A program made the translations under genes and the position numbers. Shown here one piece after another: positions 1-64,000 of a stretch of 64,000 nucleotides of DNA (position 1 is the first letter of the stretch; every line of letters starts with the position of its first letter). The stretch spans positions 14,422 to 78,421 of the forward strand of contig JALNYN010000001.1 in assembly GCA_023229825.1 (NCBI GenBank), in the 5' to 3' direction. The notes beneath the pieces are model-generated. The model was not told where the DNA came from, did no database searches, and saw only the letters and a list, made by a program, of their open reading frames with translations. Source of the stretch: Minisyncoccota bacterium. Lineage in GTDB: Bacteria > Patescibacteriota > Minisyncoccia > Phycocordibacterales > CAIJYI01.

Positions 1-20
1 CCACAACCCGTTCGTCCGTC

Positions 21-76
21 GCCGGGCCGGGTCTCCGACCCCGTCCGAAACGTTTCGTCCGTAACTCGTCCGTCGG
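21..76. repeat. Family-A REP-like hairpin repeat (core GTCCGAAACGTTTCG plus stem GGGTCTCCGACCCC); reverse orientation of the copy at 28222-28268
   Basis: Sequence gggtctccgaccccgtccgaaacgtttcgtccgt recurs at 467-506 and as reverse complement at 28222-28268. Confidence 0.6.
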
Positions 77-96
77 ATTTTTCGACACCCTCGCAG

Positions 97-387
97 ATGC
101 CCACACTTACGTCCGTTGGAAGTGGAAAAGTATTAACGGACACTTCAAACACCGTGGGGATAACTAATGCCACTCCAAAGAAGCTGGAAAAAGAATCCCG
201 AAAAGAAACCATCATCAGCCTTATTCGGTCGAAGGGTCCGGGAGGTGAACTCTCAATCAAAGACATAACCGCGCACTTCACCGACTGCGGAGAAAAAACA
301 ATTCAAAGGGAGCTCGCCGCCTTGGTCGCAGAAAAAGTCCTAAAGAAAACCGGCGACCGAAGATGGAGCAAGTACTCCCTCGTCTAA
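97..387 (+). CDS. small hypothetical protein, possible winged-helix DNA-binding C-terminus
   Basis: 96-aa ORF; C-terminal segment ISLIRSKGPGGELSIKDITAHF..IQRELAALV resembles an HTH; no clear RBS; flanked by repeats. Confidence 0.4.
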   Translation: MPTLTSVGSGKVLTDTSNTVGITNATPKKLEKESRKETIISLIRSKGPGGELSIKDITAHFTDCGEKTIQRELAALVAEKVLKKTGDRRWSKYSLV

Positions 388-400
388 AGGACACAACGAA

Positions 401-533
401 GTATCAGGGAAAAGTATCAGTATCAGGACCGTTAACGAAATGCACCACAAGACCATTTCGCCGTACGCGGGTCTCCGACCCCGTCCGAAACGTTTTGTCC
501 GTCGTCCCCGATACTGATACTCTCCCCTGATAC
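401..533. mobile_element. MITE-like composite element: 27-bp terminal inverted repeats (family E, GTATCAGGGAAAAGTATCAGTATCAGG at 401-427 / inverted at 507-533) enclosing a family-A core (467-506)
   Basis: Direct reading of inverted termini; family-E termini recur at 17267-17298 and 59877-59911. Confidence 0.6.
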
Positions 534-766
534 TCGTTCGTTCTCCTTCATTTCTCCTTAACAAAACATCCCAAAAATGCACCTAAAGACCATTTAAATG
601 CGTATTTATCAATAGGTATTTGAGGGCGTCGCGTTCATTAAAACATCTTGACTTTCAACCTCGAAAATGCGATACTCTATGGTACTGCATTATGGGTTAG
701 TGCGGGCAGCTTGCAGGGTGTTAATTCATCCCGCTAAGTGGAAAAATAAATTTTTGAAATCTGAAT

Positions 767-830
767 TCGTCGTCGTCCCTCCTCCCTCTCTTTAGAGGGG
801 AGGATTGAGGTGGGGTGTCGTCGTATCGTC
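767..830. repeat. Family-D hairpin (CCTCCCTCTCTTTAGAGGGGAGG)
   Basis: Related hairpin CCCTCCCCTCTGAAGAGAGGGAGGG at 59773-59810. Confidence 0.5.
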
Positions 831-940
831 GCCGGACGCGGGTGAGGAATGGGATGGGACCCATTCCGTAAAACCTTCTTCTAATATTTTGTGAGGAACG
901 AAACAAAATATTGAAAAGGTGTACTGCTCCTGTAAGGAGG
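822..940. repeat. Family-F ~115-bp repeat, copy 1 (internal hairpins GGAATGGG..CCCATTCC and AATATTTTGT..ACAAAATATT)
   Basis: Near-identical (few mismatches) to 12716-12833; both copies immediately followed by a family-A unit. Confidence 0.7.
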
Positions 941-1012
941 GCGACCCCGTCCGAAACGTTTCGTCGCCACCCGTCATTCCGGCCCACGAGCCGGAATCCA
1001 CGTCTCGTCGCG
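938..1012. repeat. Family-A unit (938-967) abutting family-B unit (972-1012; CGTCATTCCGG..CCGGAATCCACG)
   Basis: Family B recurs at 13513-13589, 17301-17336, 17556-17638, 55523-55551. Confidence 0.6.
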
Positions 1013-1273
1013 CGGAACGAATCGCATCAAATTTTTCGCACCTCCAATGTGGAGAAACGAAAAATTCTTGCGCTTCAAAGAATTCAAAAATAATATTTCA
1101 TTCACAAGTTATCCACATTTTCTTTTGCAGTGTATTTACGCAAGTAATATAATTGAGTAGAAGGAAAGAAAGCTGTTTTTTTCTTGTATATGAAAGAAGG
1201 GAGAACATACCGAACGGTACGTTCGTTGACAACCAAATATCGCAAGATGGAAAAGAGACGAATGCGTTTCGTC

Positions 1274-1335
1274 ATAGGGGCTTGAAAATAAATAAACGAA
1301 TACGTTTATTTATGTTTATTTATTTTCAAGCCCCG
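1274..1335. repeat. AT-rich near-perfect palindrome (GGGGCTTGAAAATAAATAAACG..CGTTTATTTATTTTCAAGCCCC)
   Basis: Direct reading; a related shorter hairpin GAAAATAAATTTGAATTTATTTTC lies at 1495-1520. Confidence 0.5.
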
Positions 1336-1593
1336 AGCGCATGTCTCTTTGATACTGAAACTGCGGAGAGTCCGCCAAAATTGACGGCACGCGCTTAGCC
1401 TTGGTCGGGGCGAAGCGATGCTTTAAAAAAATGTAACGACAAAATCGTTTCGGATGTTTAGGAGTCGAAACTAATCATCCGAAATGAAAGGGCGTGAAAA
1501 TAAATTTGAATTTATTTTCAAGTTCTTAGCGAGTGGAGTTTTGTAAATAGTTTTACCAGAATTTTATTCGCAATAATAATTAATAAGTATTTC

Positions 1594-4500
1594 ATGAGTA
1601 AATATAACAAAGTGATCGCAGGCTTCGTGGGTTTTGCAACCGCTGTTACCATGTCGTTCGGAACGGCATCGGCAGCAACGAATGAAGAACTCCAAGCTCA
1701 GATCTCAGCTTTGCTCGCGCAAATCACAAGTTTGCAGGCACAGCTTGGTACAGCACAGACAGGAACAGGAACAACCGTTGGAGCATACACCTTCGCTATG
1801 GACCTCACATTGGGATCCACCGGCGCTGATGTTTTGAATCTCCAAAAAGTTCTCAATAGCGATTCTGCTACGCAGGTCGCGACGACTGGAGCCGGCGCAC
1901 CGGGAAGTGAATCCACTTACTTCGGAGCGAAGACGAAAGCCGCAGTTATGAAATTCCAGACCAAGCATGGAATCGCCCCGGTCGCCGGATACGTTGGTCC
2001 TAAGACCAGAGCTATCCTCAACACCTTGGGAGGTACCACCACTGGCGGAAACACCGGCGGAGTAGTTACTCCGGTCGGAACCGATGTCAGCGTTGCGTTG
2101 TCCTTCGACAACCCGGCTGCCGGCACCGTCATCGCCGGACAAGCGATCGCCGACTTGGCACACTTCACATTCTCCAACCCGACAGGCACGGAGGTGAAAG
2201 TTACCAAATTGGTTTTTAACCGCACCGGTATTTCCAATGACTCAACTCTCGTAAATGTCTATCTCTTTGATGGAGCCAAGAGAGTTACTGATTCTGCTTC
2301 AGTTGCCTCGAGTAAGATCACCTTCAACGATCCAACCGGAATCTTCACGATTCCTGCCGGTGGCATGAAGACAGTAGCCCTCAGAGCTGATATCGTTTCT
2401 ACTGCTACTGGTCAGATCGTCGGTATAGCACTTGCGGAAGTTACTGCAACAGCTACCGTAGGCGGCGCATTCCCTATTCTTGGAAATAATCATTCCATAG
2501 CGACCGCGTCAATGGCTGTAGTCGATTTCAGTGATACAACAACTCCGAGTGGAACGAATGTCGCGGTTGATCCTCAGACGGATTACACCATGTGGCAAAA
2601 TACTGTTAGCTTCACCACTCGAGCTGTTGATATGAAAGGTATCTCTTTCCGACAGATCGGATCTGTCGCTACTGCTGATCTCGGAAACTTCAAACTCTTC
2701 ATTGATGGTACCCAGGTTGGAACCACTGTTGCATCTTTGGATGCGAACGGATATGTTAATTTCGACCTCACAGCTACCCCAAAGAGATTGGCAACCGGTA
2801 GCCACACCATTAAATTGGTTGGCGACATCATTGGCGGTTCAACAAGAACTTTCAGCTTCTCTCTCCAACAGGCGAGCGATGCCGTTTTTGTAGATTCACA
2901 ACTTGGTCAGCCGATATTGATCAAGAAAGCTGCCACTACTTTCTCGGCTGAGGATTCCGGTTCTCATCTCGTGAATGCTGGTACTTTGACTATCACCAAG
3001 AAAACAGATTCCCCGACAGGAAATATTACTTTGACCGCAAGCAACGCGCTTTTGGCAAAGTATGAGGTTAAGGCTGCCGGTGAACCGATCAAAGTTGAGA
3101 ATTTGAGAGTAGGTATCGTTCAGAGCACCGAAGGTACTTACACCGACTACTCTTTGAGAAACGGTTCATTATTCATTCTCAAAGCTGATGGTACTGAAGA
3201 GCAGGTAGGCAATACCGCCTCTATCGCGGGAAACAGCTCTGCTACCGTTGGATACACTCAATTTAACCTTGGTTCTTCTTTGGTTGTATATCCTGGAACT
3301 CCGGTTATTTTGTTGGTTCGAGCCGACATCTATAATGATGCTGGCACAACAAATGCGACGGCAATTGCAGCAACGGAAACTCTGCAGGTAAGAATTCTCA
3401 CCGGTTCTAACAACTGGAAGAGAGTAAATTCTTTGACCTACGATTCTAACACCACACAGTTAGCAAATGAACTGACTGTAACCGCAGGAAACTTCACCGT
3501 TTCTGCAAGCTCAGCCTATGCGAATCGTGCGGTCGTGAAGCCTCAGACTGCTTACAAATTGGCTTCCTTCAATGTTGTTTCAACTGAGACCGAGCCGATC
3601 AATCTCGATACGTTCACGATGACATTCACAGGAAGCTCTGTTGGTGTTGCCACTGGTCTTTCTGATGTATACGTCAAGTATGGTACTAAGACCACAAGCG
3701 TAAAATCCACGGTTGCAAGTACTACTTCGTCATACAGTATCAGCGAAGTACTCGCTCCGAATACCACAATGCCAGTAGAGGTTTGGGGTAATCTGACCTC
3801 ATCTCTCGCGACAGATAACACAATTATCACTGGAGTCACCATATCTGGAACCACCGCAAATTCTGCAACAGCGCGATCTTCTTCTGCGACAGGACAAACT
3901 TTGACGATTTCCGCAGGATCAATTTCCGCCGCTGTTGTGAGTGATTCTACTCTCGCAACGAAGCTCTTGGTTGGAAATACACAGCCGAAAGTTGCATCTT
4001 TCCGCTTCACTGCGCTTAATGACACTTACACGATCACCGACATTGCGCTCAAAGCAAGTACAACCGGAAATGCTATCACCAGCTTGGTCTTGAAATCAGC
4101 CGGTATGGCAGACAAGATCGTATTCTTGGGAACCGCTAACGGAGATGATAGCGTTGCTACATCTTCCGGTATGACGCTCTCAGTTCCTGCCAACAATACT
4201 ACTGGAACAGTAGTCGATGTTTATCTGAACTTGAACGATATCGGACCGAACGCAGGAACCACTGGTTCTAATGTTCGCGTTACAATCGATACCTATAAAG
4301 CGCAAACATCGGCCGGATCGACCGAAACCAAGCCTACCGATATTTACGGTAACTTGATGTATGTCTACAAATCCATCCCGACGATTACTTTGGTTAACCT
4401 TCCGTCAACAACTTTGACGAACGGAACCAAGACCCTCTCCAAATTCACCATCGCGGCTGACGCTGCCGGTGCCATTGGATGGAAACAGATCGTTTGGCAG

Positions 4501-4944
4501 GTTACCAAATCAGCTGCAGTTACTCTCGCGAGAACGGGCGTCTCACTGGTAGATAGCAACAACAACACTATCGCCGGAACGTTCGCGACCTCGACAGCTA
4601 CGCAGGCTGGAACACTTATGTTTGACACGGATGCAACCACCGGATACATCTCATTCATCGCTACTGATGAGCAGCCGATCTCCACAACGGAGACCTACAG
4701 CTTGAAGGGTACTATCGCTGGAACCGCTTCCAATCTTTCGTTTGGAACCTACATCGATACGTCTTCTTCATACGCTGCGGCGGATGCGTACTTGGACATT
4801 GATAGTGCTGTGCATGATGGACTCGTTGACTTCATCTGGACTGATCGCTCAGCGAACAGCCACGACACCACCACCAATGACTGGAACACAGATTACAAGA
4901 TCAAGAATCTCTCGACTGACACCCAGACGATGACGGGTGCCTAA
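1594..4944 (+). CDS. giant cell-surface protein: N-terminal signal/TM, coiled coil, peptidoglycan-binding domain (PG_binding_1-like), then long Thr/Ser/Gly-rich Ig-like repeat region
   Basis: 1116-aa ORF; the motif LNLQKVLNSD...YFGAKTKAAVMKFQTKHGIAPVAGYVGPKTRAIL is typical of PG_binding_1; low-complexity beta-rich remainder. Confidence 0.85.
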   Translation: MSKYNKVIAGFVGFATAVTMSFGTASAATNEELQAQISALLAQITSLQAQLGTAQTGTGTTVGAYTFAMDLTLGSTGADVLNLQKVLNSDSATQVATTGAGAPGSESTYFGAKTKAAVMKFQTKHGIAPVAGYVGPKTRAILNTLGGTTTGGNTGGVVTPVGTDVSVALSFDNPAAGTVIAGQAIADLAHFTFSNPTGTEVKVTKLVFNRTGISNDSTLVNVYLFDGAKRVTDSASVASSKITFNDPTGIFTIPAGGMKTVALRADIVSTATGQIVGIALAEVTATATVGGAFPILGNNHSIATASMAVVDFSDTTTPSGTNVAVDPQTDYTMWQNTVSFTTRAVDMKGISFRQIGSVATADLGNFKLFIDGTQVGTTVASLDANGYVNFDLTATPKRLATGSHTIKLVGDIIGGSTRTFSFSLQQASDAVFVDSQLGQPILIKKAATTFSAEDSGSHLVNAGTLTITKKTDSPTGNITLTASNALLAKYEVKAAGEPIKVENLRVGIVQSTEGTYTDYSLRNGSLFILKADGTEEQVGNTASIAGNSSATVGYTQFNLGSSLVVYPGTPVILLVRADIYNDAGTTNATAIAATETLQVRILTGSNNWKRVNSLTYDSNTTQLANELTVTAGNFTVSASSAYANRAVVKPQTAYKLASFNVVSTETEPINLDTFTMTFTGSSVGVATGLSDVYVKYGTKTTSVKSTVASTTSSYSISEVLAPNTTMPVEVWGNLTSSLATDNTIITGVTISGTTANSATARSSSATGQTLTISAGSISAAVVSDSTLATKLLVGNTQPKVASFRFTALNDTYTITDIALKASTTGNAITSLVLKSAGMADKIVFLGTANGDDSVATSSGMTLSVPANNTTGTVVDVYLNLNDIGPNAGTTGSNVRVTIDTYKAQTSAGSTETKPTDIYGNLMYVYKSIPTITLVNLPSTTLTNGTKTLSKFTIAADAAGAIGWKQIVWQVTKSAAVTLARTGVSLVDSNNNTIAGTFATSTATQAGTLMFDTDATTGYISFIATDEQPISTTETYSLKGTIAGTASNLSFGTYIDTSSSYAAADAYLDIDSAVHDGLVDFIWTDRSANSHDTTTNDWNTDYKIKNLSTDTQTMTGA

Positions 4945-5077
4945 AAAACCATCTTGTGAGTTAGCAGAGCTAATTTTGGCAGCGTAAGTTGCCAGACCAG
5001 CGATACTAATTTGGTTCGCAAAACACCCCTTCGGATTCGTCCGTCGGGGTTTTTGCGTTGTGGTGGAGGAGGCGGTT

Positions 5078-5123
5078 CCCCTAGGGCGGTCCTCGGGAGG
5101 TTTCCCGAGGACCGCCCTAGGGG
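5078..5123. repeat. REP1 perfect palindrome (CCCCTAGGGCGGTCCTCGGGA-GGTT-TCCCGAGGACCGCCCTAGGGG) upstream of the RAYT gene
   Basis: Same family at 5826-5873 and 14401-14449. Confidence 0.8.
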
Positions 5124-5138
5124 AAAACGGAGCAATCG

Positions 5139-5155
5139 TGTATAATGCTTGAATG
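5139..5155 (+). promoter_or_regulatory. extended -10 (TGTATAAT) 6 nt upstream of the ATG: candidate leaderless promoter for the RAYT gene
   Basis: tgtataatgcttgaATG; no SD possible. Confidence 0.45.
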
Positions 5156-5848
5156 GAACGAAAATTTAATTTTAGCGTTGATGAGTACTATCATATTTAT
5201 AGCCGTGGAGTTGAGAAGCGTGAAATTTTTCTTGATAATGGAGATAAAGAAAGATTTTTACGTTTATTGTTCTTATCTAACTCAGGCAAACCATTTAATT
5301 TTAGAGAAGTTTCCGGAATTTCTTTTGAAAATATTTCTCGAGGAGAACCACGAACAGCCATAGGAGCTTTTTGCCTTATGCCCAATCATTTTCATCTACT
5401 ATTACGAGAAACCGAGGAGGGCGGAATAAGTGCATTTATCGGAAAACTTCTCACTGGCTATTCAATGTATTTTAATAAAAAATACAAACGAAAGGGTGTA
5501 GTTTTTGAAAGCCGTTTTCAGGCTCAGCACGTCGATAACGACAATTACCTCAAATATCTCTTTGCTTATATCCATCTCAATCCGGTAAAACTCATCGAAC
5601 CGGAATGGAAAGAGAAGGGAATCAAAGATCAGAAATTTGCCGAAGACTATCTGAATAAATATCGCTACAGTAGCTATGAAGATCATATGGGCACAGAAAG
5701 AGAAGAAGCCCTTATCCTCGACAAAGAGTCTTTCCCAGAATATTTCGAAAGATCCCGTGATTTCAAAGACTATGTAACGGATTGGCTCAATTATCGCGAC
5801 GAAGAGGAAGGCGGTGGCGACACTGTTCCCGAGGGCGGTCCTCGGTAA
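5153..5848 (+). CDS. REP-associated tyrosine transposase (RAYT / IS200-like Y1 HUH transposase)
   Basis: HUH motif NHFHLLL and the Y..YIHLNPVK motif, matching E. coli RayT (HMHCIW; YIYINPVKHG); flanked by REP1 palindromes; paralog at 61945-62655. Confidence 0.85.
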   Translation: MERKFNFSVDEYYHIYSRGVEKREIFLDNGDKERFLRLLFLSNSGKPFNFREVSGISFENISRGEPRTAIGAFCLMPNHFHLLLRETEEGGISAFIGKLLTGYSMYFNKKYKRKGVVFESRFQAQHVDNDNYLKYLFAYIHLNPVKLIEPEWKEKGIKDQKFAEDYLNKYRYSSYEDHMGTEREEALILDKESFPEYFERSRDFKDYVTDWLNYRDEEEGGGDTVPEGGPR

Positions 5849-5873
5849 AATTACCGAGGACCGCCCTCGGGAA
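5826..5873. repeat. REP1 palindrome overlapping the RAYT stop codon (TTCCCGAGGGCGGTCCTCGG-TAAAATTA-CCGAGGACCGCCCTCGGGAA)
   Basis: Direct reading; encodes the C-terminal PEGGPR and the stop. Confidence 0.8.
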
Positions 5874-5950
5874 CTCTAACCAACTTCACGTCATTTTTGC
5901 ATCTCTGTATAGTTTCTTTCCATTTTCTTTTTTGCTAGGATGGTGGCATC

Positions 5951-8900
5951 ATGAAAAAAATAATATTTCTCGCCACGGTGCTCTTTTTCGCACCTTCGTT
6001 CGTTTTTGCTGGAACTCCGGTCTGGGGTACTTTAAATTCCGATACCGTCTGGACGGCGGAAAGCGGTCCGTACCTTGTAGACTTCGCGATAGTCCCGGAA
6101 GGAGTAACACTTACAGTGGAAGAAGGAACCGTAGTTAAATTCACCGGACAGCGTTCAATGCTTGAAGTTTCCGGAAACCTTGTCGTTTCAGGGACTGAAT
6201 TGAGCCCCGTTGTTTTTACCTCCATAAATGACGATTCTGTCGGCGGCGATACCGGCACGGGAGCGAATGAGTGGGGAAACATTCTGATAAAGAACGGAGG
6301 AGTTGCGGAGATCGATCACACGATCGTTCGCTATGGCGGATGGACTGGATGGCTTTCTTCCGCCGCTCCGTCCAACATTTGGAACGACGGGGGAAACCTC
6401 ACCCTAACAAACTCGAAGATCAGCAATGCATGGACAGGCATAACGCATTCAGCGGGAAATACCGCGCTCACGGAAAACATATTCACGGAAAACCATATGG
6501 GAATTTCCGCGGGCGGAACGGGAAACGTCCGTTTCGATCATAATAATTTTTTTAATAATACCGGCAATGTGGCTTGGTTCGACCTCACTAACGGCGTCTC
6601 CCTTGCCCATTCGGATAATACCGCATGGGGAGGAACTCCGGGATTGGTTCTCGCAGGCGAGGCCGGCGCAGATTATGTTTTTGAGAAAGACGGAGCGCCA
6701 TACGTCATCGATCACTTCACGGTTCCCGCGGGAAAGACAGTAACATCGCGGCAGGGAACGGCATTTAAAATATTGAATCCCGTCAGCGAGATAAATATTT
6801 CCGGAACGTGGAACGCCGAAGGGACTTCGGATGAACCCGTTTACTTTACTTCCATTAAAGATGATACCGTTCTGGGAGATACCAACGGCGACGCCGATGC
6901 CACCAGCCCGGCTAAGAAAGATTGGGAAGGTATCATCATTTTACAAGATGGCAAAGCAAACTTCGATCATTCCGTTTTCCGCTATGGAGGATACAACGGC
7001 TGGCTGCAAAGCACTTATTCATCCAACATATCAAACAACGGAGGAGTTCTTATTATCTCCAATTCAGAAATTTCGCACGCCCCTATCGGGGTTAATCATG
7101 TTTTAGGGAATACCTCAATTTACGATAGCAATTTATCTGAAAATATTCAGGGAATAAATGCAATGGGAAAAGGAGTTATCGAAATCAAAAGGAATATTTT
7201 TGCAAACACAAGCTATGCGTGTTCTCTTAAATTATCAGAACTTTTGTTAACGAACGCCGGCAACAAAGTTCTTGGAAATGGATTCCGCGGTTTTAATATT
7301 GAAGGTACATTATCAACCAACCAAACATTAGCTAAAGATGTTCCATATATTGTTTCTACCATTACCATTCCTGCCGGAAAAATGCTCACGGTGCTTCCCG
7401 GAGCGGTAATTAAAATGAAGACTGCTTATGGCAGAATTACAGTTGATGGCGAGATTCAGGTCCTTGGAACAAAAGATGATCCGATATATTTTACATCAAT
7501 AAAGGACGACGAAGTCTACGGCGATACGAACGGCGACGGGAATGTTTCTTTTCCGCAACCCGGCAACTGGTCTGCGGTCGTCGTGCATCCGGGAGGAGCC
7601 GCAAACTTCGACCATGCGATCATCAAATACGGCGGATATTATTATTACGGTGATTCAATTCTCTACAATGACGGTGGAACCCTTTCCGTAAAGAACTCGC
7701 AAATCTCTTTCTCTCCCAGTTACGGAATTTATCACCGAAGCGGCTCGACCACCGTGAATTACAGCACGATACGAAACAACGGTTTCGGAGTATTCAATGC
7801 GGGATCCGAAAGTATCGACGCGACAAACAATTTCTGGGGCACCGCCGCCGGACCAAATCACAACGGTTTGCCGATCGAAGCGATTTTGAACGACAAGGTT
7901 TCGGATCAAGTAAATTATGCTCCGTGGCTTGATTATGATCCAATGGTAACGCTTCCGACATCAATAACGCTTACCAACGGCGGCGAAACGGAAAACGACG
8001 ATTTGCAAGATGGAAAAGGAGTGGCGGATAAAACTCAGTTTACGTTTTCTGTTGTTGCATCGGAAAATCTAGTGGACATAAAACTTGTAACCGATTCATC
8101 GGACGTCGGCATCAATCCGGGTCAATTCTTTTTGTACGCTTCAGGAACCGAAGGCGTTTACTCTCGCGCTCTTACCTTTCCGAAGGGACACTATCGCTAT
8201 CATTTTGAAGCGGGAGACGGAAACGGCGGCGTATATCGTTACCCGGAAGCAACCGAACTTGAATTTACAACCGGCTATTCAAACGTGGCGTTTTTGCCGG
8301 GGATCGAGGCATCGCGGCTGTACATAAATGGATATAAACAATGGGAGCCGCTCGGCGACAATGATGCCGAAGATCTTTTGATGAATAGCAACGGAAAAAG
8401 CGTAAAAGACAATATTTACACCAAAGATGTGATAAATAATGCTTACCTGCCGATAAAAGGGAATGTGTACCAGTCGTTTATTGAATCGATGAACGAATTA
8501 AAAAGCAGTCATATTATTACCGATTGGAAACCTCTCGCCTATGACTGGCGGTTGTCTTTTGGTGATGTTTTGAATAACGGGCAAATAATGAATGACGGAA
8601 TAAACTATACGCGAGAAATTTCTCCGCTTGATACGCCGAATATCATCGGCGAGATACATCGCCTTGCCGAAAGTTCCGACACGGGAAAAGTTACGATTGT
8701 TACGCATTCCATGGGAGGTCTCCTCGCAAAAAAACTCGCCATAAAACTCGGGGCGGATGCGCCGAAACTGTTGGATCAAATGATATTCGTCGCCTCTCCG
8801 CAGGCGGGGACGCCTCAAGCGATCGGCGCGCTTCTTCACGGTGCGGATGTCGCACTTCCACTGACCTCTTTGGATTACGGCATTTCTCCGAAAGAAGGAA

Positions 8901-10489
8901 GAAAACTCTCGCAAAATATGCCGTCGGCGTATTCTTTGCTTCCTTCCGCAAAATATTTCAGGTATGTTGATAATTCGGTGATCACTTTTGACGATTCCGA
9001 TTTTCTCGAACCGTGGCGGACCAAATACGGACAGAAAATTCATTCGCAGGAACTTCTTCGTAATTTTTTGATTGACCAGGCGCGCCCGCCGCTTACCGTT
9101 TTTTACCCGCTAAATTTCCCCGCATCAACAAATCCGACGCTTCTTGCAAACGCCGAAACTTTGCATGATACGGAAATCGATAATTGGGAACCGCCGACCG
9201 GCGTGCAATTAACTGAAATTGCCGGGTGGGGAGTGGAAACGCTTGCGACGATCGAATACAAAAAAGGAATTTATGCTCCCTGCATTGAATGGAAAGAGGC
9301 GACTTGCGTGAAAAAAGATGAAATTCCCGTTCTTGAACCGCATCTGAAAACGGTAGTTGATGGCGATGGAACGGTCGTCGTGCCGAGCGCGCTGTGGACG
9401 GCGACAAGTACGGGGGTGAGGAAATATTGGGTGGATTTGGCGACTTATAATTCTTGGAAAAATCTATTTCAAACAGGAACTCTTATCGCGCGCAAACATG
9501 CTGATATTTTTGAGGTTCCAGAAATCAGAGATTTTACAAAAAACCTGATTCTTCGTAATGGGATTATTCCTGAAAAATATATTTTTACATCAACTCCTCC
9601 AAACACCTTTGATTCCGACATGCGTCTCCATTTCACACTTCACTCGCCGCTTGCGCTTAATCTTTACGATGACCAAGGCAACCACACCGGATATTCCACC
9701 ACCACGCGCGAGTTGGAAGAAAATATCCCCGGCAGTCAGTACATCGCTTTCGGCGAATTGAAATATATCAGCGTTCCGGCATCTTCAAATCTTCACCTCG
9801 CCATGAACGGATACGCAAGCGGGTCGTTCACTCTGGATGTGGAGGAATGGCAAGGAGATGCTATTATGGCATCAACAACCTTTGCCGCTATTCCTTCGGC
9901 GACAAGCACCGTCGCGACAATGAGTGTTTTGGCAAACGAAGGAGTTGCCGGGGTTTCGCCTCTGTACGTTGACGAAAACGGCGATGGTACAATTGACATG
10001 ACGCTTGCTCCAAAGATCGACGGAACGGTTTTTCCTGATTTCACTCCGCCCGAAGCAAAAATTTCCGTTGATCCGGCGACAAAGGACTTGCTCATTGAAG
10101 GCGTTGATGAAAACCCGACGACCATTTCAGAAAACGGAAATACCTACACAATTACCGATTCGTCGGGAAACACGACAACTCTCTTCTTTCAAAAAACCTT
10201 CACCGCAAAGCGTCTCACTTTTGCAAAATTGACAGGTGTTCAATACGGAACAGATCCGAAAATATCACTCCCATCGTCTTCGTTTCTGTATCTTTGGAAT
10301 CCGGCACTTGACAGCCAAACCGTCGCCGTCAAAAAAGATTTCATTATTGAAGCGGTGTACAACAAACAGAAAAATCAAACGACTGTGTTTTTAAAAAAGA
10401 AAGGAGAAAAAACACAGAAACAAACCTTTGTAGGATTGAAAGTGGTAAAATTGACTGTGGACAAAGGAATGGTTGGGTATGAGATTTAG
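5951..10489 (+). CDS. giant secreted protein: signal peptide, three tandem ~230-aa beta-helix-like repeats, and an LCAT/PGAP1-like alpha/beta-hydrolase lipase domain
   Basis: 1512 aa; repeats (V/I)xFTSI(N/K)DDxVxGDTNG...FDH..RYGG; nucleophile elbow VTHSMGG and PLAYDWRLSF (the YDWR motif of LCAT family PF02450); paralog at 42703-46113. Confidence 0.85.
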   Translation: MKKIIFLATVLFFAPSFVFAGTPVWGTLNSDTVWTAESGPYLVDFAIVPEGVTLTVEEGTVVKFTGQRSMLEVSGNLVVSGTELSPVVFTSINDDSVGGDTGTGANEWGNILIKNGGVAEIDHTIVRYGGWTGWLSSAAPSNIWNDGGNLTLTNSKISNAWTGITHSAGNTALTENIFTENHMGISAGGTGNVRFDHNNFFNNTGNVAWFDLTNGVSLAHSDNTAWGGTPGLVLAGEAGADYVFEKDGAPYVIDHFTVPAGKTVTSRQGTAFKILNPVSEINISGTWNAEGTSDEPVYFTSIKDDTVLGDTNGDADATSPAKKDWEGIIILQDGKANFDHSVFRYGGYNGWLQSTYSSNISNNGGVLIISNSEISHAPIGVNHVLGNTSIYDSNLSENIQGINAMGKGVIEIKRNIFANTSYACSLKLSELLLTNAGNKVLGNGFRGFNIEGTLSTNQTLAKDVPYIVSTITIPAGKMLTVLPGAVIKMKTAYGRITVDGEIQVLGTKDDPIYFTSIKDDEVYGDTNGDGNVSFPQPGNWSAVVVHPGGAANFDHAIIKYGGYYYYGDSILYNDGGTLSVKNSQISFSPSYGIYHRSGSTTVNYSTIRNNGFGVFNAGSESIDATNNFWGTAAGPNHNGLPIEAILNDKVSDQVNYAPWLDYDPMVTLPTSITLTNGGETENDDLQDGKGVADKTQFTFSVVASENLVDIKLVTDSSDVGINPGQFFLYASGTEGVYSRALTFPKGHYRYHFEAGDGNGGVYRYPEATELEFTTGYSNVAFLPGIEASRLYINGYKQWEPLGDNDAEDLLMNSNGKSVKDNIYTKDVINNAYLPIKGNVYQSFIESMNELKSSHIITDWKPLAYDWRLSFGDVLNNGQIMNDGINYTREISPLDTPNIIGEIHRLAESSDTGKVTIVTHSMGGLLAKKLAIKLGADAPKLLDQMIFVASPQAGTPQAIGALLHGADVALPLTSLDYGISPKEGRKLSQNMPSAYSLLPSAKYFRYVDNSVITFDDSDFLEPWRTKYGQKIHSQELLRNFLIDQARPPLTVFYPLNFPASTNPTLLANAETLHDTEIDNWEPPTGVQLTEIAGWGVETLATIEYKKGIYAPCIEWKEATCVKKDEIPVLEPHLKTVVDGDGTVVVPSALWTATSTGVRKYWVDLATYNSWKNLFQTGTLIARKHADIFEVPEIRDFTKNLILRNGIIPEKYIFTSTPPNTFDSDMRLHFTLHSPLALNLYDDQGNHTGYSTTTRELEENIPGSQYIAFGELKYISVPASSNLHLAMNGYASGSFTLDVEEWQGDAIMASTTFAAIPSATSTVATMSVLANEGVAGVSPLYVDENGDGTIDMTLAPKIDGTVFPDFTPPEAKISVDPATKDLLIEGVDENPTTISENGNTYTITDSSGNTTTLFFQKTFTAKRLTFAKLTGVQYGTDPKISLPSSSFLYLWNPALDSQTVAVKKDFIIEAVYNKQKNQTTVFLKKKGEKTQKQTFVGLKVVKLTVDKGMVGYEI

Positions 10490-10530
10490 GTTGTGGTATA
10501 CTTGAGGTAAGATTAATTGTTAAAAATCTT

Positions 10531-10938
10531 ATGACAAAAAAAAACATTGTGTTGTTTAGTGCATTAGTAGGAACGATTACGTTTTTCTTACTTATCTTTT
10601 CGAGTGAAATCGGATTGTGCCCAAGAAATATCGGTACTTGTTCGCAAAGTTATGATGCAACTGCAACAAACTTTTTCTTGTTTTTACCAATACTTTTCTT
10701 CTCCCTCATCACCTACAAACTTCGCGAAGAAACATTTCGTGCATGGCTTCATTTTGCGTATTGGTGGGTTCCGTTATCAATGTTTCTTACTCTGATAACT
10801 CCTGAGAGCCGCGGCGGCGGATTCGGACCACAAATATCATGGGGAAAAGAAGACACCGCTTTTGTGTTTTCGGGTTTGTTCGCCATCATCTCCCTCATCC
10901 TTATCATTTACAAATCCATAAAGTTAAGAGGGAAGTGA
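10531..10938 (+). CDS. small multi-TM membrane protein, C-terminus ...ISLILIIYKSIKLRGK (paralog family 1 of 3)
   Basis: Shares FAYWW(V/L)P and an identical C-terminal 14 aa with 11083-11472 and 46141-46572. Confidence 0.7.
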   Translation: MTKKNIVLFSALVGTITFFLLIFSSEIGLCPRNIGTCSQSYDATATNFFLFLPILFFSLITYKLREETFRAWLHFAYWWVPLSMFLTLITPESRGGGFGPQISWGKEDTAFVFSGLFAIISLILIIYKSIKLRGK

Positions 10939-11082
10939 TTGAAATTACAACATATATTTTAGAAAACAATCGTACCTGGACAATCGCGAAATTCCAAAAG
11001 AAAAACTTGCTGACAAAAGATGAAGCGGACGAGTTGATAAAAATGCTTGGTGAGATTATGAGTAAGGTGGTAAAATAGGGGT

Positions 11083-11472
11083 ATGAAGAATAAAACTCTA
11101 ATTGTGATATTGTTTATATCGTTAATTTTATTGGCAGGTACATTTTTAGTTTGTCCCACCCCAACCGATGTTTGTTTGAGATATGACGAACTTTCCGTTT
11201 TTCTGATTCTTTTTTCTGCCCCGGTATTCCTCCTGTCATTAATTCTCCTTTTTCTCCGAGAAGAAATTTTTCGTTCTTGGAAACATTTCGCTTATTGGTG
11301 GCTCCCGATTTCCGCTTTCTTCATTATGTTAGCACCATCAACTGATCGCGGAAGCTTTGATTTTGGTATGGGATTCGATAGGGAGGCGGTAACTTGGTTT
11401 TTTGCGGTCTTATTTTTCCTTATCTCCCTCATCCTCATCATCTACAAATCGATAAAACTGCGCGGAAAATAA
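11083..11472 (+). CDS. small multi-TM membrane protein, paralog 2 (same C-terminal IYKSIKLRGK tail)
   Basis: Tandem paralog of 10531-10938. Confidence 0.7.
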   Translation: MKNKTLIVILFISLILLAGTFLVCPTPTDVCLRYDELSVFLILFSAPVFLLSLILLFLREEIFRSWKHFAYWWLPISAFFIMLAPSTDRGSFDFGMGFDREAVTWFFAVLFFLISLILIIYKSIKLRGK

Positions 11473-11497
11473 TCTTATCACTTCATATTTAACCATC

Positions 11498-12709
11498 ATG
11501 CCTTCTGTTTGCTTTTATTTTCAAGTTCACCAGCCGTTTCGCGTTAAGCGATATCAGTTTTTTCAGATCGGGCACGACCGGGATTATTTTAATGATCGGT
11601 CGAATACGAAGCTCAATAATGAGAATATCCTCAACAAGGTGGCGGGGAAGTGCTATCTGCCTGCCAATGCTGTCATGTTGGAATTGCTGGAGAAGCATCC
11701 CGAATTTAAGATAAGCTACTCGTTTTCCGGAGTTTTTTTGGATCAGCTCGAAAAGTATTCCCCTCAAACATTGCTTTCATTCCAAAAATTGGTGGAAACC
11801 GGTCGTGTGGAAGTTCTTGATGAAACATACTACCATTCGCTTTCGTTCCTCTATTCAAAAGATGAATTTAAAAGGCAGGTACAGCTTCATCGCGAGAAAG
11901 TCAAAAAACTTTTCGGTGTGACCCCGACCGCTTTCCGTAATACTGAACTCATTTACAACAACGAACTCGCCAATTTTATCGAAGGGATGGGGTATAAAGC
12001 GATACTGGCCGAAGGCGCCGATCATATTCTTGGCTGGCGAAGTCCGAATTTTCTCTACCGTCCGAAAGGAGCGAAACAGATTAAGTTGCTTCTAAAAAAC
12101 TATAAACTTTCCGACGATATTGCGTTTCGCTTCTCTTCAAAAGAATGGAACGAGCATCCTCTGACCGCGCCGAAATTTGCGAATTGGGTTTCGCAGGTGA
12201 ACGGCAACGGCAATGTGGTCAATCTCTTCATGGATTACGAGACCTTCGGCGAGCATCAATGGGAAGATACTGGCATTTTTAATTTCCTTCGGCATATGCC
12301 CGGCGAGATCCTTAAAAATCCCGACAATAATTTTATGACTCCGACCGAATCGGCGCTGAAATATCCGTCCGTGGCAGAGCTTGATGTGCATAATTTCATG
12401 TCATGGGCCGACGTTGAGCGCGATCTCTCGGCGTGGCTCTCCAATTCGATGCAGTGGGAGGCGGCGCACAAATTGTATGAAATGGAACAAAAAGTGATGG
12501 AGAGTATGGATAAAGCGCTCATTGAGGATTGGCGAAAATTGCAAACTTCAGACCATCTTTACTATATGTGTACAAAGTGGTTTAATGATGGAGACGTACA
12601 CAAATACTTCAATCCGTATGAATCACCCTACGATGCCTTCATTTCATTCATGAATGTTCTGAACGACATGAAACTTCGATTGCAGGCGCCGAAACTTTGC
12701 GCGGAATAA
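11498..12709 (+). CDS. glycoside hydrolase family 57-like (alpha-glucan-active) protein
   Basis: N-terminal CFYFQVHQPFR (HQP motif) and ETFGEH region characteristic of GH57. Confidence 0.65.
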   Translation: MPSVCFYFQVHQPFRVKRYQFFQIGHDRDYFNDRSNTKLNNENILNKVAGKCYLPANAVMLELLEKHPEFKISYSFSGVFLDQLEKYSPQTLLSFQKLVETGRVEVLDETYYHSLSFLYSKDEFKRQVQLHREKVKKLFGVTPTAFRNTELIYNNELANFIEGMGYKAILAEGADHILGWRSPNFLYRPKGAKQIKLLLKNYKLSDDIAFRFSSKEWNEHPLTAPKFANWVSQVNGNGNVVNLFMDYETFGEHQWEDTGIFNFLRHMPGEILKNPDNNFMTPTESALKYPSVAELDVHNFMSWADVERDLSAWLSNSMQWEAAHKLYEMEQKVMESMDKALIEDWRKLQTSDHLYYMCTKWFNDGDVHKYFNPYESPYDAFISFMNVLNDMKLRLQAPKLCAE

Positions 12710-12715
12710 GTGCCG

Positions 12716-12895
12716 ATATCCGTCGCCGGACGGGGTGAGGAATGGGTAGGGACCCATTCCGTAAAACCTTCTTCTAATATTTTGTGAGGTACGAAACAAA
12801 ATATTGAAAAGGTGTACTGCTCCTGTAGGGAGGGTAACCCCGCTCCAAACGTTTCGGACTGGGGTACAACCCCAGTCCGGCGGACGACGGAGCAA
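12716..12895. repeat. Family-F repeat copy 2 (12716-12833) followed by a family-A unit (12834-12895)
   Basis: Near-identical to 822-967. Confidence 0.7.
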
Positions 12896-12914
12896 GTAAA
12901 AATTAAGAAAAAAT

Positions 12915-13505
12915 ATGGAAAACGACATCTTCAAAAAATATAAAACGTTCGTCATGGTGGGAAAACCGGGAAGCGGTAAGGGGATGCAAACCCGTCTTCT
13001 TGCCGAGAAAAGCGGCTTTAAAACTTTCTCCACCGGCGATAAATTTCGAGAACTGCAGAAAGCTGATACTCCGCTCGGACACAAGACCGCCGAGATCATG
13101 GATCGCGGAAGCCTGATGCCTTATTGGTTCGCCGGTTTTCTTTTTCAAGAGGCGGTGCTCTATCTGCCTGAAAACGAGGGTATTATCTACGAAGGAGCAG
13201 CAAGAAAAGCTCCCGAAGCTGAACTTTTTCACGACGTAATGACATGGCTTGAGCGTCCCTATAAAGCTATTTATCTAGATGTACACGATGATGAAGTGAC
13301 GAAGCGCCTTATAAAACGAGGCGGAATAGAAAACCGTGCCGATGACAATGAAGAAGCAATAAAACACCGGTTGAAAGTATATCAGGAGGAGGTTGTTCCA
13401 GCTGTTCAGGTTTTTCAAAAATATGGCACTATCCTTGATGTCAACGGCGATCAGACCCCCGAAGAAGTCCATCAGGAAATATTAAAGATGATCGCAGGAA
13501 GCTAG
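12915..13505 (+). CDS. adk: adenylate kinase
   Basis: P-loop GKPGSGKGMQ, LID region, conserved order adk-map. Confidence 0.9.
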   Translation: MENDIFKKYKTFVMVGKPGSGKGMQTRLLAEKSGFKTFSTGDKFRELQKADTPLGHKTAEIMDRGSLMPYWFAGFLFQEAVLYLPENEGIIYEGAARKAPEAELFHDVMTWLERPYKAIYLDVHDDEVTKRLIKRGGIENRADDNEEAIKHRLKVYQEEVVPAVQVFQKYGTILDVNGDQTPEEVHQEILKMIAGS

Positions 13506-13512
13506 ACAGCCG

Positions 13513-13589
13513 TCGTCATCCCGGGCAACGACCCGGGATCCACGGTGAAATCGCCGGACGTGGATTCCGGGTCGCGGCCCGGAATGACG
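13513..13589. repeat. Family-B inverted pair (CGTCATCCCGGGCAACGACCCGGGATCCACGG / CCGGACGTGGATTCCGGGTCGCGGCCCGGAATGACG)
   Basis: Direct reading; in the adk-map spacer. Confidence 0.6.
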
Positions 13590-13617
13590 AATAAAGCGAT
13601 GAAATTTTTTAAACTTT

Positions 13618-14388
13618 ATGTCCATAATAATAAAATCCCCCAAAGAAATAGAAATACTTCGCGAAGGCGGCAAGCGGCTGGCTCATGTGTTGGACGTGGT
13701 TGAAAAGGCGGTTCGACCCGGCGTGAGCACGAAAGATCTCGATAAAATTGCGTATGATACCGTTATCGAAATGGGCGATACTCCGGCGTTTCTGAATTAT
13801 CAACCTTATGGCGCGGATTTTCCGTATCCGGGAACGATCTGTCTTTCCGTGAACGATGAAATAGTGCACGGTCTTCCAAAACACGAACGAATTTTGCAGG
13901 AAGGGGATATCATCGGCCTCGACATGGGGATCATCCACGGCGGACTTATTACCGACAGCGCTCGCACGGTCGCGGTGGGGAAGATCAGTGAAAAAGCGCA
14001 GAAGCTCATGGATACGACGAAAAAAGCTCTTGAAGTGGGAATTTCAGCCATAAAGATCGGCGGACACGTGGGTGATGTCGGATATGCCATTGAACGATTC
14101 GTGAAGCCCTACAAATATGGCATTGTACGAGAGCTCGGAGGCCACGGCGTAGGCCGACAAGTCCACGAAGACCCATATATCCCCAATTTCGGCACAAAAA
14201 AGGGCGTAGGCGCGAAATGGAAGCCGGGAATGGTGGTCGCCATCGAGCCGATGTTGAACGAAGGGAAGCGCGGGATCGTTCTCGACCGAGATGGTTACAC
14301 ATATCGAACCGCCGACCGTTCACTCTCTGCTCACTTTGAACACACAATCGCCATCACAAAAGATGGGGTGGAAATACTTACGAAATAA
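13618..14388 (+). CDS. map: methionine aminopeptidase type I
   Basis: Conserved pita-bread fold motifs (DxxGxxxDxARTVAVG, HGxGxxxHE). Confidence 0.92.
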   Translation: MSIIIKSPKEIEILREGGKRLAHVLDVVEKAVRPGVSTKDLDKIAYDTVIEMGDTPAFLNYQPYGADFPYPGTICLSVNDEIVHGLPKHERILQEGDIIGLDMGIIHGGLITDSARTVAVGKISEKAQKLMDTTKKALEVGISAIKIGGHVGDVGYAIERFVKPYKYGIVRELGGHGVGRQVHEDPYIPNFGTKKGVGAKWKPGMVVAIEPMLNEGKRGIVLDRDGYTYRTADRSLSAHFEHTIAITKDGVEILTK

Positions 14389-14400
14389 CATTGAGCTATC

Positions 14401-14449
14401 GTCCCCTAGGGCGGTCCTCGGTATTTTGCCGAGGACCGCCCTAGGGGAC
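14401..14449. repeat. REP1 palindrome copy 3, followed by a T-run: doubles as the map terminator
   Basis: GTCCCCTAGGGCGGTCCTCGG-TATTTTG-CCGAGGACCGCCCTAGGGGAC then tttttg. Confidence 0.8.
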
Positions 14450-14486
14450 TTTTTGTTTGCACAATTCGTCGAAATTCGCAAAAGGT

Positions 14487-14504
14487 TGTATAATAGAGCT
14501 CATG
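14487..14504 (+). promoter_or_regulatory. -10 TATAAT 9 nt before the ATG at 14502: candidate leaderless start
   Basis: ttgtataatagagctcATG. Confidence 0.4.
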
Positions 14505-17261
14505 GAAGACCATTTTAAAATTTTGCCTCAGTTTAAGAATCCTGCTGAGGAGCTTACTTTTTTGCGTACTGCCGTTCGTGAACAGCAGGAAAAATTGGCG
14601 GAGCTTGGGGTGGAAACGACGCAGGAAAAACTGATCGGCGAAAATCTTGCGCAGTATAAAGCCATTCTGCCTTCGGAGGCTTTGGCTGAAGGGCATCGCA
14701 TGGAAGAAGGGGAAGTCGACGCGATCGTGCTTGATCTTGCTCCTGAAGCGCATGACTCCCAGATGGAAGAATTACTGGGTATTTTGCAGGAGCGGGGAAT
14801 AATGAATGCGCTTTCCGTCGTCGCAGGGCTTCACAATCCGCATATCGAAGACGATTTTCATCGCGTCCTCGTGCAATACATCAAGAGCGTTGAAGATAGC
14901 AGTTTGAAACAGCGTGGAACAGAGCGCCTTTTTGAAGAACTTCATATGACGCTGTACGAAGTTTCTCTGCCGTTGCCTGAAAAAGAAGACAAGAACAAAG
15001 CGCTCAAAGAACTTATCTCCGGAATGCAGCAATTCTATGCAGGCATGATCTCTGTCGATCTCGAGACCAGAAAACATGCGGACCGAAATTACTACTCTTT
15101 GGAGGTTGCGCTTCCGCACGACAGCGATGAGGTTTCTTTTCATGTGGCGGTTCCCGATACAAAAAAAGATCTTTTTGAAAAACAAGTCCTCGCCATATTT
15201 CCCGACGCGCACGTCATTGAAAACAAAAATGATTACAATATTTTCAATAACGATGGAATTTCCGTGGCAGCCTACGCCGTTCCCTCGGGAAATATCGTTT
15301 TTCCGCTCAAAACTTATGACGAATTCGATTATGATCCGCTCAATGTGGTCTTGAATGTCTTTTCAAAATTGCAGCGCCTTGGAGAGGGTGCTGCCATTCA
15401 GCTGCTCGTTTCTCCTGTCGGTGATGAATATAACGTGCAGTATAAATATGCGCTGAAAAAAATTAAAGAGGGCGTGAAAGTGAAAGATGCTACCGATTTT
15501 CCTAAAAATATTTTGGGAGAGGTGTGGCGCACCGGAAAAGATTTTTGGAAGATACAGATCACGGCTGAAGAAGAAAAAAAACGGCATGATAAAGAAAAAG
15601 AGCGTCTCGACGAGAATGTGGTAAAAATGATCGAAGAAAAGATGGCTCTGCCCATTCTCGATACGAATATCCGCGTAGTTGCATCGGCTTCGAGCCGCGA
15701 ACGCGCCACGCAGATCTTGCACGAGATCGAATCGGCTTTCCATCAATTTACCGACCCAAAAGGCAACGGAATGAAATGGAAAGAAATGAGCGGTGAGAAT
15801 CTTTCCCACATGCTTCACGATTTCAGCTACCGCTTGTTTGAGAACGATGCGAGTTTTCCTCTTAACCTTATGGAGCTGACGACCGTGATGCATTTTCCGG
15901 CAGGAAATGTCGCCATGCCACAGCTGAAAGAAGCAAGGGCGGGAATAGCGCCTGCACCGATAAATATCGGAGAAGAAGGCGTATTGCTTGGAATAAATGA
16001 TTACCGCGGTTCGGAGAAAGAGATCCATTTCGCCAAAGAAGATCGCGTCCGGCATTTCTATGTGATCGGACAGACCGGTACCGGTAAAACCGTTCTTTTG
16101 AAGAACATGATCGTTCAGGATATCCAGAACGGCTCCGGCGTCTGTATGATCGACCCTCACGGGACGGACATTGAAGATATTCTTGCGAATATTCCGCGCG
16201 AACGCATTGATGACGTGATCTATTTCGATCCGAGTTATATGGCGCGCCCGATGGGGCTCAACATGCTGGAATTCGATGAACGATTTCCGGAACAGAAGAC
16301 GTTTGTGGTCAACGAAATGCTCGCGATCTTCAACAAACTGTTCGACATGAAAGTCGCCGGAGGTCCCGCTTTCGAACAGTATTTCCGCAACTCCGCGCTG
16401 CTCGTTCTTGAGCATCCGGAATCCGGTTCTACACTTATGGAGATCGGCCGCGTGCTCGGCGACAAGGCGTTCCGCGAGTTAAAACTTTCTCATTGTAAAA
16501 ATCCGATCATTACGCAATTCTGGCATAATGCCGAAAGGACGACCGGAGAACAATCGCTGGCGAACTACGTGCCCTACATCACGAATAAATTCGACGTGTT
16601 CATTTCGAACGACATCATGCGGCCGATCATTGCGCAGGAAAAGTCTGCCTTCAATTTCCGCAAAGTGATGGATGAAAAGAAAATACTTCTCGTCAATCTT
16701 GCCAAGGGAAGGCTCGGCGATATCAATTCCAGTCTTCTCGGTCTTGTCATCGTCGGAAAAATTTTGATGGCTGCTCTTTCGCGCGTGGATGTCATGGGAA
16801 CCGGAAAAATGCCTCCCGATTTTTATTTGTACATCGACGAGTTCCAGAATGTGACGACCGATTCCATTTCCACGATCCTTTCCGAGGCGAGAAAGTATCG
16901 GCTTTCGCTCAACATTGCGCATCAATTCATTGCCCAGCTTCAGGATGAAATAAAGGATTCGGTATTCGGCAACGTCGGTTCCATGGCGGTCTTTCGCGTC
17001 GGTACCGAAGATGCGGAATTCCTGCAGAAACAATTTGATCCCGTCTTCACTCAAAGCGACATCATCAAGCTCGAGAACTACAACGCTTATATGAAAATGC
17101 TGATCGGCGGCCAGCCCGGCAAGCCTTTTAATATTAAGACGGTCGCTCCGAACAAGGGAAATAGAGAAATGGTCCCGCTCATCAAGGAATTGTCGTATTT
17201 GAAATTCGGAAGGGATAGGGCGCAGATCGAGGCGGAAATCTTGGCTAAGTATAAGCGATAG
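14502..17261 (+). CDS. VirD4/TraD/TraG-like (type IV coupling protein-like) or FtsK/HerA-superfamily P-loop ATPase with an ~480-aa unique N-terminal region
   Basis: Walker A VIGQTGTGKTV, Walker B LYIDEFQNV, AAA_10/TrwB-like C-terminal half; alternative start 14457. Confidence 0.65.
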   Translation: MEDHFKILPQFKNPAEELTFLRTAVREQQEKLAELGVETTQEKLIGENLAQYKAILPSEALAEGHRMEEGEVDAIVLDLAPEAHDSQMEELLGILQERGIMNALSVVAGLHNPHIEDDFHRVLVQYIKSVEDSSLKQRGTERLFEELHMTLYEVSLPLPEKEDKNKALKELISGMQQFYAGMISVDLETRKHADRNYYSLEVALPHDSDEVSFHVAVPDTKKDLFEKQVLAIFPDAHVIENKNDYNIFNNDGISVAAYAVPSGNIVFPLKTYDEFDYDPLNVVLNVFSKLQRLGEGAAIQLLVSPVGDEYNVQYKYALKKIKEGVKVKDATDFPKNILGEVWRTGKDFWKIQITAEEEKKRHDKEKERLDENVVKMIEEKMALPILDTNIRVVASASSRERATQILHEIESAFHQFTDPKGNGMKWKEMSGENLSHMLHDFSYRLFENDASFPLNLMELTTVMHFPAGNVAMPQLKEARAGIAPAPINIGEEGVLLGINDYRGSEKEIHFAKEDRVRHFYVIGQTGTGKTVLLKNMIVQDIQNGSGVCMIDPHGTDIEDILANIPRERIDDVIYFDPSYMARPMGLNMLEFDERFPEQKTFVVNEMLAIFNKLFDMKVAGGPAFEQYFRNSALLVLEHPESGSTLMEIGRVLGDKAFRELKLSHCKNPIITQFWHNAERTTGEQSLANYVPYITNKFDVFISNDIMRPIIAQEKSAFNFRKVMDEKKILLVNLAKGRLGDINSSLLGLVIVGKILMAALSRVDVMGTGKMPPDFYLYIDEFQNVTTDSISTILSEARKYRLSLNIAHQFIAQLQDEIKDSVFGNVGSMAVFRVGTEDAEFLQKQFDPVFTQSDIIKLENYNAYMKMLIGGQPGKPFNIKTVAPNKGNREMVPLIKELSYLKFGRDRAQIEAEILAKYKR

Positions 17262-17266
17262 TATTG

Positions 17267-17336
17267 GTATCAGGAAAAAGTATCAGTATCAGGGACGACA
17301 AACGTCATTCCGGCCAGCGAGCCGGAATCCACGTCG
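17267..17336. repeat. Family-E terminus (17267-17298) fused to a family-B unit (17301-17336)
   Basis: GGTATCAGGAAAAAGTATCAGTATCAGGGACGAC + CGTCATTCCGGCCAGCGAGCCGGAATCCACG. Confidence 0.6.
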
Positions 17337-17555
17337 GTGGCGTAAAAAACACAAACCTGCGTTCATTCGGCGGGGGTTTTTGTTGCATACGCCTTGTTTT
17401 TTGGTATACTGGGGCAATATTTCCGAGTAAAATGAAAAAGCACCGCGTAAGGACGTACCCTTTACGAAGTACTTTTTCGTGGTAATATAATTATAGCAAA
17501 TTGAGATTATTTTGTCCACAGAGCAGAGAGAGTAGCGTAAATATATTTCCACAAT

Positions 17556-17638
17556 CTCGTCATTCCGGACAGGGATCCGGAATCCACGGCGAAACAACTA
17601 CGAACGTGGATTCTGAATCAAGTTCAGAATGACGGAAT
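17556..17638. repeat. Family-B inverted pair
   Basis: CGTCATTCCGGACAGGGATCCGGAATCCACGG ... CGTGGATTCTGAATCAAGTTCAGAATGACGG. Confidence 0.55.
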
Positions 17639-17747
17639 GGGAAAATCTAATGTTTCTTAATGTTTATAAAAAGAACGATTTTTAAAAGGGATCGAACAGT
17701 TACTATTAGAGTTTTTACTTTATTATTATAAAAAATAACATAAAAAT

Positions 17748-18356
17748 ATGGAAACAACACATCCGAAAAAAGAGCGTACATTTGTACTTTTGAAACCAGA
17801 CGCGATCCAGCGCGGGCTTATTGGGGAAGTGGTTCATCGCATTGAGCGCACGGGGTTGAAACTCATTGCTCTCAAAATAATCATTGCGACGCGTGAGCAG
17901 GCGATGGGGCATTATTTCAAAGACGATGCATGGTGCGAAGATAAGGGGTCAAAAACGGTCGCTGCGCTCAAAGCGGCGGGAAAAAGGCCGAAAAAAACCG
18001 CTATCGAATTCGGGCGCGATATCGTCCGAGCTCTTGCCGATTTTATTACGAGCGGACCGGTCGTCGTGATGATCTGGCAGGGCAATGAAGCGATCGGCGT
18101 GGTTAGAAAACTCGCCGGAGGAACGGAGCCGACGACCTCCGATGTCGGAACGATCCGAGGAGATCTTACGATCGATTCTTATCGAATGGCAAATGTCGAT
18201 TCGCGCGCGGTCAGAAATCTTATTCACTGCTCAGACAAACCGGAAGAAGCGGAAAGAGAAATAAAAATTTGGTTTAGTAAAGATGAGCAATTGAAATACC
18301 GGCTGTTGAACGAAGAAATTTTGTACGACATCAATTTGGACGGAATACTGGAATAA
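17748..18356 (+). CDS. ndk: nucleoside diphosphate kinase (with internal insertion)
   Basis: N-terminal ERTFVLLKPDAIQRGL...; catalytic-His region. Confidence 0.85.
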   Translation: METTHPKKERTFVLLKPDAIQRGLIGEVVHRIERTGLKLIALKIIIATREQAMGHYFKDDAWCEDKGSKTVAALKAAGKRPKKTAIEFGRDIVRALADFITSGPVVVMIWQGNEAIGVVRKLAGGTEPTTSDVGTIRGDLTIDSYRMANVDSRAVRNLIHCSDKPEEAEREIKIWFSKDEQLKYRLLNEEILYDINLDGILE

Positions 18357-18416
18357 AAACTCGAAATACGAAGCACGAATCCGCCGGTTGGCGGACGAAA
18401 CAATATCAAAATACTA

Positions 18417-18456
18417 AATCCGAAACGCGGCAAACGTGTTTCGGATTTTTGTTTTT
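18417..18456 (+). terminator. rho-independent terminator after ndk
   Basis: AATCCGAAACGCGGCAAACGTGTTTCGGATTTTTGTTTTT. Confidence 0.7.
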
Positions 18457-18546
18457 ATATCGGAATACTTATCCCCGCGTTTTTGCATTAACGCGTTTTT
18501 TTTTGATATAATGAAAGTATTAAATTAGTTTGTTAATTTAAAACAT

Positions 18547-21500
18547 ATGTACAAAAAGTTTTTGGAAAGCCCCATTCACCACAAGATTATTTTTGCAACC
18601 ATCGCTTTGGTGGTACTTTTGCTCCTCACTTTTGCGGGAATTTTTTATGCAAAAAAAGCGTTTACCTACCCCGCGCCTTCTTTCCCGAATTATTTTCGCA
18701 TGCCGACCGACCCGTCGCACATGAGAGGAGAAACAGACGGAACCGGAACACATTTTGCGATTACCGACAGCGAATATCTGAACATTACGCTTGATAGTAC
18801 AGAAACCGTTGATATGCGCCTCACTTCAATTCCGAAAGTGATCACGATGATGTTTGAGGCAACCACCACCGCAACCCGTTCGGCAAGCTCAGGGCAAGCA
18901 ACCGCTCAAATCACGCTCTCCGGCTTGGCATCAAACACAACCTACTACAAATACGAAGACGATTATCACCATCTCGCACAATTCACTTCCGACAACAACG
19001 GAGCGTATACGTATACGCAAGATATTTCCGTTCAACATTTCGTCTTCATTCAAACCGTAAAAAGCACAAAATTCATCGTGGACAACATCACAGGGGGCGA
19101 CTGTTCAACGATTGGAACTTGGAACGCGGGAACCAAAACATGTACGCTCACCCAAGACCTCACTGAAACCGTGCAAATAGACAGCGATGGCGTTACTTTT
19201 GACGGCAACGGACATAAAATAACGATAACGCCGGATTATACCGCCAATGGAGTATATATTTCCGGAAAAGCAAGTACGACAGTAAAGAATCTTACCGTCA
19301 ACGGCGCCTATGAGGGTATTTTTCTTTTTCTAAACAGCGGTGTCCGTGTTTCAAAAAATACTTTTACCGGTAATATGGACGGTATCTATCTCCGGTTCGG
19401 CGGCGATAACGCGATCAAAAGCAATGTCGTTAGCGATAATTATCGTAACGGAATTACCGTTTACGATTCAACCAACAACCAAATTCTTGAAAATACGGCG
19501 ATGGGAAATAATTATTCCGATTTCAATATCCAAGAAGATTATATCGGTTCCGCCATATGCGACAATATCATAACCGGCAACATCGGATTCGGCGGTCGTC
19601 CCATCGGTTTCTTCAATTCTCCAACGACATTAAACGGCGGTACATTTTCAGAGCTTATCCTCTGCGATGCCGACAGCTCTGACATAAGAAATGTGACGAT
19701 TAAAAGCTCTGACAATGGCTTTGGTGGCGGTGGTTTGCTCGCGTTTTATACTGACCATGCAAATTTCAACAATAGTACATCCAACGACAATATTCACGGC
19801 GTGCATTTACACAAATCTCATTCAAACATTTTTGAGAACGTTACCGTAATGCATGACGGTTACAATGTTTTGCTTGATAATTCCAACTCAAATATTCTAA
19901 AAAATATTTCTGCGGGCAGTGACGGATTCATTCAATTCACATTGGCGAATGATAACGAATTGGACGGAGCCACAATTGATGAATCAGCCGGCATTGGCTT
20001 TTATTACCAGAGTAATTCCAATCGCCTTCATAATTTCACCTTTCCCGACCAATGCCAAATATATACCGACAATAGAGGGAGTACCGGCAATTTGATTTAC
20101 AACAACAATTTTATCGGTGGGCAGTGTCAAATAACGGGAATGACCGGAAACTCTTTCAACCTCCCGAAACCGATTGGCGGGAATTACTGGAGCGATTATG
20201 ATACACCCGCGGAAGGATGCAGTGATGTGGACAGCGACGGCTTTTGTGATGCGCCGTATGTTTTTGTCGGCGCGCAAGACAATCTTCCGTGGACGAGACA
20301 GGATGGGTGGAAAGTCACGGTTGATATCGGACAAGCCGCCTCTGATTTGGCGAAACTTGTGGTTGACGGGCAATATCTTGGAGACGGCAATACGTGGGGC
20401 GGCAAAGGATGGGATCCCAATCAAGCTAAATATGTCACGCCGAGTGAGATTTTTGCCGGATATCATTTTTGGAATAATGCTATTTCGGTAAGAGCAATTG
20501 ATTTTGGAGCGGGAGTTGATTGTTCCGGACTGGTGCAGTGGTCATTCAACCGGTCGTTCGACCCCAATAAGAGTTTGTTGAAAAATGTGATTCGTTATGA
20601 CAACGCCGACGGTCAATTCAGGAATAACTCAGTTCCTCTCACTGAATTAGAACTTCGTCCGGGCGATTTGCTGTTTCTTGATAAAAACCTCAACGGCGTT
20701 AGGGATCATGTCGGGATGTTTGTGGGCGGTAACGCGGCGTCAGATGTGGTAGAATCGCATTCCCCGATACGTGGCATCATATCCTCTAGTAAAATTGAAT
20801 TTAAAACAAGAGATGGGTTTATAGAAAATCAAAGCATTAGACGAGTAGTTATTAGTCCCACGATAGCCGGACAGATTAATGCTGGTTCTCCGATTGATCT
20901 TACTGTGACCGATCCGGAAGGATTCACACTTACTCCCGAAACAGCAATTCAAACAGACGATGAGCTCCTCCGCGAAGTGCCGGGAGAACTTTACTATACG
21001 GAAAATGTTCTCGGATCAGACGGGCATCCGGAGGATATTATTTATTGGCCGGTTCAAAAAAACGGGGATTATCTCATTACGGTTACGGCCGAGCCCGATG
21101 CGGCGCCAACCGAAACCTTTGATTTGACTTTTATTTCCGGGACTGGCTCTACCACGATAGTAGCATCAAATATTCCAATCTCAGAAATACCTGCTCAATC
21201 TTACATAATCAGGTCTTCGGACGGCAATTTTGAAAAAGTTATTCCGGCAAAAATAAAAATCAAACCTGAAACGATGAATCTTGCGAGTGGCGGAATCATT
21301 ACCGTTGCACTCCAGTTTGACCCCGGTTTCGGTGTCGTGGTACATGATATCGCCACTTCCACCCTCCGGCTCGCAGGTGCACGGCCGATACGAACCGCTA
21401 TTGAAGTGGAGGAAAAGATACCGCCGCCTAAGAACGAAAAGACAAGCAAAAAACAAAAAGACCATGGAGAATATGAGGATGATGAAGAAATGGAAGTTTT

Positions 21501-21729
21501 GACTTTGGTCGCGAAGTTCCGCACGAAAGATTTGACCGGCGTTTCCGTCGGCAAGAAAGTTCCACTCGTGCTGACAGCCCGGCTCTCTGGTGGTATGAAG
21601 GCTGAAGGAACCGATACGGTTGAAATAATAAGCAAAGGCGCATTTTCAGTCTTATCTGATGCGTTTACGCAGCTTGCCGGCGTTTTGACGGCCACCCGGA
21701 AATTATTCGCTCAATTGCCAGGATTATAA
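18547..21729 (+). CDS. membrane-anchored cell-wall hydrolase: parallel beta-helix repeats fused to an NlpC/P60 domain plus C-terminal beta-rich domains
   Basis: N-terminal TM; beta-helix repeats (NxxGIxL, SxNxVxxN); NlpC/P60 Cys-His: GVDCSGLV ... DHVGMFVGG. Confidence 0.8.
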   Translation: MYKKFLESPIHHKIIFATIALVVLLLLTFAGIFYAKKAFTYPAPSFPNYFRMPTDPSHMRGETDGTGTHFAITDSEYLNITLDSTETVDMRLTSIPKVITMMFEATTTATRSASSGQATAQITLSGLASNTTYYKYEDDYHHLAQFTSDNNGAYTYTQDISVQHFVFIQTVKSTKFIVDNITGGDCSTIGTWNAGTKTCTLTQDLTETVQIDSDGVTFDGNGHKITITPDYTANGVYISGKASTTVKNLTVNGAYEGIFLFLNSGVRVSKNTFTGNMDGIYLRFGGDNAIKSNVVSDNYRNGITVYDSTNNQILENTAMGNNYSDFNIQEDYIGSAICDNIITGNIGFGGRPIGFFNSPTTLNGGTFSELILCDADSSDIRNVTIKSSDNGFGGGGLLAFYTDHANFNNSTSNDNIHGVHLHKSHSNIFENVTVMHDGYNVLLDNSNSNILKNISAGSDGFIQFTLANDNELDGATIDESAGIGFYYQSNSNRLHNFTFPDQCQIYTDNRGSTGNLIYNNNFIGGQCQITGMTGNSFNLPKPIGGNYWSDYDTPAEGCSDVDSDGFCDAPYVFVGAQDNLPWTRQDGWKVTVDIGQAASDLAKLVVDGQYLGDGNTWGGKGWDPNQAKYVTPSEIFAGYHFWNNAISVRAIDFGAGVDCSGLVQWSFNRSFDPNKSLLKNVIRYDNADGQFRNNSVPLTELELRPGDLLFLDKNLNGVRDHVGMFVGGNAASDVVESHSPIRGIISSSKIEFKTRDGFIENQSIRRVVISPTIAGQINAGSPIDLTVTDPEGFTLTPETAIQTDDELLREVPGELYYTENVLGSDGHPEDIIYWPVQKNGDYLITVTAEPDAAPTETFDLTFISGTGSTTIVASNIPISEIPAQSYIIRSSDGNFEKVIPAKIKIKPETMNLASGGIITVALQFDPGFGVVVHDIATSTLRLAGARPIRTAIEVEEKIPPPKNEKTSKKQKDHGEYEDDEEMEVLTLVAKFRTKDLTGVSVGKKVPLVLTARLSGGMKAEGTDTVEIISKGAFSVLSDAFTQLAGVLTATRKLFAQLPGL

Positions 21730-21732
21730 AAT

Positions 21733-22338
21733 ATGTTCACCAAAAGAAAAACTTTTTTTCTGCTATTCGCTCTTTTTGCGGCCACATTTATCGTCCTTGC
21801 TTATTGGTTTTTCATCATTAAAAAACCTGTTCAATTGCAACAAAAAAAGGGAGATGAGCCAAGACTTGAACAAGGTATCCCACTGCCGTCAAACGAACCG
21901 GCTACCGTACCGCTACCGCCCGTCTACGCAACAACATCGTCGGAAATAAAACTTTATCGCAACGAAAAATGGGGATTTGTGTTTGAGTATCCAAACGATT
22001 GGATTGTGAAAGAAAATACCTTCGGAAGCCATTACAGTAAATTTAACCTCGTGGTAAATCCTGGATTGGTACGGAGCTCTAATTTCACGATTTCATTAAA
22101 TATCGTTTTGCCGGAATTTCCGGATCGCAGTTTCGAGAATATAGAAAAAATTACCACTAGTGTAGTTGTTGCCGGTGTCCCCGGGATTAAGTATCAATAC
22201 GAGTTTGAGGGTAGCCAAGAAACAGCCATTATTGTACCTCTTAGAGATTATAAGTTAATTTTAGGCATGGATAATAAACAGTATGAAGATGAATTTGCTT
22301 CATTTCTCGCTTCGTTCAAGTTCACCGGTATCCAGTGA
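21733..22338 (+). CDS. hypothetical membrane-anchored protein (paralog pair)
   Basis: Shares YRNE(K/E)WGF.FEYP.DW.VKEN.F.S.YSKF with 22585-23040; starts 4 nt after the upstream stop. Confidence 0.6.
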   Translation: MFTKRKTFFLLFALFAATFIVLAYWFFIIKKPVQLQQKKGDEPRLEQGIPLPSNEPATVPLPPVYATTSSEIKLYRNEKWGFVFEYPNDWIVKENTFGSHYSKFNLVVNPGLVRSSNFTISLNIVLPEFPDRSFENIEKITTSVVVAGVPGIKYQYEFEGSQETAIIVPLRDYKLILGMDNKQYEDEFASFLASFKFTGIQ

Positions 22339-22584
22339 AATTTGACCGGAGCGCGATTATTCCGACGATTCCTCCGAAAGGAACGACGGCAACGATGACC
22401 ATAGAAGGAAATATCCCACATCAAGGGAAAACGCTTTCTTTTGAAGGACAAGATGTTATTAAAGTAATCCGCTGAACATAAAATTATAAAAAAACAATCC
22501 TAATTTTCTCTATTATTGTTCTAGCTACAATTCTTACAGTCAGTTTATTATTTCTTTCTTTCTACTAAGAAGGTCGTTTCTCAT

Positions 22585-23040
22585 GTGCAAATTTCTAACG
22601 AGAATTTATCAGTAAATATTATTAAAGCAAGTTCTAGTCCAAAAAGCACTGAAAAGCATACAAAAACCTATCGCAACGAAGAGTGGGGTTTTGAGTTTGA
22701 GTATCCGGACGATTGGGAAGTGAAGGAGAATATTTTTGAAAGTTATTACAGTAAATTTTATGTCGTGATTAATCCGCTTTATACTCGCAGTTCGACCCAT
22801 ACAATTATAGTAAACGTTGTAAAACCTGAATTTCCAGAAAAAACTTTCAAAGGATTCAAAGGAAAGGAAATCTTAATCAATAAAATTAAGGGGGTTAGGT
22901 ATGAATATGGTTCAGAAAATTCGCGAGAAATAGCAATTGTTTTGCCGTTGGGACTTAATAAAATTATATTGGGAACTATTGATTTAAAATATGAACAGGA
23001 GTATGAGAAATTTCTTACCACCTTTAAATTTATAAAATAA
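22585..23040 (+). CDS. hypothetical protein, paralog of 21733-22338
   Basis: Sequence similarity read directly. Confidence 0.55.
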   Translation: MQISNENLSVNIIKASSSPKSTEKHTKTYRNEEWGFEFEYPDDWEVKENIFESYYSKFYVVINPLYTRSSTHTIIVNVVKPEFPEKTFKGFKGKEILINKIKGVRYEYGSENSREIAIVLPLGLNKIILGTIDLKYEQEYEKFLTTFKFIK

Positions 23041-23053
23041 TTTAAGGTGTATA

Positions 23054-23091
23054 AATAACGACCCTGCAAAAAACAGGGTCGTTATTTTTTT
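23054..23091 (+). terminator. rho-independent terminator
   Basis: ATAACGACCCTGCAAAAAACAGGGTCGTTATTTTTTT. Confidence 0.75.
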
Positions 23092-23199
23092 ATGTCAACG
23101 GAAAACTTTTTTGACTAAAAAAACCAGACAGGAAGTCAAGGAATATCCTAATTAACCCTGTATCATCTTTTTGCAAAATTCATGATCGGTAAGTATACT

Positions 23200-23353
23200 G
23201 TACTTGAGTCGCTCTATAATTCTTAGGTTAAATTATAAGAGAAGGGAATCTGACTCGAGACACATCGTGGTGTGCCACGGAAGATACCCACCTAGCATAA
23301 GGCTAAGAATTTCTCTGCGACTCAAAAAGGCCCCTTTTAAGGGGTCTTTTTTT
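23200..23353 (+). other. candidate small structured RNA or cis-regulatory leader ending in its own terminator (23325-23353)
   Basis: A second strong terminator (AAAAAGGCCCCTTTTAAGGGGTCTTTTTTT) with no credible ORF between two terminators; lies upstream of the membrane protein at 23414. Confidence 0.3.
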
Positions 23354-23413
23354 ACATGCTTAGGTTTCATTGGGAAAAAGGATACTTTCCTTGTATAATG
23401 GATTAATATCTTC

Positions 23414-23833
23414 ATGATACGAAAACTGTATTCAATTTTCCTTCTCATTCTGATAACGGCCATTTGCGTCCTGAATTTTTATGCGTATCGTTTTCACTGG
23501 TACTGGGAGTTTTGGTGGTTTGATATCGTTATGCATACTCTCGGAGGCATGTGGGTGGCTTCCGCCGCTCTTTGGCTTCGATATTTTCGTAATAAAGACA
23601 GAGAGCAGGCAGTATTGCGTAAAAAATTCGTTTTATTTTTTTCCGTTTTTTCCGTTTATGTTATCGGCATCGGGTGGGAACTTTTTGAATTCAGTTTGGA
23701 TAGGTTCATAACTTTTAAAATTCACGATGCCGCCAATACCGCAAGCGATCTCTTTTTCGATGGAGTGGGCGGCCTTTTCGCTGTATTTCTTTTCTTCGCG
23801 GTGTATAATAAATATATGAAAATGGAAAATTGA
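23414..23833 (+). CDS. hypothetical multi-TM membrane protein
   Basis: 139-aa hydrophobic ORF. Confidence 0.5.
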   Translation: MIRKLYSIFLLILITAICVLNFYAYRFHWYWEFWWFDIVMHTLGGMWVASAALWLRYFRNKDREQAVLRKKFVLFFSVFSVYVIGIGWELFEFSLDRFITFKIHDAANTASDLFFDGVGGLFAVFLFFAVYNKYMKMEN

Positions 23834-23903
23834 AAATGGAAAAATAACGGATTTTCAATACTTATCTATTCTCTATTTTCAATTCTCAATTATCTAATAT
23901 TTT

Positions 23904-25265
23904 ATGAAAGCGAAACTTACATTTGCCGGAGGAACGGGCGGTCCGACGGGGGCCAATTTTTTGTTTGAAACATCGGATAAAAAAATACTCATCGACTGCG
24001 GTCTGACACAAGGAGACGAATCAGCGGAAGATCTGAATCGCGAAATGTTCCCATTCGATCCCGGGGCGATCGATATTCTTTTTGTCACCCATGCCCATAT
24101 TGATCATATCGGAAGAATTCCATTTCTTATAAAGAACGGATTTCGCGGAAAGATCTATTCCACTCCGCCGACTCGGGATCTCGCAGAGCCGATGCTTGAT
24201 GATACGCTGTCGCTCATGATCCACGAGGAGAGGAAAAAAGGAACGGAGCCGCTCTATGATGCGGTAGATATACGGCAAGCGCTTTCGCTTTGGACGGGAA
24301 TAGAATACCGAAAGGAAATTCCGGTTTCTGACGATCTCTCGGTCGTTTTCCATGATGCCGGTCATGTGCTCGGATCGGCAATGATCGAAGTTCGATATGG
24401 AAAAAAGAAAATGCTTTTTACCGGAGATCTGGGTAATTCTCCCTCATCGATACTTCGCGATACCGAATATGTCCCCGATATTGATTATGTGCTGATGGAG
24501 AGCGTGTATGGGGATCGCGAGCATGAACACAGAGATGAAAGGAGGGATCTGCTTGAAGATGTTGTAAAAGAATCGGTAAAAAAGAAAGGGGTTTTACTGA
24601 TCCCCGTTTTTTCTCTCGAAAGAACGCAGGATATTTTATTTGAGATCAATGAACTGGTGGAAAGCGGAAAAATTCCCGCCGTGCCGGTGTTTCTTGATTC
24701 TCCGCTCGGTATCAAGATAACGGAAATTTATAAGAAGAACAAAAAATATTTCAACGCAAGCGCGCAGGCGATCATTCAGGGAGGAGATGACATTTTTCAA
24801 TTTCCGAAACTTCATTTCACTGCGGATGTCGAGGATTCCAAAGCTATTCGCGGCGTTCATCCTCCAAAGATCATTTTGGCGGGTTCCGGCATGTCGAACG
24901 GAGGACGAATATTGCATCATGAAAAAGAGTATTTATCCGACCCGAAAACTACGCTGCTCTTCGTGGGTTATCAGGCGGTCGGGACCCCCGGAAGACTTTT
25001 GGAGAATGGAGAAAAGACCGTCCGTATCATGGGCGAAGAAATAAAAGTGCGCGCACACACCGCAACGATCCACGGCTACTCGGCTCATCGAGATATGAAT
25101 GGCTTGTTCGATTTTGTCGATCAAATGAGCGATACAGTGCAAAAAGTTTTCGTAGTGATGGGCGAACCGAAAGCGGCGACGTTTTTATCGCAAAGGATAC
25201 ATGATTATCTCGGTTTGGACGCGGTGGTGCCGAGATTGGGGGAAAGTATTGAGCTGGAATTTTAA
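23904..25265 (+). CDS. MBL-fold metallo-hydrolase with beta-CASP domain (RNase J / CPSF73-like RNA-processing nuclease)
   Basis: HAHIDHIG metal-binding motif, beta-CASP region, COG1236-like length. Confidence 0.8.
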   Translation: MKAKLTFAGGTGGPTGANFLFETSDKKILIDCGLTQGDESAEDLNREMFPFDPGAIDILFVTHAHIDHIGRIPFLIKNGFRGKIYSTPPTRDLAEPMLDDTLSLMIHEERKKGTEPLYDAVDIRQALSLWTGIEYRKEIPVSDDLSVVFHDAGHVLGSAMIEVRYGKKKMLFTGDLGNSPSSILRDTEYVPDIDYVLMESVYGDREHEHRDERRDLLEDVVKESVKKKGVLLIPVFSLERTQDILFEINELVESGKIPAVPVFLDSPLGIKITEIYKKNKKYFNASAQAIIQGGDDIFQFPKLHFTADVEDSKAIRGVHPPKIILAGSGMSNGGRILHHEKEYLSDPKTTLLFVGYQAVGTPGRLLENGEKTVRIMGEEIKVRAHTATIHGYSAHRDMNGLFDFVDQMSDTVQKVFVVMGEPKAATFLSQRIHDYLGLDAVVPRLGESIELEF

Positions 25266-25269
25266 ACGA

Positions 25270-25335
25270 GGTTTTAGGTGCTAGGTTTTAGGTGTTAGCT
25301 TGACGACGACAAGTAGTAAAATTAAAAGCTAACGG
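25270..25335. repeat. Family-C element, left arm (TTAGG heptamer-like repeats + ACGACGAC core + AAAAGCTAACGG)
   Basis: ggttttaggtgctaggttttaggtgttagcttgacgacgac...aaaagctaacgg; the right arm at 25758-25788 is its inverted complement. Confidence 0.7.
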
Positions 25336-25342
25336 CCGACAA

Positions 25343-25744
25343 TTGAATATTATGATAGAAACAAAACCAATTCATTCATATAGGGATTTGACTGTGTGGC
25401 AGCGCTCCATGCAATTAGTTCTTGTCATTTATCAAATTACAGAAAAGTTTCCCAAGGAAGAAATTTATGGCCTCACATCTCAAATGAGAAGATCCGCCGT
25501 GTCGATACCGTCGAATATTGCGGAAGGACGATTTAGAAATACAAGAAAAGATTTCGCACAGTTTCTGCGAATTGCGTATGGTTCTGGCGCTGAGCTTGAT
25601 ACACAGATAGAAATAGCAAGCCAATTACAAAAAACAAAAGACCTTGATTATCAAGAAGCGAGACAGTTACTTACTGAAGTATTAAAAATGCTAAACGCGC
25701 TGATCGCAAAAATATCCAAACCTGTTTCCGGTAGAAAACTTTGA
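25343..25744 (+). CDS. four-helix-bundle protein (23S rRNA-intervening-sequence protein family, PF05635)
   Basis: Hallmark TVWQRSMQLV..IY.IT.KFPKEE.YGLTSQMRRSAVSIPSNIAEG; sits between the inverted arms of a family-C element. Confidence 0.85.
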   Translation: MNIMIETKPIHSYRDLTVWQRSMQLVLVIYQITEKFPKEEIYGLTSQMRRSAVSIPSNIAEGRFRNTRKDFAQFLRIAYGSGAELDTQIEIASQLQKTKDLDYQEARQLLTEVLKMLNALIAKISKPVSGRKL

Positions 25745-25757
25745 TAGTTGCGTTAAA

Positions 25758-25788
25758 CTAACACCTAAAACCTAACAGCTAAAACCTC
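25758..25788. repeat. Family-C element, right arm (CTAACACCTAAAACCTAACAGCTAAAACC)
   Basis: Inverted complement of the left arm. Confidence 0.7.
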
Positions 25789-25796
25789 TTAAAAAC

Positions 25797-26408
25797 ATGA
25801 AACACTCATACAACAAAATTAAGCTCTGCGTTGCCGGTGCGGCGGCGACAGGACACTGCGGGCAGGGTGCCATGGAAATGGCGGAGAAACTCGGCCGCGA
25901 GATCGCCAAGCACGGCGCGGCTATCGTTACCGGAGCGACCACCGGATTCCCTCTGTGGGCTGCTATGGGGGCAAAGGAGGCCGGAGGGCTTTCGATCGGT
26001 CTTTCTCCCGCATCAAGCGAAAAGGAACACGTTGAGGCGTATCGCTTGCCGCTCGACTATATGGATGTCGTGGTATATACGGGATTCGGATATTCCGGAC
26101 GAAACCTTTTGCTTACGCGATCATCCGATGCGGTTTTTGTCGGTTGCGGAAGGATCGGTACCATCAATGAATTTACTGTCGCTTATGAGGACGGGAAACC
26201 CGTCGGAGTGCTTGAAGGCGGCTGGATGACGGACGAAGTGATAAAATTCATCATGAACGAAAGCCATCGCACGAATAAAAATATCGTATTCGATTCGGAC
26301 CCGAAACGCTTGGTGGAAAAAGTTATCGACATGGTACAGAAAAACAAATCCCATAATTTGGTATATAATAATGGGGTGCACCCGTCTCCGTATAAGGAAA
26401 TACTTTAA
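25797..26408 (+). CDS. LOG/TIGR00725-like Rossmann-fold nucleotide-binding protein
   Basis: GAAIVTGATTG ... GCGRIGTINEF motifs. Confidence 0.65.
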   Translation: MKHSYNKIKLCVAGAAATGHCGQGAMEMAEKLGREIAKHGAAIVTGATTGFPLWAAMGAKEAGGLSIGLSPASSEKEHVEAYRLPLDYMDVVVYTGFGYSGRNLLLTRSSDAVFVGCGRIGTINEFTVAYEDGKPVGVLEGGWMTDEVIKFIMNESHRTNKNIVFDSDPKRLVEKVIDMVQKNKSHNLVYNNGVHPSPYKEIL

Positions 26409-26429
26409 ACACGGCGCACAAACCTATTC

Positions 26430-27866
26430 ATGAAAATAACGCATGACAAAACGATGCAAAAAGGCGGAGCAGACATCGCTCTTTTGGTCGCTTTTTGTCT
26501 GTTTTTTCTTTCTGCGCTCGGGTCATTCATCTATTTTTCGCTTTTCGGCGATCCTCCGATAAATGGAGACAAGATACTGGAGCAAACAATGACGGCATCT
26601 TCCGCGGTAAAATCGTACACGGCAGAGATTTTTATTCAGAACGAAGGCGTTGCTTCTTCGAGCGCGGTAGTAAATGGAACGGTCAGAGTCGATACCGCCA
26701 CGGGGGCTCACAATGGTTTATTTTCCTTTTCTCTCTCGCGTAATAATACTAATCCGAGACTGGAAGTGGAAACGCTAACGTTTCCCGAAGCATCGTACGC
26801 GAAGTTCATCCTGAATGACAAGATGAATAAAAGTCTTGCGGCGTATCCGCCGGACTGGGTAATAATAACGGCTTCTGAGGTCGGTCCGGAACAATATGCC
26901 GTTTTACAGCGATCGCTCGCAGTTGCAGATGTTCTTGAGTTGTTTCGAAAAGGCGGCAAATATCTCGCTATAGAGGGAACAGCCGAAAAACAGATCGGCG
27001 GAGTCGAACCGCAAATACATTTTGTCCTTCGTCCCTCAAAGATCGAATCAGATCGTCCTTCGGAAGTATCTGAAAATTTTGATACGCTCCTTCGGAAAGG
27101 CGAGGTTAATGTGTGGGTCGCCGCAAAGGATAAGAGCGTGCGCGAGGTGAGATATTCCGTCAATGGTTATTCGATAACCATGAGGATAAAAAATACATCC
27201 GCGCGCCCAAATATTGAGAGGCCGGAAGGTTCGATCACTCTCACTGAATGGAAGACAAAACAGTTTTCCGCATTCGCCCTGAAAGACCCCATATCGGAAA
27301 TTTTTATCGGCTCCTACGGCGCCATAAAAAAAGAATATCTGGAAGCGCTCAGTTCCGCGATAAAAAAACAAACGGGGATCAAAGCAACGGTTCTGATCCC
27401 GGGGTCGGAACTTCCGCAGACAATGCCGCTGTATAACGCGGAACGAAAGCAGTTCGATGCGGATACCGCTTATAACAGTGCGAAAGCGGCATCGCAGAAA
27501 TATGGGGCAAAAACGCGCTTCATTTATGTGTTGGACGTAAATATGTATTCTTCATTGCGGCCAAAACAGGTATCAGCATGGTTCATCGATGAATTGGGGT
27601 CGAATACGGTGCTCATGTCACTGTACGGACTTCGCAGAATATCCGACACGGATCCGAGTCCAGCCGATCAACCGCTCGTTATTTCGCGGGCTCAAAAGAT
27701 CGCTCTTCACGCTCTCGGAACGAGCGTCGGTTTCGGCCTCTCGCCATCAACCGAAAACCCGACCTGTCTTTCATATAAGACGGATTCTCTCGCGGAACTC
27801 GATAAGCAAGGAACCGCGTACTGCGCACCGGAGAGTTCGACCACTAAAGCGTTCTTCAAAAAATAG
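26430..27866 (+). CDS. hypothetical membrane-anchored protein (N-terminal TM, large extracytoplasmic domain)
   Basis: 478-aa ORF, coding-like composition, no recognised motif. Confidence 0.6.
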   Translation: MKITHDKTMQKGGADIALLVAFCLFFLSALGSFIYFSLFGDPPINGDKILEQTMTASSAVKSYTAEIFIQNEGVASSSAVVNGTVRVDTATGAHNGLFSFSLSRNNTNPRLEVETLTFPEASYAKFILNDKMNKSLAAYPPDWVIITASEVGPEQYAVLQRSLAVADVLELFRKGGKYLAIEGTAEKQIGGVEPQIHFVLRPSKIESDRPSEVSENFDTLLRKGEVNVWVAAKDKSVREVRYSVNGYSITMRIKNTSARPNIERPEGSITLTEWKTKQFSAFALKDPISEIFIGSYGAIKKEYLEALSSAIKKQTGIKATVLIPGSELPQTMPLYNAERKQFDADTAYNSAKAASQKYGAKTRFIYVLDVNMYSSLRPKQVSAWFIDELGSNTVLMSLYGLRRISDTDPSPADQPLVISRAQKIALHALGTSVGFGLSPSTENPTCLSYKTDSLAELDKQGTAYCAPESSTTKAFFKK

Positions 27867-27950
27867 ATACTAATATACGAATGAGTACCAATATACGAAT
27901 GGATACGAATACGACCGGCAACGAAGAAGAGATGGAACATTGCTCGGATC

Positions 27951-28070
27951 GCCGGACCGGGGTTGTACTCCGGTCCGAAACGTTTGGACGATTCACTGGT
28001 TTTTTCTATTAATACAAATTCGAAGATGAATTCCAAACGTCATGAACGGGAGTACAACTCCCGTCCGGCG
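27951..28070. repeat. Family-A inverted pair (CCGGGGTTGTACTCCGG-TCCGAAACGTTTGG ... CCAAACGTCATGAACGGGAGTACAACTCCCGTCCGGCG)
   Basis: Conserved loop GTACAAC with different stem sequences in different copies. Confidence 0.6.
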
Positions 28071-28221
28071 AAGAATCTGCGAGTATTTTCCAACGATTGT
28101 GACGGTCAAAAATATAATACCATTTCTTGACGGTAAAAGTGAGAAAATAGACGCCGGCATTTAATTCTTTTGATATTCTCGGGGAGGGCATGAGCGAATG
28201 ATAACTGAGTTCTGTGAAAAG

Positions 28222-28268
28222 TTCAAACGTTTCGGACGGGGTCGGAGACCCCCGTCCGGCAGCCCGAC
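28222..28268. repeat. Family-A unit (CAAACGTTTCGGACGGGGTCGGAGACCCCCGTCCGGC)
   Basis: Reverse complement of the copies at 21-76 and 467-506. Confidence 0.6.
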
Positions 28269-28305
28269 AGCAGTTGCAGAAGAAGATGCGATAGAAGAAT
28301 ATTGC

Positions 28306-28340
28306 AAAAATCCTCCGATGTTGTCGGAGGATTTTTTTTT
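28306..28340 (-). terminator. rho-independent (bidirectional) terminator of the infC-rpmI-rplT operon
   Basis: AAAAATCCTCCGATGTTGTCGGAGGATTTTTTTTT. Confidence 0.8.
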
Positions 28341-28342
28341 GT

Positions 28343-28705
28343 TTATTTGGCAGCTGCTTCTTCCATAACTTTCGCGAATACTTCGGGATGGAATTCTGCG
28401 AGTTCGGCGAGCATCTTTCGGTTGAGGTCGATGTTCTTTTTCTTGAGGGCGCCCATGAGTTTGCTATAGGAGGGGATAGCGGCGTTTTCGAGCGCTCGTA
28501 CTCCGGCATTGATCTTAACATTCCACAATCGGCGGTAATCGCCTTTTTTGTCGCGGCGGTGAGCGAAAGCATGTGATCCGGCGTGCACAATAGCTTCAAA
28601 AGCCTGCTTTTCTTTAGTGCTGCGTCCAAAACGATATCCCTTGGTTTGGGCTAGCGTATTCTTTCGTGATTTATTGGCGGTGGTGCCTCGTTTAACTCTT
28701 GTCAT
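28343..28705 (-). CDS. rplT: 50S ribosomal protein L20
   Basis: MTRVKRG...HRRDKKGDYRRLWNVKINAG signature. Confidence 0.95.
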   Translation of the reverse strand: MTRVKRGTTANKSRKNTLAQTKGYRFGRSTKEKQAFEAIVHAGSHAFAHRRDKKGDYRRLWNVKINAGVRALENAAIPSYSKLMGALKKKNIDLNRKMLAELAEFHPEVFAKVMEEAAAK

Positions 28706-28735
28706 AGTAGTATGGATGTCAGGAACCTGACGTGA

Positions 28736-28924
28736 TTATTTCGCGTTTATTAAAAATCTGCTTTTTGCTTTGTTGGTCATCGTGAAGGTCGATGTCTTTC
28801 GCTTGCTCAACTGCTTTACGCGCTGTTCTCGGGAATTGAAGTGATTCAGTCCGCCTTTGCGTCCGAGTACTTTTCCTTTTTTGGTCACGCGCAACCGTTT
28901 CGTAAATGATTTGTTCGTTTTCAT
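28736..28924 (-). CDS. rpmI: 50S ribosomal protein L35
   Basis: MKTNKSFTKRLRVTKKGKV..; conserved infC-rpmI-rplT order. Confidence 0.9.
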   Translation of the reverse strand: MKTNKSFTKRLRVTKKGKVLGRKGGLNHFNSREQRVKQLSKRKTSTFTMTNKAKSRFLINAK

Positions 28925-29015
28925 AGTAATTTAGGTTTTAGGTGTTAGGTGTTAGGTGTTAGGTTACGACGATCGTCGCCGGAAACTAAAAGCTAACACC
29001 TAAAACCTAACACCT
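28925..29015. repeat. Family-C element, intact compact copy (TTAGG arm - ACGACGATCGTCG core - CCTAA arm) in the rpmI-infC spacer
   Basis: ggttttaggtgttaggtgttaggtgttaggttacgacgatcgtcgccggaaactaaaagctaacacctaaaacctaacacc. Confidence 0.75.
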
Positions 29016-29021
29016 CGTTAA

Positions 29022-29534
29022 TTATTTCTTATTCGTTCTTTCTATTACAATGGTCAGACCTTTCGGACCTTTTTTCGGACCGTCGATCACTTTATATTCT
29101 TCGGAAATGAAATGAAGCAGTCTTTCCATTCTTTCTTTGAGGAAGGACTCATTCAGATACTTCGCGCGGCCTTTGAGGAAAAGGTTGATCTTCACGCGGT
29201 GGCCTTCTTTAAGCCAAGTTGACGCGTTTTTCGCCTTAAGCTCAAGATCGTGCTCTCCGGTGCCGATCGTGACCTGCAAACTCTTGAGCTCCGTGGTATG
29301 GGCGTTCTGTTTGGTTGCTTTTTCCTTTTTGCTCTTCTCGTAGACGAATTTACCATAATCTAGGATTTTTGCAACAGGCGGGACAGCATTCGGGGAAATC
29401 TCCACCAGATCGAGTCCGGCTTGTTCTGCTCGCGCCATCGCATCTTCCCGGGAAATAACTCCCAGAGGAGATCCATCGGGTGCAATAACCCGAAGCTGCG
29501 GCGCGCGTATTTGTCCATTTATTCGTTCGTACAA
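29022..29534 (-). CDS. infC: translation initiation factor IF-3 (start uncertain; probably a non-ATG start such as TTG at 29534 or nearby ATA/ATT; the ATG at 29663 gives an unconserved 45-aa extension)
   Basis: INGQIRAPQLRVI..GVISREDA...; IF-3 commonly uses atypical start codons. Confidence 0.8.
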   Translation of the reverse strand: MYERINGQIRAPQLRVIAPDGSPLGVISREDAMARAEQAGLDLVEISPNAVPPVAKILDYGKFVYEKSKKEKATKQNAHTTELKSLQVTIGTGEHDLELKAKNASTWLKEGHRVKINLFLKGRAKYLNESFLKERMERLLHFISEEYKVIDGPKKGPKGLTIVIERTNKK

Positions 29535-30094
29535 GGTATTATTATATAAGACTTTAATTGGTAAGTCTACATTGTAACAAATATTGTGTTTTTTGGCAAT
29601 AACGAAAGCGGAATCTCCGGAAGTACAAAAAAAGAGTCCCGGAGGGGACTCTTTATAAATCAATCATTCTTCATGGGAATGATAAATGATCGGTTCGGTG
29701 TCTGTTTTTTCTTGAACATAGCGGCTGACATCGAGAGTATAACAGTCTTCAAGGATCTCGATCGCTTGCGTTCCAAGACTGGTTTTTACGATGACCTTCT
29801 TTTTCACTTCGTCATAGGCGATCTTTTGAACGCAAAATACCATATTGCAACCGGGGATGGTTATTTCCGTAACAACACTTCTCCTCGGCGTATGTACAGC
29901 ATCGGGAGGGGATCGTCAAATATGTTGTCGTTCATTTCTATTCTCCTCATCTTAAATATAAAGAACAAAAGTTGAATTATTTATACATCCGGAGTGGCAA
30001 AATGTCAATATGTGGATAAACTGGCGAGAGAGGATAAAAAAATCGCCCCACGGGTGGGGCGATCGAATCTTCTTTTTCTGAAAAATTTTCTTTT

Positions 30095-30805
30095 TTATTC
30101 TGCGCCTTCGTACTCGGGCAGATTGTCTTCATCTTCCTCTTTTGCGTGCATATCAACGACCTTATCAATAAGACCAAAATGGAGCGCTTCGTCAGCGTAC
30201 ATGAAGCGTTCTCTGCGCAGCATTCGTCTTACTTCTGTTTCGCTGCGTTTTGTCTTTGCGACCAAGATCTTTACCATCTTATTATCGATCTCATCGAATT
30301 CTTTAATAAGAAGCCCTCGTGCCTTGTCCTTTTTTAAGGTGCGGGCATTAATGGGGAGATATCCTTGGCTGTAGTGGCAGAAAAATTGAGTGTTCTCCGT
30401 AGCGTTTCGGTAAGAGCAGCCTTGAAGCAACAGCTGTATTGCCGCCGAGCTGACAAATTCGCAGACGAGACCCGTTACCGGTCCGTACAATCTGAACTGG
30501 TCATGAATACCGAATCCTGCGCGGATGAAACCGCCATCGGAAGTAATGTTTACCAGGATCTGCGGACGGCTTTTCATTGTGAGAAATTTAAAGCTGTTTC
30601 GGACCCTTGCGGCCATATCTTCGTCGACCATATCCGCCAAATAGATCTGCGGAGGTCTTCCTTCTAAAAGCTTAACATCGATCGCATTTGAAAATTCTCT
30701 TGGGAAAAGCCCGTCGCTTCTTCTTTGGAGATATTTGGCGATCGAGGCGAGCGGAGCATCGCAGAAGAGCATTTCTCTGTCGGTATTATTCCTTTCAATG
30801 TTCAT
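30095..30805 (-). CDS. ClpP-family (S14) peptidase-like protein, divergent
   Basis: ITSDGG (cf. INSPGG), Ser in VSSAAI, His in CHYSQG, EALHFGLIDKVV. Confidence 0.7.
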   Translation of the reverse strand: MNIERNNTDREMLFCDAPLASIAKYLQRRSDGLFPREFSNAIDVKLLEGRPPQIYLADMVDEDMAARVRNSFKFLTMKSRPQILVNITSDGGFIRAGFGIHDQFRLYGPVTGLVCEFVSSAAIQLLLQGCSYRNATENTQFFCHYSQGYLPINARTLKKDKARGLLIKEFDEIDNKMVKILVAKTKRSETEVRRMLRRERFMYADEALHFGLIDKVVDMHAKEEDEDNLPEYEGAE

Positions 30806-30914
30806 AGGAACCTCCTATCAATTCCTTGTTTCTCTCTTTTTAGAGTATGCCTATCCATCTTCACTGTCAATTCCTAAAAAGACCGCCGCGATTCTCGATC
30901 GCGGCGGTTTTTGG

Positions 30915-31619
30915 TCACTCAATTTTATCTTGTTCTGCTTCGTTGACATCCGCTTCAGGATTTCCGGTATCGTTGAATTTGAACCCGAGAACGCCGTCAA
31001 GCAATCCGAACGCCAGCGCTTCTTTTGCCGGCAGATAACGAGCGCGCGCGAGCAGTTTCAACACTTCTTGTTCGCTTTTTTTTGTTCTTCTCATGATGAT
31101 AGTGACAACGTTCTTCTTCAGGTTTTCCAGATCATAAAGAAGTCTCATGTGCCAGCCGGCGCTCTTCAGATCGTGTTCTGTGATCACCATTCCTGTGAGA
31201 GCATTGTGGCACATAATTTTACTGTTTTCCGATGCAATACGGATCGTGCATCCCTGGAGAATAATCATTGCCGCCGCTGAGCATACTTTTCCGATAGCAA
31301 AGCCTTTCACCGTAATCCCGGTTTCAAGTGCATACAGCATAAGAAGATCGTGTATTTCAAGTCCTACGTCAGCATCACCTCCCGGGGAGGAAATTTTAAC
31401 CGTGAGAACCCCTTCTCTTGGGGGATGGACGGTAAGGAATAACATACCCTTTCTTGCGTATTCCAGCATATTTTCGTTGACCTCGCCGCTGAAATAGAGA
31501 ACACCTTGCTCAAGGAGCGCGATCAGATCGGCATTTTCCATATTTTTGGGGAGAAGAAAAGTATTTTGATTTTCATCTTCCCAGTCCAAACGAGTTTTTT
31601 TACCATTATTACGGTCCAT
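30915..31619 (-). CDS. ClpP-family (S14) peptidase-like protein, paralog in tandem
   Basis: ISSPGGDADVGLEIHD, CSAAAM, MCHNA, EALAFGLLDGVL. Confidence 0.7.
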   Translation of the reverse strand: MDRNNGKKTRLDWEDENQNTFLLPKNMENADLIALLEQGVLYFSGEVNENMLEYARKGMLFLTVHPPREGVLTVKISSPGGDADVGLEIHDLLMLYALETGITVKGFAIGKVCSAAAMIILQGCTIRIASENSKIMCHNALTGMVITEHDLKSAGWHMRLLYDLENLKKNVVTIIMRRTKKSEQEVLKLLARARYLPAKEALAFGLLDGVLGFKFNDTGNPEADVNEAEQDKIE

Positions 31620-31865
31620 TTACCCTCCTTTTTTGTGTAAAAGTACCCATAGCTAATCTCATATTGCTATTTTTTGATAGAGTTGTCAAGAAAAAACACC
31701 TTCTCGACGAGCGTCGAAAAAGTGTTTTTTTTGAAGGAAGATATTCCTTCGCATTTTCCGCGAGAGCGCGGGAAAACTTTTTATGATTTGTTTTTTCTGC
31801 TTGCCCGCTCGAGTAGCGTGAACGGACAAGATATCAATAGCTGTGTTTATTTAGTTGTTGAGAGG

Positions 31866-31935
31866 GTTTTAGACAGGGCTTGCCCTGCGTAGCCTCCGAT
31901 GGGAGACAGGGCCTGCCCTGCGTAGCCTCGGCGGA
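31866..31935. repeat. tandem direct repeat of a ~25-bp hairpin unit (GACAGGGC(T/C)TGCCCTGCGTAGCCTC x2) upstream of the ClpP-like pair
   Basis: Direct reading. Confidence 0.5.
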
Positions 31936-32299
31936 GCAGGGGACCCGCGCGAATTCGTTTTGATCGAGATGAAAGGAACTGTTCTTTTTTAACGGAAAAT
32001 GTAAATTCTTTTTTTGTTTTTTCTTTTTTTGTTAAAAATTCGGCAAATCGATGGAACTTCATCCATGGCTGGCGTTCAAGCGAATCGGCAACGAACGGCG
32101 TAATATATAATTTTGTTCTCATATTTTTTTATATTAGTGCCAATACTCGACAGAGAAGTTGGGCGCCATCTTCTCTTCAAATTGATACGCGATGCAACTT
32201 TTTATTATTTCATAAAATTGTTTATTTTTCGTATTGCAAATGGAATAAAAATGATTGTCAACAACAAACTTAAAATAGACGTAAAACACTAAATCAAAA

Positions 32300-32340
32300 A
32301 TCCGAAACACGATATTGTGTTTCGGATCCGGACTTTTGCT
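32300..32340 (-). terminator. rho-independent terminator after the anti-sigma gene
   Basis: CCGAAACACGATATTGTGTTTCGG, followed by a T-run on the minus strand. Confidence 0.6.
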
Positions 32341-32346
32341 TTCGTT

Positions 32347-33084
32347 TTATCGGCAGGGATTCGGCTCCACAACTCCCGACCAGCGACGCAGTTCTTTGGC
32401 TTCAAACACATAATTGCCTTGCGCTGTTCCGAGTATTTTTACCCTTTCGCCGGGGCGATCAATAGCGCCTCTTGAAAAAACCGGCGTACCCGTGGCGATC
32501 CATCGGTTTCCTTGAAAATCTACGATGATAATGGGCTTTGTTCCCGTGGAGATTATCATTCCCGCGAGCAGTCCTCTGTCCGGCTGGAGCCACAAGCAAA
32601 CATGGTTTCCCGTTATCGAGTGGTAACTGGGGACGTTCGCAATTAAATAATTATCCACTTTTTCTCCGATTCCCGCGAAATAAGAAAACACGCCGAGAAT
32701 AAGGCTGATGGCTATGCAAAGAGAGATAACGACAGACTGTTTATATCGGTAACCGCGTTCTGATTCGGAAAACGCATAATACGAATAGAAAATGAATATG
32801 CAGAGGAAGAAAAGCCAGAGAAACGGAAAGTTTTTCAGTACGTTCTCCCAGAAGGTCCGCCCCGCCTGGTTATAAATATCCCAGTCATCCGTAAGCAGCG
32901 TTTCTAAAAATACGCTGAAAGAAAGCGTTCCGATAATTAGGGAGGATGCTGATATCGCGAGCACAGAAAGATCATTGAAGAGAAATCTCCATTTTGATCT
33001 TGGCGTAATGCGCTCTTCTTTGATACGGCGCATCACGCAATCTACGCAATTTTCCTCATTTTTCTGTTCCATATTTTTTGACAT
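32347..33084 (-). CDS. putative anti-sigma factor: N-terminal zinc-finger-like CxxC, TM segments
   Basis: Overlaps and is co-oriented with the upstream ECF sigma gene; NCVDCVMRRI motif; multi-TM. Confidence 0.55.
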   Translation of the reverse strand: MSKNMEQKNEENCVDCVMRRIKEERITPRSKWRFLFNDLSVLAISASSLIIGTLSFSVFLETLLTDDWDIYNQAGRTFWENVLKNFPFLWLFFLCIFIFYSYYAFSESERGYRYKQSVVISLCIAISLILGVFSYFAGIGEKVDNYLIANVPSYHSITGNHVCLWLQPDRGLLAGMIISTGTKPIIIVDFQGNRWIATGTPVFSRGAIDRPGERVKILGTAQGNYVFEAKELRRWSGVVEPNPCR

Positions 33085-33652
33085 ATTCGTCTTTGAATAT
33101 TGCTTTTGCCCGTGAAAGGAGCGTGCCGATGGTGCCGACGGGTTTCTTTAAAATGTCTGAAATTTCTTCATAATCCATTTCTTCCAAATAGCGGAGGATA
33201 AGCACTTCGCGATATTTCTGATCTATTTCCGCCAGAACCCGAGACACTTCTTCCTTGGCGTAACGGATCTCGTTTTCGTTCGGCTGTCCGTCGGCGACGT
33301 ATCTCTCAAAGAAGTCGTAGGTATCGTTGTCGGTCGAAACGAGCTGCGGCCGCGTTTTTTCTTTTCGCAGCAAACTCACCGCATGATTGTGGGTAATGCG
33401 GTACGCCCAAGAAGAGAATTTCAGGGACGGATCGAATCCGCGGAGATTGAGATATATCTTAATGAAAACTTCCTGCAGGACATCATCTATCGAATTACGA
33501 AAGGAAGGGACGACGCGGATGATGTATCGTCCGAGCGGGGCGGTGTACCTTCTCATCAGGCACCCGAAATACTCTTGGTCCTCCAAAGAGAGGGCGACTA
33601 ATTCCTCATCGGTTTTTTCAGTACAACGTTCATCCATAATAAGCAAATTCAC
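33056..33652 (-). CDS. RNA polymerase sigma-70 factor, ECF subfamily
   Basis: Region 2 (VLQEVFIKIYLNLRGFD...SWAYRITHN) and region 4 (YREVLILRYLEEMDYEEIS..KPVGTIGTLLSRA). Confidence 0.85.
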   Translation of the reverse strand: MNLLIMDERCTEKTDEELVALSLEDQEYFGCLMRRYTAPLGRYIIRVVPSFRNSIDDVLQEVFIKIYLNLRGFDPSLKFSSWAYRITHNHAVSLLRKEKTRPQLVSTDNDTYDFFERYVADGQPNENEIRYAKEEVSRVLAEIDQKYREVLILRYLEEMDYEEISDILKKPVGTIGTLLSRAKAIFKDEYVKKYGTEK

Positions 33653-33691
33653 TCCTAAACATTATACACTATTATATAAAAATTTATTTCA

Positions 33692-34948
33692 TCACTTCTT
33701 CACTCCGTCAGAACCGGCGACCCATCCGGTGGTCCAGCAAAGCTGAAGAGAGAATCCTCCCGAGGGGCGATTGATATCGAGCACGTCGCCGAGGAGATAC
33801 AGATTCGGATGAAATTTTGAAGTCATATTGGAAAAGTTGACTTCCGTGAGCGCGACACCTCCATCGGCGATCAGTGCCTTTTCAAAACCGAGCGTGCCGG
33901 TAATGGGGAAGCAAAGATCTTTCATTCTTTTCACCAGGGTTTTTCGTTCTTCTTTAGTGACCGCATTGGCTTCTTTCTCAGCAAGACGAAGCTCGGGAAA
34001 ATTCAGAATTTGCTCCGCGAGGGCCTTGTCCATCATTCCAGGAATAATATTTTTTAGCATCTTGTTTTTGTTTTGTTCAAAAAGACGCCAGACTCGCCGA
34101 TCAAGTTCATTTTCTTCCGTATCGGGAAACATGTCTATACTGGCGATGACCGGACCCGCCTCAAGTAGCTTTTTAACTTCGAACGATGAGTTTAGAATGA
34201 GCGGTCCGGAAACTCCGAAGTGTGTAAAGAGGATCTTTCCGGTTTTTTTGAGCATTGTTTTTGCTTGCCCTCTGCATGTCGAAGGGTCGCCTTGTCGAAA
34301 ACGGATCGTCATAAAAGAAAGAGAAATTCCGGAAAGCGCGTGTACCCATGCGGCGTCAGTCGTAAGAGGAACGAGATTTGGATTCGGTTCTTTTACGGCG
34401 TGACCGAGTTTCTCCAATATTTGAGCGCCCTCACCGCCGATACCGGACGCCAGCGCCGCCTTTTGCCCGATGAAGCTATCGCCTGACTTTGTTTCCACTA
34501 AAAAATTGCCGTCTTTATCTTTGGAAAGTCCGACCACTTTCGTTCCGAGTTTTATTTCAACATTGTTTTCTTTGATGTAGCGCGCCATGACATCAGTGAC
34601 ATCGCTCGCTTTCTGTGTTTTCGGAAAAGCGCGTTTTCTTCCTTCAACGACGAGAGGCAGCCCTTTTTTCTCAAAAAAATCAAAGGTGTCTTTTACCGAG
34701 AATTTCGAAAAAGGAGAGAAAAGAAATTCTTTTGCTTCGGGGAAATTCGCCAAAAAAGCGCGGTTGTCGAATTCCGCATTTGTGATATTGCATCGTCCGC
34801 CGCCGGTAAGAGAGAGTTTTTTGCCGAGATCTTTGTTTTTTTCAATCAAAAGCACGCGGCTGCCGAGTTCTGCCGCCCGCCCCGCGCACATCATCCCCGA
34901 AGGCCCGCCGCCGATGACGATAAGATCAAAAATACGATTATTTTGCAT
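33692..34948 (-). CDS. NAD(P)/FAD-dependent oxidoreductase, HI0933/BaiN family
   Basis: DLIVIGGGPSGMMCAGRAAELG...GGGRCNITN; start taken at MQNNRIF. Confidence 0.8.
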   Translation of the reverse strand: MQNNRIFDLIVIGGGPSGMMCAGRAAELGSRVLLIEKNKDLGKKLSLTGGGRCNITNAEFDNRAFLANFPEAKEFLFSPFSKFSVKDTFDFFEKKGLPLVVEGRKRAFPKTQKASDVTDVMARYIKENNVEIKLGTKVVGLSKDKDGNFLVETKSGDSFIGQKAALASGIGGEGAQILEKLGHAVKEPNPNLVPLTTDAAWVHALSGISLSFMTIRFRQGDPSTCRGQAKTMLKKTGKILFTHFGVSGPLILNSSFEVKKLLEAGPVIASIDMFPDTEENELDRRVWRLFEQNKNKMLKNIIPGMMDKALAEQILNFPELRLAEKEANAVTKEERKTLVKRMKDLCFPITGTLGFEKALIADGGVALTEVNFSNMTSKFHPNLYLLGDVLDINRPSGGFSLQLCWTTGWVAGSDGVKK

Positions 34949-35036
34949 TCCCACACGATAACACAGTTTGACAAAATATTCCAGTTTGTGTATTGTTTCC
35001 ATGGTTTTGTTGAAATAAAAAAGAGGAGAAAAACCA

Positions 35037-35309
35037 ATGTATTTAAAAGAAAGCCGAATGAAACCAGTTGAGAGAGATATTGGAAGGGAACTTTGTTTTT
35101 GGAAAGCCCTCGAAAGAGCAAGTACTATTTATTTCAACCAGAAAACAAACGAAGTTTTCGTTAGGGAATCTGGTGAAAAATTCGCCATAAAAACCGACCT
35201 TCTTTTTTTGCGTCTCTCTGTGCGAGACACTAAGGGTGCTTTGCGGGATGATTTAGAGAAGGCCTTACGTGCTTTTGGTTTATGGGTTGATGTCGTGGAA
35301 ATACAATAA
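35037..35309 (+). CDS. hypothetical small protein
   Basis: 90-aa ORF with a GGAG upstream; weak. Confidence 0.3.
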   Translation: MYLKESRMKPVERDIGRELCFWKALERASTIYFNQKTNEVFVRESGEKFAIKTDLLFLRLSVRDTKGALRDDLEKALRAFGLWVDVVEIQ

Positions 35310-35504
35310 ATAAAATATACTGTTCGAGAAATATACGGAGGAACTATCCGAACGCGCCGGTCTTGATGTAGTCTTTGAATAGTATTTAAAAGCAGCGAGC
35401 GGGTTTTTGCCCGCTCGTTTTTTTATTTTCAAGTGAGTGAGTGTAATGAAAGTTGCAACTTTCATTACCGAACGAACGCAGAAAAAATAAGAATGAAATT
35501 GCTT

Positions 35505-35699
35505 TTATTTTATCACAAACACATCCTCAATATGTTTTTGTTTGAGAACCATCGAAATTTTGTGCGCCAAGAGCAGGGAAGGGTTGTAGCGGCCCGCTTC
35601 GAGCGAGATGATCGTCTGACGGGTGACGCCGGCTTTTTCCGCGAGTTCTTCCTGCGTGATGCCGAACTTTTTTCGGAGTTCCGAGATATTCGTTTTCAT
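35505..35699 (-). CDS. XRE-family HTH transcriptional regulator
   Basis: [35 protein letters not shown]; start at MKTNISEL. Confidence 0.8.
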
Positions 35700-35788
35700 A
35701 GAAGTTAGGTTTAGAACAATAGAGCAACGGAACGATAGAACAGTTTTTTGTTCTGTTCCATTGTTCACTTGTTCTATTGTTTGGGGAT

Positions 35789-36214
35789 TTAATTATTTTT
35801 ATCCAACCAATAATTCGTTGCCGCTTTGGCGATCAGTCCGGCGATAATTGCTATTATAATAACGGGATCAACAAAAGCTTCTTTTCCTTGCGCTACGTTT
35901 TGCGCGAGCTCAAAAGCGACGCCGGTTGCAAGCACGGCGAGTATAACCCAAAGCGCGTTTCGTTCCGCGATGGCTTCGTGTAATGAGTCGCGTTCATCCT
36001 TCGGAACATGGATCATAATATCCGCCATGTCTACAGAAAAAATAACGAACCATACGACAATTGCGCCGAGTATGATCTCGTTCACCTGCGTCAACGACAT
36101 AACAACAAGAGGGGATATCATGATCAAGGTATACACCCATCCTTGCCATGTCGCCGGCATAAGTCCCCAGCCGGCATATTTTCGTCTTTTGAACCACTCT
36201 TTTTTTCCTATCAC
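35789..36214 (-). CDS. membrane protein (DUF2975/DUF2178-like, typically co-operonic with a small XRE regulator)
   Basis: Four TM segments; gene order mirrors yoaS-yozG-type pairs. Confidence 0.55.
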
Positions 36215-36243
36215 GTTTTTATTTTCTTAGCTTATAAGTATTA

Positions 36244-36283
36244 TACTCCGCAAATTCTAGCATATGCTAGAATTTGCGGAGTA
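36244..36283. promoter_or_regulatory. perfect 40-bp palindrome in the divergent promoter region (candidate operator)
   Basis: TACTCCGCAAATTCTAGCAT|ATGCTAGAATTTGCGGAGTA. Confidence 0.5.
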
Positions 36284-36477
36284 ATATATTTTATACGTAA
36301 AAAATATATTACATTGTTAATATAGCACTTCTGCAGAAAGATGCAAGCGGTCATGTCGACAATATAGAAAAGTGGATAGATCAGCATTCTTTTTCTGGAT
36401 ACTTGACTCTTTGTATATAGTGTAGTACTATAAAATTGGTACTTGAATTTTTTACATATACAATATAGGAGGAAAGT

Positions 36478-37266
36478 ATGGAAGTTTTAGACATAATGAA
36501 TCTCAAAGAACTTGAGATTCGGCAAAAGACGGAGCCGATCAAATTTCCGGTTCATACAGAAGAAAAGCACGAGGCATTTTTCAGAGCGCTGGAAAAGCAC
36601 CGAAAAGTTCGATACAGCTGGAAGATCGGAGTGCTCGTCGTTCGAGACTGCGAACCGATCGAAAACGTGGAATTTGCACTGGCTATCGGCCGTTTTATTC
36701 CATCCGTCGAGGATCTGATCCGTATTTTGGCGGTGTCCGGCATCAGTTGCCGTATTACGGAATGGAAGGGGGAAATTTCTGAAATTAAAGTGAAAAACCT
36801 CGAGAGCCTGGCCGGGTCATGCCGTCTGTGTCTGCCGGCGCCGAAAGGGAAGACCGAACATGAACTCGAAAAGCTATTGAGATTCGGTCACGAGTACCTT
36901 GCGATCAGGATCACAGATACTCGTCCGATCGCATTTCCTGTCAAAGCGGAAAATAGCGAAAATGCCGATTTTTTCCGGTTGCTGCCTCTCGTCCGCCGTG
37001 TTACGTATAACTGGGAAAAAAACGAAATGTATCTTATTGATGCTACGAACACTTGCCGTCCGAAGACTTTGATCATCTCGCATGAAGCATTTGCAAAAGC
37101 GGTTGGTCGGAGGTCGGTAACGTCGGCTGAGATGCTGGTACTTCTGGCGTTGTCGAAAATTACTTTTGCCGTGACATGCTGGCAAGGATTTTTTTTCAAA
37201 GAAACCATGGATCGGTTCATGGATTATACCGATCGTCTGCGTTCACCGAGCATTGAAAGAGCTTGA
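36478..37266 (+). CDS. hypothetical protein
   Basis: 262-aa ORF with RBS (aggaggaaagtATG), followed by a terminator. Confidence 0.55.
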   Translation: MEVLDIMNLKELEIRQKTEPIKFPVHTEEKHEAFFRALEKHRKVRYSWKIGVLVVRDCEPIENVEFALAIGRFIPSVEDLIRILAVSGISCRITEWKGEISEIKVKNLESLAGSCRLCLPAPKGKTEHELEKLLRFGHEYLAIRITDTRPIAFPVKAENSENADFFRLLPLVRRVTYNWEKNEMYLIDATNTCRPKTLIISHEAFAKAVGRRSVTSAEMLVLLALSKITFAVTCWQGFFFKETMDRFMDYTDRLRSPSIERA

Positions 37267-37276
37267 CGGTAAGCGC

Positions 37277-37308
37277 AAAGCGCCCGAATGATATCGGGCG
37301 CTTTTTAC
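37277..37308 (+). terminator. rho-independent terminator
   Basis: AAAGCGCCCGAATGATATCGGGCGCTTTTTAC. Confidence 0.75.
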
Positions 37309-37337
37309 TTTTCGGATTTTTCTCGTATACTATATTC

Positions 37338-37793
37338 ATGCACATACTACTTTTTTTCGCATTGATATTATGGGTGAGTTTCTGCTTCGCCAAAATGGAA
37401 ATTGAGATCGAAGGCGAACGAGGCTGGGCGGACAATCTTCCGACGTGGAGGGTCTCAAAAGATCATGTAATGTCGCGCTTGCTCGCAGGGGGAAGGGAAT
37501 TGACCGGCTATCATCTGTGGGTGCAAAGTTTTGTTTTTTCACTTTTGCATCTGGTATTTCTTTTTGTTCCGTGGGAACTTTGGGTAGAACTCCAGATCAT
37601 ATCATTTATTTTTTACGTCTGGATCGTGGAAGATTTCCTGTGGTTTCTTTTGAATCCCGCGTTCGGCCTCGTAAATTTCAGAAGAGACAAAATATGGTGG
37701 CACGAGCGGCACTGGTGGTGGATCGCGCCGCGCGATTATTTCCTTTTCATTCCGATAGCAACGATACTGTACATCGTTTCGACCACAATATAA
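37338..37793 (+). CDS. hypothetical multi-TM membrane protein (start moved to 37338; TATACT -10 lies 6 nt upstream, candidate leaderless)
   Basis: The upstream part of the ORF is occupied by a terminator; tcgtatactatattcATG. Confidence 0.45.
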   Translation: MHILLFFALILWVSFCFAKMEIEIEGERGWADNLPTWRVSKDHVMSRLLAGGRELTGYHLWVQSFVFSLLHLVFLFVPWELWVELQIISFIFYVWIVEDFLWFLLNPAFGLVNFRRDKIWWHERHWWWIAPRDYFLFIPIATILYIVSTTI

Positions 37794-37831
37794 TAAAAAA
37801 ATAGGCGCTCAGCAAAGGAGCGCCTTATGTT

Positions 37832-38995
37832 TTATTCGGTTCCGAAACGGATCAAGCCGCCAAAATCATTATTTCGCGTCATCGTTTGAATAAGTGCTTT
37901 GGGACAATAATAATGGAGTCCGAACGCTTCTGCAACGGCTTTATAGGTCACTTTACCTGAAATAATATTCAGACCTTTCAAAAGCGCTTCGTTTTGTTGT
38001 ACGGCCGCGATCCATCCTTTGTTCGCCAATTCAAGCGCGTAAGGCAGAGTTGCATTGGTAAGTGCGATCGTTGAGGTCCGAGGGAATGCGCCCGGCATAT
38101 TGGCTACGCCGTAGTGTACAATACCGTCAACGAGAAAGATCGGATCTTTGTGGGTGGTTGGACGCATGGTTTCCACGCAACCACCTTGGTCGATAGCGAC
38201 GTCAACAATGACCGCACCCGGTTTCATCGTCTTGAGATCTTCGTGCCGGATCAATTTTGGAGCAGCCGCGCCGGGGATGAGCACTCCGCCGATCACGAGG
38301 TCAGCGTCTTTGATGTGTTTCAAAATGTTTTCACGATTGGAAACAAGCCCCTCCGCTTCGGGTAAAATATCTCGGAGGTAGCGCAGACGGGGAAGCGATG
38401 CGTCCAAAATGACAACGCTTGCTCCCATGCCGAGCGCTTTTTTTGCCGCATTCAATCCGACGATCCCGCCGCCCAAAACGACGACTTTGCCGCGCGCTGT
38501 GCCGGTCACTCCGCCGAGTAAAATGCCGCGTCCGCCGTAGATCTTTTCCAAATATTTTGCGCCTTCATGCGTTGCCATACTGCCGGCAACTTCCGACATG
38601 GGCACGAGCAAGGGAAGAGAATGATCGGGCAATTCAACGGTTTCGTACGCGATGCAAGTTGCACCAGACTTTAAGTGCGCTTCGGTTAAAGTTCTGTCCG
38701 CCGCAAAATGGAAGTAGGTGAAGATCACCTGATCTTTTTTCATGCGAGGCCATTCGGGAGCGATCGGTTCTTTGACCTTGATGATCATGTCGGACAATTT
38801 CCAGACGCTTTCTGCTGTCGTCATAATTGAAGCGCCGGCTAAATAATATTCTTGAACGTCAAATCCGCTTCCATCTCCCGCTCCGTTTTGAACAAGTACA
38901 GAGTGTCCTGCGGAAACAAGCGCTTCCACTCCTGCCGGGGTAACGCCTACGCGATTCTCATTCGTTTTAATCTCTTTTGGAACACCAATTTTCAT
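37832..38995 (-). CDS. ald: alanine dehydrogenase
   Basis: MKIGVPKEIKTNENRVG..; NAD-binding VVVLGGGIVGLNAA. Confidence 0.9.
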   Translation of the reverse strand: MKIGVPKEIKTNENRVGVTPAGVEALVSAGHSVLVQNGAGDGSGFDVQEYYLAGASIMTTAESVWKLSDMIIKVKEPIAPEWPRMKKDQVIFTYFHFAADRTLTEAHLKSGATCIAYETVELPDHSLPLLVPMSEVAGSMATHEGAKYLEKIYGGRGILLGGVTGTARGKVVVLGGGIVGLNAAKKALGMGASVVILDASLPRLRYLRDILPEAEGLVSNRENILKHIKDADLVIGGVLIPGAAAPKLIRHEDLKTMKPGAVIVDVAIDQGGCVETMRPTTHKDPIFLVDGIVHYGVANMPGAFPRTSTIALTNATLPYALELANKGWIAAVQQNEALLKGLNIISGKVTYKAVAEAFGLHYYCPKALIQTMTRNNDFGGLIRFGTE

Positions 38996-39097
38996 CGTTT
39001 TCTCCTTTGAGAAGCGAAATTAAAAAAGAGTTGCTTTATATAAAAAAGAACTCTCTCCACTGACCACAAACTATATCCGAATCATACTTATGTCAAG

Positions 39098-39143
39098 TTT
39101 TCTACAAGGTTAGTCCTTGTACAAGGACTAACCTTGTAGAAAA
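39098..39143. promoter_or_regulatory. perfect 46-bp palindrome upstream of ald
   Basis: TTTCTACAAGGTTAGTCCTTGT|ACAAGGACTAACCTTGTAGAAA. Confidence 0.5.
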
Positions 39144-39145
39144 AA

Positions 39146-39166
39146 GACCCCGTGTTGCACGGGGTC
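39146..39166 (-). terminator. terminator hairpin after the hydroxylase gene (minus strand)
   Basis: GACCCCGTGTTGCACGGGGTC, with a T-run on the minus strand. Confidence 0.55.
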
Positions 39167-39186
39167 CGGAGATATGGAATACGAAC

Positions 39187-40020
39187 TTATCTGCTAGTCC
39201 GTTTCCATTTTAAGAGGAGCGCTTCCAAAAAACTCGGTTCGCGTATTTGGGGAAGACCGATCGCGTCCGGTTCCGACTTAAGGTATGTGCCGAAAGCCCG
39301 GTCCCAGACGGAGAGGGCGAATCCGAAATTGCTTTCGTGTTCCCTCCATTGTTTGGAATGGTGAACGAGATGTTTGCATGGTACGATAAAAATGTACGCG
39401 AGCTTTTTTTCTCCGCGAAACGTAATGTTCGCGTGGTTCATCATGACGATGGCGGTGATGATTATTTCGTTGAACGCGACCAAGAGAGTCGGTACGCCCA
39501 TGATGACGATAAAAAGCGCTTTTCCAACAGTGGTTAAAAATACTTCCACGATGTGCAAACGCAACGCTGTCGTCGTGTTCAGGTCGATATCGCTGTGATG
39601 AACCTTGTGGAACATCCATAAAAATTTAACTTGATGGCGAGCCCGATGCATCCAATAGAGCATAAGGTCGAACAGCGTGAATGATAAGAACATTTTAATG
39701 GGAATGCTTTGGATAAGATTGAACAATCCGAAACCCGAAAAGTTCTCGGCGATCATCAAAAGCGATGACACCGACAAAAGATTCATGGTCACGTCATTGA
39801 ATAAAAACATTTGTACGTTCAAACGCCGTGAACGATTGACAATGCCCGTATCATTGGCGCGCTGTCCGCTGTGTTTTTCCGCGATGATAAGCAGAGCAAA
39901 CACGAGCAGGACAAAGATCTTCTGATATCCGGAAGCGAATAACAAGCTCTCATTATTGAGTTCCACGATAAGGTCTCCTATTTTTGATATAAAGAACAAA
40001 ATTAAAGAACAAAAAAACAA
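39187..40020 (-). CDS. fatty-acid hydroxylase / sterol-desaturase superfamily membrane protein
   Basis: Histidine boxes HRARH, HKVHHS, HHSKQ. Confidence 0.75.
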   Translation of the reverse strand: MFFCSLILFFISKIGDLIVELNNESLLFASGYQKIFVLLVFALLIIAEKHSGQRANDTGIVNRSRRLNVQMFLFNDVTMNLLSVSSLLMIAENFSGFGLFNLIQSIPIKMFLSFTLFDLMLYWMHRARHQVKFLWMFHKVHHSDIDLNTTTALRLHIVEVFLTTVGKALFIVIMGVPTLLVAFNEIIITAIVMMNHANITFRGEKKLAYIFIVPCKHLVHHSKQWREHESNFGFALSVWDRAFGTYLKSEPDAIGLPQIREPSFLEALLLKWKRTSR

Positions 40021-40354
40021 CCCCCAGTCGTCACCTTCCGCAAGGCAGAGACGACTACGCGGGGCAAAGTTTTCGATATATAAAATACTAAATTGGAAGA
40101 AAATAAGAAAATAATCTTCCGTGTTTCACTTTAAATCGATAAAATGAAAATACGGTGAAGTTGTTTATCGCACGGAAATATTTTTTGTAGTATAATGAAC
40201 GTATAAAAAGAAATTACCAGCGATAAATATTTTTTATATGGCAAAAGGAATGTCGCACAAAAAAGAGGCGAAGAAGCCGAAAAAGGGAGCGAAGAAATAG
40301 TCAGATGACTAAAAAAAGCCCCGCGGACGCTTTGCGTCTCTGCGGGGTTTTATT

Positions 40355-41431
40355 TTACTGTTTCAGGATTTTTTCTATTTCCAAATACCTTTCGATTCTT
40401 GGAAGATCGGCGATAGTTCGGGCTTTTTCATAGAAAACAGGAAAATTCTTTCCGGAAAGTTCAAACAGTTTTTTGAAAAAAGGCATGAGATCTTTATACT
40501 CATTCTCTCCGACGATGTCGGCATTGTTAAGATTTTTCGCGAACCACGCATCGTAACCGCGGTCTCCGCCCCAGCTTTCTTTGAGACGGACGTATTTGCC
40601 ACGCATGTCTGCAAAAATTTTATTTTTTTCAAGACGCATTTGGTCCGGCGCAATGTCTTTTTTATACAAGGTTCGGAGTTCGTTTCGTACGCCGATGATG
40701 AGCGATCCGAATTCATCGCCGCGTTTTTCTTGTTCAAGATTTTTTTTCACTCCGTCTTCGCCGTAGTGTTTCGCTACCCAAAGCTGCTGCCCGGTCTGTC
40801 CTACAAAGCCGGCGAACGCTTCATTGAATGCGGTATCGTTTTTTACATATAACACCTCGTGCGCTTTTTCGTGAATGATAAGACCCGCGAGTCCTGCCGG
40901 AGAATAATTAAAATAGGTATTCATGGCAGGATCCGAGAACCACCCGATAGTGGAAAACGCTATCACTCCGCGAAGAGAAACGTCATAGCCGTTTTTTTGG
41001 AGCTCATGTTTTGCTCGCTCAGCTCTTGTTACGTCAAAAAAACCCAAATAAGAAGAACACCCGGCGACAGGAAAACACCACATCTTCGGAACGGTCGAAA
41101 ATTCAGGAGTGGCCGTTAATGCCCAGATGGCGTAAGGTCTCCCGATATCCACATAAGCGGTATAGCTTTCTGTGGGGAGAAGTCCAATCTCATAAATGGC
41201 GAATTCTCGAATTTCTTTTATCATGAGCAAATGTTCTTTTAATTCGGTCGAGATAGTTTTATTCGAGAGTAATTTTGATATCGGCGTACGGTGTGAAAGT
41301 ATGTTCATTTCTCCGTACATCATGTGAGAATAATATCCCGGACCGGTGACTGTTGAACATGACCCGAGAAGGATAAGAACGGTAAGGATCGCGCTCCATA
41401 AAACGAGGCGCCATTTGTTGCGGCATTTCAT
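40355..41431 (-). CDS. putative zinc metallopeptidase lipoprotein (predicted aminopeptidase-like)
   Basis: Lipobox LLGSC; HExxH motif IIHEKAHEV. Confidence 0.7.
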   Translation of the reverse strand: MKCRNKWRLVLWSAILTVLILLGSCSTVTGPGYYSHMMYGEMNILSHRTPISKLLSNKTISTELKEHLLMIKEIREFAIYEIGLLPTESYTAYVDIGRPYAIWALTATPEFSTVPKMWCFPVAGCSSYLGFFDVTRAERAKHELQKNGYDVSLRGVIAFSTIGWFSDPAMNTYFNYSPAGLAGLIIHEKAHEVLYVKNDTAFNEAFAGFVGQTGQQLWVAKHYGEDGVKKNLEQEKRGDEFGSLIIGVRNELRTLYKKDIAPDQMRLEKNKIFADMRGKYVRLKESWGGDRGYDAWFAKNLNNADIVGENEYKDLMPFFKKLFELSGKNFPVFYEKARTIADLPRIERYLEIEKILKQ

Positions 41432-41529
41432 TGTAAACCTCCGAAAACGGTATTTTAAAGGAACGGTCTTCCTTTATCATATCACTTCCAGAAATTTCGT
41501 CATTTATGCATGCGTCGTGTGCTATCCGA

Positions 41530-42027
41530 TCAGTCAAGTTTTTCGACATCCTTCAGTACCTCTGCCGGATGGGTGAGCGGGTCGACTTTTTGATAGTGCT
41601 TGATGAGAGTTCCTTTTTCGTCAAGCAAGAATGATTCGCGCACGACCCCCATATATGTTTTTCCGTACAAGGTCTTCTGTTTCCAGACGCCATATTGATT
41701 GACCACTTTTTTCTTTTCGTCGGAAAGCAGCGTGAAATTGAGAGACTCTTTTTCAGAGAATTTTTTATGCGATGCTACGCTATCGGTGCTAATCCCGACT
41801 ATAACCAAGCCCTTTTCGGAAAGCTCTTTTTCGTGGTCGCGAAAACACTGCGCTTCGAGCGTGCAGCCCTTGGTCATGTCCTTCGGATAAAAATACAGCA
41901 GCACCTTTTTACCTCGATATTCAAGGAGAGAATGAAGAACGCCATTTTGGTCGGGAAGCTCAAAGTACGGCGCTTCTTCCCCGATCCTTTTTTGAAATGC
42001 GATTTCTTTTTTCATGAAGTTATTCAA
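41530..42027 (-). CDS. bcp: peroxiredoxin Bcp/PrxQ (thiol peroxidase)
   Basis: FYPKDMTKGCTLEAQCFRD. Confidence 0.9.
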   Translation of the reverse strand: MNNFMKKEIAFQKRIGEEAPYFELPDQNGVLHSLLEYRGKKVLLYFYPKDMTKGCTLEAQCFRDHEKELSEKGLVIVGISTDSVASHKKFSEKESLNFTLLSDEKKKVVNQYGVWKQKTLYGKTYMGVVRESFLLDEKGTLIKHYQKVDPLTHPAEVLKDVEKLD

Positions 42028-42140
42028 TTAGTTATTTCTCCCGAATTAGTACGCGATTAATTCGTGAAATATTTCTGAATGAAATTATGAATTCCATCTC
42101 GCGTATGAAGATATGTTATTCGCGAATACAAAAAATATGT

Positions 42141-42539
42141 ATGGCAAACAATAAAGTAATTCATTTTGAGATACAAGCGGACGATGTCGCGCGCGCAAAA
42201 GATTTTTATAGCAAGTCATTCGGCTGGAATATACAACAAGCCATGACCGCAGGAAAAGACGGCAACGGCATGGACTATTGGATGATCGAAACCGGACCGA
42301 AAGATATGCCCGGTATCGGCGGGGGAATGTATGCTCGCCCCAAGGACGGCAAAACCTATGCGTACAAATGTACGGTTTTAGTGGAAAATATCGATGAAGC
42401 GATGGAGAGCATTAAAAAGAACGGCGGGAAGGTGACGAGGGAGAAGACGAATATGGAAAAGATCGGATGGTTCGCCGAAGCGGTCGATACCGAAGGGAAT
42501 GTGTTTTCGATCATGCAAGCGACGGACTGGAAACCGTAA
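42141..42539 (+). CDS. VOC/glyoxalase-family protein
   Basis: HFEIQADDVARAKDFYSKSFGW; start taken at MANNKVIHFE. Confidence 0.75.
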   Translation: MANNKVIHFEIQADDVARAKDFYSKSFGWNIQQAMTAGKDGNGMDYWMIETGPKDMPGIGGGMYARPKDGKTYAYKCTVLVENIDEAMESIKKNGGKVTREKTNMEKIGWFAEAVDTEGNVFSIMQATDWKP

Positions 42540-42702
42540 GGAAAAAAAGTTTGCATTTTGTTGCCGATTATTTAACTCTGCGCGTTCGCGCGGAGTTTTT
42601 TGTATTTTCCATGTTGTTATTTTAAAACAAAAATTTGCAGATTGAGCCTTTTTCCCATAGAATAGTGCAAAATGAAATTTTAATGAGTTTATCTGCAAAA
42701 AT

Positions 42703-45700
42703 ATGAAATCAAAATATGCATTTATTTTAGTCGTCGCTTCTCTTTTTTTCTTCGCGAACTTTGCTGACGCGAGAACGATCGGAGCGGTTTTGAACGGGAA
42801 ATACTTAAGCCCATCAGTGACGGTATTCGATATTGATGATAATAACAAAATTCTCGGAAATGTCACCCTTCCTCCCGGTCGCTTTTTCTATGCTTCGGGC
42901 GATGTATTTATCGCTAAAGCTCAAAATCAAACTGTTGCTTTTGTGACAACGAACGACAGAAAGGTTTTTGTTATTGACCTATCTTCCGATATTCCAAAAT
43001 TAGCTTCCGGAGTTAATCCCATTTTAATTTCCAACTCTGCAGGCGATATTACCATGAGTACGGATGGAGAATTTTTGATCGTTTCCGGCAGCACGTCGGG
43101 CGAACCGATCTCCATAATAAATATTGCATCAAGGCAAGAACTCGGTACTTTTTCAGGTGCAACAAATGTCAATTCTGTGGATATTTGTTCCGATGGATCC
43201 CTTTTGATGTCTTCTTCATCCGGAAACGTGCGGAGATTCACTATTAATAATGCAGGCGGAATTATCGACACAGGAGAGTTGCTTCCGGTCGTTAATCCAA
43301 GAAATGTCGTTTGCTCGCCGGATGGAAGAACTGGAATAATTATAAGTTCGAACCGCATTACCTCATTCCGTGTGTCGGGAATGACGCCAATAAGCAACAG
43401 ATCATTGTCGTACATGTTTCGCGGAATTTCCGGTGTTTTTAGCGCCTCCGGAGATAGATTTTTTGTTCGTGAATGTTTCAACCCGTTTCACGACGGAGAG
43501 ATAAAAGCGTTTGCTTATGATTCAAACTCCGGACAATTTGGCACTTCTCTTTTTACCATATCGGCGACAGAAACTAGCGAGGTGAGCGGTATTGAACAAC
43601 TCGCTGTTGATCCCGATGGAACTAGGCTATATGTACCATCAATGTATTACTCTGTAAGCATGTACGATGCGCACACCGGTTCATTTTTGTCATCATCGCC
43701 ATTTGGATTAATGTATTCAACAGGCATAGCGGTTGCAATGAAAACCGTTCAAAGCAATGTAACGATACTTGCGAATGCGAGCGTGACTGAAGATGACGGT
43801 ATAAATGATGCGAAAGGGGTTGCTGAAAAAACGAGCTTCAGCTTCGGTGTGCAATACAAAGGAATTGTACCTAATTCAGTTCGAGCAATTATCGAAAATA
43901 ATAATGGAACACTTATCGGACTCGAATTGTACGCAACGTCGACCGATTATGCGAATGGGGTTTTCTTTTCCAATTCGTCTACTTTCCCGAAAGGACAATA
44001 TTCTTACCGTTTTGAGGCGACCGCGGAAGGAAATACTTTAACCTTAGCGGGGGGAAATATTACCGCCGGTTATTCCAATGTGGCCTTTTTGCCGGGCATT
44101 AAAGCGAGCCGTCTTTTCAATCAAGGAGACGTACTTGAAGATCAGCTTTGGGAACCGAATTGGTGGTCGGACACGAACGAGCTTATGATGAATCCCGACG
44201 GTACGAGTGAAAATGAAAATATCTACACCAAAACCGATGAGTATCTTGGAACGATCGATCAAGCGAACGTACTTCCCGGATCTCTTTTGAGAGAAAACTT
44301 TTACGTAAGCTTCCTGGATTTCATGAATAGCATGAAAGAAAATGGTGAGATCGCGGACTGGAAATCTCTGCCGTATGACTGGCGGCTCGCATTTCCAAGA
44401 ATTTTAAATCAGGGGAACTCAACGGTGAACGGCAAGATATTTTACGATGACCGGTATGCAACCGATACGCCGTATATTTTGCAAGAAATACGAGCGCTTG
44501 CACAGTCTTCCGACACGGGAAAAGTGAATATTATCGGTCACTCAATGGGTGGGTTGCTTGCAAAGAAACTTCTTGTCGATCACGCAGACATTGCGAACAT
44601 GACCGATACGCTCATTCTGGTTGACTCTCCTCAGCTTGGAACCCCGCAAGCTGTTGCCACCATCCTTCACGGAACCAACGAAAATATTCCGAGCAGTTTC
44701 GGCCTCTTCAGCGACGCCGAGACAGGAAGAAGAGTGGCGCAAAACATGCCATCGGTGTACACGCTTTTGCCTTCGCGGGAATATGCGGAACGTGTCGAGG
44801 AAAGCGGTCTTGGATATTCCGCTCTCATTAAACAAGATGCCTCGCTTCAAAGCCTTGCGAATGACCCGCTTTTTGTTGGCGGCTCCGTTTTGGATTTTTA
44901 TCAAACGAAGTACGGTACGACGACCATTGCAACTTATGACGGAATGAAAGATTTTCTCGGAGGGAAAGACGGGCATCTTTCGGCTCCCGATAACGATATC
45001 ATTCACCCGAAACGAATTCAAATGGATATGCTCGCCGATGCGCAAGCGATACACGATGAAATTGACAACTGGACGCCGTCCGAAAAGATGCGCGTTGTTC
45101 AGATCGCCGGATGGGGAATCCCCGAAACGATTCGCGGATTGAATTACCGAGCAAAGCGGTCCTGTATCTGGAAACTTTGCACTGAACCGAAATTTGATGT
45201 TGAACCGCTTTTCACTTTTGACGGAGACGGGACGGTGACGCTCCCGAGCCAGACGGCGATGAATACCGAAACGTATTATGTGGATTTGAATTCGCATAAT
45301 TTCCTTTTAATAAAAGATCGTTCTCATGGTTCAGTTTTAGAAGTGGAAAGTGTCCGAAAACTTATTAATAATCTAGTTGAATATAAAGACAATCCTTCGG
45401 GTGGTTTAGAGTATATTAAAACAGATAAATCTCGGTTGGTTTCAGATAAAAAATTCATTCGACTCTCCCTTCACTCTCCCGTAAAAATTGACGTAACCGA
45501 CAAAAGCGGCAATCATCTGGGTATCTCTGAAAATTCAACTGCGGAAAAAATCGTTTACGATACTGAAATGCCCAACTCGTATTACGTGGAAATGGGAGAA
45601 GGAAAGTATCTCGGCTTTCCTCTCGAAACAGAGACTACCATTGATCTAGAGGGAACCGGGGAGGGAACTTTTACTCTTGAGATGGAACAATACCAAGGTG

Positions 45701-46113
45701 ACATACTTCAAGGAACGCAAACCTTCACCGATATTCCTGTGAGTCCGACGACCAGAGCGACTTTAATCGTAAATACGCTTGGTGATGCAAAAGAACTTGC
45801 GCTCGATCAAAACGGCGACGGCTCGATCGATTCAGTTGTGTTTACCGACGAGAATAAAGAAACAATAACGTTTCAAACTTTGGAAGACGCACTGCAAAAA
45901 CTTCCTGATCTACGGCCAGCGCTGTTAAACCAAGCTGAGACTGCGGAAAAACAATTCAATATAGGAAACTTCAAAGCAACGAATGCGCTTTTACTAGTTT
46001 TACAAAAAGAAATTCCTAAACTCTCTCAGGGCAATACGTCAAACGAGGAATATCTGAAGGTATTAGCGATTATCGATGTTCTTATTAAAACATCAGAAGA
46101 GAATATTCTGTAA
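42703..46113 (+). CDS. giant secreted LCAT/PGAP1-like lipase, paralog of 5951-10489 (different N-terminal beta-propeller-like region)
   Basis: Signal peptide; VNIIGHSMGGLLAKKL, SLPYDWRLAFP, GYSNVAFLPGIKASRLF; blocks collinear with the first paralog. Confidence 0.85.
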   Translation: MKSKYAFILVVASLFFFANFADARTIGAVLNGKYLSPSVTVFDIDDNNKILGNVTLPPGRFFYASGDVFIAKAQNQTVAFVTTNDRKVFVIDLSSDIPKLASGVNPILISNSAGDITMSTDGEFLIVSGSTSGEPISIINIASRQELGTFSGATNVNSVDICSDGSLLMSSSSGNVRRFTINNAGGIIDTGELLPVVNPRNVVCSPDGRTGIIISSNRITSFRVSGMTPISNRSLSYMFRGISGVFSASGDRFFVRECFNPFHDGEIKAFAYDSNSGQFGTSLFTISATETSEVSGIEQLAVDPDGTRLYVPSMYYSVSMYDAHTGSFLSSSPFGLMYSTGIAVAMKTVQSNVTILANASVTEDDGINDAKGVAEKTSFSFGVQYKGIVPNSVRAIIENNNGTLIGLELYATSTDYANGVFFSNSSTFPKGQYSYRFEATAEGNTLTLAGGNITAGYSNVAFLPGIKASRLFNQGDVLEDQLWEPNWWSDTNELMMNPDGTSENENIYTKTDEYLGTIDQANVLPGSLLRENFYVSFLDFMNSMKENGEIADWKSLPYDWRLAFPRILNQGNSTVNGKIFYDDRYATDTPYILQEIRALAQSSDTGKVNIIGHSMGGLLAKKLLVDHADIANMTDTLILVDSPQLGTPQAVATILHGTNENIPSSFGLFSDAETGRRVAQNMPSVYTLLPSREYAERVEESGLGYSALIKQDASLQSLANDPLFVGGSVLDFYQTKYGTTTIATYDGMKDFLGGKDGHLSAPDNDIIHPKRIQMDMLADAQAIHDEIDNWTPSEKMRVVQIAGWGIPETIRGLNYRAKRSCIWKLCTEPKFDVEPLFTFDGDGTVTLPSQTAMNTETYYVDLNSHNFLLIKDRSHGSVLEVESVRKLINNLVEYKDNPSGGLEYIKTDKSRLVSDKKFIRLSLHSPVKIDVTDKSGNHLGISENSTAEKIVYDTEMPNSYYVEMGEGKYLGFPLETETTIDLEGTGEGTFTLEMEQYQGDILQGTQTFTDIPVSPTTRATLIVNTLGDAKELALDQNGDGSIDSVVFTDENKETITFQTLEDALQKLPDLRPALLNQAETAEKQFNIGNFKATNALLLVLQKEIPKLSQGNTSNEEYLKVLAIIDVLIKTSEENIL

Positions 46114-46140
46114 AATGAAAGAGGGTGGTATAATAAAAAC

Positions 46141-46572
46141 ATGAACTACAAAAAACAAATTAAAATGGCATTTATCATTGCCTTCCTATTTTATCTTTTT
46201 CCGGTGTTCTCTCTTTATCGAGAAATGTTTCCTGACGGCGAATGTGAATTAAACCATAACGGCAATATATTACGATGTCTCTTTTTTGTGCTTTTGCCTG
46301 GCCTAGTTGCTTTATGGATGGTTGTGCTGATGTTTTTTCTCGTCGCGCTTTATTTTCTCAAAGAAGCCATCTTTCTCTCTTGGCGGAAGTTCGCGGTATG
46401 GTATCTCCCAATTGTTCTTGCTTTCACTTTCCTCATCGGTGGCGGATCGAACGGTTTCAATCCGGGCTACGGTTTTGATACCGAATCACTCACTTTCTTT
46501 TTCTCCGGTTTATTCGCATTAGTTTCGGTCATTCTCATTATCTATAAATCCATAAAATTAAGAGGAAAATAA
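46141..46572 (+). CDS. small membrane protein, paralog 3 (C-terminal ..ILIIYKSIKLRGK)
   Basis: Immediately downstream of lipase paralog 2, the same arrangement as 10531/11083 after lipase 1. Confidence 0.7.
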   Translation: MNYKKQIKMAFIIAFLFYLFPVFSLYREMFPDGECELNHNGNILRCLFFVLLPGLVALWMVVLMFFLVALYFLKEAIFLSWRKFAVWYLPIVLAFTFLIGGGSNGFNPGYGFDTESLTFFFSGLFALVSVILIIYKSIKLRGK

Positions 46573-46581
46573 TTGTTACCT

Positions 46582-46619
46582 CAACATAAAATGCCGGCTT
46601 ATGCGGGCATTTTATGTTG
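46582..46619 (+). terminator. rho-independent terminator
   Basis: CAACATAAAATGCCGGCTTATGCGGGCATTTTATGTTG. Confidence 0.75.
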
Positions 46620-46762
46620 TTAGTCGGATAATGATGGCGCTCTATTATCCCGTTGCTCCGTTCAATACTTCGTTTCCTGCTATGCACTGGTCGATTGTTT
46701 TTTATGGCGTTATAATAGAGGCAGGTCGTTAAAAGTAAAATAATAATAAAAAATAATATTCT

Positions 46763-47272
46763 ATGAATAAGAAATTTTATATTTCTGCAGTTGTTCTGTT
46801 TGCGTTTATCTTCGCGGGAAGTGCCTCTGCCTTTGCGGAAGGGAAGGGCGAGAAGATGAGCGAGCAGCACAGAAATAATGTCGCCAAGGTTGTGGAAGAA
46901 CTTGAGAAGGTCGCCAATAAAGACGGTGCGATCGGAGAAGAAGTGAAGACCGTGGCGCAAGAAGAAAAAGATACGGTCGCGGGGGTCTCGGAAAAAATGG
47001 AAAAAGTGGAGAGCCGAAACGGTTTCAAAACCTTTCTCATTGGATCGGACTATAAAAATTTGGGAGCGATCCGCAGCGAGATCGTGACCACGCAGAACCA
47101 TATCGATCGGCTGACGAAATCTTTGGAACGCGCCACGAGCACCGAAGCGAAAGCCGAACTTCAAGCGCAGATCGACAGTCTGAAGGGGATACAAACAAAA
47201 GTCGAAACTTTCGTGAAAGACCACGAAGGGAAATTCAGTTTGTTCGGATGGCTGGTGAAAATGTTTCAGTAA
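46763..47272 (+). CDS. secreted coiled-coil protein (signal peptide)
   Basis: MNKKFYISAVVLFAFIFAGSASAFA then charged heptad-rich sequence; terminator follows. Confidence 0.65.
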   Translation: MNKKFYISAVVLFAFIFAGSASAFAEGKGEKMSEQHRNNVAKVVEELEKVANKDGAIGEEVKTVAQEEKDTVAGVSEKMEKVESRNGFKTFLIGSDYKNLGAIRSEIVTTQNHIDRLTKSLERATSTEAKAELQAQIDSLKGIQTKVETFVKDHEGKFSLFGWLVKMFQ

Positions 47273-47289
47273 AATCTATACGCATCAAT

Positions 47290-47324
47290 AAAAATGATCC
47301 GCCTCGAGGCGGATCATTTTTTTG
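47290..47324 (+). terminator. rho-independent terminator
   Basis: AAAAATGATCCGCCTCGAGGCGGATCATTTTTTTG. Confidence 0.8.
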
Positions 47325-47401
47325 TGTGAGTGAGAAATTGACATTTTTAATATCATTGTGTATGATTATACAACCTTGTTCATTTTTTTGGAGTAGAAAG
47401 T

Positions 47402-47644
47402 ATGAATTTTCGCAAATCTGTTACGTCGCTTTTTAAAGACCATCCGCGTGAAATTCGTCTGGCAGCAAAGATCTTTTTGTTTTTGGGAATAATCATCATC
47501 ATATTCGTTCCCGCCGTCTTTTGTTATTTCTTCGAAATGTCACATCCTGAGATGCTTCTCATCTCGGTGCTGGTCGGCACAATATTGTTCGTGATCGGAT
47601 TTTATCACACTCTCGATACGATCGGCCGCGACGATAACGAGTAA
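47402..47644 (+). CDS. small two-TM membrane protein
   Basis: 80-aa ORF with RBS ggagtagaaagtATG; terminator at 47657-47692. Confidence 0.45.
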   Translation: MNFRKSVTSLFKDHPREIRLAAKIFLFLGIIIIIFVPAVFCYFFEMSHPEMLLISVLVGTILFVIGFYHTLDTIGRDDNE

Positions 47645-47824
47645 CCGATCTTCATACCCCCGCATCAGACGATGCGGGGTTTTATGCGGGGGAAAGGCGT
47701 CCTTTTTCTGAAATTTTTATCGATTGACAACTTCATGAAAAAATATTATAATGAAATCGATAAGTTATCAAATAGTACTGATAGCACAGTTCCTTAACAA
47801 TTGACTTGAATATAGGAGGGTCAA

Positions 47825-49027
47825 ATGAATAACGGCAAATTAATTCGTTTGCCCGGGAATCCTCTTTTGGAGGTGGGTAAAACATTTAGTACTGACGAAT
47901 TTCTCTCTTTTCTTTTTGATTTTTTCGCCACATTGTGGCTGACGCATTATATCGCGGCCGGAGGAGGGGAACATATCCTTGCCGCGGTGAACGCAATATT
48001 TAATGTAATATTTGGAGGTTGGATCATCGTAACCATCCCGCTCTTGTTCGCTCTAGTAGGTCCGGTATGCGAGAAGATCGGATTCTTCCCGAAACACATT
48101 TGGGATTCTTGCTGGGAACGATTTAAAGACAAAAAAGAGGGAAAAGCAAAAACTCGCGGATTCTACGCGAAAAAGGCGATGTCTCGGGGTTTCAAAAGCA
48201 TGGGTGAAGATATCGTCGTGCATGACCCTATATATGTGACGGCAATGTTTTTTGGCGTCAGCATGTTTCCTTGGATCCCTCCTTGGGTGATCTGTATTTT
48301 TTGTTTCCTGCTCGCGGTATTCATTGTTATGATACTTGAAGTGGGAATAAAAGAGGTTCTGCATAAGACGGCGAAAGTATTGCTCGTGAAGAAAGGTTTT
48401 GAAGAAGAACCTTACTACGAAGCGAGATTCCTCTTTGACGATGAAGAAAAGGCGAGGGAAGTCTTTGGCGAACTCGCGAAAAAATTCGTCCACAAAGGTG
48501 AAGACGAGATCTGGAAGATCCATTACCATGACCGATATTTTTCAAAAAAGGAATGGTATAACGGAAGGGTCGCCAAATTGAGAAGCCGAGACCGGCACTT
48601 ACCGAACGGCGAACCGATGCGGACTTGGCAGATCGTGTATACGTTGGCGAAGGAAGAATGGGGCGGTAAGACCGACCAGTTCAGGTATTTTATCTCTCTC
48701 AAGGAGAAAATGTATTATTTGGCGGAACATCCGGAACACCTGCATCAGCCCGACAACATTCCCGACAGAAGGGTGCGCGAGACCGTCAAAAAAATGGCGG
48801 AAAACGAGGTGCCTTTTGTGATCGAGTTCGAACGTTTCGTCGCTGACGATCCGGAATGCCTGCTCATTACGCTCGACGTGGTTAAAACCGAAGACTCTTA
48901 TTTAATAGAGATCAAGGCAAGACCGAAGAACAAAGCGATGATGCAGGAAGCCATGCAATACGCCATGCACTTCGGCGGCTTGACCGCAACAGACGGAAAG
49001 TATTCTCTTTTTGCAGAGACGGTATAA
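47825..49027 (+). CDS. hypothetical membrane protein with ~220-aa cytoplasmic domain
   Basis: RBS aggagggtcaaATG; TM helices then a charged domain; terminator at 49031-49061. Confidence 0.6.
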   Translation: MNNGKLIRLPGNPLLEVGKTFSTDEFLSFLFDFFATLWLTHYIAAGGGEHILAAVNAIFNVIFGGWIIVTIPLLFALVGPVCEKIGFFPKHIWDSCWERFKDKKEGKAKTRGFYAKKAMSRGFKSMGEDIVVHDPIYVTAMFFGVSMFPWIPPWVICIFCFLLAVFIVMILEVGIKEVLHKTAKVLLVKKGFEEEPYYEARFLFDDEEKAREVFGELAKKFVHKGEDEIWKIHYHDRYFSKKEWYNGRVAKLRSRDRHLPNGEPMRTWQIVYTLAKEEWGGKTDQFRYFISLKEKMYYLAEHPEHLHQPDNIPDRRVRETVKKMAENEVPFVIEFERFVADDPECLLITLDVVKTEDSYLIEIKARPKNKAMMQEAMQYAMHFGGLTATDGKYSLFAETV

Positions 49028-49293
49028 TTGATGGACGGGAAAACCCCCGTCCATTTTTTTGTGGAGAAAGGGGAGACTAATGAATGACGTTAGAACCTCA
49101 AAATTTTTTGATAGCAAAAACGTGGCGTTTATTCACGCTTAATGATATAGAGTACGGGAGTGCGGTAAGTGACATGATAAAAAAGTGATTTTGTACAGCA
49201 CACTGATGGGGAGAAAAATCCACACAAAATTCATGGCGAGTTTCGTAACAAAATGTTATTATATAATATAATAAGCGCGCTTTTTCACAAAAA

Positions 49294-50490
49294 ATGAATT
49301 CCCCAAAAAAACCAACATATATAGACCTTTTTGCTGGATGCGGTGGTCTTTCTCTTGGCTTGTATCGTGCCGGATGGCACGGTCTTTTTGCAATTGAGAA
49401 GGATACGATGGCGTTCGGCACGCTTAAGCATAATTTGATTGACAAAAAAGAACATTTTACTTGGCCGGATTGGTTGCCTCAAAATGAACTTGAAATCAAA
49501 GACGTGCTATCTAAATACAAAAAAGAATTAAGCGAATTATCAGGAAAGGTTGATCTTGTCGTCGGAGGTCCTCCCTGTCAGGGGTTTTCAATGGCAGGAA
49601 AGCGCAATGAGGGCGACATGAGAAATAAACTTATCGATTCATATATCGATTTTGTAAAACTTGTTCGTCCAAGGATGATATTTTTCGAAAATGTCAAAGG
49701 TTTTACGGTAGGGTTTAAAAAGGGGGAAATCCGCGGGGATGCGTATTCGAAACATGTTATCAAATCATTAGGAGATTTAGGGTACAATGTTGACTGGAAA
49801 GTTCTCGATTTTTCTGAGTATGGCGTTCCGCAACGCCGGAAGCGATTTATTTTGGTCGGGGTTTTGGGTGGTGATGTTAATAAGTTTTTTGAACTGTTGA
49901 ATTTAAACCGAAAGCAATTTCTTTCAGATAATAAACTCTTGCAAAAGTGTACTTTGAAGGCGGCTCTTTCCGATTTATATCAAGCAAATGGGATCGTAGA
50001 CTCTCCTGATTCAAAAAACTTCAAAGCGGGGATTTATTCGTCACCCAAAAGTAATTATCAAAAATTAATGAGATCAGGGGGTGATATTCCAAAAATTCCC
50101 GATAGTCATCGCTTTGCCAAACACGGAGAAGAAACTGTTAAATTATTTCAAACTTTATTAAAAAAAGCAGAGAAAGGTAAACGGATTGACGGTGATGAAA
50201 GATTGAAGTATGGTTTGAAGAAACGAGGCATTACAGTCCTCGGAGAGGATCTTTCAAGCCCTACACTTACGACACATCCGGATGATTACGTTCATTATCT
50301 TGAGCCGAGAATTTTGACAGTGCGCGAATATGCTCGAATTCAGTCATTTCCGGATTGGTTTGAAATAAGAGGAAAATACACCACAGGTGGAAAACAGCGA
50401 GTCAAAGAAGTTCCGAGATATACTCAACTTGGGAATGCAATCCCTCCCCTGTTTGGTGAACAGGCGGGAAGAGTTCTTAAGAAGTTGTAG
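49294..50490 (+). CDS. DNA (cytosine-5)-methyltransferase
   Basis: Motif I DLFAGCGGLSLG, motif IV GGPPCQGFS, motif VI FFENVKGF, motif VIII region. Confidence 0.9.
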   Translation: MNSPKKPTYIDLFAGCGGLSLGLYRAGWHGLFAIEKDTMAFGTLKHNLIDKKEHFTWPDWLPQNELEIKDVLSKYKKELSELSGKVDLVVGGPPCQGFSMAGKRNEGDMRNKLIDSYIDFVKLVRPRMIFFENVKGFTVGFKKGEIRGDAYSKHVIKSLGDLGYNVDWKVLDFSEYGVPQRRKRFILVGVLGGDVNKFFELLNLNRKQFLSDNKLLQKCTLKAALSDLYQANGIVDSPDSKNFKAGIYSSPKSNYQKLMRSGGDIPKIPDSHRFAKHGEETVKLFQTLLKKAEKGKRIDGDERLKYGLKKRGITVLGEDLSSPTLTTHPDDYVHYLEPRILTVREYARIQSFPDWFEIRGKYTTGGKQRVKEVPRYTQLGNAIPPLFGEQAGRVLKKL

Positions 50491-50492
50491 AC

Positions 50493-52772
50493 ATGAAAAA
50501 TAAAATACAGTTCAAAATCAGTTCGGGTCTTAAAAACCTGATAGGGAGAGAATTGATAACCGATGAATATATCGCGATTTTTGAACTTGTAAAAAATTCC
50601 TATGATGCACGCGCGACAAAAGTGACGATTGCATTTGAAAACATTACGGATCCGGAAAAATCGAAAATTATTATTTCGGACAACGGTAAGGGGATGAATT
50701 ATGATGACCTGATTGATAAATGGCTTTTTGTGGCTTATTCTGCAAAAAAAGAAGGAACGGAAGACGCGGGAGAATATAGAGATAAAATTAATTCAAAACG
50801 GCTTTATGCCGGAGCGAAAGGTGTCGGTCGTTTCTCTTGTGATCGTTTGGGATCAGAATTGAATTTAATAACCACAAAAAACACCAAAAATGCTAAAACA
50901 GAAAATCTTTTTGTAAACTGGACTGATTTTGAAAAGGATGCAGAAAAAATCTTTGCAAAAGTTGATGTTCAACACGAGACTCTTAAAGAAAATCCATACA
51001 AAATCAACCACGGTACCGTTCTGGAAATCTGCGGACTTCGTGATAAATGGGATAGAAAAAGAATATTGAGTTTAAAAAGGTCACTCGCTAAATTGATCAA
51101 CCCTAATCAGGGAAATGATAATTCGAAATTTTCTATTGAAATATTGGCTTCCGAGGAGAAAAACGAAGACAGGAAGCAAAAAAAAGAAAGGGATTGTGTA
51201 AACGGATATGTTACTAATTTTCTCTTTGAAACTCTTGGGTTAAAAACAACTCAAATTATGGCGGAGATATCTCCGGATGGGAATATCATCATCACTACAC
51301 TAAAAGACCGCGGTCGTTTAATATATAAATTAACAGAAAATAACCCCTTTCAGGGGCTTTTGACTGATATAAAAATTCACCTTTTTCATTTAAACAGAAA
51401 ATCAAAAGCAAATTTTACCAAAACGATGGGCATGGAACCAGTAAAATATGGTTCGATTTTTCTCTATAAAAATGGTTTTCGAATATACCCTTTTGGTGAG
51501 GATGGTGAGGATTTGTTAGGAATAGAAAGAAGGAAACAGCAAGGGTATAATCGGTTTCTCGGAACTCGGGATCTTATGGGAAGAATTGAAATTGACGGGA
51601 AGAATGAGGAGTTAAAAGAAACTACCAGCCGAGATGGCGGTCTCATGAAAAATAAAAACTATGAGGCTCTCTTAAAATTTTTTAATGAGTATGCGCTTAG
51701 AAGACTTGAGAAATATGTCGTGGACGTCATCAAGTGGGGAGATGATACAAAATCCGGTCAATTGGCTCTTGAGCCCGAGGATGTAAAAACACAAATTTCC
51801 GACATTGTTGCTGGTATAACAAGTCCGAAAGGTATAATAAATCTTGAGTACGATAAAAATTTCTTAGATATTATTTCTGAGAGTCAAGAGAAAAGTCTGC
51901 CAAAAATTGCGAAAAACTTTGCACGTATTGCTGAAGAAAGTGGCAATAAGGAGTTACAGAAAGAAGCGGCGCGTGCAGTGCTCCAAGTTAAAGAGTTGCT
52001 TGCTGCAAAAGTCGAGGCGGAAAAAGGTGAAAAAAATGCTCAGGAGTTAATTAAATCGACAGAGCAAAAGTTGGAAGAAGAAATCAGTGAAAAACTTTTT
52101 CTTAAGTCTGTTCTATCGACAGATACAGAAGAGGTTATCGTGTTGCAACATCAGATTGATATATCAACAGAAGCAATCAAGGATGGTGTTGGTGATTTGC
52201 TTTATATGGTCAACCACAAGGTTCCAAAAGAAAAAATGCTGGAACCGATAGAAAGAATACGATTTGAAGCAGAAAAAATATCTTCAATTGTAAAATTTTC
52301 AACTAAAGCCAATTTTAGTCTTCAGGTTCCCGAGATAACAGCAGACCTCGTTTCTTTTGTTAAGGAATATATTGAAAATGTTTACAGGGAAGATGAAGCC
52401 ATAAAAACCAATCGACCCTATGTTATTTTTAAGGTAATAACAAATGGAGCCAAATTTTCGTGCAAGTTTAGACCGCTCGAAGTGATAATGGTGATAGACA
52501 ACCTTTTTAGTAATTCGATGAAACACAACGCTCGAAATATTACTATTTCGTGTACTAATCATAATGATGTGTTAGAAATAAAAGTGAAAGACGACGGAAC
52601 GGGGATAGAAGAGCGAATTTTCTCTAAAGTTTTTAATCTTGGTTTTACAACGACAGATGGATCTGGAATCGGACTTTATCACGTAAAGCAAATTATTGAA
52701 AAAATGCACGGAAAAGTTGAAGTTGGTCGGACTGAAAAAGGAGCTGAGATTATAATTCGAATAAAAAAATGA
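50493..52772 (+). CDS. protein with two GHKL ATPase modules: an N-terminal MutL/MORC/Hsp90-like one and a C-terminal histidine-kinase-like one
   Basis: N-terminal ELVKNSYDA...ISDNGKGM; C-terminal N-box IDNLFSNSMKHN, G1 DDGTGI, G2 GSGIGLYHVKQI; starts 3 nt after the methyltransferase stop. Confidence 0.7.
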   Translation: MKNKIQFKISSGLKNLIGRELITDEYIAIFELVKNSYDARATKVTIAFENITDPEKSKIIISDNGKGMNYDDLIDKWLFVAYSAKKEGTEDAGEYRDKINSKRLYAGAKGVGRFSCDRLGSELNLITTKNTKNAKTENLFVNWTDFEKDAEKIFAKVDVQHETLKENPYKINHGTVLEICGLRDKWDRKRILSLKRSLAKLINPNQGNDNSKFSIEILASEEKNEDRKQKKERDCVNGYVTNFLFETLGLKTTQIMAEISPDGNIIITTLKDRGRLIYKLTENNPFQGLLTDIKIHLFHLNRKSKANFTKTMGMEPVKYGSIFLYKNGFRIYPFGEDGEDLLGIERRKQQGYNRFLGTRDLMGRIEIDGKNEELKETTSRDGGLMKNKNYEALLKFFNEYALRRLEKYVVDVIKWGDDTKSGQLALEPEDVKTQISDIVAGITSPKGIINLEYDKNFLDIISESQEKSLPKIAKNFARIAEESGNKELQKEAARAVLQVKELLAAKVEAEKGEKNAQELIKSTEQKLEEEISEKLFLKSVLSTDTEEVIVLQHQIDISTEAIKDGVGDLLYMVNHKVPKEKMLEPIERIRFEAEKISSIVKFSTKANFSLQVPEITADLVSFVKEYIENVYREDEAIKTNRPYVIFKVITNGAKFSCKFRPLEVIMVIDNLFSNSMKHNARNITISCTNHNDVLEIKVKDDGTGIEERIFSKVFNLGFTTTDGSGIGLYHVKQIIEKMHGKVEVGRTEKGAEIIIRIKK

Positions 52773-53746
52773 GATTAAAATACAAAATTTTATGGTTTGA
52801 GGATGACTCAGAATTTCTTGAAAAAAGACTCGTTCCACGAATAGAGAAATATTTAAGTGAAGGATTAGGATTTGATTCCGAAATTGTTCATAAAACAAGC
52901 GGTACAAATGTTGATGCTCTTGTTTCTCGTGAAGAATACGATCTTATTGTTACCGATTTAAATCTTACGCAAGGGAAAGACGAAATCGGTCAAAAAATTA
53001 TTGAGAAAGTTCGGCTTCAGAAAATTTTAACCGATGTGCTTCTTTATTCGAGTTCACCACGTGCTATAAAAGAAATAAAAGAAAAAAATCCAGGGATAGA
53101 AAGAATTTCTTTTGCCTCTGGTCGTGCGGCGATATATGATAAACTATGCGAAATCATTTTTTTGACTGTTAGAAAAGTTCAGGATGTTAATAATTTAAGG
53201 GGAATGGTTATTACTGAGGCGATTGATATTGAAACGAGGATTCGAGATTTATTAGTTGAGAAATTTGAAGAATTAGACGCGGATGAACTTGAAAAACTCA
53301 GACAAAAAAAAATTAAACATAAAAAAAATAATGTTGATAAGTTAAAAAAAAGTGTTGCGAAAAGTGTGTCTCAGCTGGTTGAAGGATTGTTTACTTTTTC
53401 TGAGCTCCACGACGAATTAATGGGAATGATAGGGGAAGCTATTTCTGAAACGAAACGGGTACTTTGTGATCCAAGAAAGGCTAAGTCAACAGATCCAAAG
53501 TTAATTAAATTAAAAAAATTAGCATTTTTACGGGATGAATTACAAAAAATGAAATCAGACGTAATTCATCTTAGAAATGATATGGCACATGCGAAGGCTG
53601 AAAGACATCCTACGACAGGACGACCAGTTTTAACGAGCATAATTAGCGGAAAAAAACAACATTTTGACGATACTAAGTGTATAAAAATAAGGAAAGCTAT
53701 ATTGAGCCATTTCCAAAATATTGAGGAAATTGCGAAGCACTTATAA
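52769..53746 (+). CDS. receiver (REC)-like domain protein; the C-terminal helical domain carries an Rx4H motif (RNDMAH), possibly HEPN-like
   Basis: ILWFEDD ... DLIVTDLNL acidic-pocket and phospho-Asp pattern; ATGA overlap with the upstream gene. Confidence 0.55.
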   Translation: MRLKYKILWFEDDSEFLEKRLVPRIEKYLSEGLGFDSEIVHKTSGTNVDALVSREEYDLIVTDLNLTQGKDEIGQKIIEKVRLQKILTDVLLYSSSPRAIKEIKEKNPGIERISFASGRAAIYDKLCEIIFLTVRKVQDVNNLRGMVITEAIDIETRIRDLLVEKFEELDADELEKLRQKKIKHKKNNVDKLKKSVAKSVSQLVEGLFTFSELHDELMGMIGEAISETKRVLCDPRKAKSTDPKLIKLKKLAFLRDELQKMKSDVIHLRNDMAHAKAERHPTTGRPVLTSIISGKKQHFDDTKCIKIRKAILSHFQNIEEIAKHL

Positions 53747-54007
53747 AGTTCGGCGCTTATTTGTTTTTTTGTTTAATTTCTTCCTTGATTATAACTTAAT
53801 GAGGTACAATTCTTTTTTAAAGTAGTGTTGTAACGAATTTTAAACGACGCCGGACGGTTTAATCGTGTGCTTCGCACGCTATCACGGATGGGGGATATCT
53901 TTCATTACATGAACGGTACAGTTTTCACACCTCACTTCGCCTGTGGGCTCGTTGCGGTATGTTCAAACTCTTCGATTCCCCCGCGCGAGACAAGCAGTTG
54001 TCTCGCT

Positions 54008-54073
54008 CATCTCCACAAATCTAAAAAACAGTCCGCTTGTTGGCGGACTGTTTTTTAGATTTGTGGAGATGGG
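54008..54073. terminator. long inverted repeat / bidirectional terminator abutting the tmRNA 3' end (a 29-bp stem that includes an inverted copy of the tmRNA 3'-terminal 15 nt)
   Basis: CATCTCCACAAATCTAAAAAACAGTCCGC-TTGTT-GGCGGACTGTTTTTTAGATTTGTGGAGATG. Confidence 0.6.
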
Positions 54074-54449
54074 GGGAATTGAACCCCCGTGCAAAAAGGA
54101 ACTCTTGGTGCCGGTACAAACATAGTTTATTTTTTTTGGTTTAAACCTTATAAGTTTGAAATAAACAAAATCTTATAAGCGTCGAGCTTCCTTTGTTTTG
54201 AAAATGTGCCGAAGCGCTCACATTTTCTATCCTGATGATATTACACCTTTTCTTTCTTATCAGGACTCAAAAAGAAAAGATGCCGTTTACGCTAAAGCGT
54301 AGCTCGGAGCGAAGTACGGAGATAAGACCGCACCTGCTTTTTTAGATAAGTTTGCACTTATGCAGTTTCTCGCGCATTTTAACGGGTGAGCGAGAATATC
54401 CGGTTTGAGCATTCAAGAGAGCGGCTTATTGTCTAGGCCGATCATCCCC
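54062..54449 (-). ncRNA. ssrA: tmRNA (ssrA)
   Basis: 5' GGGGAUG pairs with 3' CAUCUCC, including a G3:U70 wobble; T-arm GGGGGTTCAATTCCCCC; tag ORF ending ...YALA-TAA (stop at 54287-54289); adjacent to smpB. Confidence 0.7.
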
Positions 54450-54540
54450 ATGGGTTATCAAGGTGCTTATATAGTATACCGCAAAACTCACATATTGACA
54501 ATAGCTATAAATAATGTTATTTACAGCCTGAATTTGGCGC

Positions 54541-54990
54541 TCATCTTGCTTTCCATTCTCTGGCTATGTCGCGCTCGGTATCGCGTTTTTTGATGGTTTC
54601 TCGTTTGTCGTATTTTTTCTTTCCGCGCACTATGGCGATCCCTACTTTTATCTTCTTTCCTTTGCCGAACATCGAAATAGGGATGATCGTCAATCCTTTT
54701 TGCCCTTCGGCGCGGGCTATTTGGGCGATCTCTTTTTTTGTCAGAAGGAGTTTTCTGGTGCGATCGGTCTGGTAAGCCGACACGGCGTTGTTGGGCTGGT
54801 AGAGCGGAATCGATGCGCCGACCAAGAACGCTTCGCCGCCTCGAACGAGCACGCGGGCGCCTTCAAGAGAACCGTGAGAAGATTTTACGGATTTTACTTC
54901 GTGCCCGAGCAGTTCAATGCCTGCATCGAATTTCTCGATCATTTCGTAATCGAAATGCGCTTTTTTGTTATGGACAAACGTCGGCATGGG
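54541..54990 (-). CDS. smpB: SsrA-binding protein SmpB
   Basis: AHFDYEMIEKFDAGIELLGHEVKS...; start at MPTFVH (the long ORF extension is not conserved). Confidence 0.9.
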   Translation of the reverse strand, partial: PMPTFVHNKKAHFDYEMIEKFDAGIELLGHEVKSVKSSHGSLEGARVLVRGGEAFLVGASIPLYQPNNAVSAYQTDRTRKLLLTKKEIAQIARAEGQKGLTIIPISMFGKGKKIKVGIAIVRGKKKYDKRETIKKRDTERDIAREWKAR

Positions 54991-55119
54991 TACAGTATAG
55001 CAAAAGCGAGCGGTCTTGACAAACGGCAAATTGCAAGCTAAACTCAAACGGAATTTCGTCGTGTTTTGGCGGCGGATGAAATTTTGTTTTTTCACAATTT
55101 TTTTCACAGGAGGAACGTC

Positions 55120-55431
55120 ATGACTATATATATGGGACCGGAGGGCGATATTTTTGGATTTGATGGAAAGAAATCTGCCAAGGACGACAAAAATGAAACA
55201 TTTGTACATGGACGTTATAGAACAAAGAAAATCCAAGCGCTCAATTTTTTAGAGGGTGCGAGCGACGAGGCTTATTATACGAAAGAAGCATTGTCTACCA
55301 TTAGGAAAGCGGGAGTGCCGGGTTTTACCGGTGCCAATATGGAAAAGATCCTTTCTTTATATGAGGAGATCAATCTTCGTTTGCGCCGCGAGATGGTGTT
55401 GATGAAAAGGAGTATTGTCGAAGAAGAATAA
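55120..55431 (+). CDS. hypothetical protein
   Basis: SD aggagg 6 nt upstream of the ATG at 55120; terminator at 55451-55482. Confidence 0.5.
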   Translation: MTIYMGPEGDIFGFDGKKSAKDDKNETFVHGRYRTKKIQALNFLEGASDEAYYTKEALSTIRKAGVPGFTGANMEKILSLYEEINLRLRREMVLMKRSIVEEE

Positions 55432-55522
55432 CGGCGATCGTTTGACTAGTGAAGCTCCGTACTGAAGTGCGGAGTTTTTTTGTGGAGGGGCAAAGGTCCA
55501 TAATGTCGGACGCTCGCCATAT

Positions 55523-55551
55523 GGATTCAGGATCGCGGTCCGGAATGACGA
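55523..55551. repeat. Family-B unit (reverse orientation)
   Basis: TGGATTCAGGATCGCGGTCCGGAATGACG. Confidence 0.5.
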
Positions 55552-55663
55552 CGATAACGGGTTTCGGTGCTTGACAAAAGACCATGAGATGAGCTAAATT
55601 CGAGAGAGATTCCGTGTTTTTGAAACGGATGATCTGGATGTTTGAAAAGGAGGCAGAGAAGCT

Positions 55664-56026
55664 ATGAAAGTTATGCATGGTCAAGACCCGGCTTATAAAC
55701 AACGGCAAACCGAGAGAGAAATTGAACAGCGCAGAGAATTTGTTCGTTTGGTGATGGAGGCGATGCCGTTCACGGCGCATTATGGCCACACTCATGACGA
55801 TGTGCCGAATTTTATGGAATTGGCTTTTGGGGAGAAATTCGAATTGGTTCACATGTCACCGCATGAAGCGGATAAAAATTCCCCGTACCTCACTATGGTG
55901 CTGCAGAAGTTTTGTGTGAGTGCAAGACTTGTTAAGACCCGTGTTGAGACCAAAGATGTTTTCCGCGTTCATTACTTCGTCGTACCGAATCAATGTTACC
56001 TCGATAGTCTTCGTGGAGTTTGTTGA
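55664..56026 (+). CDS. hypothetical protein
   Basis: 120-aa ORF with RBS aaggaggcagagaagctATG. Confidence 0.5.
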   Translation: MKVMHGQDPAYKQRQTEREIEQRREFVRLVMEAMPFTAHYGHTHDDVPNFMELAFGEKFELVHMSPHEADKNSPYLTMVLQKFCVSARLVKTRVETKDVFRVHYFVVPNQCYLDSLRGVC

Positions 56027-56096
56027 TCATTCATATTTCATTCATATTGAAATTTTGAAATGAGGTCAGTCAAATTATGGTTTAAATGGAGGCGAC

Positions 56097-56282
56097 ATGG
56101 GCGGTCTCGATTTCGTTGAAAAAGTTTTAGAGTTGACCCGAGCAGGGGTGAGCGTCACGGAAAAGGATTACCTCTCTGGGCGGATGGTTGACGCGAAGTA
56201 TGCTGAAGCGCTCGAGATCTTGTGCGATGTTCATGTTGTGACCGATTCCGAACTCGGTTCGGGTCGTGAAATGGATAAATGA
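56097..56282 (+). CDS. hypothetical small protein
   Basis: 61-aa ORF with RBS (ggaggcgacATG); terminator at 56288-56317. Confidence 0.4.
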   Translation: MGGLDFVEKVLELTRAGVSVTEKDYLSGRMVDAKYAEALEILCDVHVVTDSELGSGREMDK

Positions 56283-56394
56283 GATCAAGGCTCCGCTATT
56301 TGGCGGAGCTTTTTTGTATCTATTTATGTTGTTAGCGTGAAGGGAATGTACTGACAGACTTGCCTCTTATTCCTCGTCGTGTTATCATATCACG

Positions 56395-58350
56395 ATGAAA
56401 GAAACAAAAAAAGACAAAAATTTAAATAATAATGAGGAGGAAATGAAGCCTCAGAAAAATAATAAGCCGAAACTTCCCGATATCAGTCCTTCAAAACGGT
56501 TTTTTACCAACATCGGCGGATCTCTGCTTATTTTTTTCGTGCTGATCACTCTCTATTCATTCGTTTCGGGCGAACAAGCAAAGAAACCGGACGAGATCAC
56601 TCTGACGCAGCTGGCTTCCTATGTGAAAAAAGGGGAAGTGAAAGCGGTGACGATCGACGGTGAAAAACTTACCGTTGACCTGAAGAATAAACAGCAAAAA
56701 GAGGCGAAAAAAGAATTGGAAAATTCGCTTTCTCAGTCGCTCGTCAATTACGGCGTCAGTCCGGAACAGATCTCTGGCGTTCAGCTCAAAATCGTCGATG
56801 GCACGGGATTTTGGTATTGGTTTATGAATTTGGCACCGATCTTGATCCCCGTCATTTTCATCCTGCTTTTTTTCTGGATCATCACGCGGCAAGTGAAAGG
56901 CGCGGGCGTGCAGGCATTTACTTTTGGGCAATCGAAAGCGCGCATCATCGATCCTGATGATCAAAATCAGCTCGTGACATTTAAAGATGTTGCGGGAGTG
57001 AAAGAAGCGAAAGAAGAACTGCTGGAGATCGTCGACTTCCTGAAAAATCCGAAAAAATTCTTGGACATCGGTGCGAGGATCCCGAAAGGCGTGATACTGA
57101 TGGGTGCGCCGGGAACGGGGAAGACGCTGCTTGCTCGCGCGGTTGCGGGCGAAGCGCACGTACCATTCTTCCATCTGTCGGGTTCGGAATTCGTCGAGAT
57201 GTTCGTCGGTGTGGGAGCTTCCCGCGTGCGCGATCTTTTCAAGATGGCGAAAAAAATGGCGCCCGCTATCATATTTATCGACGAGATCGACGCGGTCGGA
57301 CGCGTGCGCGGTACCGGTGTTGGAGGAGGGAATGACGAACGCGAACAGACACTCAACCAGATATTGGTGGAGATGGACGGGTTCGAACCGAATGAAAAAG
57401 TTATTGTCATCGCCGCGACGAATCGTCCCGATGTGCTCGATCCCGCACTCCTTCGTCCCGGACGTTTTGATCGGCGCGTTACCCTCGACCTGCCTGATCT
57501 CGAAGATCGCGAAGAGATCTTGAAAATTTACGCGCGCAAAAAACCGTTTGCGGAAGATGTGAACTTGCGGACCCTCGCCGAACGAACTCCCGGATTCTCC
57601 GGTGCCGATCTGTATTCGCTTATGAATGAAGGCGCGATCCTTGCCGCCCGCGAAGCGCGCAAAAAAGTCGCGCAGTTCGATCTTATCCGTTCCATTGAAA
57701 AGGTCATGCTCGGACCTGAACGCAAAAGCCATCTGCTTTCCAAAGACGAAAAGAAGATCACCGCCTATCACGAAGTCGGACACGCGCTCGTCGCTTCCGT
57801 GCTTCCTCTCGCTGATCCGGTTCAAAAAGTTTCGATCATTTCCCGAGGACACGCCGCCGGCTATACGCTTACGCTCCCGCTCGAAGAAAGAAAATTGCAG
57901 ACCAAAAAAGAATTTCTCGATGATATTGCGAAAGCGCTCGGAGGATATTCCGCAGAAAAATTAATATTCGGAGATATCACGACGGGACCGTCGAATGACT
58001 TGCAGGTTGCGACTGCGCTCGCGAGGAATATGGTCACGCGCTGGGGAATGTCCGACAAGATAGGACCGGTTGCGCTCGAAGATCCGTCAGGGAAAGTTAT
58101 TTACGGACGCGGGATCGGCGAGAAAGAATATTCCGAACAGGTATCCGCGCTGGTTGATGAGGAAGTGTCAGCGATCATGAACGAAGGTTTGAAAAGAGCG
58201 AACGAAGTGCTGGAAACGCATCGAAAAGCCCTCGATATGATCTCGGCGGAACTTATCCGCGTGGAAACGATAGAACACAAAGAATTTGAAAATCTCTTGA
58301 TCGCGAATGGCATCGTACCGAAGAAAAAAATAGAAGAGGAGGTTAAATAA
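56395..58350 (+). CDS. ftsH: ATP-dependent zinc metalloprotease FtsH
   Basis: AAA Walker [17 protein letters not shown] region, HEVGHALV zinc site, N-terminal TM. Confidence 0.93.
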
Positions 58351-58470
58351 CAAAAACAAAAACATCCCGATAAAAGTTCGGGATGTTTTTTATCGCGGCG
58401 GATCATTTTTGACAGGATAAATAAAAACCTGTATTCTTGAAACGGTTTTGTTGTTTGTAAGGAGAAAGCA

Positions 58471-58827
58471 GTGGAAGTAAAAACATCCAAACCGCATATT
58501 GTTTATATATGGGAATTGGCCCTGAATGTTGATCAGAAGTTATATTACAACGTATACGTACGACATGCCCTTGATCCCATATTGGAACGAGGCGAGTCTT
58601 TTCCGGTTCTCATCGGAGTAACCGACAGCATTGAGACAGATAAAGTATATCCGCTCAATCACCCGAATTTTTCCGAACTGGGCACAAGCCATTTTCCTTA
58701 TGATCCTGAAGTGAGTACGGAAGGATACTTGCGTCACTCCGCCGTTTTTCCAATACCGGTCTCTGTCATAAAGGAAGTCTTGGAATTTTTGAAGCAGCGC
58801 ACGCCGAAAGAAAGGAGGTTTTTATGA
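58471..58827 (+). CDS. hypothetical protein
   Basis: RBS aaggagaaagcagtgg..; 4-nt overlap with the next ORF. Confidence 0.5.
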   Translation: MEVKTSKPHIVYIWELALNVDQKLYYNVYVRHALDPILERGESFPVLIGVTDSIETDKVYPLNHPNFSELGTSHFPYDPEVSTEGYLRHSAVFPIPVSVIKEVLEFLKQRTPKERRFL

Positions 58828-59156
58828 GCGATCTTCATCCTCGCTATTCTCACGCCGGTTTTTCTCTGGAATACCGAGAGATAGGCTGCGTTTGGGGTTG
58901 GTTTACTCGGGAATGTATTCCCATGGCTCCGTTTTTTGTCACGTATGTGAAAGACGGGCTCGTATTTGTCATTCCTTACGGCGTATTCTGCGGCGGTCGC
59001 GCCTGCGTTTATACCGATGCCTATTGCGTCGGACAAAAAACCGCGACAGGAAAAATTTCCGAAGCGTACCAATGGGAAGATCGGATGGAGCATCATGGAT
59101 TTACTCCAGAATTGATAAAAAAGATAAAAGATTTTCTCAGGACCGAAAATAGATGA
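58824..59156 (+). CDS. hypothetical Cys-containing small protein
   Basis: Translationally coupled (ATGA overlap); terminator at 59163-59198. Confidence 0.5.
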   Translation: MSDLHPRYSHAGFSLEYREIGCVWGWFTRECIPMAPFFVTYVKDGLVFVIPYGVFCGGRACVYTDAYCVGQKTATGKISEAYQWEDRMEHHGFTPELIKKIKDFLRTENR

Positions 59157-59198
59157 AAGTACCAAGCTCCGCACACAATGCGGAGCTTGTTTTTTTTG

Positions 59199-59308
59199 TC
59201 GTCGTCGGACGGGATTTGTATCCCGTTCGAAACGCTTGAAGAAAACGCTGAACGCAGTAATTTCAAACGTTTCGAACGAAGGTACAACCTTCGTCCGGCG
59301 GACGAGGG
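59199..59308. repeat. Family-A inverted pair (GGACGGGATTTGTATCCCGTTCGAAACGCTTG ... CAAACGTTTCGAACGAAGGTACAACCTTCGTCCGGCGG)
   Basis: Loop TACAA(A) conserved; stems differ from other copies but remain complementary. Confidence 0.6.
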
Positions 59309-59403
59309 CGGTTTCAAACACAGACTATTGACACATTGTCAACAAATTGGTAAGTTGGTGCCAGATTGTGATTTTTGGCAATCATTACGAAATTTAGGAG
59401 AGT

Positions 59404-59685
59404 GTGATGAGAAAAATCTTAGTGGTATTGGTACTGGTCGTGGTTTGGCTCGGATTTGTCGAGTATGCTCATTCTGAAGGAATACGGGCGGCGCAATTAA
59501 AACCGGAGACTCATAATGGAATCATCTCCACGGTGAAAATTCATATTAATGGTCTTGGCCTTGATGGCTATTATGTTAAAGACACGAACGCCGTTCCTCC
59601 ATTGTGTTATTTTCAAGGTAGTGGCGGTGGCGAAATGACGCTTGTACCTTGTGAAAATCTCAAATATTACTTTGGCGATAAGTAA
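59404..59685 (+). CDS. small secreted protein (signal peptide)
   Basis: RBS ggagagtgtgATG; hydrophobic N-terminus. Confidence 0.5.
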   Translation: MMRKILVVLVLVVVWLGFVEYAHSEGIRAAQLKPETHNGIISTVKIHINGLGLDGYYVKDTNAVPPLCYFQGSGGGEMTLVPCENLKYYFGDK

Positions 59686-59772
59686 GCGACAAGTCGAAAG
59701 GGTCGGAGCTTCCGGCCCCTTTTTTATTGGGATTGTGAGACGAAAAGAGTAGGTGGTAAAACCCACCCCACC

Positions 59773-59911
59773 CCAACCCTCCCCTCTGAAGAGAGGGAGG
59801 GGGCACGACGATGGTATAATTTGTCTGGCGTTCGTATTCCTTAAATCCGTTAATCCGTAAATCCTAAATCTTCGTTCGTCGTCCCCCGATACTGATACTT
59901 CTCCCTGATAC
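59773..59911. repeat. Family-D hairpin (59773-59810), TAAATCC heptamer run (59839-59870) and family-E terminus (59877-59911)
   Basis: CCCTCCCCTCTGAAGAGAGGGAGGG; CCCGATACTGATACTTCTCCCTGATAC. Confidence 0.55.
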
Positions 59912-60123
59912 ATTGCCAATGTCCCTTGACTATTTCCGCCGGTTTGCTATGATGTTTATCACTTGTCGATACCGCACTTATGCATATTTTTTGTATGCGG
60001 AATTGCGACGGCATCTTTATTATCGAAACCATTTATTAGAAAAATAACGTTTATTATTAACGGCCGTGGCTCAGTTGATCACTCTTAAGAGCTGAGCTTT
60101 GGCCGGTAAATAAAAAAAATAAT

Positions 60124-61320
60124 ATGGCAGCAGAAGAATTCAAGCGGGATAAACCGCACGTAAATGTAGGTACTATCGGACACGTCGACCACGGCAAGAC
60201 CACTCTTACCGCGGCTATTCTCCATGTTCTCGACATGGCGGGAAAGACGGTTAAATTGAAAAGCGTTGACCAGATCGACTCAGCGCCGGAGGAAAAAGCT
60301 CGCGGAATTACGATCGCGCTTTCTCACAATGAATATTCGACCGATGCTCGCCATTATGCGCACATCGACGCTCCCGGACATGCTGACTATATTAAGAACA
60401 TGATCACCGGAGCCGCTCAGATGGACGGTGCGATCCTCGTGGTTGCCGCCCCGGACGGAGCTATGCCTCAGACTCGCGAACACATCTTGCTCGCGCGACA
60501 GGTTGGAGTACCGAAAATGATGGTATTCTTGAACAAATGCGATCTCGTTGATGATCCGGATCTGATCGAGCTCGTCGAAGAAGAAATTCGCGAACTTTTG
60601 ACCAAACAAGGATTTGACGGCGCGAACGCTCCTATTATCCGCGGTTCTGCGACCAAAGCTCTCGCTTCGAAAGATCTCAACGATCCTGACGCGAAAGCGA
60701 TCTTGGCGCTCTGCGATGCGATGGACACCTATATCCCGGTCCCTGAGAGAAAGACCGATCTTCCGTTCCTTATGCCGGTTGAAGACATCTTCACCATTGA
60801 AGGACGCGGAACTGTCGCCACAGGACGTATCGAACGCGGTACGGTCAAAGTCGGAGAAGAAATCGAGATCGTCGGACTCAAACCGACCGTTAAGACGACC
60901 ATCACCGGTATCGAAATGTTCAACAAATCTCTCAAGGAAGGATTTGCCGGAGACAATGCCGGAGTTCTGCTCCGCGGAGTCAAGAAGGAAGACGTTACTC
61001 GCGGACAAGTACTCGCGAAACCGGGTTCCGTTACTCCTCACACCGAATTCACCGGAGAGGTTTACATTCTCTCGAAAGAAGAAGGAGGACGCCACACACC
61101 GTTCTTCACCGGATACAAACCGCAATTCTATATTCGCACCACTGACGTTACCGGAGAAGTTACCTTGAACGAAGGAGTGGAAATGGTTATGCCGGGAGAT
61201 ACTGTCACTTTCAAAGTTAAGCTTATCATGCCGGTCGCGCTCGAAGAGAAGATGCGTTTCGCGGTCCGCGAAGGAGGACGAACCGTAGGATCAGGGGTTG
61301 TAACCTCGATCATTGCGTAA
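60124..61320 (+). CDS. tuf: elongation factor Tu
   Basis: [22 protein letters not shown] motifs; full length. Confidence 0.97.
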
Positions 61321-61322
61321 AA

Positions 61323-61406
61323 AGCTTTTAGCTTTTAGCTGTTAGCTTATAGACGTATCGTCGTCCGTACCCTAAAACCTAAAACCTAAAACCTAAAACC
61401 TAAAAA
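61323..61406. repeat. Family-C element in the tuf-rpsJ spacer (AGCTTTTAG arm - GACGTATCGTCG core - (CCTAAAA)x5 arm)
   Basis: agcttttagcttttagctgttagcttatagacgtatcgtcgtccgtaccctaaaacctaaaacctaaaacctaaaacctaaaa. Confidence 0.7.
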
Positions 61407-61407
61407 G

Positions 61408-61833
61408 ATGCCTACAAAAACCACGACAACTAAACCGGCGGCCAAAGCGGTAAAACCGAAAGCGGCAGCACCTAAGGCTCCCGTGAAAGCGGTAAAAGCG
61501 GCGGTCGCGAAACCGAAAGGCGACGAGTTTCAGAAGCTTCGTATTCGCGTTCGCGCGTACGAGCACAAGATCCTCGATGCTTCGGTAAAGCAGATCATCG
61601 ACACGGCAGTTCGCTATGATGCGAAAGTGCTTGGCCCGATACCTCTACCTGCTGAGATCAAGAAATACACGGTCAACCGATCAACATTCGTTCACAAAGA
61701 TGCAAGGGAACAGTTTGAGATCCGCACGCACAAGCGCCTGATCGACATTCTGAACCCCAGCCCGAAAGTGATCGAGGCTCTCACGAACCTCTCGCTTCCG
61801 TCCGGAGTGAATATCGATGTTAAAATGATCTAA
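61408..61833 (+). CDS. rpsJ: 30S ribosomal protein S10 with a Lys/Ala-rich N-terminal extension
   Basis: QKLRIRVRAYEHKILDAS...; conserved tuf-rpsJ order. Confidence 0.9.
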   Translation: MPTKTTTTKPAAKAVKPKAAAPKAPVKAVKAAVAKPKGDEFQKLRIRVRAYEHKILDASVKQIIDTAVRYDAKVLGPIPLPAEIKKYTVNRSTFVHKDAREQFEIRTHKRLIDILNPSPKVIEALTNLSLPSGVNIDVKMI

Positions 61834-61897
61834 TTATAATATCAAAGGTTACAAAAACACACGGCAAAAGACGTGTGTTTTTGTCGGTTCATTCCAT

Positions 61898-61913
61898 GAA
61901 GGACGGTCCTTGG
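61898..61913. repeat. REP2 palindrome (GAAGGACGGTCCTTGG) upstream of RAYT2; further copies at 62110-62130 (inside the ORF) and 62661-62682 (downstream)
   Basis: Core CGGTCCT shared with REP1 (GGGCGGTCCTCGG). Confidence 0.65.
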
Positions 61914-61944
61914 TTTATATTTTAGGCATGGTATACTCATATTT

Positions 61945-62655
61945 ATGAAACGCCATTTTGCCTTTGCTCCCGATGAATATTATCACGTTTACAACAGAGG
62001 GACGGAAAGACGTGTTATTTTTGAAGATGATCATGATTATAAAAGATTTCTCGTACTTTTATACCTAAGCAACGGCACCGCTGCGATTGACCTAAACGAA
62101 TATTTTTCTCAGGAAGGACGGTCCTTCCTTGAACTCTTTAGGGCTAACCGCGGGTCGCAAATTGTGGATGTGGGATCGTATTGCCTTATGCCTAATCATT
62201 TTCATTTACTGCTTCGAGAAAAAGTAGACGGAGGCGTCAGTACTTTTATGAAAAAACTTGGGACAGCTTATTCCACATATTTTAATAAAAAAAATACGCG
62301 GGTCGGACCGTTGTTCCAAGGTCGCTTTAAAGCGCAGCATGTTGATATTGACAATTATTTAAAATATCTGTTTTCATATATTCATTTGAACCCTGTAAAA
62401 CTCATTGATCCAAAATGGAAGGAGAAGGGGATTTTTGACATGAAAAAGACTAAAGAATATTTGAACGAATACCCATACTCAAGTTATCAGAACTTTCTCG
62501 GGAGGAAACAAATTGAAAAGGTGATACTAACCAGAAACCGCTTTCCTGAATACTTTAAAACAACGCATGACTTTGAAGAGTTTATAAATGATTGGCTGAC
62601 GTTTGACGATGAGTTTGATGTCCGTAGACCGTCAGGAAAGAGAAAAAGACTGTAA
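61945..62655 (+). CDS. REP-associated tyrosine transposase (RAYT), paralog 2
   Basis: CLMPNHFHLLLRE and YLFSYIHLNPVKL; flanked by REP2 palindromes; one REP2 copy lies in-frame within the ORF (encodes QEGRSFLE). Confidence 0.85.
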   Translation: MKRHFAFAPDEYYHVYNRGTERRVIFEDDHDYKRFLVLLYLSNGTAAIDLNEYFSQEGRSFLELFRANRGSQIVDVGSYCLMPNHFHLLLREKVDGGVSTFMKKLGTAYSTYFNKKNTRVGPLFQGRFKAQHVDIDNYLKYLFSYIHLNPVKLIDPKWKEKGIFDMKKTKEYLNEYPYSSYQNFLGRKQIEKVILTRNRFPEYFKTTHDFEEFINDWLTFDDEFDVRRPSGKRKRL

Positions 62656-62835
62656 AATGACAAGGAAGGACCGTCCTTCCTGTAAAAGTTTGACAATACC
62701 TATTTGTTTGTTAGTATCAAAACCAGATTGCTGTGATGGTTGCGGATAGTTCGCAACCGTTTGAACAGCAACGGGAACCTTGTAAAACCCGCCGTCGCTC
62801 TCGACGAGCTATGGCGAGGCAAAGGAGAAACTGTC

Positions 62836-63522
62836 ATGAATAAGACGACTAAAGTTGTCACAGACGGTACAAAAATGAGCAATGAGCAGCTTGGCTTGCT
62901 GACTCGCCGCCATGATGAAATTAAACGAAGGATCAATGAAGGGGCAATTCATTTTGATGAAGTTGCAAAAGGATACCAGGCCATCACCGAAGGAGGAAGA
63001 ATTATTCAGCCGATCGTGATGCCGATGTTTACCGTTACCGCAACTGGAAAAGCACTGAAATATTCCCTTGGTCAACTTCGAAAAAAATGGTGTGTGGTTA
63101 GTGCCGGAACGGAACGATACGATTCGCTGGATCCTCCGCTTCAAAAAGGAAAAATACTTCTTCTTGGAATTATTCATTGTGATGAATTTCATCCCGATGA
63201 GCTCGAAACATCTATTATCAGGAAAGAAGCTCATCGAAGAGGATGGATCTCTCCACCGGCAGAAGTCGCTTGTCTCCTGCGCGAAAAATTTTCTACAGAG
63301 GATATTAATTCATTTGGTCTTACGCGGCTTGCTATAATGCATGAGCCATATCCTGACAAAACACCATATCTTGATCCTACGGATAGGAAGTCATGGGTTT
63401 GGACGCTTTGCGGACATGATACTCCTATCGGCGCGCTCCACGGAATACGATGCATGAGCTGGAATTATTTCAGCGAGGATCGGTACGGATTTGTGTTTCA
63501 AATCCCAAACTTCATCGGTTAA
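62836..63522 (+). CDS. hypothetical protein
   Basis: Strong SD aaggagaaactgtcATG; 228 aa. Confidence 0.55.
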   Translation: MNKTTKVVTDGTKMSNEQLGLLTRRHDEIKRRINEGAIHFDEVAKGYQAITEGGRIIQPIVMPMFTVTATGKALKYSLGQLRKKWCVVSAGTERYDSLDPPLQKGKILLLGIIHCDEFHPDELETSIIRKEAHRRGWISPPAEVACLLREKFSTEDINSFGLTRLAIMHEPYPDKTPYLDPTDRKSWVWTLCGHDTPIGALHGIRCMSWNYFSEDRYGFVFQIPNFIG

Positions 63523-63642
63523 TATAAAATAGAAAATATTTACTCCCGCTTTGGCTTCAACCGAGGCGGGTTTTTAAAAAATTGACGATATTTTTTTAAT
63601 ATGTTTTACTCTAAAGAGATATAATTATTTGCGGAGGTTAAA

Positions 63643-63885
63643 ATGGGTTTGAGTCAATTCTGCGGTTTTGTTCTTATTCTTTGCGTGGTTTCACTCTTGA
63701 TAGTCCTTGCGATCGGGGCCGGTGCTTTGCTGCTGAAAAATTTTTTTCGATTTTTAATTTGGATAGGACGGGGAACATCGGAAAAAGCGAAAATATTTGT
63801 TCGTGATCAGTTGCCGGAATGTTGCCGGTTTCATCGACATCATTGCGAGCGTCATTGCCCTCACAACAAAAGAAAAACAGAGTAA
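63643..63885 (+). CDS. small membrane protein with Cys/His-rich C-terminal tail (CCRFHRHHCERHCPH)
   Basis: RBS ggaggttaaaATG; terminator at 63886-63917. Confidence 0.4.
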   Translation: MGLSQFCGFVLILCVVSLLIVLAIGAGALLLKNFFRFLIWIGRGTSEKAKIFVRDQLPECCRFHRHHCERHCPHNKRKTE

Positions 63886-64000
63886 AAAAAAGTCTCGGCA
63901 ACCGTCGAGACTTTTTATATTATACCGCTTTGTTTTTTTGCTCGCTTTTTATCCTCTCTGAACGGACGAGGAAAAATGTCCCTACCCATGAACCGAGAAC

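Follow-up and report, generated by a model that had tools for sequence, protein, structure and literature searches.

Much of bacterial diversity falls within the Patescibacteria, whose cultivated members live attached to host cells. What, then, is the role of a large ATPase with the motor of type IV secretion proteins that one of the Patescibacteria encodes among housekeeping genes?

The sole patescibacterial species tested cannot do without its type IV secretion-like apparatus, and the T4SS (type IV secretion system) of Southlakia epibionticum carries no recognisable coupling protein (PMC10633639). According to a genome survey (Quinonero-Coronel et al. 2025, PMC12102498), homologues of VirD4-type coupling proteins (T4CPs) are found in 2918 of 3035 Patescibacteria genomes (96%), have no assigned role and are rarely located near virB4 (148 of 5713), and VirB4 is found in 2417 of the 3035 genomes. 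The same survey states that Patescibacteria own a separate bona fide VirB4, encoded beside TrsD, that the T4SS of S. epibionticum is essential and its t4cp homologue reportedly not, and that, for its authors, exaptation of the T4CP homologues for different functions cannot be discounted.

The ATPase gene described here is located in a 64-kb window, i.e. the whole stretch of DNA analysed. An earlier note on this DNA, made from the sequence alone, labelled its product a VirD4/TraD-like coupling protein. This label has to be given up, as the protein lacks a membrane anchor and its N-terminal half is of VirB4 type. The product belongs, as a soluble protein, to the type IV secretion family of motor ATPases, and the functions proposed for it below are putative.

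The locus and its conservation

The gene and its surroundings comprise the following features.

12915-13505, adk, neighbour upstream of map
13618-14388, map, neighbour preceding the ATPase gene
14402..14448, + strand, intrinsic-terminator-like hairpin in the gap between map and the ATPase gene (20-bp stem with 15 G-C pairs, then a T-run)
14489..14494, + strand, TATAAT box separated from the ATG by 7 nt; a Shine-Dalgarno (SD) sequence is absent
14502..17261, + strand, complete ORF of the DUF8128/VirB4-like ATPase (ATG start, 919 aa plus stop)
17748-18356, ndk, neighbour following the ATPase gene

The ORF, proposed earlier with the same limits, is intact, and its start (ATG 14502) agrees both with a 100% identical 919-aa database protein (P0001) and with the N-termini of the homologues (M-E-x7-PKF). 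An alternative start, TTG 14457, finds no support from homologues. The gene has the same GC content as its flanks (0.46-0.47), and tblastn detected no second copy of it in the window.

The earlier description of a map/ndk neighbourhood rather than a conjugative cluster holds, both for the coordinates and for the conservation of this location in homologous loci. Indeed, most of these loci display the gene order secY-(cmk)-adk-(pyrH)-map-X-ndk-RNase J-SLOG, where X is the ATPase gene, and map or ndk adjoins this gene in 33 of the 48 loci that have both flanks. In the window, the neighbours of the ATPase gene also include one encoding a beta-helix/NlpC-P60 protein. Pfam scans of the ~40 larger ORFs of the 64-kb window revealed no T4SS, type IV pilus, competence, relaxase or NurA genes, and no Rep-like gene was found among the window ORFs scanned. 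No T4SS component adjoins the ATPase gene, either here or in 83 distinct homologous loci, and none of the recurrent neighbours in these 83 loci is of the VirB3, VirB6 or VirB8 type. Likewise, no nickase, relaxase or partition gene lies beside the patescibacterial ATPase genes of the homologous loci, and no NurA-type partner is evident among their recurrent neighbours. In a few divergent lineages, the ATPase gene is followed by a gene encoding a fast-evolving protein of 630-950 aa that lacks both Pfam matches and a homologue in the window.

Of 79 homologous loci, 57 have a -10-like box that begins 11-17 nt ahead of the ATG, compared with 160 among 821 other genes (Fisher p = 2e-21), and only 3 of the 79 have an SD-like motif. 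This suggests that the ATPase gene has its own putative promoter and is transcribed into a leaderless or near-leaderless mRNA.

More than 1329 full-length homologues of ~920 aa are known, whose sources, whenever they are named, are MAGs of Paceibacteria or Parcubacteria, and the best 80 genome loci all belong to Patescibacteria (80/80). Judging from these sequences, the ATPase gene is a conserved, vertically inherited chromosomal gene of Paceibacteria (Parcubacteria; candidate phyla radiation). A mobile or viral origin was also considered and rejected: only three weak matches, all limited to the C-terminal domain, were found in 2.9 million viral contigs (IMG/VR), and the gene shows no compositional anomaly.

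Motor domain

The protein can be divided into the following regions.

14502..14906, + strand, all-helical N-terminal extension (residues 1-135; predicted helices 14-128)
14919..15941, + strand, alpha/beta domain (Pfam DUF8128) with the predicted fold of the VirB4/TrwK N-terminal domain (residues ~140-480)
15969..17258, + strand, motor domain with P-loop, VirB4/VirD4 (T4SS ATPase) group (residues ~490-919)
16068..16091, + strand, Walker A motif, GQTGTGKT (residues 523-530)
16293..16607, + strand, all-alpha insertion separating the two Walker motifs (residues ~598-702, predicted helices)
16824..16841, + strand, Walker B motif, YLYIDE (residues 775-780, hhhhDE)

The C-terminal half falls in the TrwB/VirD4/VirB4 group, in agreement with the TrwB-like region recognised earlier, and the two Walker motifs already reported from this half, now placed at residues 523-530 and 775-780, are invariant or nearly so in homologues. 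Within Walker A, positions G523, T525, G526, G528 and K529 are invariant among distant homologues. Walker B, which overlaps the YIDEFQ stretch (residues 777-782), is followed by SEARKYR and then by AHQ (806-808); in this region, D779, E780, R797, K798, H807 and Q808 are nearly invariant in distant homologues. SEARKYR and AHQ are candidates for a sensor or an arginine finger, roles that R797 and Q808 would fill. Like TrwB, the protein combines a nucleotide-binding domain carrying Walker A and B with an all-alpha insertion. The latter may be the counterpart of the TrwB-type all-alpha domain or of the VirB4 helical bundle, a correspondence drawn from its position and not from a residue-by-residue alignment. 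The mean identity of the motor domain reaches 79% with close homologues and 56% with distant ones, a level that points to purifying selection.

N-terminal half

The N-terminal ~480 aa had been described as unique, charged, helical and motif-free. The half does carry a net charge of -28, but it is neither unique nor helical throughout. PF26449 (DUF8128) is present in the N-terminal half of the identical protein P0001 and of the 120 homologues listed (120/120) according to precomputed annotation, and this half, used alone as a query, retrieves 1040 cluster representatives at E<=1e-3. As the Pfam scan of the ATPase itself did not report PF26449, the DUF8128 assignment rests on the precomputed matches. 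All-helical structure is confined to residues 1-135, and a mixed alpha/beta structure is predicted at residues ~149-465.

Only the 'long' (~920-aa) members of the DUF8128-ATPase family possess the extension formed by residues 1-135. It is missing from relatives of ~800-823 aa and from the phage profile phrog_5156, whose match covers residues 135-915, and many relatives start at query residue ~140. Its mean identity among distant relatives is 24%.

Contrary to the idea of a motif-free half, residues ~140-480 are predicted to fold like the N-terminal domain of VirB4, and structure comparison matches this domain to the T4SS ATPase structures 7o42, 8rtb and 8rtd. The predicted models are of moderate quality (mean pLDDT 68-71), with values of 80-90 in the core of the N-domain. 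The likeness to VirB4 is structural only: no sequence-profile link was obtained either with Pfam (E<=1 on residues 140-480) or by a profile search of PDB sequences, and structure comparison alone provided the assignment. DUF8128 thereby gains a structural assignment.

Phage relatives

The ATPase matches phrog_5156 with an E value of 1e-81 (276 bits), residues 135-915 corresponding to profile positions 14-806 of 824. The phage proteins are ~750-910 aa long and display the same succession of N-domain and motor, so that the match is full-length apart from the N-terminal extension. However, as the pairwise identity of the phage members to the ATPase is only ~22-25%, the latter is a distant relative of phrog_5156 and not a phage gene. 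The members of this family include SPO1 gp27.4, CP-51 gp91 and relatives in phages of Bacillus, Geobacillus and Lysinibacillus. The genes of SPO1 gp27.4 and CP-51 gp91 are flanked by those of an actin-like partition protein and of a Replic_Relax (PF13814) nickase, a relaxase-like protein annotated 'replication initiation by nicking'; in TP-84 and SPP1, the relatives are encoded in early or replication regions. Unlike these phage genes, which belong to a partition and nickase module in SPO1-like phages or to early or replication regions, the patescibacterial genes have neither a partition nor a nickase gene nearby.

Relationships with T4SS ATPases and other ring translocases

No transmembrane helix was found in the ATPase. 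The N-terminal half has no membrane anchor, the sole Kyte-Doolittle peak (1.93, 19-residue window) falling within the ATPase core (residues 741-759). Since it lacks an N-terminal anchor and has the predicted VirB4 N-terminal-domain fold in its N-terminal half, the protein displays the domain organisation of VirB4, i.e. a soluble protein made of a VirB4-type N-terminal domain and a C-terminal P-loop domain. It nevertheless differs from VirB4/TrwK/TraC (R388 TrwK; 7o42, 8rtb, 8rtd) by an N-domain devoid of detectable sequence similarity, by the additional 135-residue helical extension, and by a gene that is not accompanied by VirB3, VirB6, VirB8 or pilin genes. It also scores only 23.7 bits against the curated VirB4 model (TIGR00929 VirB4_CagE, cut-off 643.1), with no stretch passing alone, and the VirB4 Pfam families CagE_TrbE_VirB and P-loop_TraG were reported neither for the whole protein (E<=0.01) nor for residues 140-480 (E<=1).

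Could the protein instead be a canonical VirD4/TraD coupling protein that serves a conjugative or mobilisable element and bears an unusual N-terminal addition? The HMM searches answer in part. The top NCBIfam matches are indeed TraD/VirD4 models (SXT_TraD, 3.8e-14; TOL TraD; CD1115), two Pfam cut-offs are marginally passed over ~50-70 residues each (TrwB_AAD_bind, 21.5 versus 20.5; TraG-D_C, 24.7 versus 22), and NCBI names the homologues 'type IV secretion system DNA-binding domain-containing protein' or 'TraM recognition domain-containing protein', names that derive from T4CP Pfam domains. However, all the curated T4CP cut-offs are missed by far (SXT_TraD, 52.1 versus 366; TOL TraD, 39.6 versus 647; CD1115, 38.7 versus 250; F-type TraD, 15.5 versus 521 bits), and the matches are short: ~40-70 residues round the P-loop for TrwB_AAD_bind, DUF87 and the TraD models, and ~70-80 residues round Walker B for TraG-D_C and CD1115. 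Furthermore, where VirD4/TraD/TrwB/DotL carry an N-terminal membrane anchor, this protein carries a ~480-residue cytoplasmic half of VirB4 type, and its gene, with the GC content of its flanks and a position syntenic across the class, has no relaxase, VirB4 or mating-pair genes nearby. A canonical coupling protein is thus hardly to be expected here. It is very unlikely, too, that the gene encodes a housekeeping ATPase of the HerA or FtsK family with orthologues in free-living bacteria, an outcome that the earlier note had opposed to its own reading and that did not arise. Indeed, the DUF87 match is limited to residues 517-554 (the P-loop), FtsK_SpoIIIE remains below its cut-off (15.8 versus 24 bits) and the best 80 genome loci are all patescibacterial. 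The Pfam scan of the ATPase reported neither HAS-barrel nor FtsK gamma-domain families; the protein has neither the HAS-barrel N-domain, the HerA-type motor and the NurA or other nuclease/effector partner gene of HerA, nor the N-terminal membrane domain, the PF01580 motor and the gamma domain of FtsK/SpoIIIE. The HerA/FtsK/EccC ring translocases rank lower as structural matches and differ in N-terminal domains, partners and contexts.

The family resembles the T4CP homologues of Patescibacteria described in PMC12102498: both are VirD4-like, near-universal and rarely near virB4. It is probably part of these 'orphan T4CP homologues'. In the survey, the coverages given for t4cp1 run in multiples of 1/110, and the t4cp1 profile would therefore comprise only ~110 positions. 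Its Table S3 lists a t4cp1 match at gene 596 of GCA_000991405.1, which gives positional plausibility only, for one genome. We found no mention, in the part of PMC12102498 used here, of the VirB4-like N-domain, the domain architecture, the missing anchor or the map-X-ndk position.

Possible roles

The fold, the catalytic motifs, the absence of transmembrane helices, the distribution and the synteny reported above lead us to favour, tentatively and at slightly less than an even chance, a soluble ATPase organised like VirB4, vertically kept in Paceibacteria and acting as a motor of a T4SS-like apparatus encoded elsewhere. Such a protein, made of a lineage-specific helical extension, a VirB4-type N-domain (DUF8128) and a VirB4/VirD4-group P-loop motor, would form a ring like its solved relatives. 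Since the protein itself lacks a membrane anchor, docking is proposed to occur through the VirB4-like N-domain, presumably on a membrane platform belonging to the type IV secretion-like apparatus of Patescibacteria. ATP hydrolysis might then drive assembly or the passage of a substrate (DNA or protein), in either direction, at the cell envelope. The putative role suggested in the earlier note, namely to take up material from a host cell or to deliver it there, agrees with these data and with speculation in PMC12102498. Against T4SS docking stand the lack of any T4SS component beside the gene in this and the 83 distinct homologous loci and, according to the same survey, the excess of genomes with T4CP-like genes over those with VirB4 (2918 versus 2417) and the non-essential t4cp homologue of S. 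epibionticum, whose T4SS is essential.

Some of these points argue for a different reading, unlikely on balance yet serious, in which the ring ATPase was recruited as a housekeeping gene of Paceibacteria and works as a cytoplasmic DNA motor independent of any T4SS. It would translocate or remodel DNA within the cell, for instance when a chromosome or replicon is processed, during segregation or when imported DNA is handled. The conserved housekeeping neighbourhood, the putative promoter of its own, a motor-domain conservation that is very high and unusual for plasmid coupling proteins, and the larger number of genomes with T4CP-like genes than with VirB4 (PMC12102498) would all fit, as would the phage relatives encoded between a partition protein and a nickase or in early or replication regions. 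However, VirB4-type N-domains are known from membrane-docked T4SS ATPases (7o42, 8rtb, 8rtd), the patescibacterial genes have no nickase, relaxase or partition gene beside them, and the function of the phage relatives may differ since their identity is only ~22-25%. Furthermore, a missing chromosome translocase is not evident, as Saccharibacteria at least retain FtsK; a replacement of FtsK, also considered, has no support for the same reason. A bolder proposal, which we regard as rather improbable, is that the near-universal orphan 'coupling proteins' of Patescibacteria do not couple at all but form a distinct third branch of T4SS-type ATPases, combining a VirB4-like N-domain with VirD4-like motor features and domesticated as a housekeeping DNA motor. 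This branch would possibly be an evolutionary intermediate between VirB4 and VirD4; its members could be stand-alone, constitutively expressed proteins handling imported or chromosomal DNA where nucleotides cannot be made, and could be akin to the gp27.4/nickase modules of Bacillus phages. An ATPase of an anti-phage defence system, Mad8-like (MADS) or DndH/DptH-like, is highly improbable: the gene keeps its position among housekeeping genes instead of lying in a variable island, no methyltransferase, nuclease or other defence gene adjoins it (the MTase/HATPase island of the window is 32 kb away), and its class-wide sequence conservation is atypical of defence genes.

Globally, a large family with a VirB4-like N-domain and no anchor is widely kept in Paceibacteria, often in one housekeeping neighbourhood. 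Given this VirB4-like build, it is therefore a docking partner of the N-domain or a DNA-motor activity that should sensibly be sought, rather than a relaxase. These results sharpen the hypothesis and improve the annotation rather than prove a new mechanism.

One short relative of the ATPase, P0242 (a single example), is encoded among unannotated membrane proteins, and its neighbours have no homologue in the window or in the other loci. A POTRA_1 (FtsQ-like) gene lies two genes upstream of P0242, in the same co-directional run.

The ATPase gene and its sequence assignment

The ATPase gene lying between map and ndk is an uninterrupted ORF that starts at ATG 14502 and encodes 919 aa. The same start is found in its homologues, which share an M-E-x7-PKF N-terminus, and a public database protein of 919 aa, named 'DUF87 domain-containing protein [Candidatus Paceibacterota bacterium]', is 100% identical. 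Both Walker motifs are invariant or almost so, even in relatives at 36–57% identity, and the flanking genes encode adenylate kinase (adk), methionine aminopeptidase (map) and nucleoside diphosphate kinase (ndk). The intact ORF, motifs and housekeeping flanks described in the earlier note are thus borne out.

Features of the ATPase gene and protein
14402-14448: terminator-like hairpin with a 20-bp stem, 3' of map
14489-14494: TATAAT box, ending 7 nt before the ATG
14502-17261, + strand: ATPase gene, stop at 17261
Residues 14-128: helices (both models), followed by a disordered linker (both models)
Residues ~149-465: alpha/beta domain (both models)
After the alpha/beta domain: P-loop domain with an all-alpha insertion at 598-702 (both models)
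Residues 508-557: Pfam TrwB_AAD_bind match
Residues 517-554: Pfam DUF87 match
Residues 523-530: Walker A, GQTGTGKT
Residues 774-841: Pfam TraG-D_C match
Residues 775-780: Walker B, YLYIDE

Pfam gives only short matches near the P-loop and Walker B, that of FtsK_SpoIIIE being under the cut-off. The VirD4/TraD likeness proposed earlier stands insofar as TraD/VirD4 models are the top NCBIfam matches; these are weak (5–15% of cut-offs) and limited to the motor, i.e. the P-loop domain (residues ~490–919). VirB4_CagE scores 23.7 bits for a cut-off of 643, PDB sequence searches retrieve TrwB and DotL only, around the P-loop, and PADLOC reports mad8 (3.7e-13) across the motor. The sole full-length match is PHROG phrog_5156 (E 1e-81, residues 135–915), whose function is unassigned.

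The N-terminal half, previously considered unique, is not: DUF8128 (PF26449) is present in 120/120 homologues among the matches listed, and residues 1–480 alone match the representatives of 1040 clusters (50% identity) at E<=1e-3 and of 152 at E<=1e-30. Pfam (DUF8128) and NCBI names already cover the family, of which the protein studied here is an ordinary member; no mention of DUF8128 was found in the literature. Two size forms exist, one of ~920 aa with residues 1–135 and one of ~800–823 aa beginning at about residue 140, found in Parcubacteria or Minisyncoccia according to the only sources giving a name. At one locus (L088, 6933-16573), the gene for a short-form ATPase, P0242 (804 aa), shares a co-directional cluster with genes for a POTRA_1 (FtsQ-like) protein, a multi-pass membrane protein of 597 aa, several small membrane proteins and a secreted, proline-rich protein of 529 aa. 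Of these partners, only the POTRA_1 protein has a Pfam assignment; the cluster may be a dedicated envelope apparatus.

Predicted structure

The domains listed were found in an AlphaFold2 model built from 34 homologues (mean pLDDT 70.9) and in a second model of residues 1–485 (mean pLDDT 68, core 80–90). The helical character attributed to the N-terminal half holds for residues 14–128 and not for the alpha/beta domain, which resembles the VirB4 N-domain.

Structure comparison of the ATPase with known proteins
TrwK/VirB4: 16.6
DotL: 14.8
Cagbeta (VirD4): 14.3
VirB4 C-domain: 13.1
DptH C-domain: 12.5
TrwB: 11.4
HerA: 10.5
FtsK: 6.5

In independent agreement, all Foldseek matches at E<=1e-3 (14/14) are TrwK/VirB4 chains of R388 T4SS structures, with a probability of 1.00, and a hydropathy scan detected no transmembrane segment. 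The architecture is therefore that of VirB4. The protein is a soluble ATPase with intact catalytic motifs and not a membrane-anchored coupling protein. Its motor looks slightly closer in sequence to VirD4/TraD than to VirB4 and is structurally as similar to one as to the other. HerA and FtsK score lower in the structure comparison (10.5 and 6.5 vs 16.6 for TrwK/VirB4); the protein is neither, and therefore the objection foreseen in the earlier note, membership of these housekeeping families, fails.

Distribution and genomic context

The 80 best genome loci all belong to Patescibacteria (80/80), and at least 393 further stretches encode relatives. Most records having a lineage name are of Paceibacteria type (Nomura-, Taylor-, Zambryski-, Yonath-, Campbell-, Kaiser- and Adlerbacteria). 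A group of third-party assemblies bears the label 'uncultured Candidatus Saccharibacteria', which may be generic since several of these loci keep the same neighbourhood.

The conserved co-directional order is ribosomal proteins, secY, (cmk), adk, (pyrH), map, the ATPase gene, ndk, (DUF2238), RNase J, SLOG and rplT/infC. Of the 48 loci flanked by 3 kb or more on each side of the homologue, map upstream or ndk downstream occurs in 33 and both in 23. The window retains adk-map-ATPase-ndk, RNase J (23904-25265), SLOG (25797-26408) and infC (29022-29663); this block carries inserted surface-protein genes and lies apart from the S10/spc ribosomal cluster, which begins (tuf, rpsJ) at 60–62 kb. One inserted gene (18547-21729, +), between ndk and the RNase J block, interrupts the synteny of relatives and encodes a protein of 1060 aa that combines NosD/right-handed beta-helix repeats with a cell-wall hydrolase domain of the NlpC/P60 type.

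In divergent lineages, the homologue occupies different housekeeping contexts. At six divergent Paceibacteria loci (L050, L058, L061, L066, L072, L074), a fast-evolving protein of 630–950 aa (25–30% mutual identity, no Pfam match) is encoded directly downstream on the same strand, usually with an FKBP isomerase and tgt within the next few genes. It could be a lineage-specific partner of the ATPase; the window contains no homologue of it.

No T4SS, relaxase or pilus neighbour was found at any homologue locus inspected, in line with the earlier placement of the gene outside a conjugative cluster. Its GC content is that of its flanks, and only 3 weak matches were found among 2.9 million viral contigs. 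The gene belongs to no mobile element, defence island or T4SS cluster. It is a conserved cellular gene of Paceibacteria with a recurrent housekeeping neighbourhood; much of the class retains this neighbourhood, consistent with vertical inheritance. Mean identity is 79% for the motor and 53% for the N-domain (residues ~140–480) among close homologues, and 56% and 31%, respectively, among distant ones.

Expression signals

No Shine-Dalgarno sequence precedes the gene, and SD-like motifs occur at 3/79 homologue loci. A -10-like box at the distance seen here is present at 57/79 loci vs 160/821 (~19%) other genes, whose starts were called crudely (p = 2e-21); it ends 6–9 nt before the ATG (homologue loci L001-L086; window 14402-14501). 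Judging from these signals, the gene seems to have a conserved promoter of its own and is probably transcribed singly as a leaderless or near-leaderless mRNA. Since ~19% of other genes show the same arrangement, Paceibacteria may often use leaderless mRNAs.

Phage relatives and possible function

Using tblastn, relatives of 750–910 aa (22–25% identical), including SPO1 gp27.4 and CP-51 gp91, were found in Bacillus, Geobacillus and Lysinibacillus phages. In SPO1-like phages, where most records call the ATPase 'hypothetical' only, its gene is preceded by that of an actin-like partition protein and directly followed by that of a Replic_Relax (PF13814) protein annotated 'replication initiation by nicking'. 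SPO1L1 and CP-51 (L087 and L090) carry a plasmid-like module of actin-like partition protein, small ORFs, DUF8128-type ATPase (SPO1 gp27.4) and Replic_Relax nickase (gp27.3). In TP-84 and SPP1, the relative lies among early or replication genes. These associations, at a large evolutionary distance, suggest that the wider family has DNA as its substrate.

The T4SS of S. epibionticum, which is essential, has no recognisable coupling protein or relaxase (Wang et al. 2023, PMC10633639). A 2025 survey (Quinonero-Coronel et al. 2025, PMC12102498) reports VirB4 in 2417/3035 Patescibacteria genomes, mostly beside TrsD (a VirB4 N-terminal-like protein), VirB3, VirB6, VirB8 and pilins, and 5713 VirD4-type T4CP homologues across 2918 genomes, only 148 of them near virB4. 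In the same survey, the t4cp homologue of S. epibionticum is reported as not essential, exaptation of T4CP homologues is raised as possible, and Table S3 gives a 't4cp1' match apart from virB4 in almost every genome. The t4cp1 coverage values there are multiples of 1/110, pointing to a profile of ~110 positions; it would correspond to the TraG-D_C-like stretch of the ATPase. We infer that the DUF8128 family is among these matches and is probably the survey's 'orphan T4CP'. New here are the structural assignment of the N-terminal half to the VirB4 N-domain, the finding that the protein has no membrane anchor, its gene's conserved position and the apparent promoter.

The ATPase would assemble as a ring and, as we tentatively propose at somewhat less than an even chance, might use its VirB4-like N-domain to dock onto a membrane platform of T4SS type whose genes lie elsewhere. 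Less likely, but also compatible with the data, is the chief alternative of an autonomous DNA motor; the phage associations with nicking and replication speak for it, the resemblance of the N-domain to that of VirB4 against it. It is improbable that the family forms a third branch among T4SS-type ATPases and was domesticated to serve as a housekeeping DNA motor.

Other genes of the window

Two proteins carry an LCAT/PGAP1-like alpha/beta-hydrolase (lipase/acyltransferase) domain and could serve in lipid scavenging from a host membrane: one of 1512 aa (5951-10489, +), with repeated stretches and an N-terminus resembling a signal peptide, and one of 1136 aa (42703-46113, +), with additional weak WD40-type matches. 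A low-GC island (0.35–0.37 vs ~0.45) is probably a restriction or defence module acquired by horizontal transfer.

Low-GC island and following gene
49294-53746, + strand: co-transcribed genes encoding a C-5 cytosine DNA methyltransferase, a protein of 759 aa that has two HATPase domains of GHKL type, and a protein of 325 aa that gave no Pfam match
54063-54449, - strand: tmRNA gene, after the island

Two IS200-like Y1 transposase-type genes encode 231 and 236 aa (5153-5848 and 61945-62655, both +), the latter directly after tuf-rpsJ, the usual continuation site of the S10 ribosomal operon. There are also two pairs of tandem paralogues (10531-10938 and 11083-11472; 21733-22338 and 22585-23040; all +): one consists of small membrane proteins with an identical ISLILIIYKSIKLRGK tail at the end, the other of small proteins with a common YRNEKWGFEFEYP-type motif and a weak PsbP_2 match.

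Follow-up and report, generated by a model that had tools for sequence, protein, structure and literature searches.

The window analysed here (the whole stretch of 64,000 nucleotides from a Minisyncoccota bacterium) contains a gene for a four-helix-bundle (4HB) protein of the 23S rRNA intervening sequence (IVS) protein family, which lies between the arms of an inverted repeat in a protein-coding operon, and two gene-less hairpins resembling these arms in the spacers of ribosomal-protein operons. This raises the questions of what kind of element the gene and its arms constitute, and how the hairpins are related to it. A first-pass annotation had proposed a mobile 'family C' stem-loop element, carrying the 4HB gene as cargo and accompanied by empty, MITE-like derivatives.

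Anatomy of the 4HB cassette

The gene-bearing cassette comprises the following features:

25261..25305, + strand: cassette 5' arm (inverted repeat, TRF period 7/14, sequence)
25302..25331, + strand: half 'core' (GACGACGAC) and one unit of 3'-arm type (AAAAGCTAAC) (sequence comparison, local mini-hairpin)
25352..25744, + strand: 4HB protein gene, 23S rRNA IVS protein family, 130 aa (PF05635, TIGR02436 and PDB 2GSC matches)
25751..25795, + strand: cassette 3' arm (sequence, TRF, inverted repeat, fold)

The 4HB ORF starts with ATG at 25352 (an in-frame TTG lies at 25343) and ends with the stop codon at 25742-25744. Its product matches PF05635 23S_rRNA_IVP (E=1.7e-39), TIGR02436 (E=3.7e-39) and PDB 2GSC (E=4e-28), and is under strong purifying selection, with dN/dS of 0.05-0.18 against its orthologues. 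Along the 5' arm, the upstream beta-CASP gene ends in its stop codon (TAA 25263-25265), which is followed by the junction ACGAGG and four heptamers, in the order TTTTAGG, TGCTAGG, TTTTAGG and TGTTAGC. The 3' arm contains the heptamers CTAACAC, CTAAAAC, CTAACAG and CTAAAAC, followed by CTC, and a single base separates its end from the ATG (25797) of the SLOG gene downstream. By inverted-repeat search, the arms are 45 nt each, 84% complementary and separated by 445 nt, while TRF detects tandem heptamers in both (period 7/14 at 25269-25298 and 25755-25787), with the consensus (T/G)(T/G)TTAG(G/C). The minimum-free-energy fold of the whole cassette pairs the arms (z = -5.1), bearing out the earlier placement of the 4HB gene in the loop of an IVS-like stem. 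The segment 25302-25331 is similar to the apex of the gene-less hairpins, and is missing from the orthologous cassettes in L001 and L002.

The operon has the order beta-CASP RNase, 4HB protein, SLOG protein and a 478-aa protein, and is closed by a terminator-like site at 28306-28346. With the beta-CASP RNase and SLOG genes as flanks, the cassette has no rRNA around it: an Rfam search of the 64-kb window returned tmRNA only, and none of the rRNA probes had a match in 82 related loci. The 4HB protein has no PADLOC match, and a link to defence systems was rejected on that account.

Gene-less hairpins in ribosomal-protein operons

Two hairpins without a gene each fill an intergenic spacer:

28926..29016, - strand: gene-less heptamer hairpin in the infC-rpmI spacer, apex ACGACGATCGTCG (sequence, fold, lag-7 detector)
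61319..61410, + strand: gene-less heptamer hairpin in the tuf-rpsJ spacer (sequence, fold, lag-7 detector)

The former lies between the infC stop codon (29022-29024) and the rpmI start codon (28922-28924), both genes being on the - strand, and the latter between the tuf stop codon (61318-61320) and the rpsJ ATG (61408). The infC-rpmI hairpin folds with z = -5.1 on the + strand and -6.6 on the - strand, which is the transcribed one. The fold of the tuf-rpsJ hairpin is weaker (z about -2.5), because TTTTAGC units oppose CCTAAAA units, leaving a C.C mismatch every 7 bp. The common stable fold expected for all three copies is thus found in the cassette and the infC-rpmI hairpin, and less clearly in the tuf-rpsJ hairpin.

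Both hairpins have in common with the cassette the heptamers, an apical CGACGA/TCGTCG motif and an ACGAG(G/C) junction, and the motif YTAGSTKYTAGS, with 17 occurrences in 64 kb against 0.10 expected, is confined to these three sites. On this sequence evidence, the gene-less hairpins are related to the gene-bearing cassette, as had been claimed. The more detailed architecture claimed for them holds for the heptamer arms, while the AAAAGCTAAC piece is present in the cassette and the infC-rpmI hairpin and missing from the tuf-rpsJ copy, and the shared 'core' reduces to the short apical motif. A strict lag-7 detector found only 8 arrays in the window, all paired and making up four hairpins, the fourth of which (23814-23902) is unrelated to the other three. 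The three related copies are not near-identical (6-mer sharing 0.38-0.73). A terminator scan found no terminator-like stem with U-run at 25261-25795, 28926-29016 or 61319-61410, so that the suggested attenuator role was not upheld, and an Rfam search of the hairpins gave nothing at the gathering score, and at E<=1 only sub-threshold miRNA-precursor-like matches.

Conservation and loss in relatives

All three copies occur at the same positions in relatives for which synonymous sites are saturated (dS > 1.4), and retain the TTAG core at each site despite this divergence. The tuf-rpsJ hairpin was found in 5/5 distinct relatives checked (L173-L178), with co-varying arms, which points to selection on structure: in L173, the units have switched to TTGATAG/CTATCAA and still fold (z = -6.7), and RNAalifold detects compensatory changes in 6/22 pairs, while the copy in the window has a conserved C.C mismatch in every unit. 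The infC-rpmI hairpin has orthologues in L002 and L084, and is absent from L086, L087 and all outgroups. Heptamer variants are also shared within genomes. TCAG units occur at both sites in L002 and once in the L001 cassette arm, and are absent from the window and L084, and TATAG units occur at both sites in L084 only, which argues against independence of the hairpins from the cassette.

L086 and L087, which are closely related and seen only as pieces of 9-16 kb, are the closest genomes without the infC-rpmI hairpin, and both also lack the cassette at its usual site, where L087 retains a solo right arm. This remnant and the nested position of the two genomes in the tree indicate, by sequence comparison, that the absences reflect loss rather than insertion. 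The comparison of filled (window, L002, L084) with empty (L086, L087) infC-rpmI spacers detected no flanking direct duplication. Relatives with vacant spacers, which the first-pass annotation had suggested comparing, therefore exist for infC-rpmI, where they are read as losses, and none was met at tuf-rpsJ among the five. In L084, moreover, a 4HB gene of 66% identity, likewise with arms, occupies another site nearby. Judged by their retention among these genomes, the two hairpins are structured spacers that have persisted for a long time in operons of the core translation machinery (infC-rpmI-rplT and tuf-S10).

Heptamer arms across the 4HB family

Relatives of the 4HB protein number more than 8,000 at E < 1e-5 among the matches listed, and gene surroundings were surveyed in a sample of 75 metagenomic loci encoding such relatives. 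In 49/75 loci, the gene is flanked by significant inverted repeats, scoring above the 95th percentile of the values in a cross-locus control. Strict heptamer arrays occur at 49% of 4HB gene ends compared to 9.5% for the ends of control genes, and 24/68 4HB genes have them on either side compared to 6/243 controls, amounting to enrichments of about 5-fold and about 14-fold, respectively. The period is 7 in 30/75 upstream and 34/75 downstream flanks, 8 in 6/75 and 12/75, and almost never any other, and the two flanking arrays are inverted relative to each other in 49 loci and in direct orientation in 7. Arms typically contain 4-6 units (median 5.4), in a distribution truncated by the detector minimum of 4 units. 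TAG is present in 43% of consensus units against 23% expected, while no enrichment was seen for TAA or TGA. These loci often contain solo arrays; 38% of distal arrays have the heptamers of the local cassette, compared to 0.4% for the arms of other loci, and 61/90 have no inverted partner within 150 nt.

Cassettes occur between cas6 and cas4, between cmr2 and cmr3, beside housekeeping genes and inside 23S rRNA, varied contexts of the gene family being also described in PMC3936711, and heptamer-flanked 4HB genes span CPR bacteria, cyanobacteria, Bacteroidota and Proteobacteria. The cassettes are tightly packed, with median spacings of 55 nt from the upstream gene to the 4HB start and 37.5 nt from the 4HB stop to the downstream gene. 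While the period stays at 7, the heptamer sequence differs at nearly every locus, and even four adjacent 4HB paralogues in L072 each have their own heptamer pair. Within the loci surveyed, heptamer arms are thus a hallmark of the 4HB gene family itself, and do not define a self-standing 'family C' with the gene as its cargo. In the literature, the only description of a heptamer/4HB association found was that for Coxiella.

Several other regularities were examined. Closure of all three reading frames by stop codons is enriched (51/75 upstream flanks against 31 expected), and was rejected as the main reason for the period of 7, since some loci lack it and the enrichment among stop codons is limited to TAG. 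In 37/45 loci the G-rich arm is the 5' one, but such polarity is unchanged by reverse complementing an inverted repeat, and is therefore uninformative on how the arms are oriented with respect to genes. The cassette is co-oriented with its neighbours in 84% and 72% of cases, which is not above the adjacent-gene background (79%), and array orientation relative to nearby starts and stops is balanced. A protein-heptamer 'code' was also discarded, since loci have the same heptamer type only when their proteins are more than about 65% identical, and no further signal was seen. Arm mismatches comprise 50 sense-strand G.U and 45 A.C; selection at the RNA level predicts a G.U excess, and, none being seen, the wobble test supports neither side.

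Kinship with 23S rRNA intervening sequences

In Azospirillum lipoferum AZO_p2, the 4HB gene lies inside a 23S rRNA gene (Rfam LSU, 910 bits), with arms of CAGAGGA/CGGAGGA paired with TCCGTCC/TCTGTCT, and the architecture of the window cassette is identical to that of this genuine 23S IVS. The Coxiella IVS has a 28-bp stem with 3-4 tandem GACAGAT repeats and is cut by RNase III at the first repeat (PMC4990558), and 23S_rRNA_IVP ORFs have been reported in 16S and 23S insertions of CPR (PMC11270868). Because heptamer arms are common to the window cassette and the Azospirillum and Coxiella IVSs, the window element can be regarded as an IVS-type cassette in an mRNA operon, and the proposed link to 23S rRNA IVSs stands.

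Like the ORF-bearing 23S IVSs of Coxiella burnetii, Leptospira, Brucella, Xanthomonas and Azospirillum, the window cassette places a PF05635 (S23p) gene in the loop of a long terminal stem within a host transcript, and it shares with those of Coxiella and Azospirillum a stem of tandem heptamers. By contrast, it lies outside the 23S and 16S rRNA genes, its host transcript is a protein-coding operon, gene-less copies occur in mRNA spacers, and cutting by RNase III would be by analogy. The Coxiella ORF is reported to be decaying and probably untranslated, unlike the 4HB gene studied here, for which selection on the protein is strong. ORF-less 23S IVSs are known from Salmonella, Yersinia, Campylobacter and others. 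The gene-less hairpins resemble this class (PMC4990558) in being gene-free stem-loops of ~100 nt, sporadic among relatives, in highly expressed transcripts, although the IVSs, which are cut by RNase III, sit in rRNA helices 25 and 45, and the hairpins between stop and start codons of ribosomal-protein operons.

Proposed mechanism and alternatives

The window element is best described as an IVS-type cassette outside rRNA whose co-transcribed stem would be a substrate of RNase III, a proposal that we consider probable, though not strongly so. We infer that transcription of the operon runs through both arms, which would then pair in vivo to form a stem of about 40 bp, looping out the 4HB gene and bringing the upstream stop codon and the downstream start codon together at the stem base. 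Processing is modelled on the rRNA IVSs: the stem would be recognized by RNase III as in 23S rRNA, and the transcript cut there. The gene-less hairpins would be the same module minus the gene, most simply derived by deletion and comparable to rRNA IVSs that lack an ORF. They have long been kept as intercistronic stems in ribosomal-protein operons. No RNase III gene or rnc signature was detected within the 64-kb window, which is uninformative for the whole genome.

Some properties of the arms sit uneasily with an RNase III stem. Sense-strand G.U is not in excess over A.C (50 and 45), the tuf-rpsJ hairpin has its C.C mismatch in each unit and folds weakly, a few cassettes have direct flanking arrays, and most distal arrays (61/90) are without a nearby inverted partner. 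A pure stem requirement explains neither the tandem-repeat arms nor the constant period of 7, and leaves unexplained the TAG enrichment and the TTAG core kept at three sites despite dS > 1.4. The Coxiella protein is also thought to be unexpressed, while that of the window is under strong purifying selection.

Several of these properties would be accounted for if the 4HB protein, as a ring-shaped oligomer, bound the tandem heptamers in RNA or DNA, with about one unit per subunit. Arrays at its own gene would then serve autoregulation, and gene-less hairpins and solo arrays would be further targets, where binding would compete with stem formation, tuning the processing or translation of infC-rpmI and tuf-rpsJ. 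A protein of conserved geometry that reads variable sequences would be expected to leave the period fixed and the sequence free, and the specific enrichment of TAG, stop codons in general not being enriched, the individual heptamer pairs of the L072 paralogues, the match of distal arrays to their local cassette (38% against 0.4%), the lineage-specific variants at both sites of a genome (TCAG in L002, TATAG in L084), the TTAG core kept at saturated dS alongside a protein dN/dS of 0.05-0.18, the arm length of 4-6 units (median 5.4) and the joint lack of cassette and infC-rpmI hairpin in two genomes all fit. A helix face with the pattern GxxRxxxSxxxNxxE is conserved in the family (PMC3936711), and the homologue in PDB 2GSC is a pentamer. 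Binding is nevertheless putative, and heptamer type follows protein similarity only where identity exceeds about 65%, the most similar proteins not being those of cassettes with convergent heptamers. Sharing of heptamers within a genome could also arise by descent and gene conversion, the co-loss concerns two genomes that are close relatives and are covered only in pieces of 9-16 kb, the detector minimum cuts off the lower end of the array lengths, and the presence of the module inside rRNA genes is left unexplained. We regard heptamer binding as a serious possibility, if an unlikely one. HutP and TRAP, which form rings, recognize UAG/GAG triplets repeated along an RNA, the UAG-N4 spacing of HutP also giving a period of 7. 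They read one UAG- or GAG-bearing unit at fixed spacing per subunit, in competition with an RNA hairpin, and are comparable to the 4HB protein by analogy only, since the latter has no homology to them and its nucleic-acid binding is hypothetical. Avd, the accessory protein of diversity-generating retroelements (DGRs) and a relative from the same four-helix-bundle superfamily, binds nucleic acid, which lends the idea some further plausibility. The window protein is itself not an Avd, scoring far below the family cut-offs (PF22296 bAvd, 26.5 bits against 40; NF033474, 28 bits against 80), with no reverse-transcriptase domain in the five neighbouring ORFs scanned.

A DNA-level mobile element is a rather doubtful alternative, in which the heptamer arrays would be terminal inverted repeats, offering multiple binding sites, of a small transposable cassette and the gene-less hairpins non-autonomous MITE-like copies, moved by the 4HB protein or by another enzyme, such as the IS200-like Y1 transposases of the window acting on DNA hairpins. 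It would accommodate the very different contexts of the cassette (from cas6/cas4 and cmr2/cmr3 to housekeeping genes and 23S rRNA; PMC3936711), the differences in presence among close relatives, including the nearby 4HB gene of L084, and the lack of G.U excess, which fits complementarity at the DNA level. The window also contains REP-like palindromes and two Y1_Tnp genes, one of them 0.5 kb from the tuf-rpsJ hairpin, and the elements resemble MITEs and REP/RAYT systems as short intergenic inverted repeats present in several copies with a gene-bearing partner. However, the three positions are conserved over long evolutionary distances (dS > 1.4), absences map as losses in nested genomes with one solo-arm remnant, filled and empty sites show no target-site duplication, and near-identity is not seen among the copies within the genome. 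The arms consist of tandem heptamers rather than unique palindromes, the cassette contains no transposase, none is consistently adjacent, and the Y1 genes have different flanks, namely GC-rich palindromes of their own. Of the claimed MITE-like mobility, the terminal inverted repeats remain, and recent spread does not. Autoregulatory leaders of ribosomal-protein operons lie at these operon positions in model bacteria, and the hairpins, being conserved in relatives, might instead be host-evolved regulators (L20- or L4/S10-type leaders, attenuators or terminators) with a chance likeness to the 4HB arms. This is very improbable, as no Rfam family reaches threshold, including the L20 and S10/L4 leaders, with generic hairpin-type miRNA matches only below it; no hairpin has a terminator-like stem with U-run, the two hairpins and the cassette have heptamers, apex motif and junction in common, and L086, L087 and all outgroups do without the infC-rpmI hairpin. 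Given their simple-sequence appearance, the arms could be taken for chance low-complexity repeats that are mutually unrelated, a reading of practically nil probability, refuted by the motif count (17 matches against 0.1 expected, at three sites only), the 8 arrays in 64 kb, all paired, the fold z-scores down to -6.6, the conservation in relatives and the family-wide enrichment.

Significance

The 4HB gene in rRNA IVSs and the Coxiella heptamers were already known, and no general account was found of heptamer arms around the 4HB family across many bacterial phyla, as seen here. Structures of this family (PDB 2GSC and 2RLD) have been available for years, and to our knowledge no function is known for it. 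Almost everywhere, the 4HB gene carries a recognizable cis signature of tandem 7-base repeats, usually inverted. The rRNA IVSs and the 'four helix bundle protein' genes dispersed elsewhere can in this way be seen as a single type of cassette, and a concrete candidate emerges for the ligand of the protein.

The arms may also provide a handle on the tandem heptanucleotide repeats of cyanobacteria (STRR) and sulfur bacteria (TAACTGA repeats of Beggiatoaceae) (PMC4679880). In these taxa, too, 7-mers whose unit varies with the lineage are repeated in tandem between genes, in many cases immediately before a start codon, and heptamer arrays flank the cyanobacterial 4HB genes that were examined. By contrast, STRR and TAACTGA repeats were described as direct arrays without a link to a gene family, whereas the arrays studied here are mostly inverted pairs around a 4HB gene, or share heptamers with one. 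As a tentative and somewhat unlikely generalization, S23p 4HB proteins could be sequence-specific readers of tandem heptamers, each paralogue with its own type, and the arrays, possibly including STRR, their cis sites. If this is true, proteins and repeats would together make up a widespread system that acts on transcripts or DNA. In the genome of the window, the stems in the infC-rpmI and tuf-rpsJ spacers probably shape mRNA processing or translation.

Anatomy of the cassette

The four-helix-bundle protein (4HB) gene lies, as the first-pass annotation had observed, between the arms of a heptamer inverted repeat, which together make up a cassette at 25261-25795.

25261-25305, + strand: left arm, 45 nt, with the units TTTTAGG TGCTAGG TTTTAGG TGTTAGC
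25352 (ATG) to 25742-25744 (stop), + strand: 4HB ORF, 130 aa
25751-25795, + strand: right arm, 45 nt, with heptamers complementary to those of the left arm

The ORF matches PF05635 ('23S rRNA-intervening sequence protein', E=1.7e-39) and also TIGR02436 ('four helix bundle protein'), and the closest solved structure to its product is XCC0516 (PDB 2GSC, five chains in the deposit). Both arms are built from tandem heptamers and are 84% complementary. The stop codon of the upstream beta-CASP RNase gene marks the beginning of the left arm, and the right arm ends one base ahead of the ATG of the downstream SLOG gene, within a + strand series (beta-CASP, 4HB, SLOG and a 478-aa protein) closed by a terminator-like site at 28306-28346. 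The window 4HB protein has no match in PADLOC and scores far under the cut-offs of the Avd models, and no reverse-transcriptase domain was found in the five neighbouring ORFs scanned. Co-orientation of the cassette with its neighbour genes (84% and 72%) was considered as a signal and rejected, since it does not exceed the 79% background for adjacent genes.

Heptamer arms in the 4HB gene family

The generality of the arms was examined in 80 metagenomic loci encoding relatives (46-67% identity) and two orthologous loci, by comparing the upstream flank of each locus with the reverse complement of its downstream flank. Flanking inverted repeats exceeded the 95th percentile of a cross-locus control in 49 of 75 usable loci, and consist of inverted tandem-heptamer arrays whose unit differs by locus (e.g. 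GTTCACA, TAGGGAC, AGGCACA, TAGTGGT, AGTAGTT). Of 4HB gene ends, 49% bear a strict array, compared with 9.5% of control gene ends from those loci; both ends bear one in 24/68 4HB genes and 6/243 controls. A period of 7 was found for 30 upstream and 34 downstream flanks and a period of 8 for 6 and 12, respectively, with essentially no others; the two arrays of a locus run inverted in 49 cases and direct in 7. Heptamer-flanked 4HB genes also occur in Anabaena, Nostoc punctiforme, Picosynechococcus and Riemerella, while the arrays are direct in Pseudanabaena and Gemmatirosa. In the named genomes examined, several 4HB genes are wedged between cas genes, a location noted earlier without mention of the repeats (PMC3936711). 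On one metagenomic contig (L072:3352-10019), four 4HB genes lie side by side, and the heptamer pair differs from gene to gene (GCTGCGA, GGGTCTG, TTAGGGA and CGGTGCA types); of the three paralogues compared, the closest pair shares ~58% protein identity.

The link to rRNA intervening sequences (IVSs), claimed in the first-pass annotation, is real. In Azospirillum lipoferum 4B plasmid AZO_p2, the 4HB gene sits within a gene for 23S rRNA (910 bits with the Rfam LSU model), flanked by CAGAGGA CGGATGA CAGAGGA CGGAGGA opposite TCCGTCC TCTGTCT TCTGTCA TCCGTCT, and is a textbook IVS with the same arm design. It resembles the window cassette in its complementary heptamer arms and differs in its host transcript, which is rRNA rather than an mRNA operon. 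The PLSDB gene table, in which RNA genes are not listed, has no annotation for this gene (in the fetched locus L171, AZO_p2 13786-15330). The Coxiella IVS likewise has a 28-bp terminal stem, and its S23p ORF is preceded by GACAGAT repeated in tandem three to four times, with strains differing in repeat number and RNase III cutting at the start of the first repeat (PMC4990558). In CPR bacteria, 16S and 23S insertions also contain 23S_rRNA_IVP ORFs (PMC11270868).

Gene-less hairpins in ribosomal-protein operons

Cassette-type heptamers recur in two hairpins, each of which occupies a whole intergenic spacer.

28926-29016, - strand: gene-less hairpin, infC-rpmI spacer
61319-61410, + strand: gene-less hairpin, tuf-rpsJ spacer

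A degenerate two-unit heptamer motif has 17 occurrences in the 64-kb window against 0.1 expected, solely at the cassette and these two hairpins, which is far beyond chance; a strict lag-7 detector returns just eight arrays, corresponding to four hairpins. The gene-bearing and gene-less copies share heptamers (6-mer sharing 0.38-0.73), a short apical CGACGA/TCGTCG motif and an upstream-side junction, ACGAG(G/C) or (A/T)GAGG, so that the proposed kinship of the gene-less copies stands. This junction is found at the cassette in the window and L001, at the infC-rpmI hairpin in the window, L002 and L084, and at the tuf-rpsJ hairpin in L175 and L177 (L-numbers denote fetched loci). The folding check proposed earlier gave an uneven result: paired arms in the whole cassette (z = -5.1) and strong folding of the infC-rpmI hairpin (z = -5.1 and -6.6), but weaker folding of the tuf-rpsJ hairpin (z about -2.5), where TTTTAGC units face CCTAAAA units and hence place a C.C mismatch every seven pairs. 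At the hairpins no Rfam family scored above threshold and no terminator-like sites were found.

Age, loss and concerted evolution

Comparison of the window 4HB gene with its orthologues gives dN/dS of 0.05-0.18 and dS >1.4, indicating strong purifying selection on the protein and saturated synonymous sites. In L001 and L002 the cassette lies at the same place, directly after the beta-CASP gene, with 80%-identical 4HB proteins and heptamer arms in both. Named relatives were added by a scan with IF3, and the beta-CASP tree is (L001,(W,(L084,(L002,(L086,L087))))), where W is the window.

The infC-rpmI hairpin and post-beta-CASP 4HB cassette in the window and related loci
W: hairpin present; cassette present
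L001: region outside the locus; cassette present
L002: hairpin present; cassette present
L084: hairpin present; junction empty, with a 66%-identical armed 4HB gene ~0.8 kb upstream of beta-CASP
L086: hairpin absent, 24-28 nt spacer; cassette absent
L087: hairpin absent, 24-28 nt spacer; solo right arm only
Outgroups L088-L098: no such hairpin; no 4HB match within the locus

Because L086 and L087 are nested in the hairpin-bearing group and L087 retains a remnant, their absences are best read as losses, of the 4HB gene and the gene-less hairpin together. The comparison with genomes lacking the infC-rpmI insertion therefore goes against a recent insertion in the window. The tuf-rpsJ hairpin is conserved in 5/5 distinct relatives fetched through S10 homologues, with compensatory changes at 6/22 pairs (RNAalifold); in one of them (L173) both arms have switched to TTGATAG/CTATCAA units with the fold kept (z = -6.7). 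No target-site duplication was found on comparing filled and empty sites. From the shared positions, the losses and this lack of duplication, the window copies are old residents rather than recent MITE-like insertions, although the varied contexts across bacteria show that the cassette moved many times in the longer run.

Unit variants peculiar to a lineage are shared among copies within a genome. TCAG units occur in both the cassette arms and the infC-rpmI hairpin of L002 and once in a cassette arm of L001, and are absent from the window and L084; TATAG units occur at both sites of L084. Among arrays far from a 4HB gene, 38% have heptamers in common with the local cassette, whereas the figure for arms of other loci is 0.4%. 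This is concerted evolution, arising from sequence exchange between the copies or from co-evolution of the copies with a common reader. In the window's cassette alone, half the apical motif and one right-arm unit (25302-31) stand between the left arm and the ATG, as if the cassette had exchanged sequence with a gene-less copy.

Other repeats in the window and relatives

A fourth heptamer hairpin, with unit GAAAATG opposite its approximate complement (23810-23902; 34-nt arms, 79% complementary), occupies the spacer directly preceding the beta-CASP gene, which therefore has different heptamer hairpins on its two sides; the window contains no 4HB gene that shares this heptamer. Inverted arms of AGTATCA-type units (400-534; 28 nt, 89% complementary) enclose a 79-nt loop with the dispersed motif GTCCGAAACGTTT. 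This motif occurs exactly six times (43, 483, 949, 12847, 27973, 28225), and 12 times against 4 expected with up to two mismatches, often inside larger palindromes (27949-28071, 28214-28260); a similar motif, GGACCCGTCCGAAC, is present in the infC-rpmI spacer of L091. A hairpin at 35700-35790, with period-8 arms of TAGAACAA opposite TTGTTCTA-like units, fits the minority period-8 class around some 4HB genes. The 475-nt non-coding stretch from the 478-aa gene to rplT (27862-28340) contains an 18-nt tandem repeat (27862-27911), long palindromes and a - strand ORF fragment (~28009-28200) whose peptide, GVYFLTFTVKKWYYIFDRHNRWKIL, is like the N-terminus of Y1 transposases; a decayed element is a possible explanation.

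Two IS200-like Y1_Tnp genes (E about 1e-8) each have their own GC-rich perfect palindromes, in what looks like a REP/RAYT arrangement.

5153-5848: Y1_Tnp gene; CCCTAGGGCGGTCCTCGGGA-type palindromes at 5076-5125 and 5825-5874, also 14401-14449
61945-62655: Y1_Tnp gene, within the S10 operon directly after rpsJ; AAGGACGGTCCTT-type palindromes at 61892-61924 and 62653-62685

A contig from another sample (L164) is 98.4% identical to 60054-64000 over 3.95 kb, from tuf to the Y1_Tnp region, with no blastn match upstream of tuf, though smpB and ftsH are there in both, which points to a boundary of mosaicism or recombination near 60054. A perfect 29-nt inverted repeat (54008-54071) adjoins and partly overlaps the 3' end of the tmRNA gene (54061-54449, - strand). 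In L031:700-8950, eight heptamer unit types occur within 9 kb, with many solo tandem arrays of different units, as in some other related genomes; these recall the STRR repeats of cyanobacteria and the TAACTGA repeats of Beggiatoa.

What the arms may do

The sole experimentally established role of such arms is in rRNA IVSs, where they pair in the primary transcript and the stem is cut by RNase III. By homology of architecture, the best-supported reading, and a somewhat probable one, is that the cassette arms form a stem in the transcript of the operon, with RNase III as the cleaving enzyme. The anatomy, its generality, the identity with IVSs, the conservation and the covariation are established here, and transcription through the arms, pairing in vivo and cleavage are inferred. 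Pairing would loop out the inserted 4HB gene and place the upstream stop beside the downstream start, cleavage would fall in the paired arms, and the gene-less hairpins would be ORF-less equivalents retained as intercistronic stems. This explains neither the tandem repeats nor the universal period of 7, as a stem needs only complementary arms. Of all trinucleotides, TAG shows the strongest enrichment in the units (43%, with 23% expected), an enrichment not shared by TAA or TGA, and the TTAG core is kept at all three window sites despite saturated dS. Among the mismatches between arms, sense-strand G.U is not in excess of A.C (50 vs 45), the periodic C.C mismatch of the window's tuf-rpsJ stem is conserved, and 61/90 distal arrays lack an inverted partner within 150 nt. 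Combined with the period and the direct arrays, these features suggest that something reads the heptamers themselves.

The main rival reading, possible though rather unlikely, has the 4HB protein as this reader, which would bind roughly one unit per subunit in competition with stem formation. Its gene is the only one consistently associated with the heptamers, its product forms a ring-like oligomer, and repeat binding has analogues in TRAP and in HutP, which reads UAG-N4 repeats; however, heptamer type tracks protein similarity solely above ~65% identity, which weighs against such binding. A DNA-level transposon or MITE is more doubtful, being conceivable over long time scales but unsupported for these particular window copies. 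Stem cleavage by RNase III, a protein reader and transposition are not mutually exclusive.

The core idea of the first-pass annotation, an IVS-like stem-loop enclosing the gene with gene-less kin in ribosomal-protein operons, is right, but its framing as a mobile 'family C' that carries cargo and has MITE derivatives is right only in part: long-term movement of the cassette survives, but not a separate element family or a recent origin of the copies. Our literature search found no report of heptamer arms as a general family property or outside rRNA, though one may exist beyond the literature covered, and no prior description of this family-wide signature of 4HB genes. The heptamer arms belong to the 4HB gene family itself, and the window cassette is an rRNA-IVS-type cassette living in mRNA operons.

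Follow-up and report, generated by a model that had tools for sequence, protein, structure and literature searches.

Three co-oriented genes next to the 3' end of ssrA, encoding a DNA methyltransferase, a protein with two ATPase modules and a receiver (REC) protein, raise the question of whether they form a defence system and, if so, how a methylation mark could be connected to an effector. Analysing this cluster within the whole stretch of DNA (64,000 nt, here called the window), we give about an even chance to a three-gene mobile immunity module, in which a 'self' mark in the style of restriction-modification (R-M) systems would be coupled via a His-Asp phosphorelay to an abortive-infection RNase.

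Gene organization and the methylase

As originally predicted, the three tightly packed genes are present as open reading frames on the forward strand, namely a Dcm-type methyltransferase gene (49294..50490, 398 aa), a dual-GHKL protein gene (50493..52772, 759 aa) and a REC protein gene (52769..53746, 325 aa). The second junction is the 4-nt overlap (ATGA) that had been described, whereas the first, given as 3 nt, is a 2-nt spacer (TAG-AC-ATG). The assignment of the first gene to a canonical Dcm-type enzyme was borne out by Pfam profile search (PF00145, 3.4e-55), together with TIGR00675 (4.1e-46) and PADLOC MTase_II (5.3e-82), and the C5-cytosine DNA methyltransferase motifs FAGCGG (13), PPCQ (93), ENV (132), QRR (180) and GNA (380) are all found.

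A MutL/paraMORC-type ATPase joined to a histidine kinase

The 759-aa protein, which carries the NCBI annotation 'sensor histidine kinase', contains both GHKL modules that had been recognised from its motifs. The N-terminal one (residues 1-240; 50493..51212, forward strand) is a MutL/paraMORC-type ATPase (HATPase_c_3, residues 27-162, 2.5e-27) with ELVKNSYDA at residue 31 and DNGKGM at residue 63, and every one of its Bergerat motifs (E31/N35, D63xGxG, G107AKGVGRF) is invariant in the homologue alignment. It is similar to MutL, matches PADLOC REase_II (3.5e-11) and, over residues 28-236, resembles the N-terminus of the BbrUII/HgiDII restriction enzymes (NF050001, 1.3e-23). The conserved middle region (residues about 241-541; 51213..52115, forward strand) matches nothing in Pfam, NCBIfam or the PDB at sequence level; its invariant columns form the block YGSxFxYKNGFRxYPxGE...RRKxQG...GRIEI...ETTSRDGGL, followed by a charged helical linker, and it may act as a transducer or DNA-contact module.

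The C-terminal part (residues 542-759; 52116..52769, forward strand) is a histidine-kinase core of DHp and CA domains, in which HATPase_c matches residues 664-758 (5.2e-24), the CA domain holds the N (669), G1 (DDGTGI, 700) and G2 (GSGIGL, 723) boxes, and PDB profile matches to ZraS, SrrB and HK853 cover DHp and CA. The view that no obvious HisKA or phosphoacceptor domain is present did not hold. The DHp helix hairpin carries a phospho-acceptor candidate, His553 (codon 52149-52151), which is invariant in 16 homologues with 50-73% identity to the window protein, and when family profile positions 541-764 are aligned to DHp and CA of HK853, His553 falls on the phospho-His. Judged from these motifs and profiles, the protein combines a MutL/paraMORC-type ATPase with a complete histidine kinase C-terminal to it, and because the C-terminal half of the protein is canonical, normal His-to-Asp phosphotransfer is expected.

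The REC protein and its probable HEPN domain

The third protein starts with a receiver domain (residues 1-118; 52769..53122, forward strand) comprising the acidic pair E11/D12, the phospho-acceptor D63 (codon 52955-52957) and S94. It continues into a helical, putative effector domain (residues 119-325; 53123..53746, forward strand) with invariant R144-G145 and R269/H274 and a conserved acidic residue at 154. Of the HEPN signature claimed for RNDMAH (53573-53590), motif conservation stood: R269 and H274 are invariant, N270 and A273 occur in at least 90% of the sequences, and RNxxAH is kept in 65 of 68 loci. The fold itself is probably HEPN, as several independent HEPN models gave weak but convergent matches. 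For the domain in the window, Pfam, NCBIfam, PADLOC and PHROG yielded no significant match, the whole REC protein is without a PADLOC match of any kind, and a Foldseek search against the PDB returned nothing significant (best E 0.23). In the structure model, Rx4H lies at the end of a long helix and precedes a three-stranded beta-meander, a departure from the classical HEPN arrangement; the missing profile matches of the window domain, the null Foldseek result and this layout were counted against an HEPN RNase. A Pfam scan for HTH or wHTH domains in the window protein and about 46 homologues gave a lone trace, HTH_5 in homologue P0066 (E 0.031, below the cutoff).

The triad is a conserved and mobile unit

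Relatives are encoded in at least 581 species genomes, and the predicted conservation of the Dcm-GHKL-REC triad was confirmed by a neighbourhood survey, with the full triad in 71 of the 79 loci analysed. Its distribution is patchy over more than 10 phyla, including Patescibacteria, Bacteroidota, Bacillota, Planctomycetota, Acidobacteriota and Proteobacteria, and this recurrence makes the linkage more than chance. In 74 of 79 genome loci the kinase is found with a specific Dcm orthologue, whose median identity to the Dcm of the window is 56.7%, and a kinase's own Dcm is likewise linked in most of 19 viral contigs, methylase inversion notwithstanding. The methylase is the most conserved triad partner and the REC protein the fastest-evolving component (median 27.9% identity). 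Contexts comprise Tn7-like cargo, a prophage moron, viral contigs, an integrase-linked island and a tRNA-Arg-bounded island, with R-M, Vsr and HhH-GPD genes as neighbours at some loci. These data support a conserved, horizontally mobile unit rather than an ordinary housekeeping two-component system. The original prediction that this is not a normal two-component system applies to the mobile, Dcm-linked unit, but not to the kinase half, which is canonical.

A minority of relatives are variant loci, in which the REC-only protein lacks the effector domain and the operon contains an MvaI/BcnI endonuclease gene; this replacement fits the fused domain being the effector. At loci of the L052 type, the REC-only protein lies beside an MvaI/BcnI and Dcm R-M pair. 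No operon nuclease gene is found in 68 of 79 loci.

Proposed mechanism

We infer a role in anti-phage defence. The Dcm-type enzyme would methylate a fixed site on host DNA, and the 759-aa protein would serve as a soluble sensor kinase with the MutL/paraMORC-type ATPase and the conserved middle domain as input. By analogy with MutL, MORC and BbrUII/HgiDII-type ATPases, this input module might engage DNA in an ATP-dependent manner and report unmethylated (foreign) DNA or a failure of methylation; what it senses is conjecture. The DHp-CA core would then be switched on and autophosphorylate His553, the phosphoryl group would pass to Asp63 in the conserved acceptor pocket of the receiver protein, and phosphorylation-driven REC dimerisation could unite two HEPN-like domains into an Rx4H RNase site (R269, N270, H274), whose cleavage of RNA would arrest the infected cell. 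Catalytic motifs are intact and invariant in all four enzymatic modules: those of the Bergerat ATPase, the kinase core (H553; N, G1 and G2 boxes), the receiver (D63/S94) and the putative effector domain (RNxxAH). As RNA cannot be protected by a methyl mark, methylation could be connected to an RNase only through the sensor.

Comparison with described systems

The cluster had been proposed as an uncharacterised kind of system, but its arrangement of a C5-methyltransferase, a HATPase_c_3/DHp/HATPase_c protein and a REC-like protein was published in 2021. Bellieny-Rabelo, Pretorius and Moleleki (2021, Genome Biol Evol, PMC8011034) described computationally HEF_HK / Response_reg_2 'two-component-like' modules tied to C5-methylases and R-M systems, proposed R-M regulation and left the REC C-terminus unassigned. 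Their kinase-like HEF_HK protein has the N-terminal HATPase_c_3, the DHp with conserved His and the C-terminal HATPase_c of the 759-aa protein; as in the window, a C5-methylase lies directly upstream, and the neighbouring REC-like protein shows a conserved Asp without any annotated output domain. Vsr and MvaI/BcnI genes occur nearby there and likewise in the relatives of the window cluster. Solubility is a further shared trait, and for the published modules descent from paraMORCs was suggested. PF19191 and PF19192, whose presence in the searched model set is unconfirmed, had no match in the window proteins or tested homologues at E<=10, and the residue after the phospho-His is Q/H/L in the window family versus the E/D stressed in that study. 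For the HEPN effector reading of the REC C-terminus no earlier publication was found in the literature searched, and it is apparently the new part.

Two experimentally validated systems are relatives of the triad in logic. Ambrosia (AbrR-AbrA-AbrB-AbrC-AbrD; bioRxiv 10.1101/2025.09.30.679545), shown by experiment to be anti-phage, needs every gene and the REC phospho-Asp (D60), and by its description joins a DNA methyltransferase, a HATPase sensor kinase and a REC protein in one operon. It differs in that its five genes include those for an XRE regulator, an N6-adenine methylase and, as a protein of its own, a type IV-like HNH nuclease; its REC protein is described as wHTH-bearing, with transcriptional control as the output favoured by its authors, and its host range is Gammaproteobacteria; the window cluster has a C5 methylase, neither XRE nor HNH, and REC fused to the HEPN-like domain. 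In Detocs (DtcA-DtcB-DtcC; Rousset et al., bioRxiv 10.1101/2023.01.24.525353), defence requires the phospho-His and phospho-Asp and proceeds by abortive infection, with kinase phosphate reaching a receiver fused to a cell-arresting effector instead of a DNA-binding domain, as proposed here. Unlike the window cluster, Detocs relies on TPR repeats for sensing and includes an additional 'buffer' receiver, DtcB. Its effectors are of the PNP (ATP nucleosidase), REase, TOPRIM or membrane type, and it lacks both methylase and MutL-type ATPase.

The logic of an R-M-embedded NTPase (ABC or paraMORC GHKL) that gates an HEPN RNase as an RNA-targeting defence layer is shared with the anticodon nucleases PrrC/RloC and with paraMORC-Ymh(HEPN) fusion proteins of R-M loci (Anantharaman et al. 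2013, PMC3710099; Iyer et al. 2008, PMC2292703). There, ATPase and HEPN are in one polypeptide or direct contact, whereas the window has a complete His-Asp phosphorelay between them and encodes no restriction nuclease in the cluster. The BbrUII/HgiDII family shares the N-terminal MutL-like GHKL ATPase and a C5-methylase partner, but the 759-aa protein scores 83 bits, far under the NF050001 cutoff of 550, and the C-terminal two thirds are unrelated, being a kinase core in one and a nuclease part in the other.

Alternative explanations

We consider it rather unlikely that the cluster is a regulatory two-component system, in which the kinase responds to infection or to some cue within the cell and phosphorylated REC, not itself the killer, regulates the transcription or activity of the methylase or an unlinked nuclease. 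This model of the Ambrosia and Bellieny-Rabelo et al. authors is preferred in published interpretations of related systems, and both the L052-type pairing of a REC-only protein with a real R-M system and the modelled beta-meander and helix, readable as a nucleic-acid-binding element, speak for it. Yet HTH/wHTH Pfam matches are all but absent from the proteins scanned, invariant RNxxAH with a conserved acidic residue is a catalytic-type and not a DNA-reading signature, most loci have no operon nuclease to regulate, and the fast evolution of REC is typical of effectors. Also unlikely is an unconventional ATP-dependent restriction enzyme, with the GHKL protein (through its middle domain, or with REC) as the DNA-cleaving R partner of Dcm, a kinase-receiver part that merely tunes, and an HEPN-like domain that is DNA-acting or structural. 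The BbrUII/HgiDII-like N-terminal 240 residues, the strict pairing with one conserved methylase family, the highly conserved, unexplained middle region and the frequent nuclease fusions of R-M-operon paraMORCs favour such an enzyme; however, the similarity ends at the ATPase, the remainder matches no nuclease family, and the restriction nuclease of relatives, where present, is a separate MvaI/BcnI gene.

Addiction is a known property of R-M systems, and wide horizontal spread on mobile elements with the methylase as most conserved partner would suit a selfish methylase-toxin addiction module, or a non-defence epigenetic signalling unit. Here the kinase would monitor methylation or methylase level and the RNase kill or arrest cells losing the element, phage defence being at most a by-product. 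Defence systems are, however, expected to show the same features, and both Detocs and Ambrosia were validated as phage-protective; we regard this explanation as quite improbable. An ordinary housekeeping sensor kinase/response regulator pair with an orphan Dcm adjacent by chance would agree with the NCBI label and the canonical DHp-CA core, but is effectively refuted by the neighbourhood survey, given the patchy occurrence across phyla in mobile contexts; moreover, a DNA-binding output is absent and a MutL-type ATPase replaces the sensor domain.

Flanking sequences

The tmRNA gene (ssrA; 54061..54449, reverse strand; ARAGORN; Rfam RF00023, 119.5 bits) is context and lies outside the system. 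Its 3' end does face the cluster, but the gap measures 315 bp, not about 260 bp, and the cluster end previously set at 54073 falls inside the tmRNA gene. Integration of the cluster as an island at ssrA had been overstated: no integrase was found for the ssrA-side candidate island, and a GC dip (36.5% in 49058-54060 versus 44.8% elsewhere) and one repeat point weakly to it. This repeat, a possible att remnant, lies at the left boundary of the low-GC stretch (49058..49074, forward strand) and reproduces, imperfectly (14/17) and in direct orientation, the sequence TTTGTGGAGATGGGGGG from the 3' terminus of the tmRNA. With up to 3 mismatches, the sequence has 4 matches in the window versus 0.14 expected, two of which are accounted for by the tmRNA end and the arm it pairs with in the hairpin.

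A promoter-like site (GTAACA-16-TATAAT; 49245..49272, forward strand), 22 nt 5' of the methylase start, is a candidate operon promoter by consensus match, in a region where such sites show no excess over shuffled sequence (15 found, 14.7 expected). Between cluster and ssrA, a 32-bp perfect inverted repeat (54006..54073) forms a predicted hairpin of -56.4 kcal/mol (z-score -14 versus shuffles). Its right arm takes in the final 13 nt of the tmRNA gene, and the hairpin likely terminates the converging transcripts in both directions.

Organization of the cluster and its position beside ssrA

The window comes, according to NCBI protein names, from a metagenome-assembled genome of Candidatus Paceibacterota (Patescibacteria/CPR), and its cluster consists of three co-oriented ORFs encoding a C5-methylase of 398 aa (49294-50490), a dual-GHKL kinase of 759 aa (50493-52772) and a REC protein of 325 aa (52769-53746). 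This three-gene cluster is real and far beyond chance. The original prediction gave its junctions as 3 nt and 4 nt; the second is indeed a 4-nt overlap (ATGA), whereas the first proved to be a 2-nt spacer (TAG-AC-ATG). A promoter-like site is present at 49245-49272, in a region where consensus matches are no commoner than in shuffled sequence. The tmRNA gene (54061-54449, minus strand) points its 3' end toward the cluster, with smpB behind it, and the gap between the cluster and the tmRNA 3' end measures 315 bp instead of the roughly 260 bp previously reported.

An island inserted at ssrA is possible, as the cluster adjoins the ssrA 3' end and is low in GC (36.5% in the segment 49058-54060 vs 44.8% in the remaining window), but an integrase is absent and the candidate att repeat reaches only 14/17. 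The low-GC segment contains just three genes, none of which encodes an integrase, and a second copy of the tmRNA 3'-end 27-mer was not found in the window. A direct 14/17 copy of the tmRNA 3'-terminal 17-mer is located at 49058-49074, exactly where the GC content changes and just past the upstream gene's terminator (49030-49055), which is suggestive, though not proof, of an old att site. Matches to the 17-mer number four in the window vs 0.14 expected. Furthermore, a 32-bp perfect inverted repeat at 54006-54073 is predicted to fold into a hairpin (-56.4 kcal/mol, z -14). The final 13 nt of the tmRNA gene lie within its right arm, and an inverted copy of the tmRNA 3' terminus thus occurs 40 nt away; this hairpin is probably a bidirectional terminator. 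Only two relatives of the flanking gene were found (47% and 36% identical), neither of them syntenic, and the tmRNA 38-mer was absent from metagenome_contigs. Since none of the 56 other loci scanned carries a tmRNA gene (0/56), adjacency to tmRNA is not a general feature of the family; among these loci, flanking by tRNA genes was seen only in L011, a Bacillota locus described below.

A further 14/17 match to the 17-mer at 57364-57380, inside ftsH, looks like chance. Upstream of the cluster, the region 42703-46113 encodes a secreted protein of 1136 aa in which repeats resembling a beta-propeller occur together with a GHSMGG motif of the lipase/esterase type. Genes for several small membrane proteins come next, along with one for a 400-aa protein (47825-49027) that has only two distant homologues among 5.8 billion sequences.

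The 759-aa protein as a soluble histidine kinase

Both GHKL modules proposed for the second gene product were recovered, HATPase_c_3 at residues 27-162 (2.5e-27) and HATPase_c at residues 664-758 (5.2e-24), and neither ATPase domain shows variation in its Bergerat motifs. The N-terminal module is similar to MutL and to the ATPase portion of BbrUII/HgiDII-family enzymes (NF050001, 1.3e-23, residues 28-236), and also matches PADLOC REase_II at 3.5e-11. An N-terminal GHKL module with intact ATP-binding motifs in a methylase/R-M neighbourhood, as defines paraMORC proteins, is present. Identity within the family stays above 50% across Bacteroidota, Bacillota, Betaproteobacteria and Patescibacteria.

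A phospho-acceptor domain had been thought missing between the two modules, a view that has to be revised: His553 (VLQHQIDI) is invariant in an alignment of 16 homologues with 50-73% identity to the window protein, and aligns to the phospho-His of the histidine kinase HK853. The kinase-family profile matches solved histidine kinases across DHp and CA, e.g., HK853 at profile positions 541-764, and a HMMER alignment reproduces the coordinates of this PDB search, placing His553 on the HK853 phospho-His. The phospho-His of HK853 is the one in ISHELRTP. With hhalign, only the CA domain aligned between the kinase family and HK853, whereas HMMER aligned both DHp and CA. Taken together, the invariance of His553 and the HK853 alignment indicate that the 759-aa protein is, as judged from its sequence, a complete, soluble class-I histidine kinase with a MutL/paraMORC-type ATPase as input module, and the assignment of the phospho-His is a contribution of the present analysis. 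With the DHp phospho-His and a CA domain containing N, G1 and G2 boxes, the canonical two-component features are present, and the kinase is thus more canonical than the earlier view of something other than a normal two-component system had allowed.

The REC protein and its probable HEPN domain

The adjoining REC-like gene encodes the conserved acidic pair, the phospho-Asp and the Ser/Thr of a receiver, and its C-terminus is a helical domain with an RNxxAH motif, not a wHTH. The Rx4H motif noted earlier is conserved: across 36 sequences with identity down to 23%, R269 and H274 never vary and N270 and A273 hardly do, N270 being kept in at least 90%, and 65 of 68 genome loci carry RNxxAH. An E or D occupies position 154 in 36 of 36 aligned sequences, with K/R at +2 to +4, in the first core helix, where a conserved acidic residue (Ex3[KR]-like) is one criterion for HEPN domains (PMC3710099).

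Profile matches to known HEPN families are weak, and all of them fall below the curated cutoffs. HEPN_RiboL-PSP is matched at 7.6e-5 by the homologue P0052 (28% identity to the window protein), in an alignment that spans the whole domain (residues 130-310) and scores 23.1 bits against a cutoff of 28.4 bits, and the best match of this type among domain-only sequences reached 1.1e-5. RiboL-PSP-HEPN is catalytically intact and distantly related to AbiD/AbiF (Anantharaman et al., PMC3710099). The window protein itself matches Abi_2 alone (E about 1), and other members gave matches to HEPN_MAE_28990 (0.011), to HEPN_Swt1 (0.07-0.13, over the Rx4H region) and to Abi_2. Additionally, Cas13a, Cas13b and two CARF_HEPN models of PADLOC matched homologues at E 0.002-0.01; the window REC protein had no match among PADLOC 2.0 models.

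Because the full-length REC model retrieved mostly receiver domains in the fold search, the C-terminal domain was remodelled alone; a Foldseek search of this model against the PDB returned nothing significant, and in the model RNxxAH lies at the end of a long helix, not at a helix start. A sequence-profile search of the PDB with the same domain yielded coiled-coil noise only. Searching 1.84 billion representative sequences with the domain profile returned 1194 clusters at E<=1e-3, the best 150 of which are all REC fusions of about 300 aa, and no link to other HEPN families appeared among these 150. [quoted passage not shown]

Conservation of the triad and its mobile contexts

The first gene encodes a Dcm-type C5-methyltransferase (PF00145, 3.4e-55; TIGR00675, 4.1e-46; PADLOC MTase_II, 5.3e-82) with the motifs FAGCGG, PPCQ, ENV, QRR and GNA. 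In a scan of one genome per species, at least 581 genomes were positive for the kinase family, and the effector domain accounts for 760 or more protein clusters. ORFs called in the 79 best loci were searched with HMMs of the window proteins: a methylase gene directly precedes the kinase gene in 74, a REC gene directly follows it in 75, and the full triad occurs in 71 of 79. The window-type C-terminal domain was detected in 68 of the 79 loci, and two (L026 and L087) of the four loci lacking a detected REC gene are cut at a contig end. Among the genome loci L010-L089, median identities to the window proteins are 56.7% (methylase), 46.6% (kinase) and 27.9% (REC protein); the methylase is thus the most conserved of the three partners, and one specific orthologous family accompanies the kinase. 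Its target-recognition region is only moderately variable across genome loci, which is unusual for R-M methylases and hints that the methylase family may share one recognition site.

The contexts of the triad are those of mobile or defence cargo, and the module was found in Patescibacteria and in viral contigs. Triads lie directly behind Tn7-like tnsB/tniB/tniQ/tnsE (L003), between prophage portal and terminase genes (L004), beside an integrase (L006), beside Vsr (L007), and beside an R-M unit of HTH, N6/N4 methylase and MutH-like genes (L001 and L002). L011, from a Bacillota MAG, is a textbook tRNA-integrated island of about 9 kb between near-identical tRNA-Arg(CCG) genes (1526-1600 and 10727-10801), with a DDE transposase, a tyrosine-integrase fragment and the methylase-kinase-REC triad as cargo. 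Moreover, 19 IMG/VR viral contigs carry the module, in which the methylase is sometimes convergent yet still linked. R-M-type neighbours near triads include Vsr, MutH, N6 MTase and MvaI/BcnI genes.

A variant operon (L052 3541-9666; also in L057, L063 and L065) combines the kinase with a 760-aa fusion of an Arm-DNA-binding domain to a C5 methylase, an MvaI/BcnI endonuclease (1.8e-75) and, as receiver, a REC-only protein of some 130 aa that has no effector domain. A nuclease gene is present where the receiver lacks the helical domain, which fits the fused domain being the effector. The co-inheritance of a conserved methylase family, this REC-only variant with MvaI/BcnI, and the presence of the module in Patescibacteria and viral contigs are additions of our analysis.

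A convergent HhH-GPD glycosylase or Vsr gene was seen right after the triad in L004 (10890-11552), L050 (9727-10389) and L007 (9266-9784), an arrangement that fits repair of the T:G mismatches arising from deamination of 5-methylcytosine.

Relation to described systems

The cluster is a further member, possibly a sister clade, of a kind already described computationally by Bellieny-Rabelo et al. (2021, PMC8011034), and the claim that it is uncharacterised does not stand. These authors found such an arrangement in 644 regions of 628 strains, with a kinase-like protein composed of HATPase_c_3, a new DHp ('HEF_HK') and HATPase_c, 91.6% linkage to a REC-like 'Response_reg_2' protein without other known domain, C5-methylases upstream and Vsr, HNH and MvaI/BcnI genes nearby. 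The window kinase shares this soluble layout, with HATPase_c_3 at the N-terminus, a DHp with conserved His and HATPase_c at the C-terminus; also shared are the neighbouring REC-like gene, with its acidic pair, phospho-Asp and Ser/Thr, and the C5-methylase immediately upstream in an R-M-rich neighbourhood. The core His is followed by E/D in the HEF_HK paper, whereas it is followed by Q in the window (LQHQID) and by Q, H or L across the window family. Provided that the searched library includes these models, PF19191 (HEF_HK) and PF19192 (Response_reg_2) had no match at E<=10 in the window proteins, and the same was true of Muricauda and betaproteobacterial homologues, an Enterobacter plasmid pair and precomputed annotations. 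Since these models never match and the residue after the core His differs, the window clade may be a sister group beyond their reach. A blastn search of E. coli genomes with a gammaproteobacterial homologue, aimed at the E. coli members of that paper, gave no match.

Other known systems were compared and set aside. With Detocs, which established that a relay from kinase to REC-effector can on its own act as an abortive-infection system, the window shares only the REC-effector logic; no PADLOC system matched the REC protein or 36 homologues, the N-terminus of the kinase is GHKL instead of TPR, and a stand-alone receiver is lacking. Ambrosia (XRE, N6 methylase, HATPase kinase, REC, HNH) protects Pseudomonas and needs all five genes and the REC Asp. 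Its gene content sets it apart from the window, which has a C5 methylase, no XRE or HNH ORF in 49028-54060 and a REC C-terminus that is not wHTH; its kinase and REC proteins AbrB and AbrC were compared with those of the window by description only. DefensePredictor lists a predicted, unvalidated HATPase/REC system. A description of a REC-HEPN effector was not found in the literature searched, and neither the 2021 description nor the Ambrosia work contains this reading of the effector; the family occurs in hundreds of species including minimal-genome Patescibacteria. Practical novelty is limited, because the 2021 paper already contains the architecture and a related system has experimental validation.

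Proposed mechanism and alternative explanations

The defence-module reading of the original prediction is reasonable and partly supported by conservation and contexts, although the system is not of an unknown kind and its kinase is more canonical than first supposed. Based on the domains, conserved catalytic residues, gene linkage and mobile contexts that we observe, we infer a sensed cue, a phosphotransfer, an RNase activity and a role in defence that would be connected as follows. The methylase would mark self DNA, and the kinase, through its MutL/paraMORC-like ATPase module, would sense unmethylated DNA or a failure of methylation; the kinase would then autophosphorylate His553 and pass the phosphate to Asp63 of the receiver; and REC dimerisation would assemble a HEPN-like RNase site (R269, N270, H274), whose cleavage of RNA would arrest the cell. 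We consider this chain of steps about evenly balanced between right and wrong. HEPN RNases gated by an NTPase in R-M loci have precedents in PrrC/RloC and the paraMORC-Ymh fusions (PMC3710099, PMC2292703).

Among the alternatives, a transcriptional or allosteric regulation of R-M is the foremost, and corresponds to the role in regulating R-M, with a paraMORC origin, proposed in PMC8011034 and to the transcriptional control proposed by the Ambrosia authors. No HTH family passed the Pfam cutoff in the window REC protein or in about 46 homologues, the sole trace being HTH_5 at E 0.031, below cutoff, in the homologue P0066, and we regard this alternative as unlikely. Ranked below it, and doubtful as well, is an unconventional ATP-dependent restriction enzyme that would use the middle domain of the kinase (residues 241-541), a strongly conserved block followed by a charged helical linker and without match in any sequence search. 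An ordinary type II R-M system does not fit, as the methylase is present but neither of the other two proteins has a nuclease domain in Pfam, PADLOC or NCBIfam, and the MvaI/BcnI nuclease occurs in variant loci elsewhere only. A selfish addiction module, to which the spread on mobile elements and the strong conservation of the methylase would also point, appears improbable. The kinase side, with DHp and CA, fits a canonical two-component system, but a DNA-binding output is lacking in the REC protein; a housekeeping two-component system is accordingly very improbable and was rejected.

If the methylase-to-RNase mechanism holds, epigenetic self-marking, MutL/MORC-type DNA-sensing ATPases and two-component phosphotransfer would be joined in one operon, which would provide a handle on what prokaryotic paraMORC ATPases in R-M loci sense. 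That a MutL/MORC-like ATPase reads cytosine methylation and signals through a His-Asp phosphorelay to a REC-fused HEPN RNase, as a functionally new type of immunity, is a tentative proposal that we hold with less than even confidence. It would amount to 'R-M without restriction nuclease', with non-self DNA as the trigger of abortive infection at the RNA level, and REC-HEPN would be the two-component counterpart of CARF-HEPN (Csm6/Csx1). Clear mutational targets are N35/D63 (ATPase) and H553 of the kinase, D63 and R269/H274 of the REC protein and the methylase Cys, and culturable hosts of the family include Flagellimonas/Muricauda, Brevibacillus, Lysinibacillus, Alkaliphilus and Zobellia. For annotation, a 'sensor histidine kinase' and a 'hypothetical protein' beside Dcm can be read as one mobile defence-type unit.

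Effector variation in related loci

In L001 (6539-8502), and likewise in L002, two tandem REC-HEPN-like paralogues of 319 and 324 aa follow one kinase gene; those of L001 are 41% and 67% identical to the window protein, and they may form a heterodimeric effector or have a role as buffer. In L064 (9268-10678) and L067 (8248-9620), the REC-HEPN gene is replaced by two genes encoding proteins of about 230 aa without Pfam match, which may be alternative receiver/effector pairs. A tblastn search of plasmids gave no match for the REC protein and only distant GHKL kinases (25-30% identity) with other partners, e.g., on plasmids of Enterobacter mori (L009 5001-8223) and Stenotrophomonas (L008 3655-8450), where the kinase is accompanied either by a 357-aa REC protein whose C-terminus is unrelated, with the methylase absent, or by Dcm, a 212-aa REC protein and a 226-aa protein. 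The kinase scaffold thus appears to recruit varied effectors.
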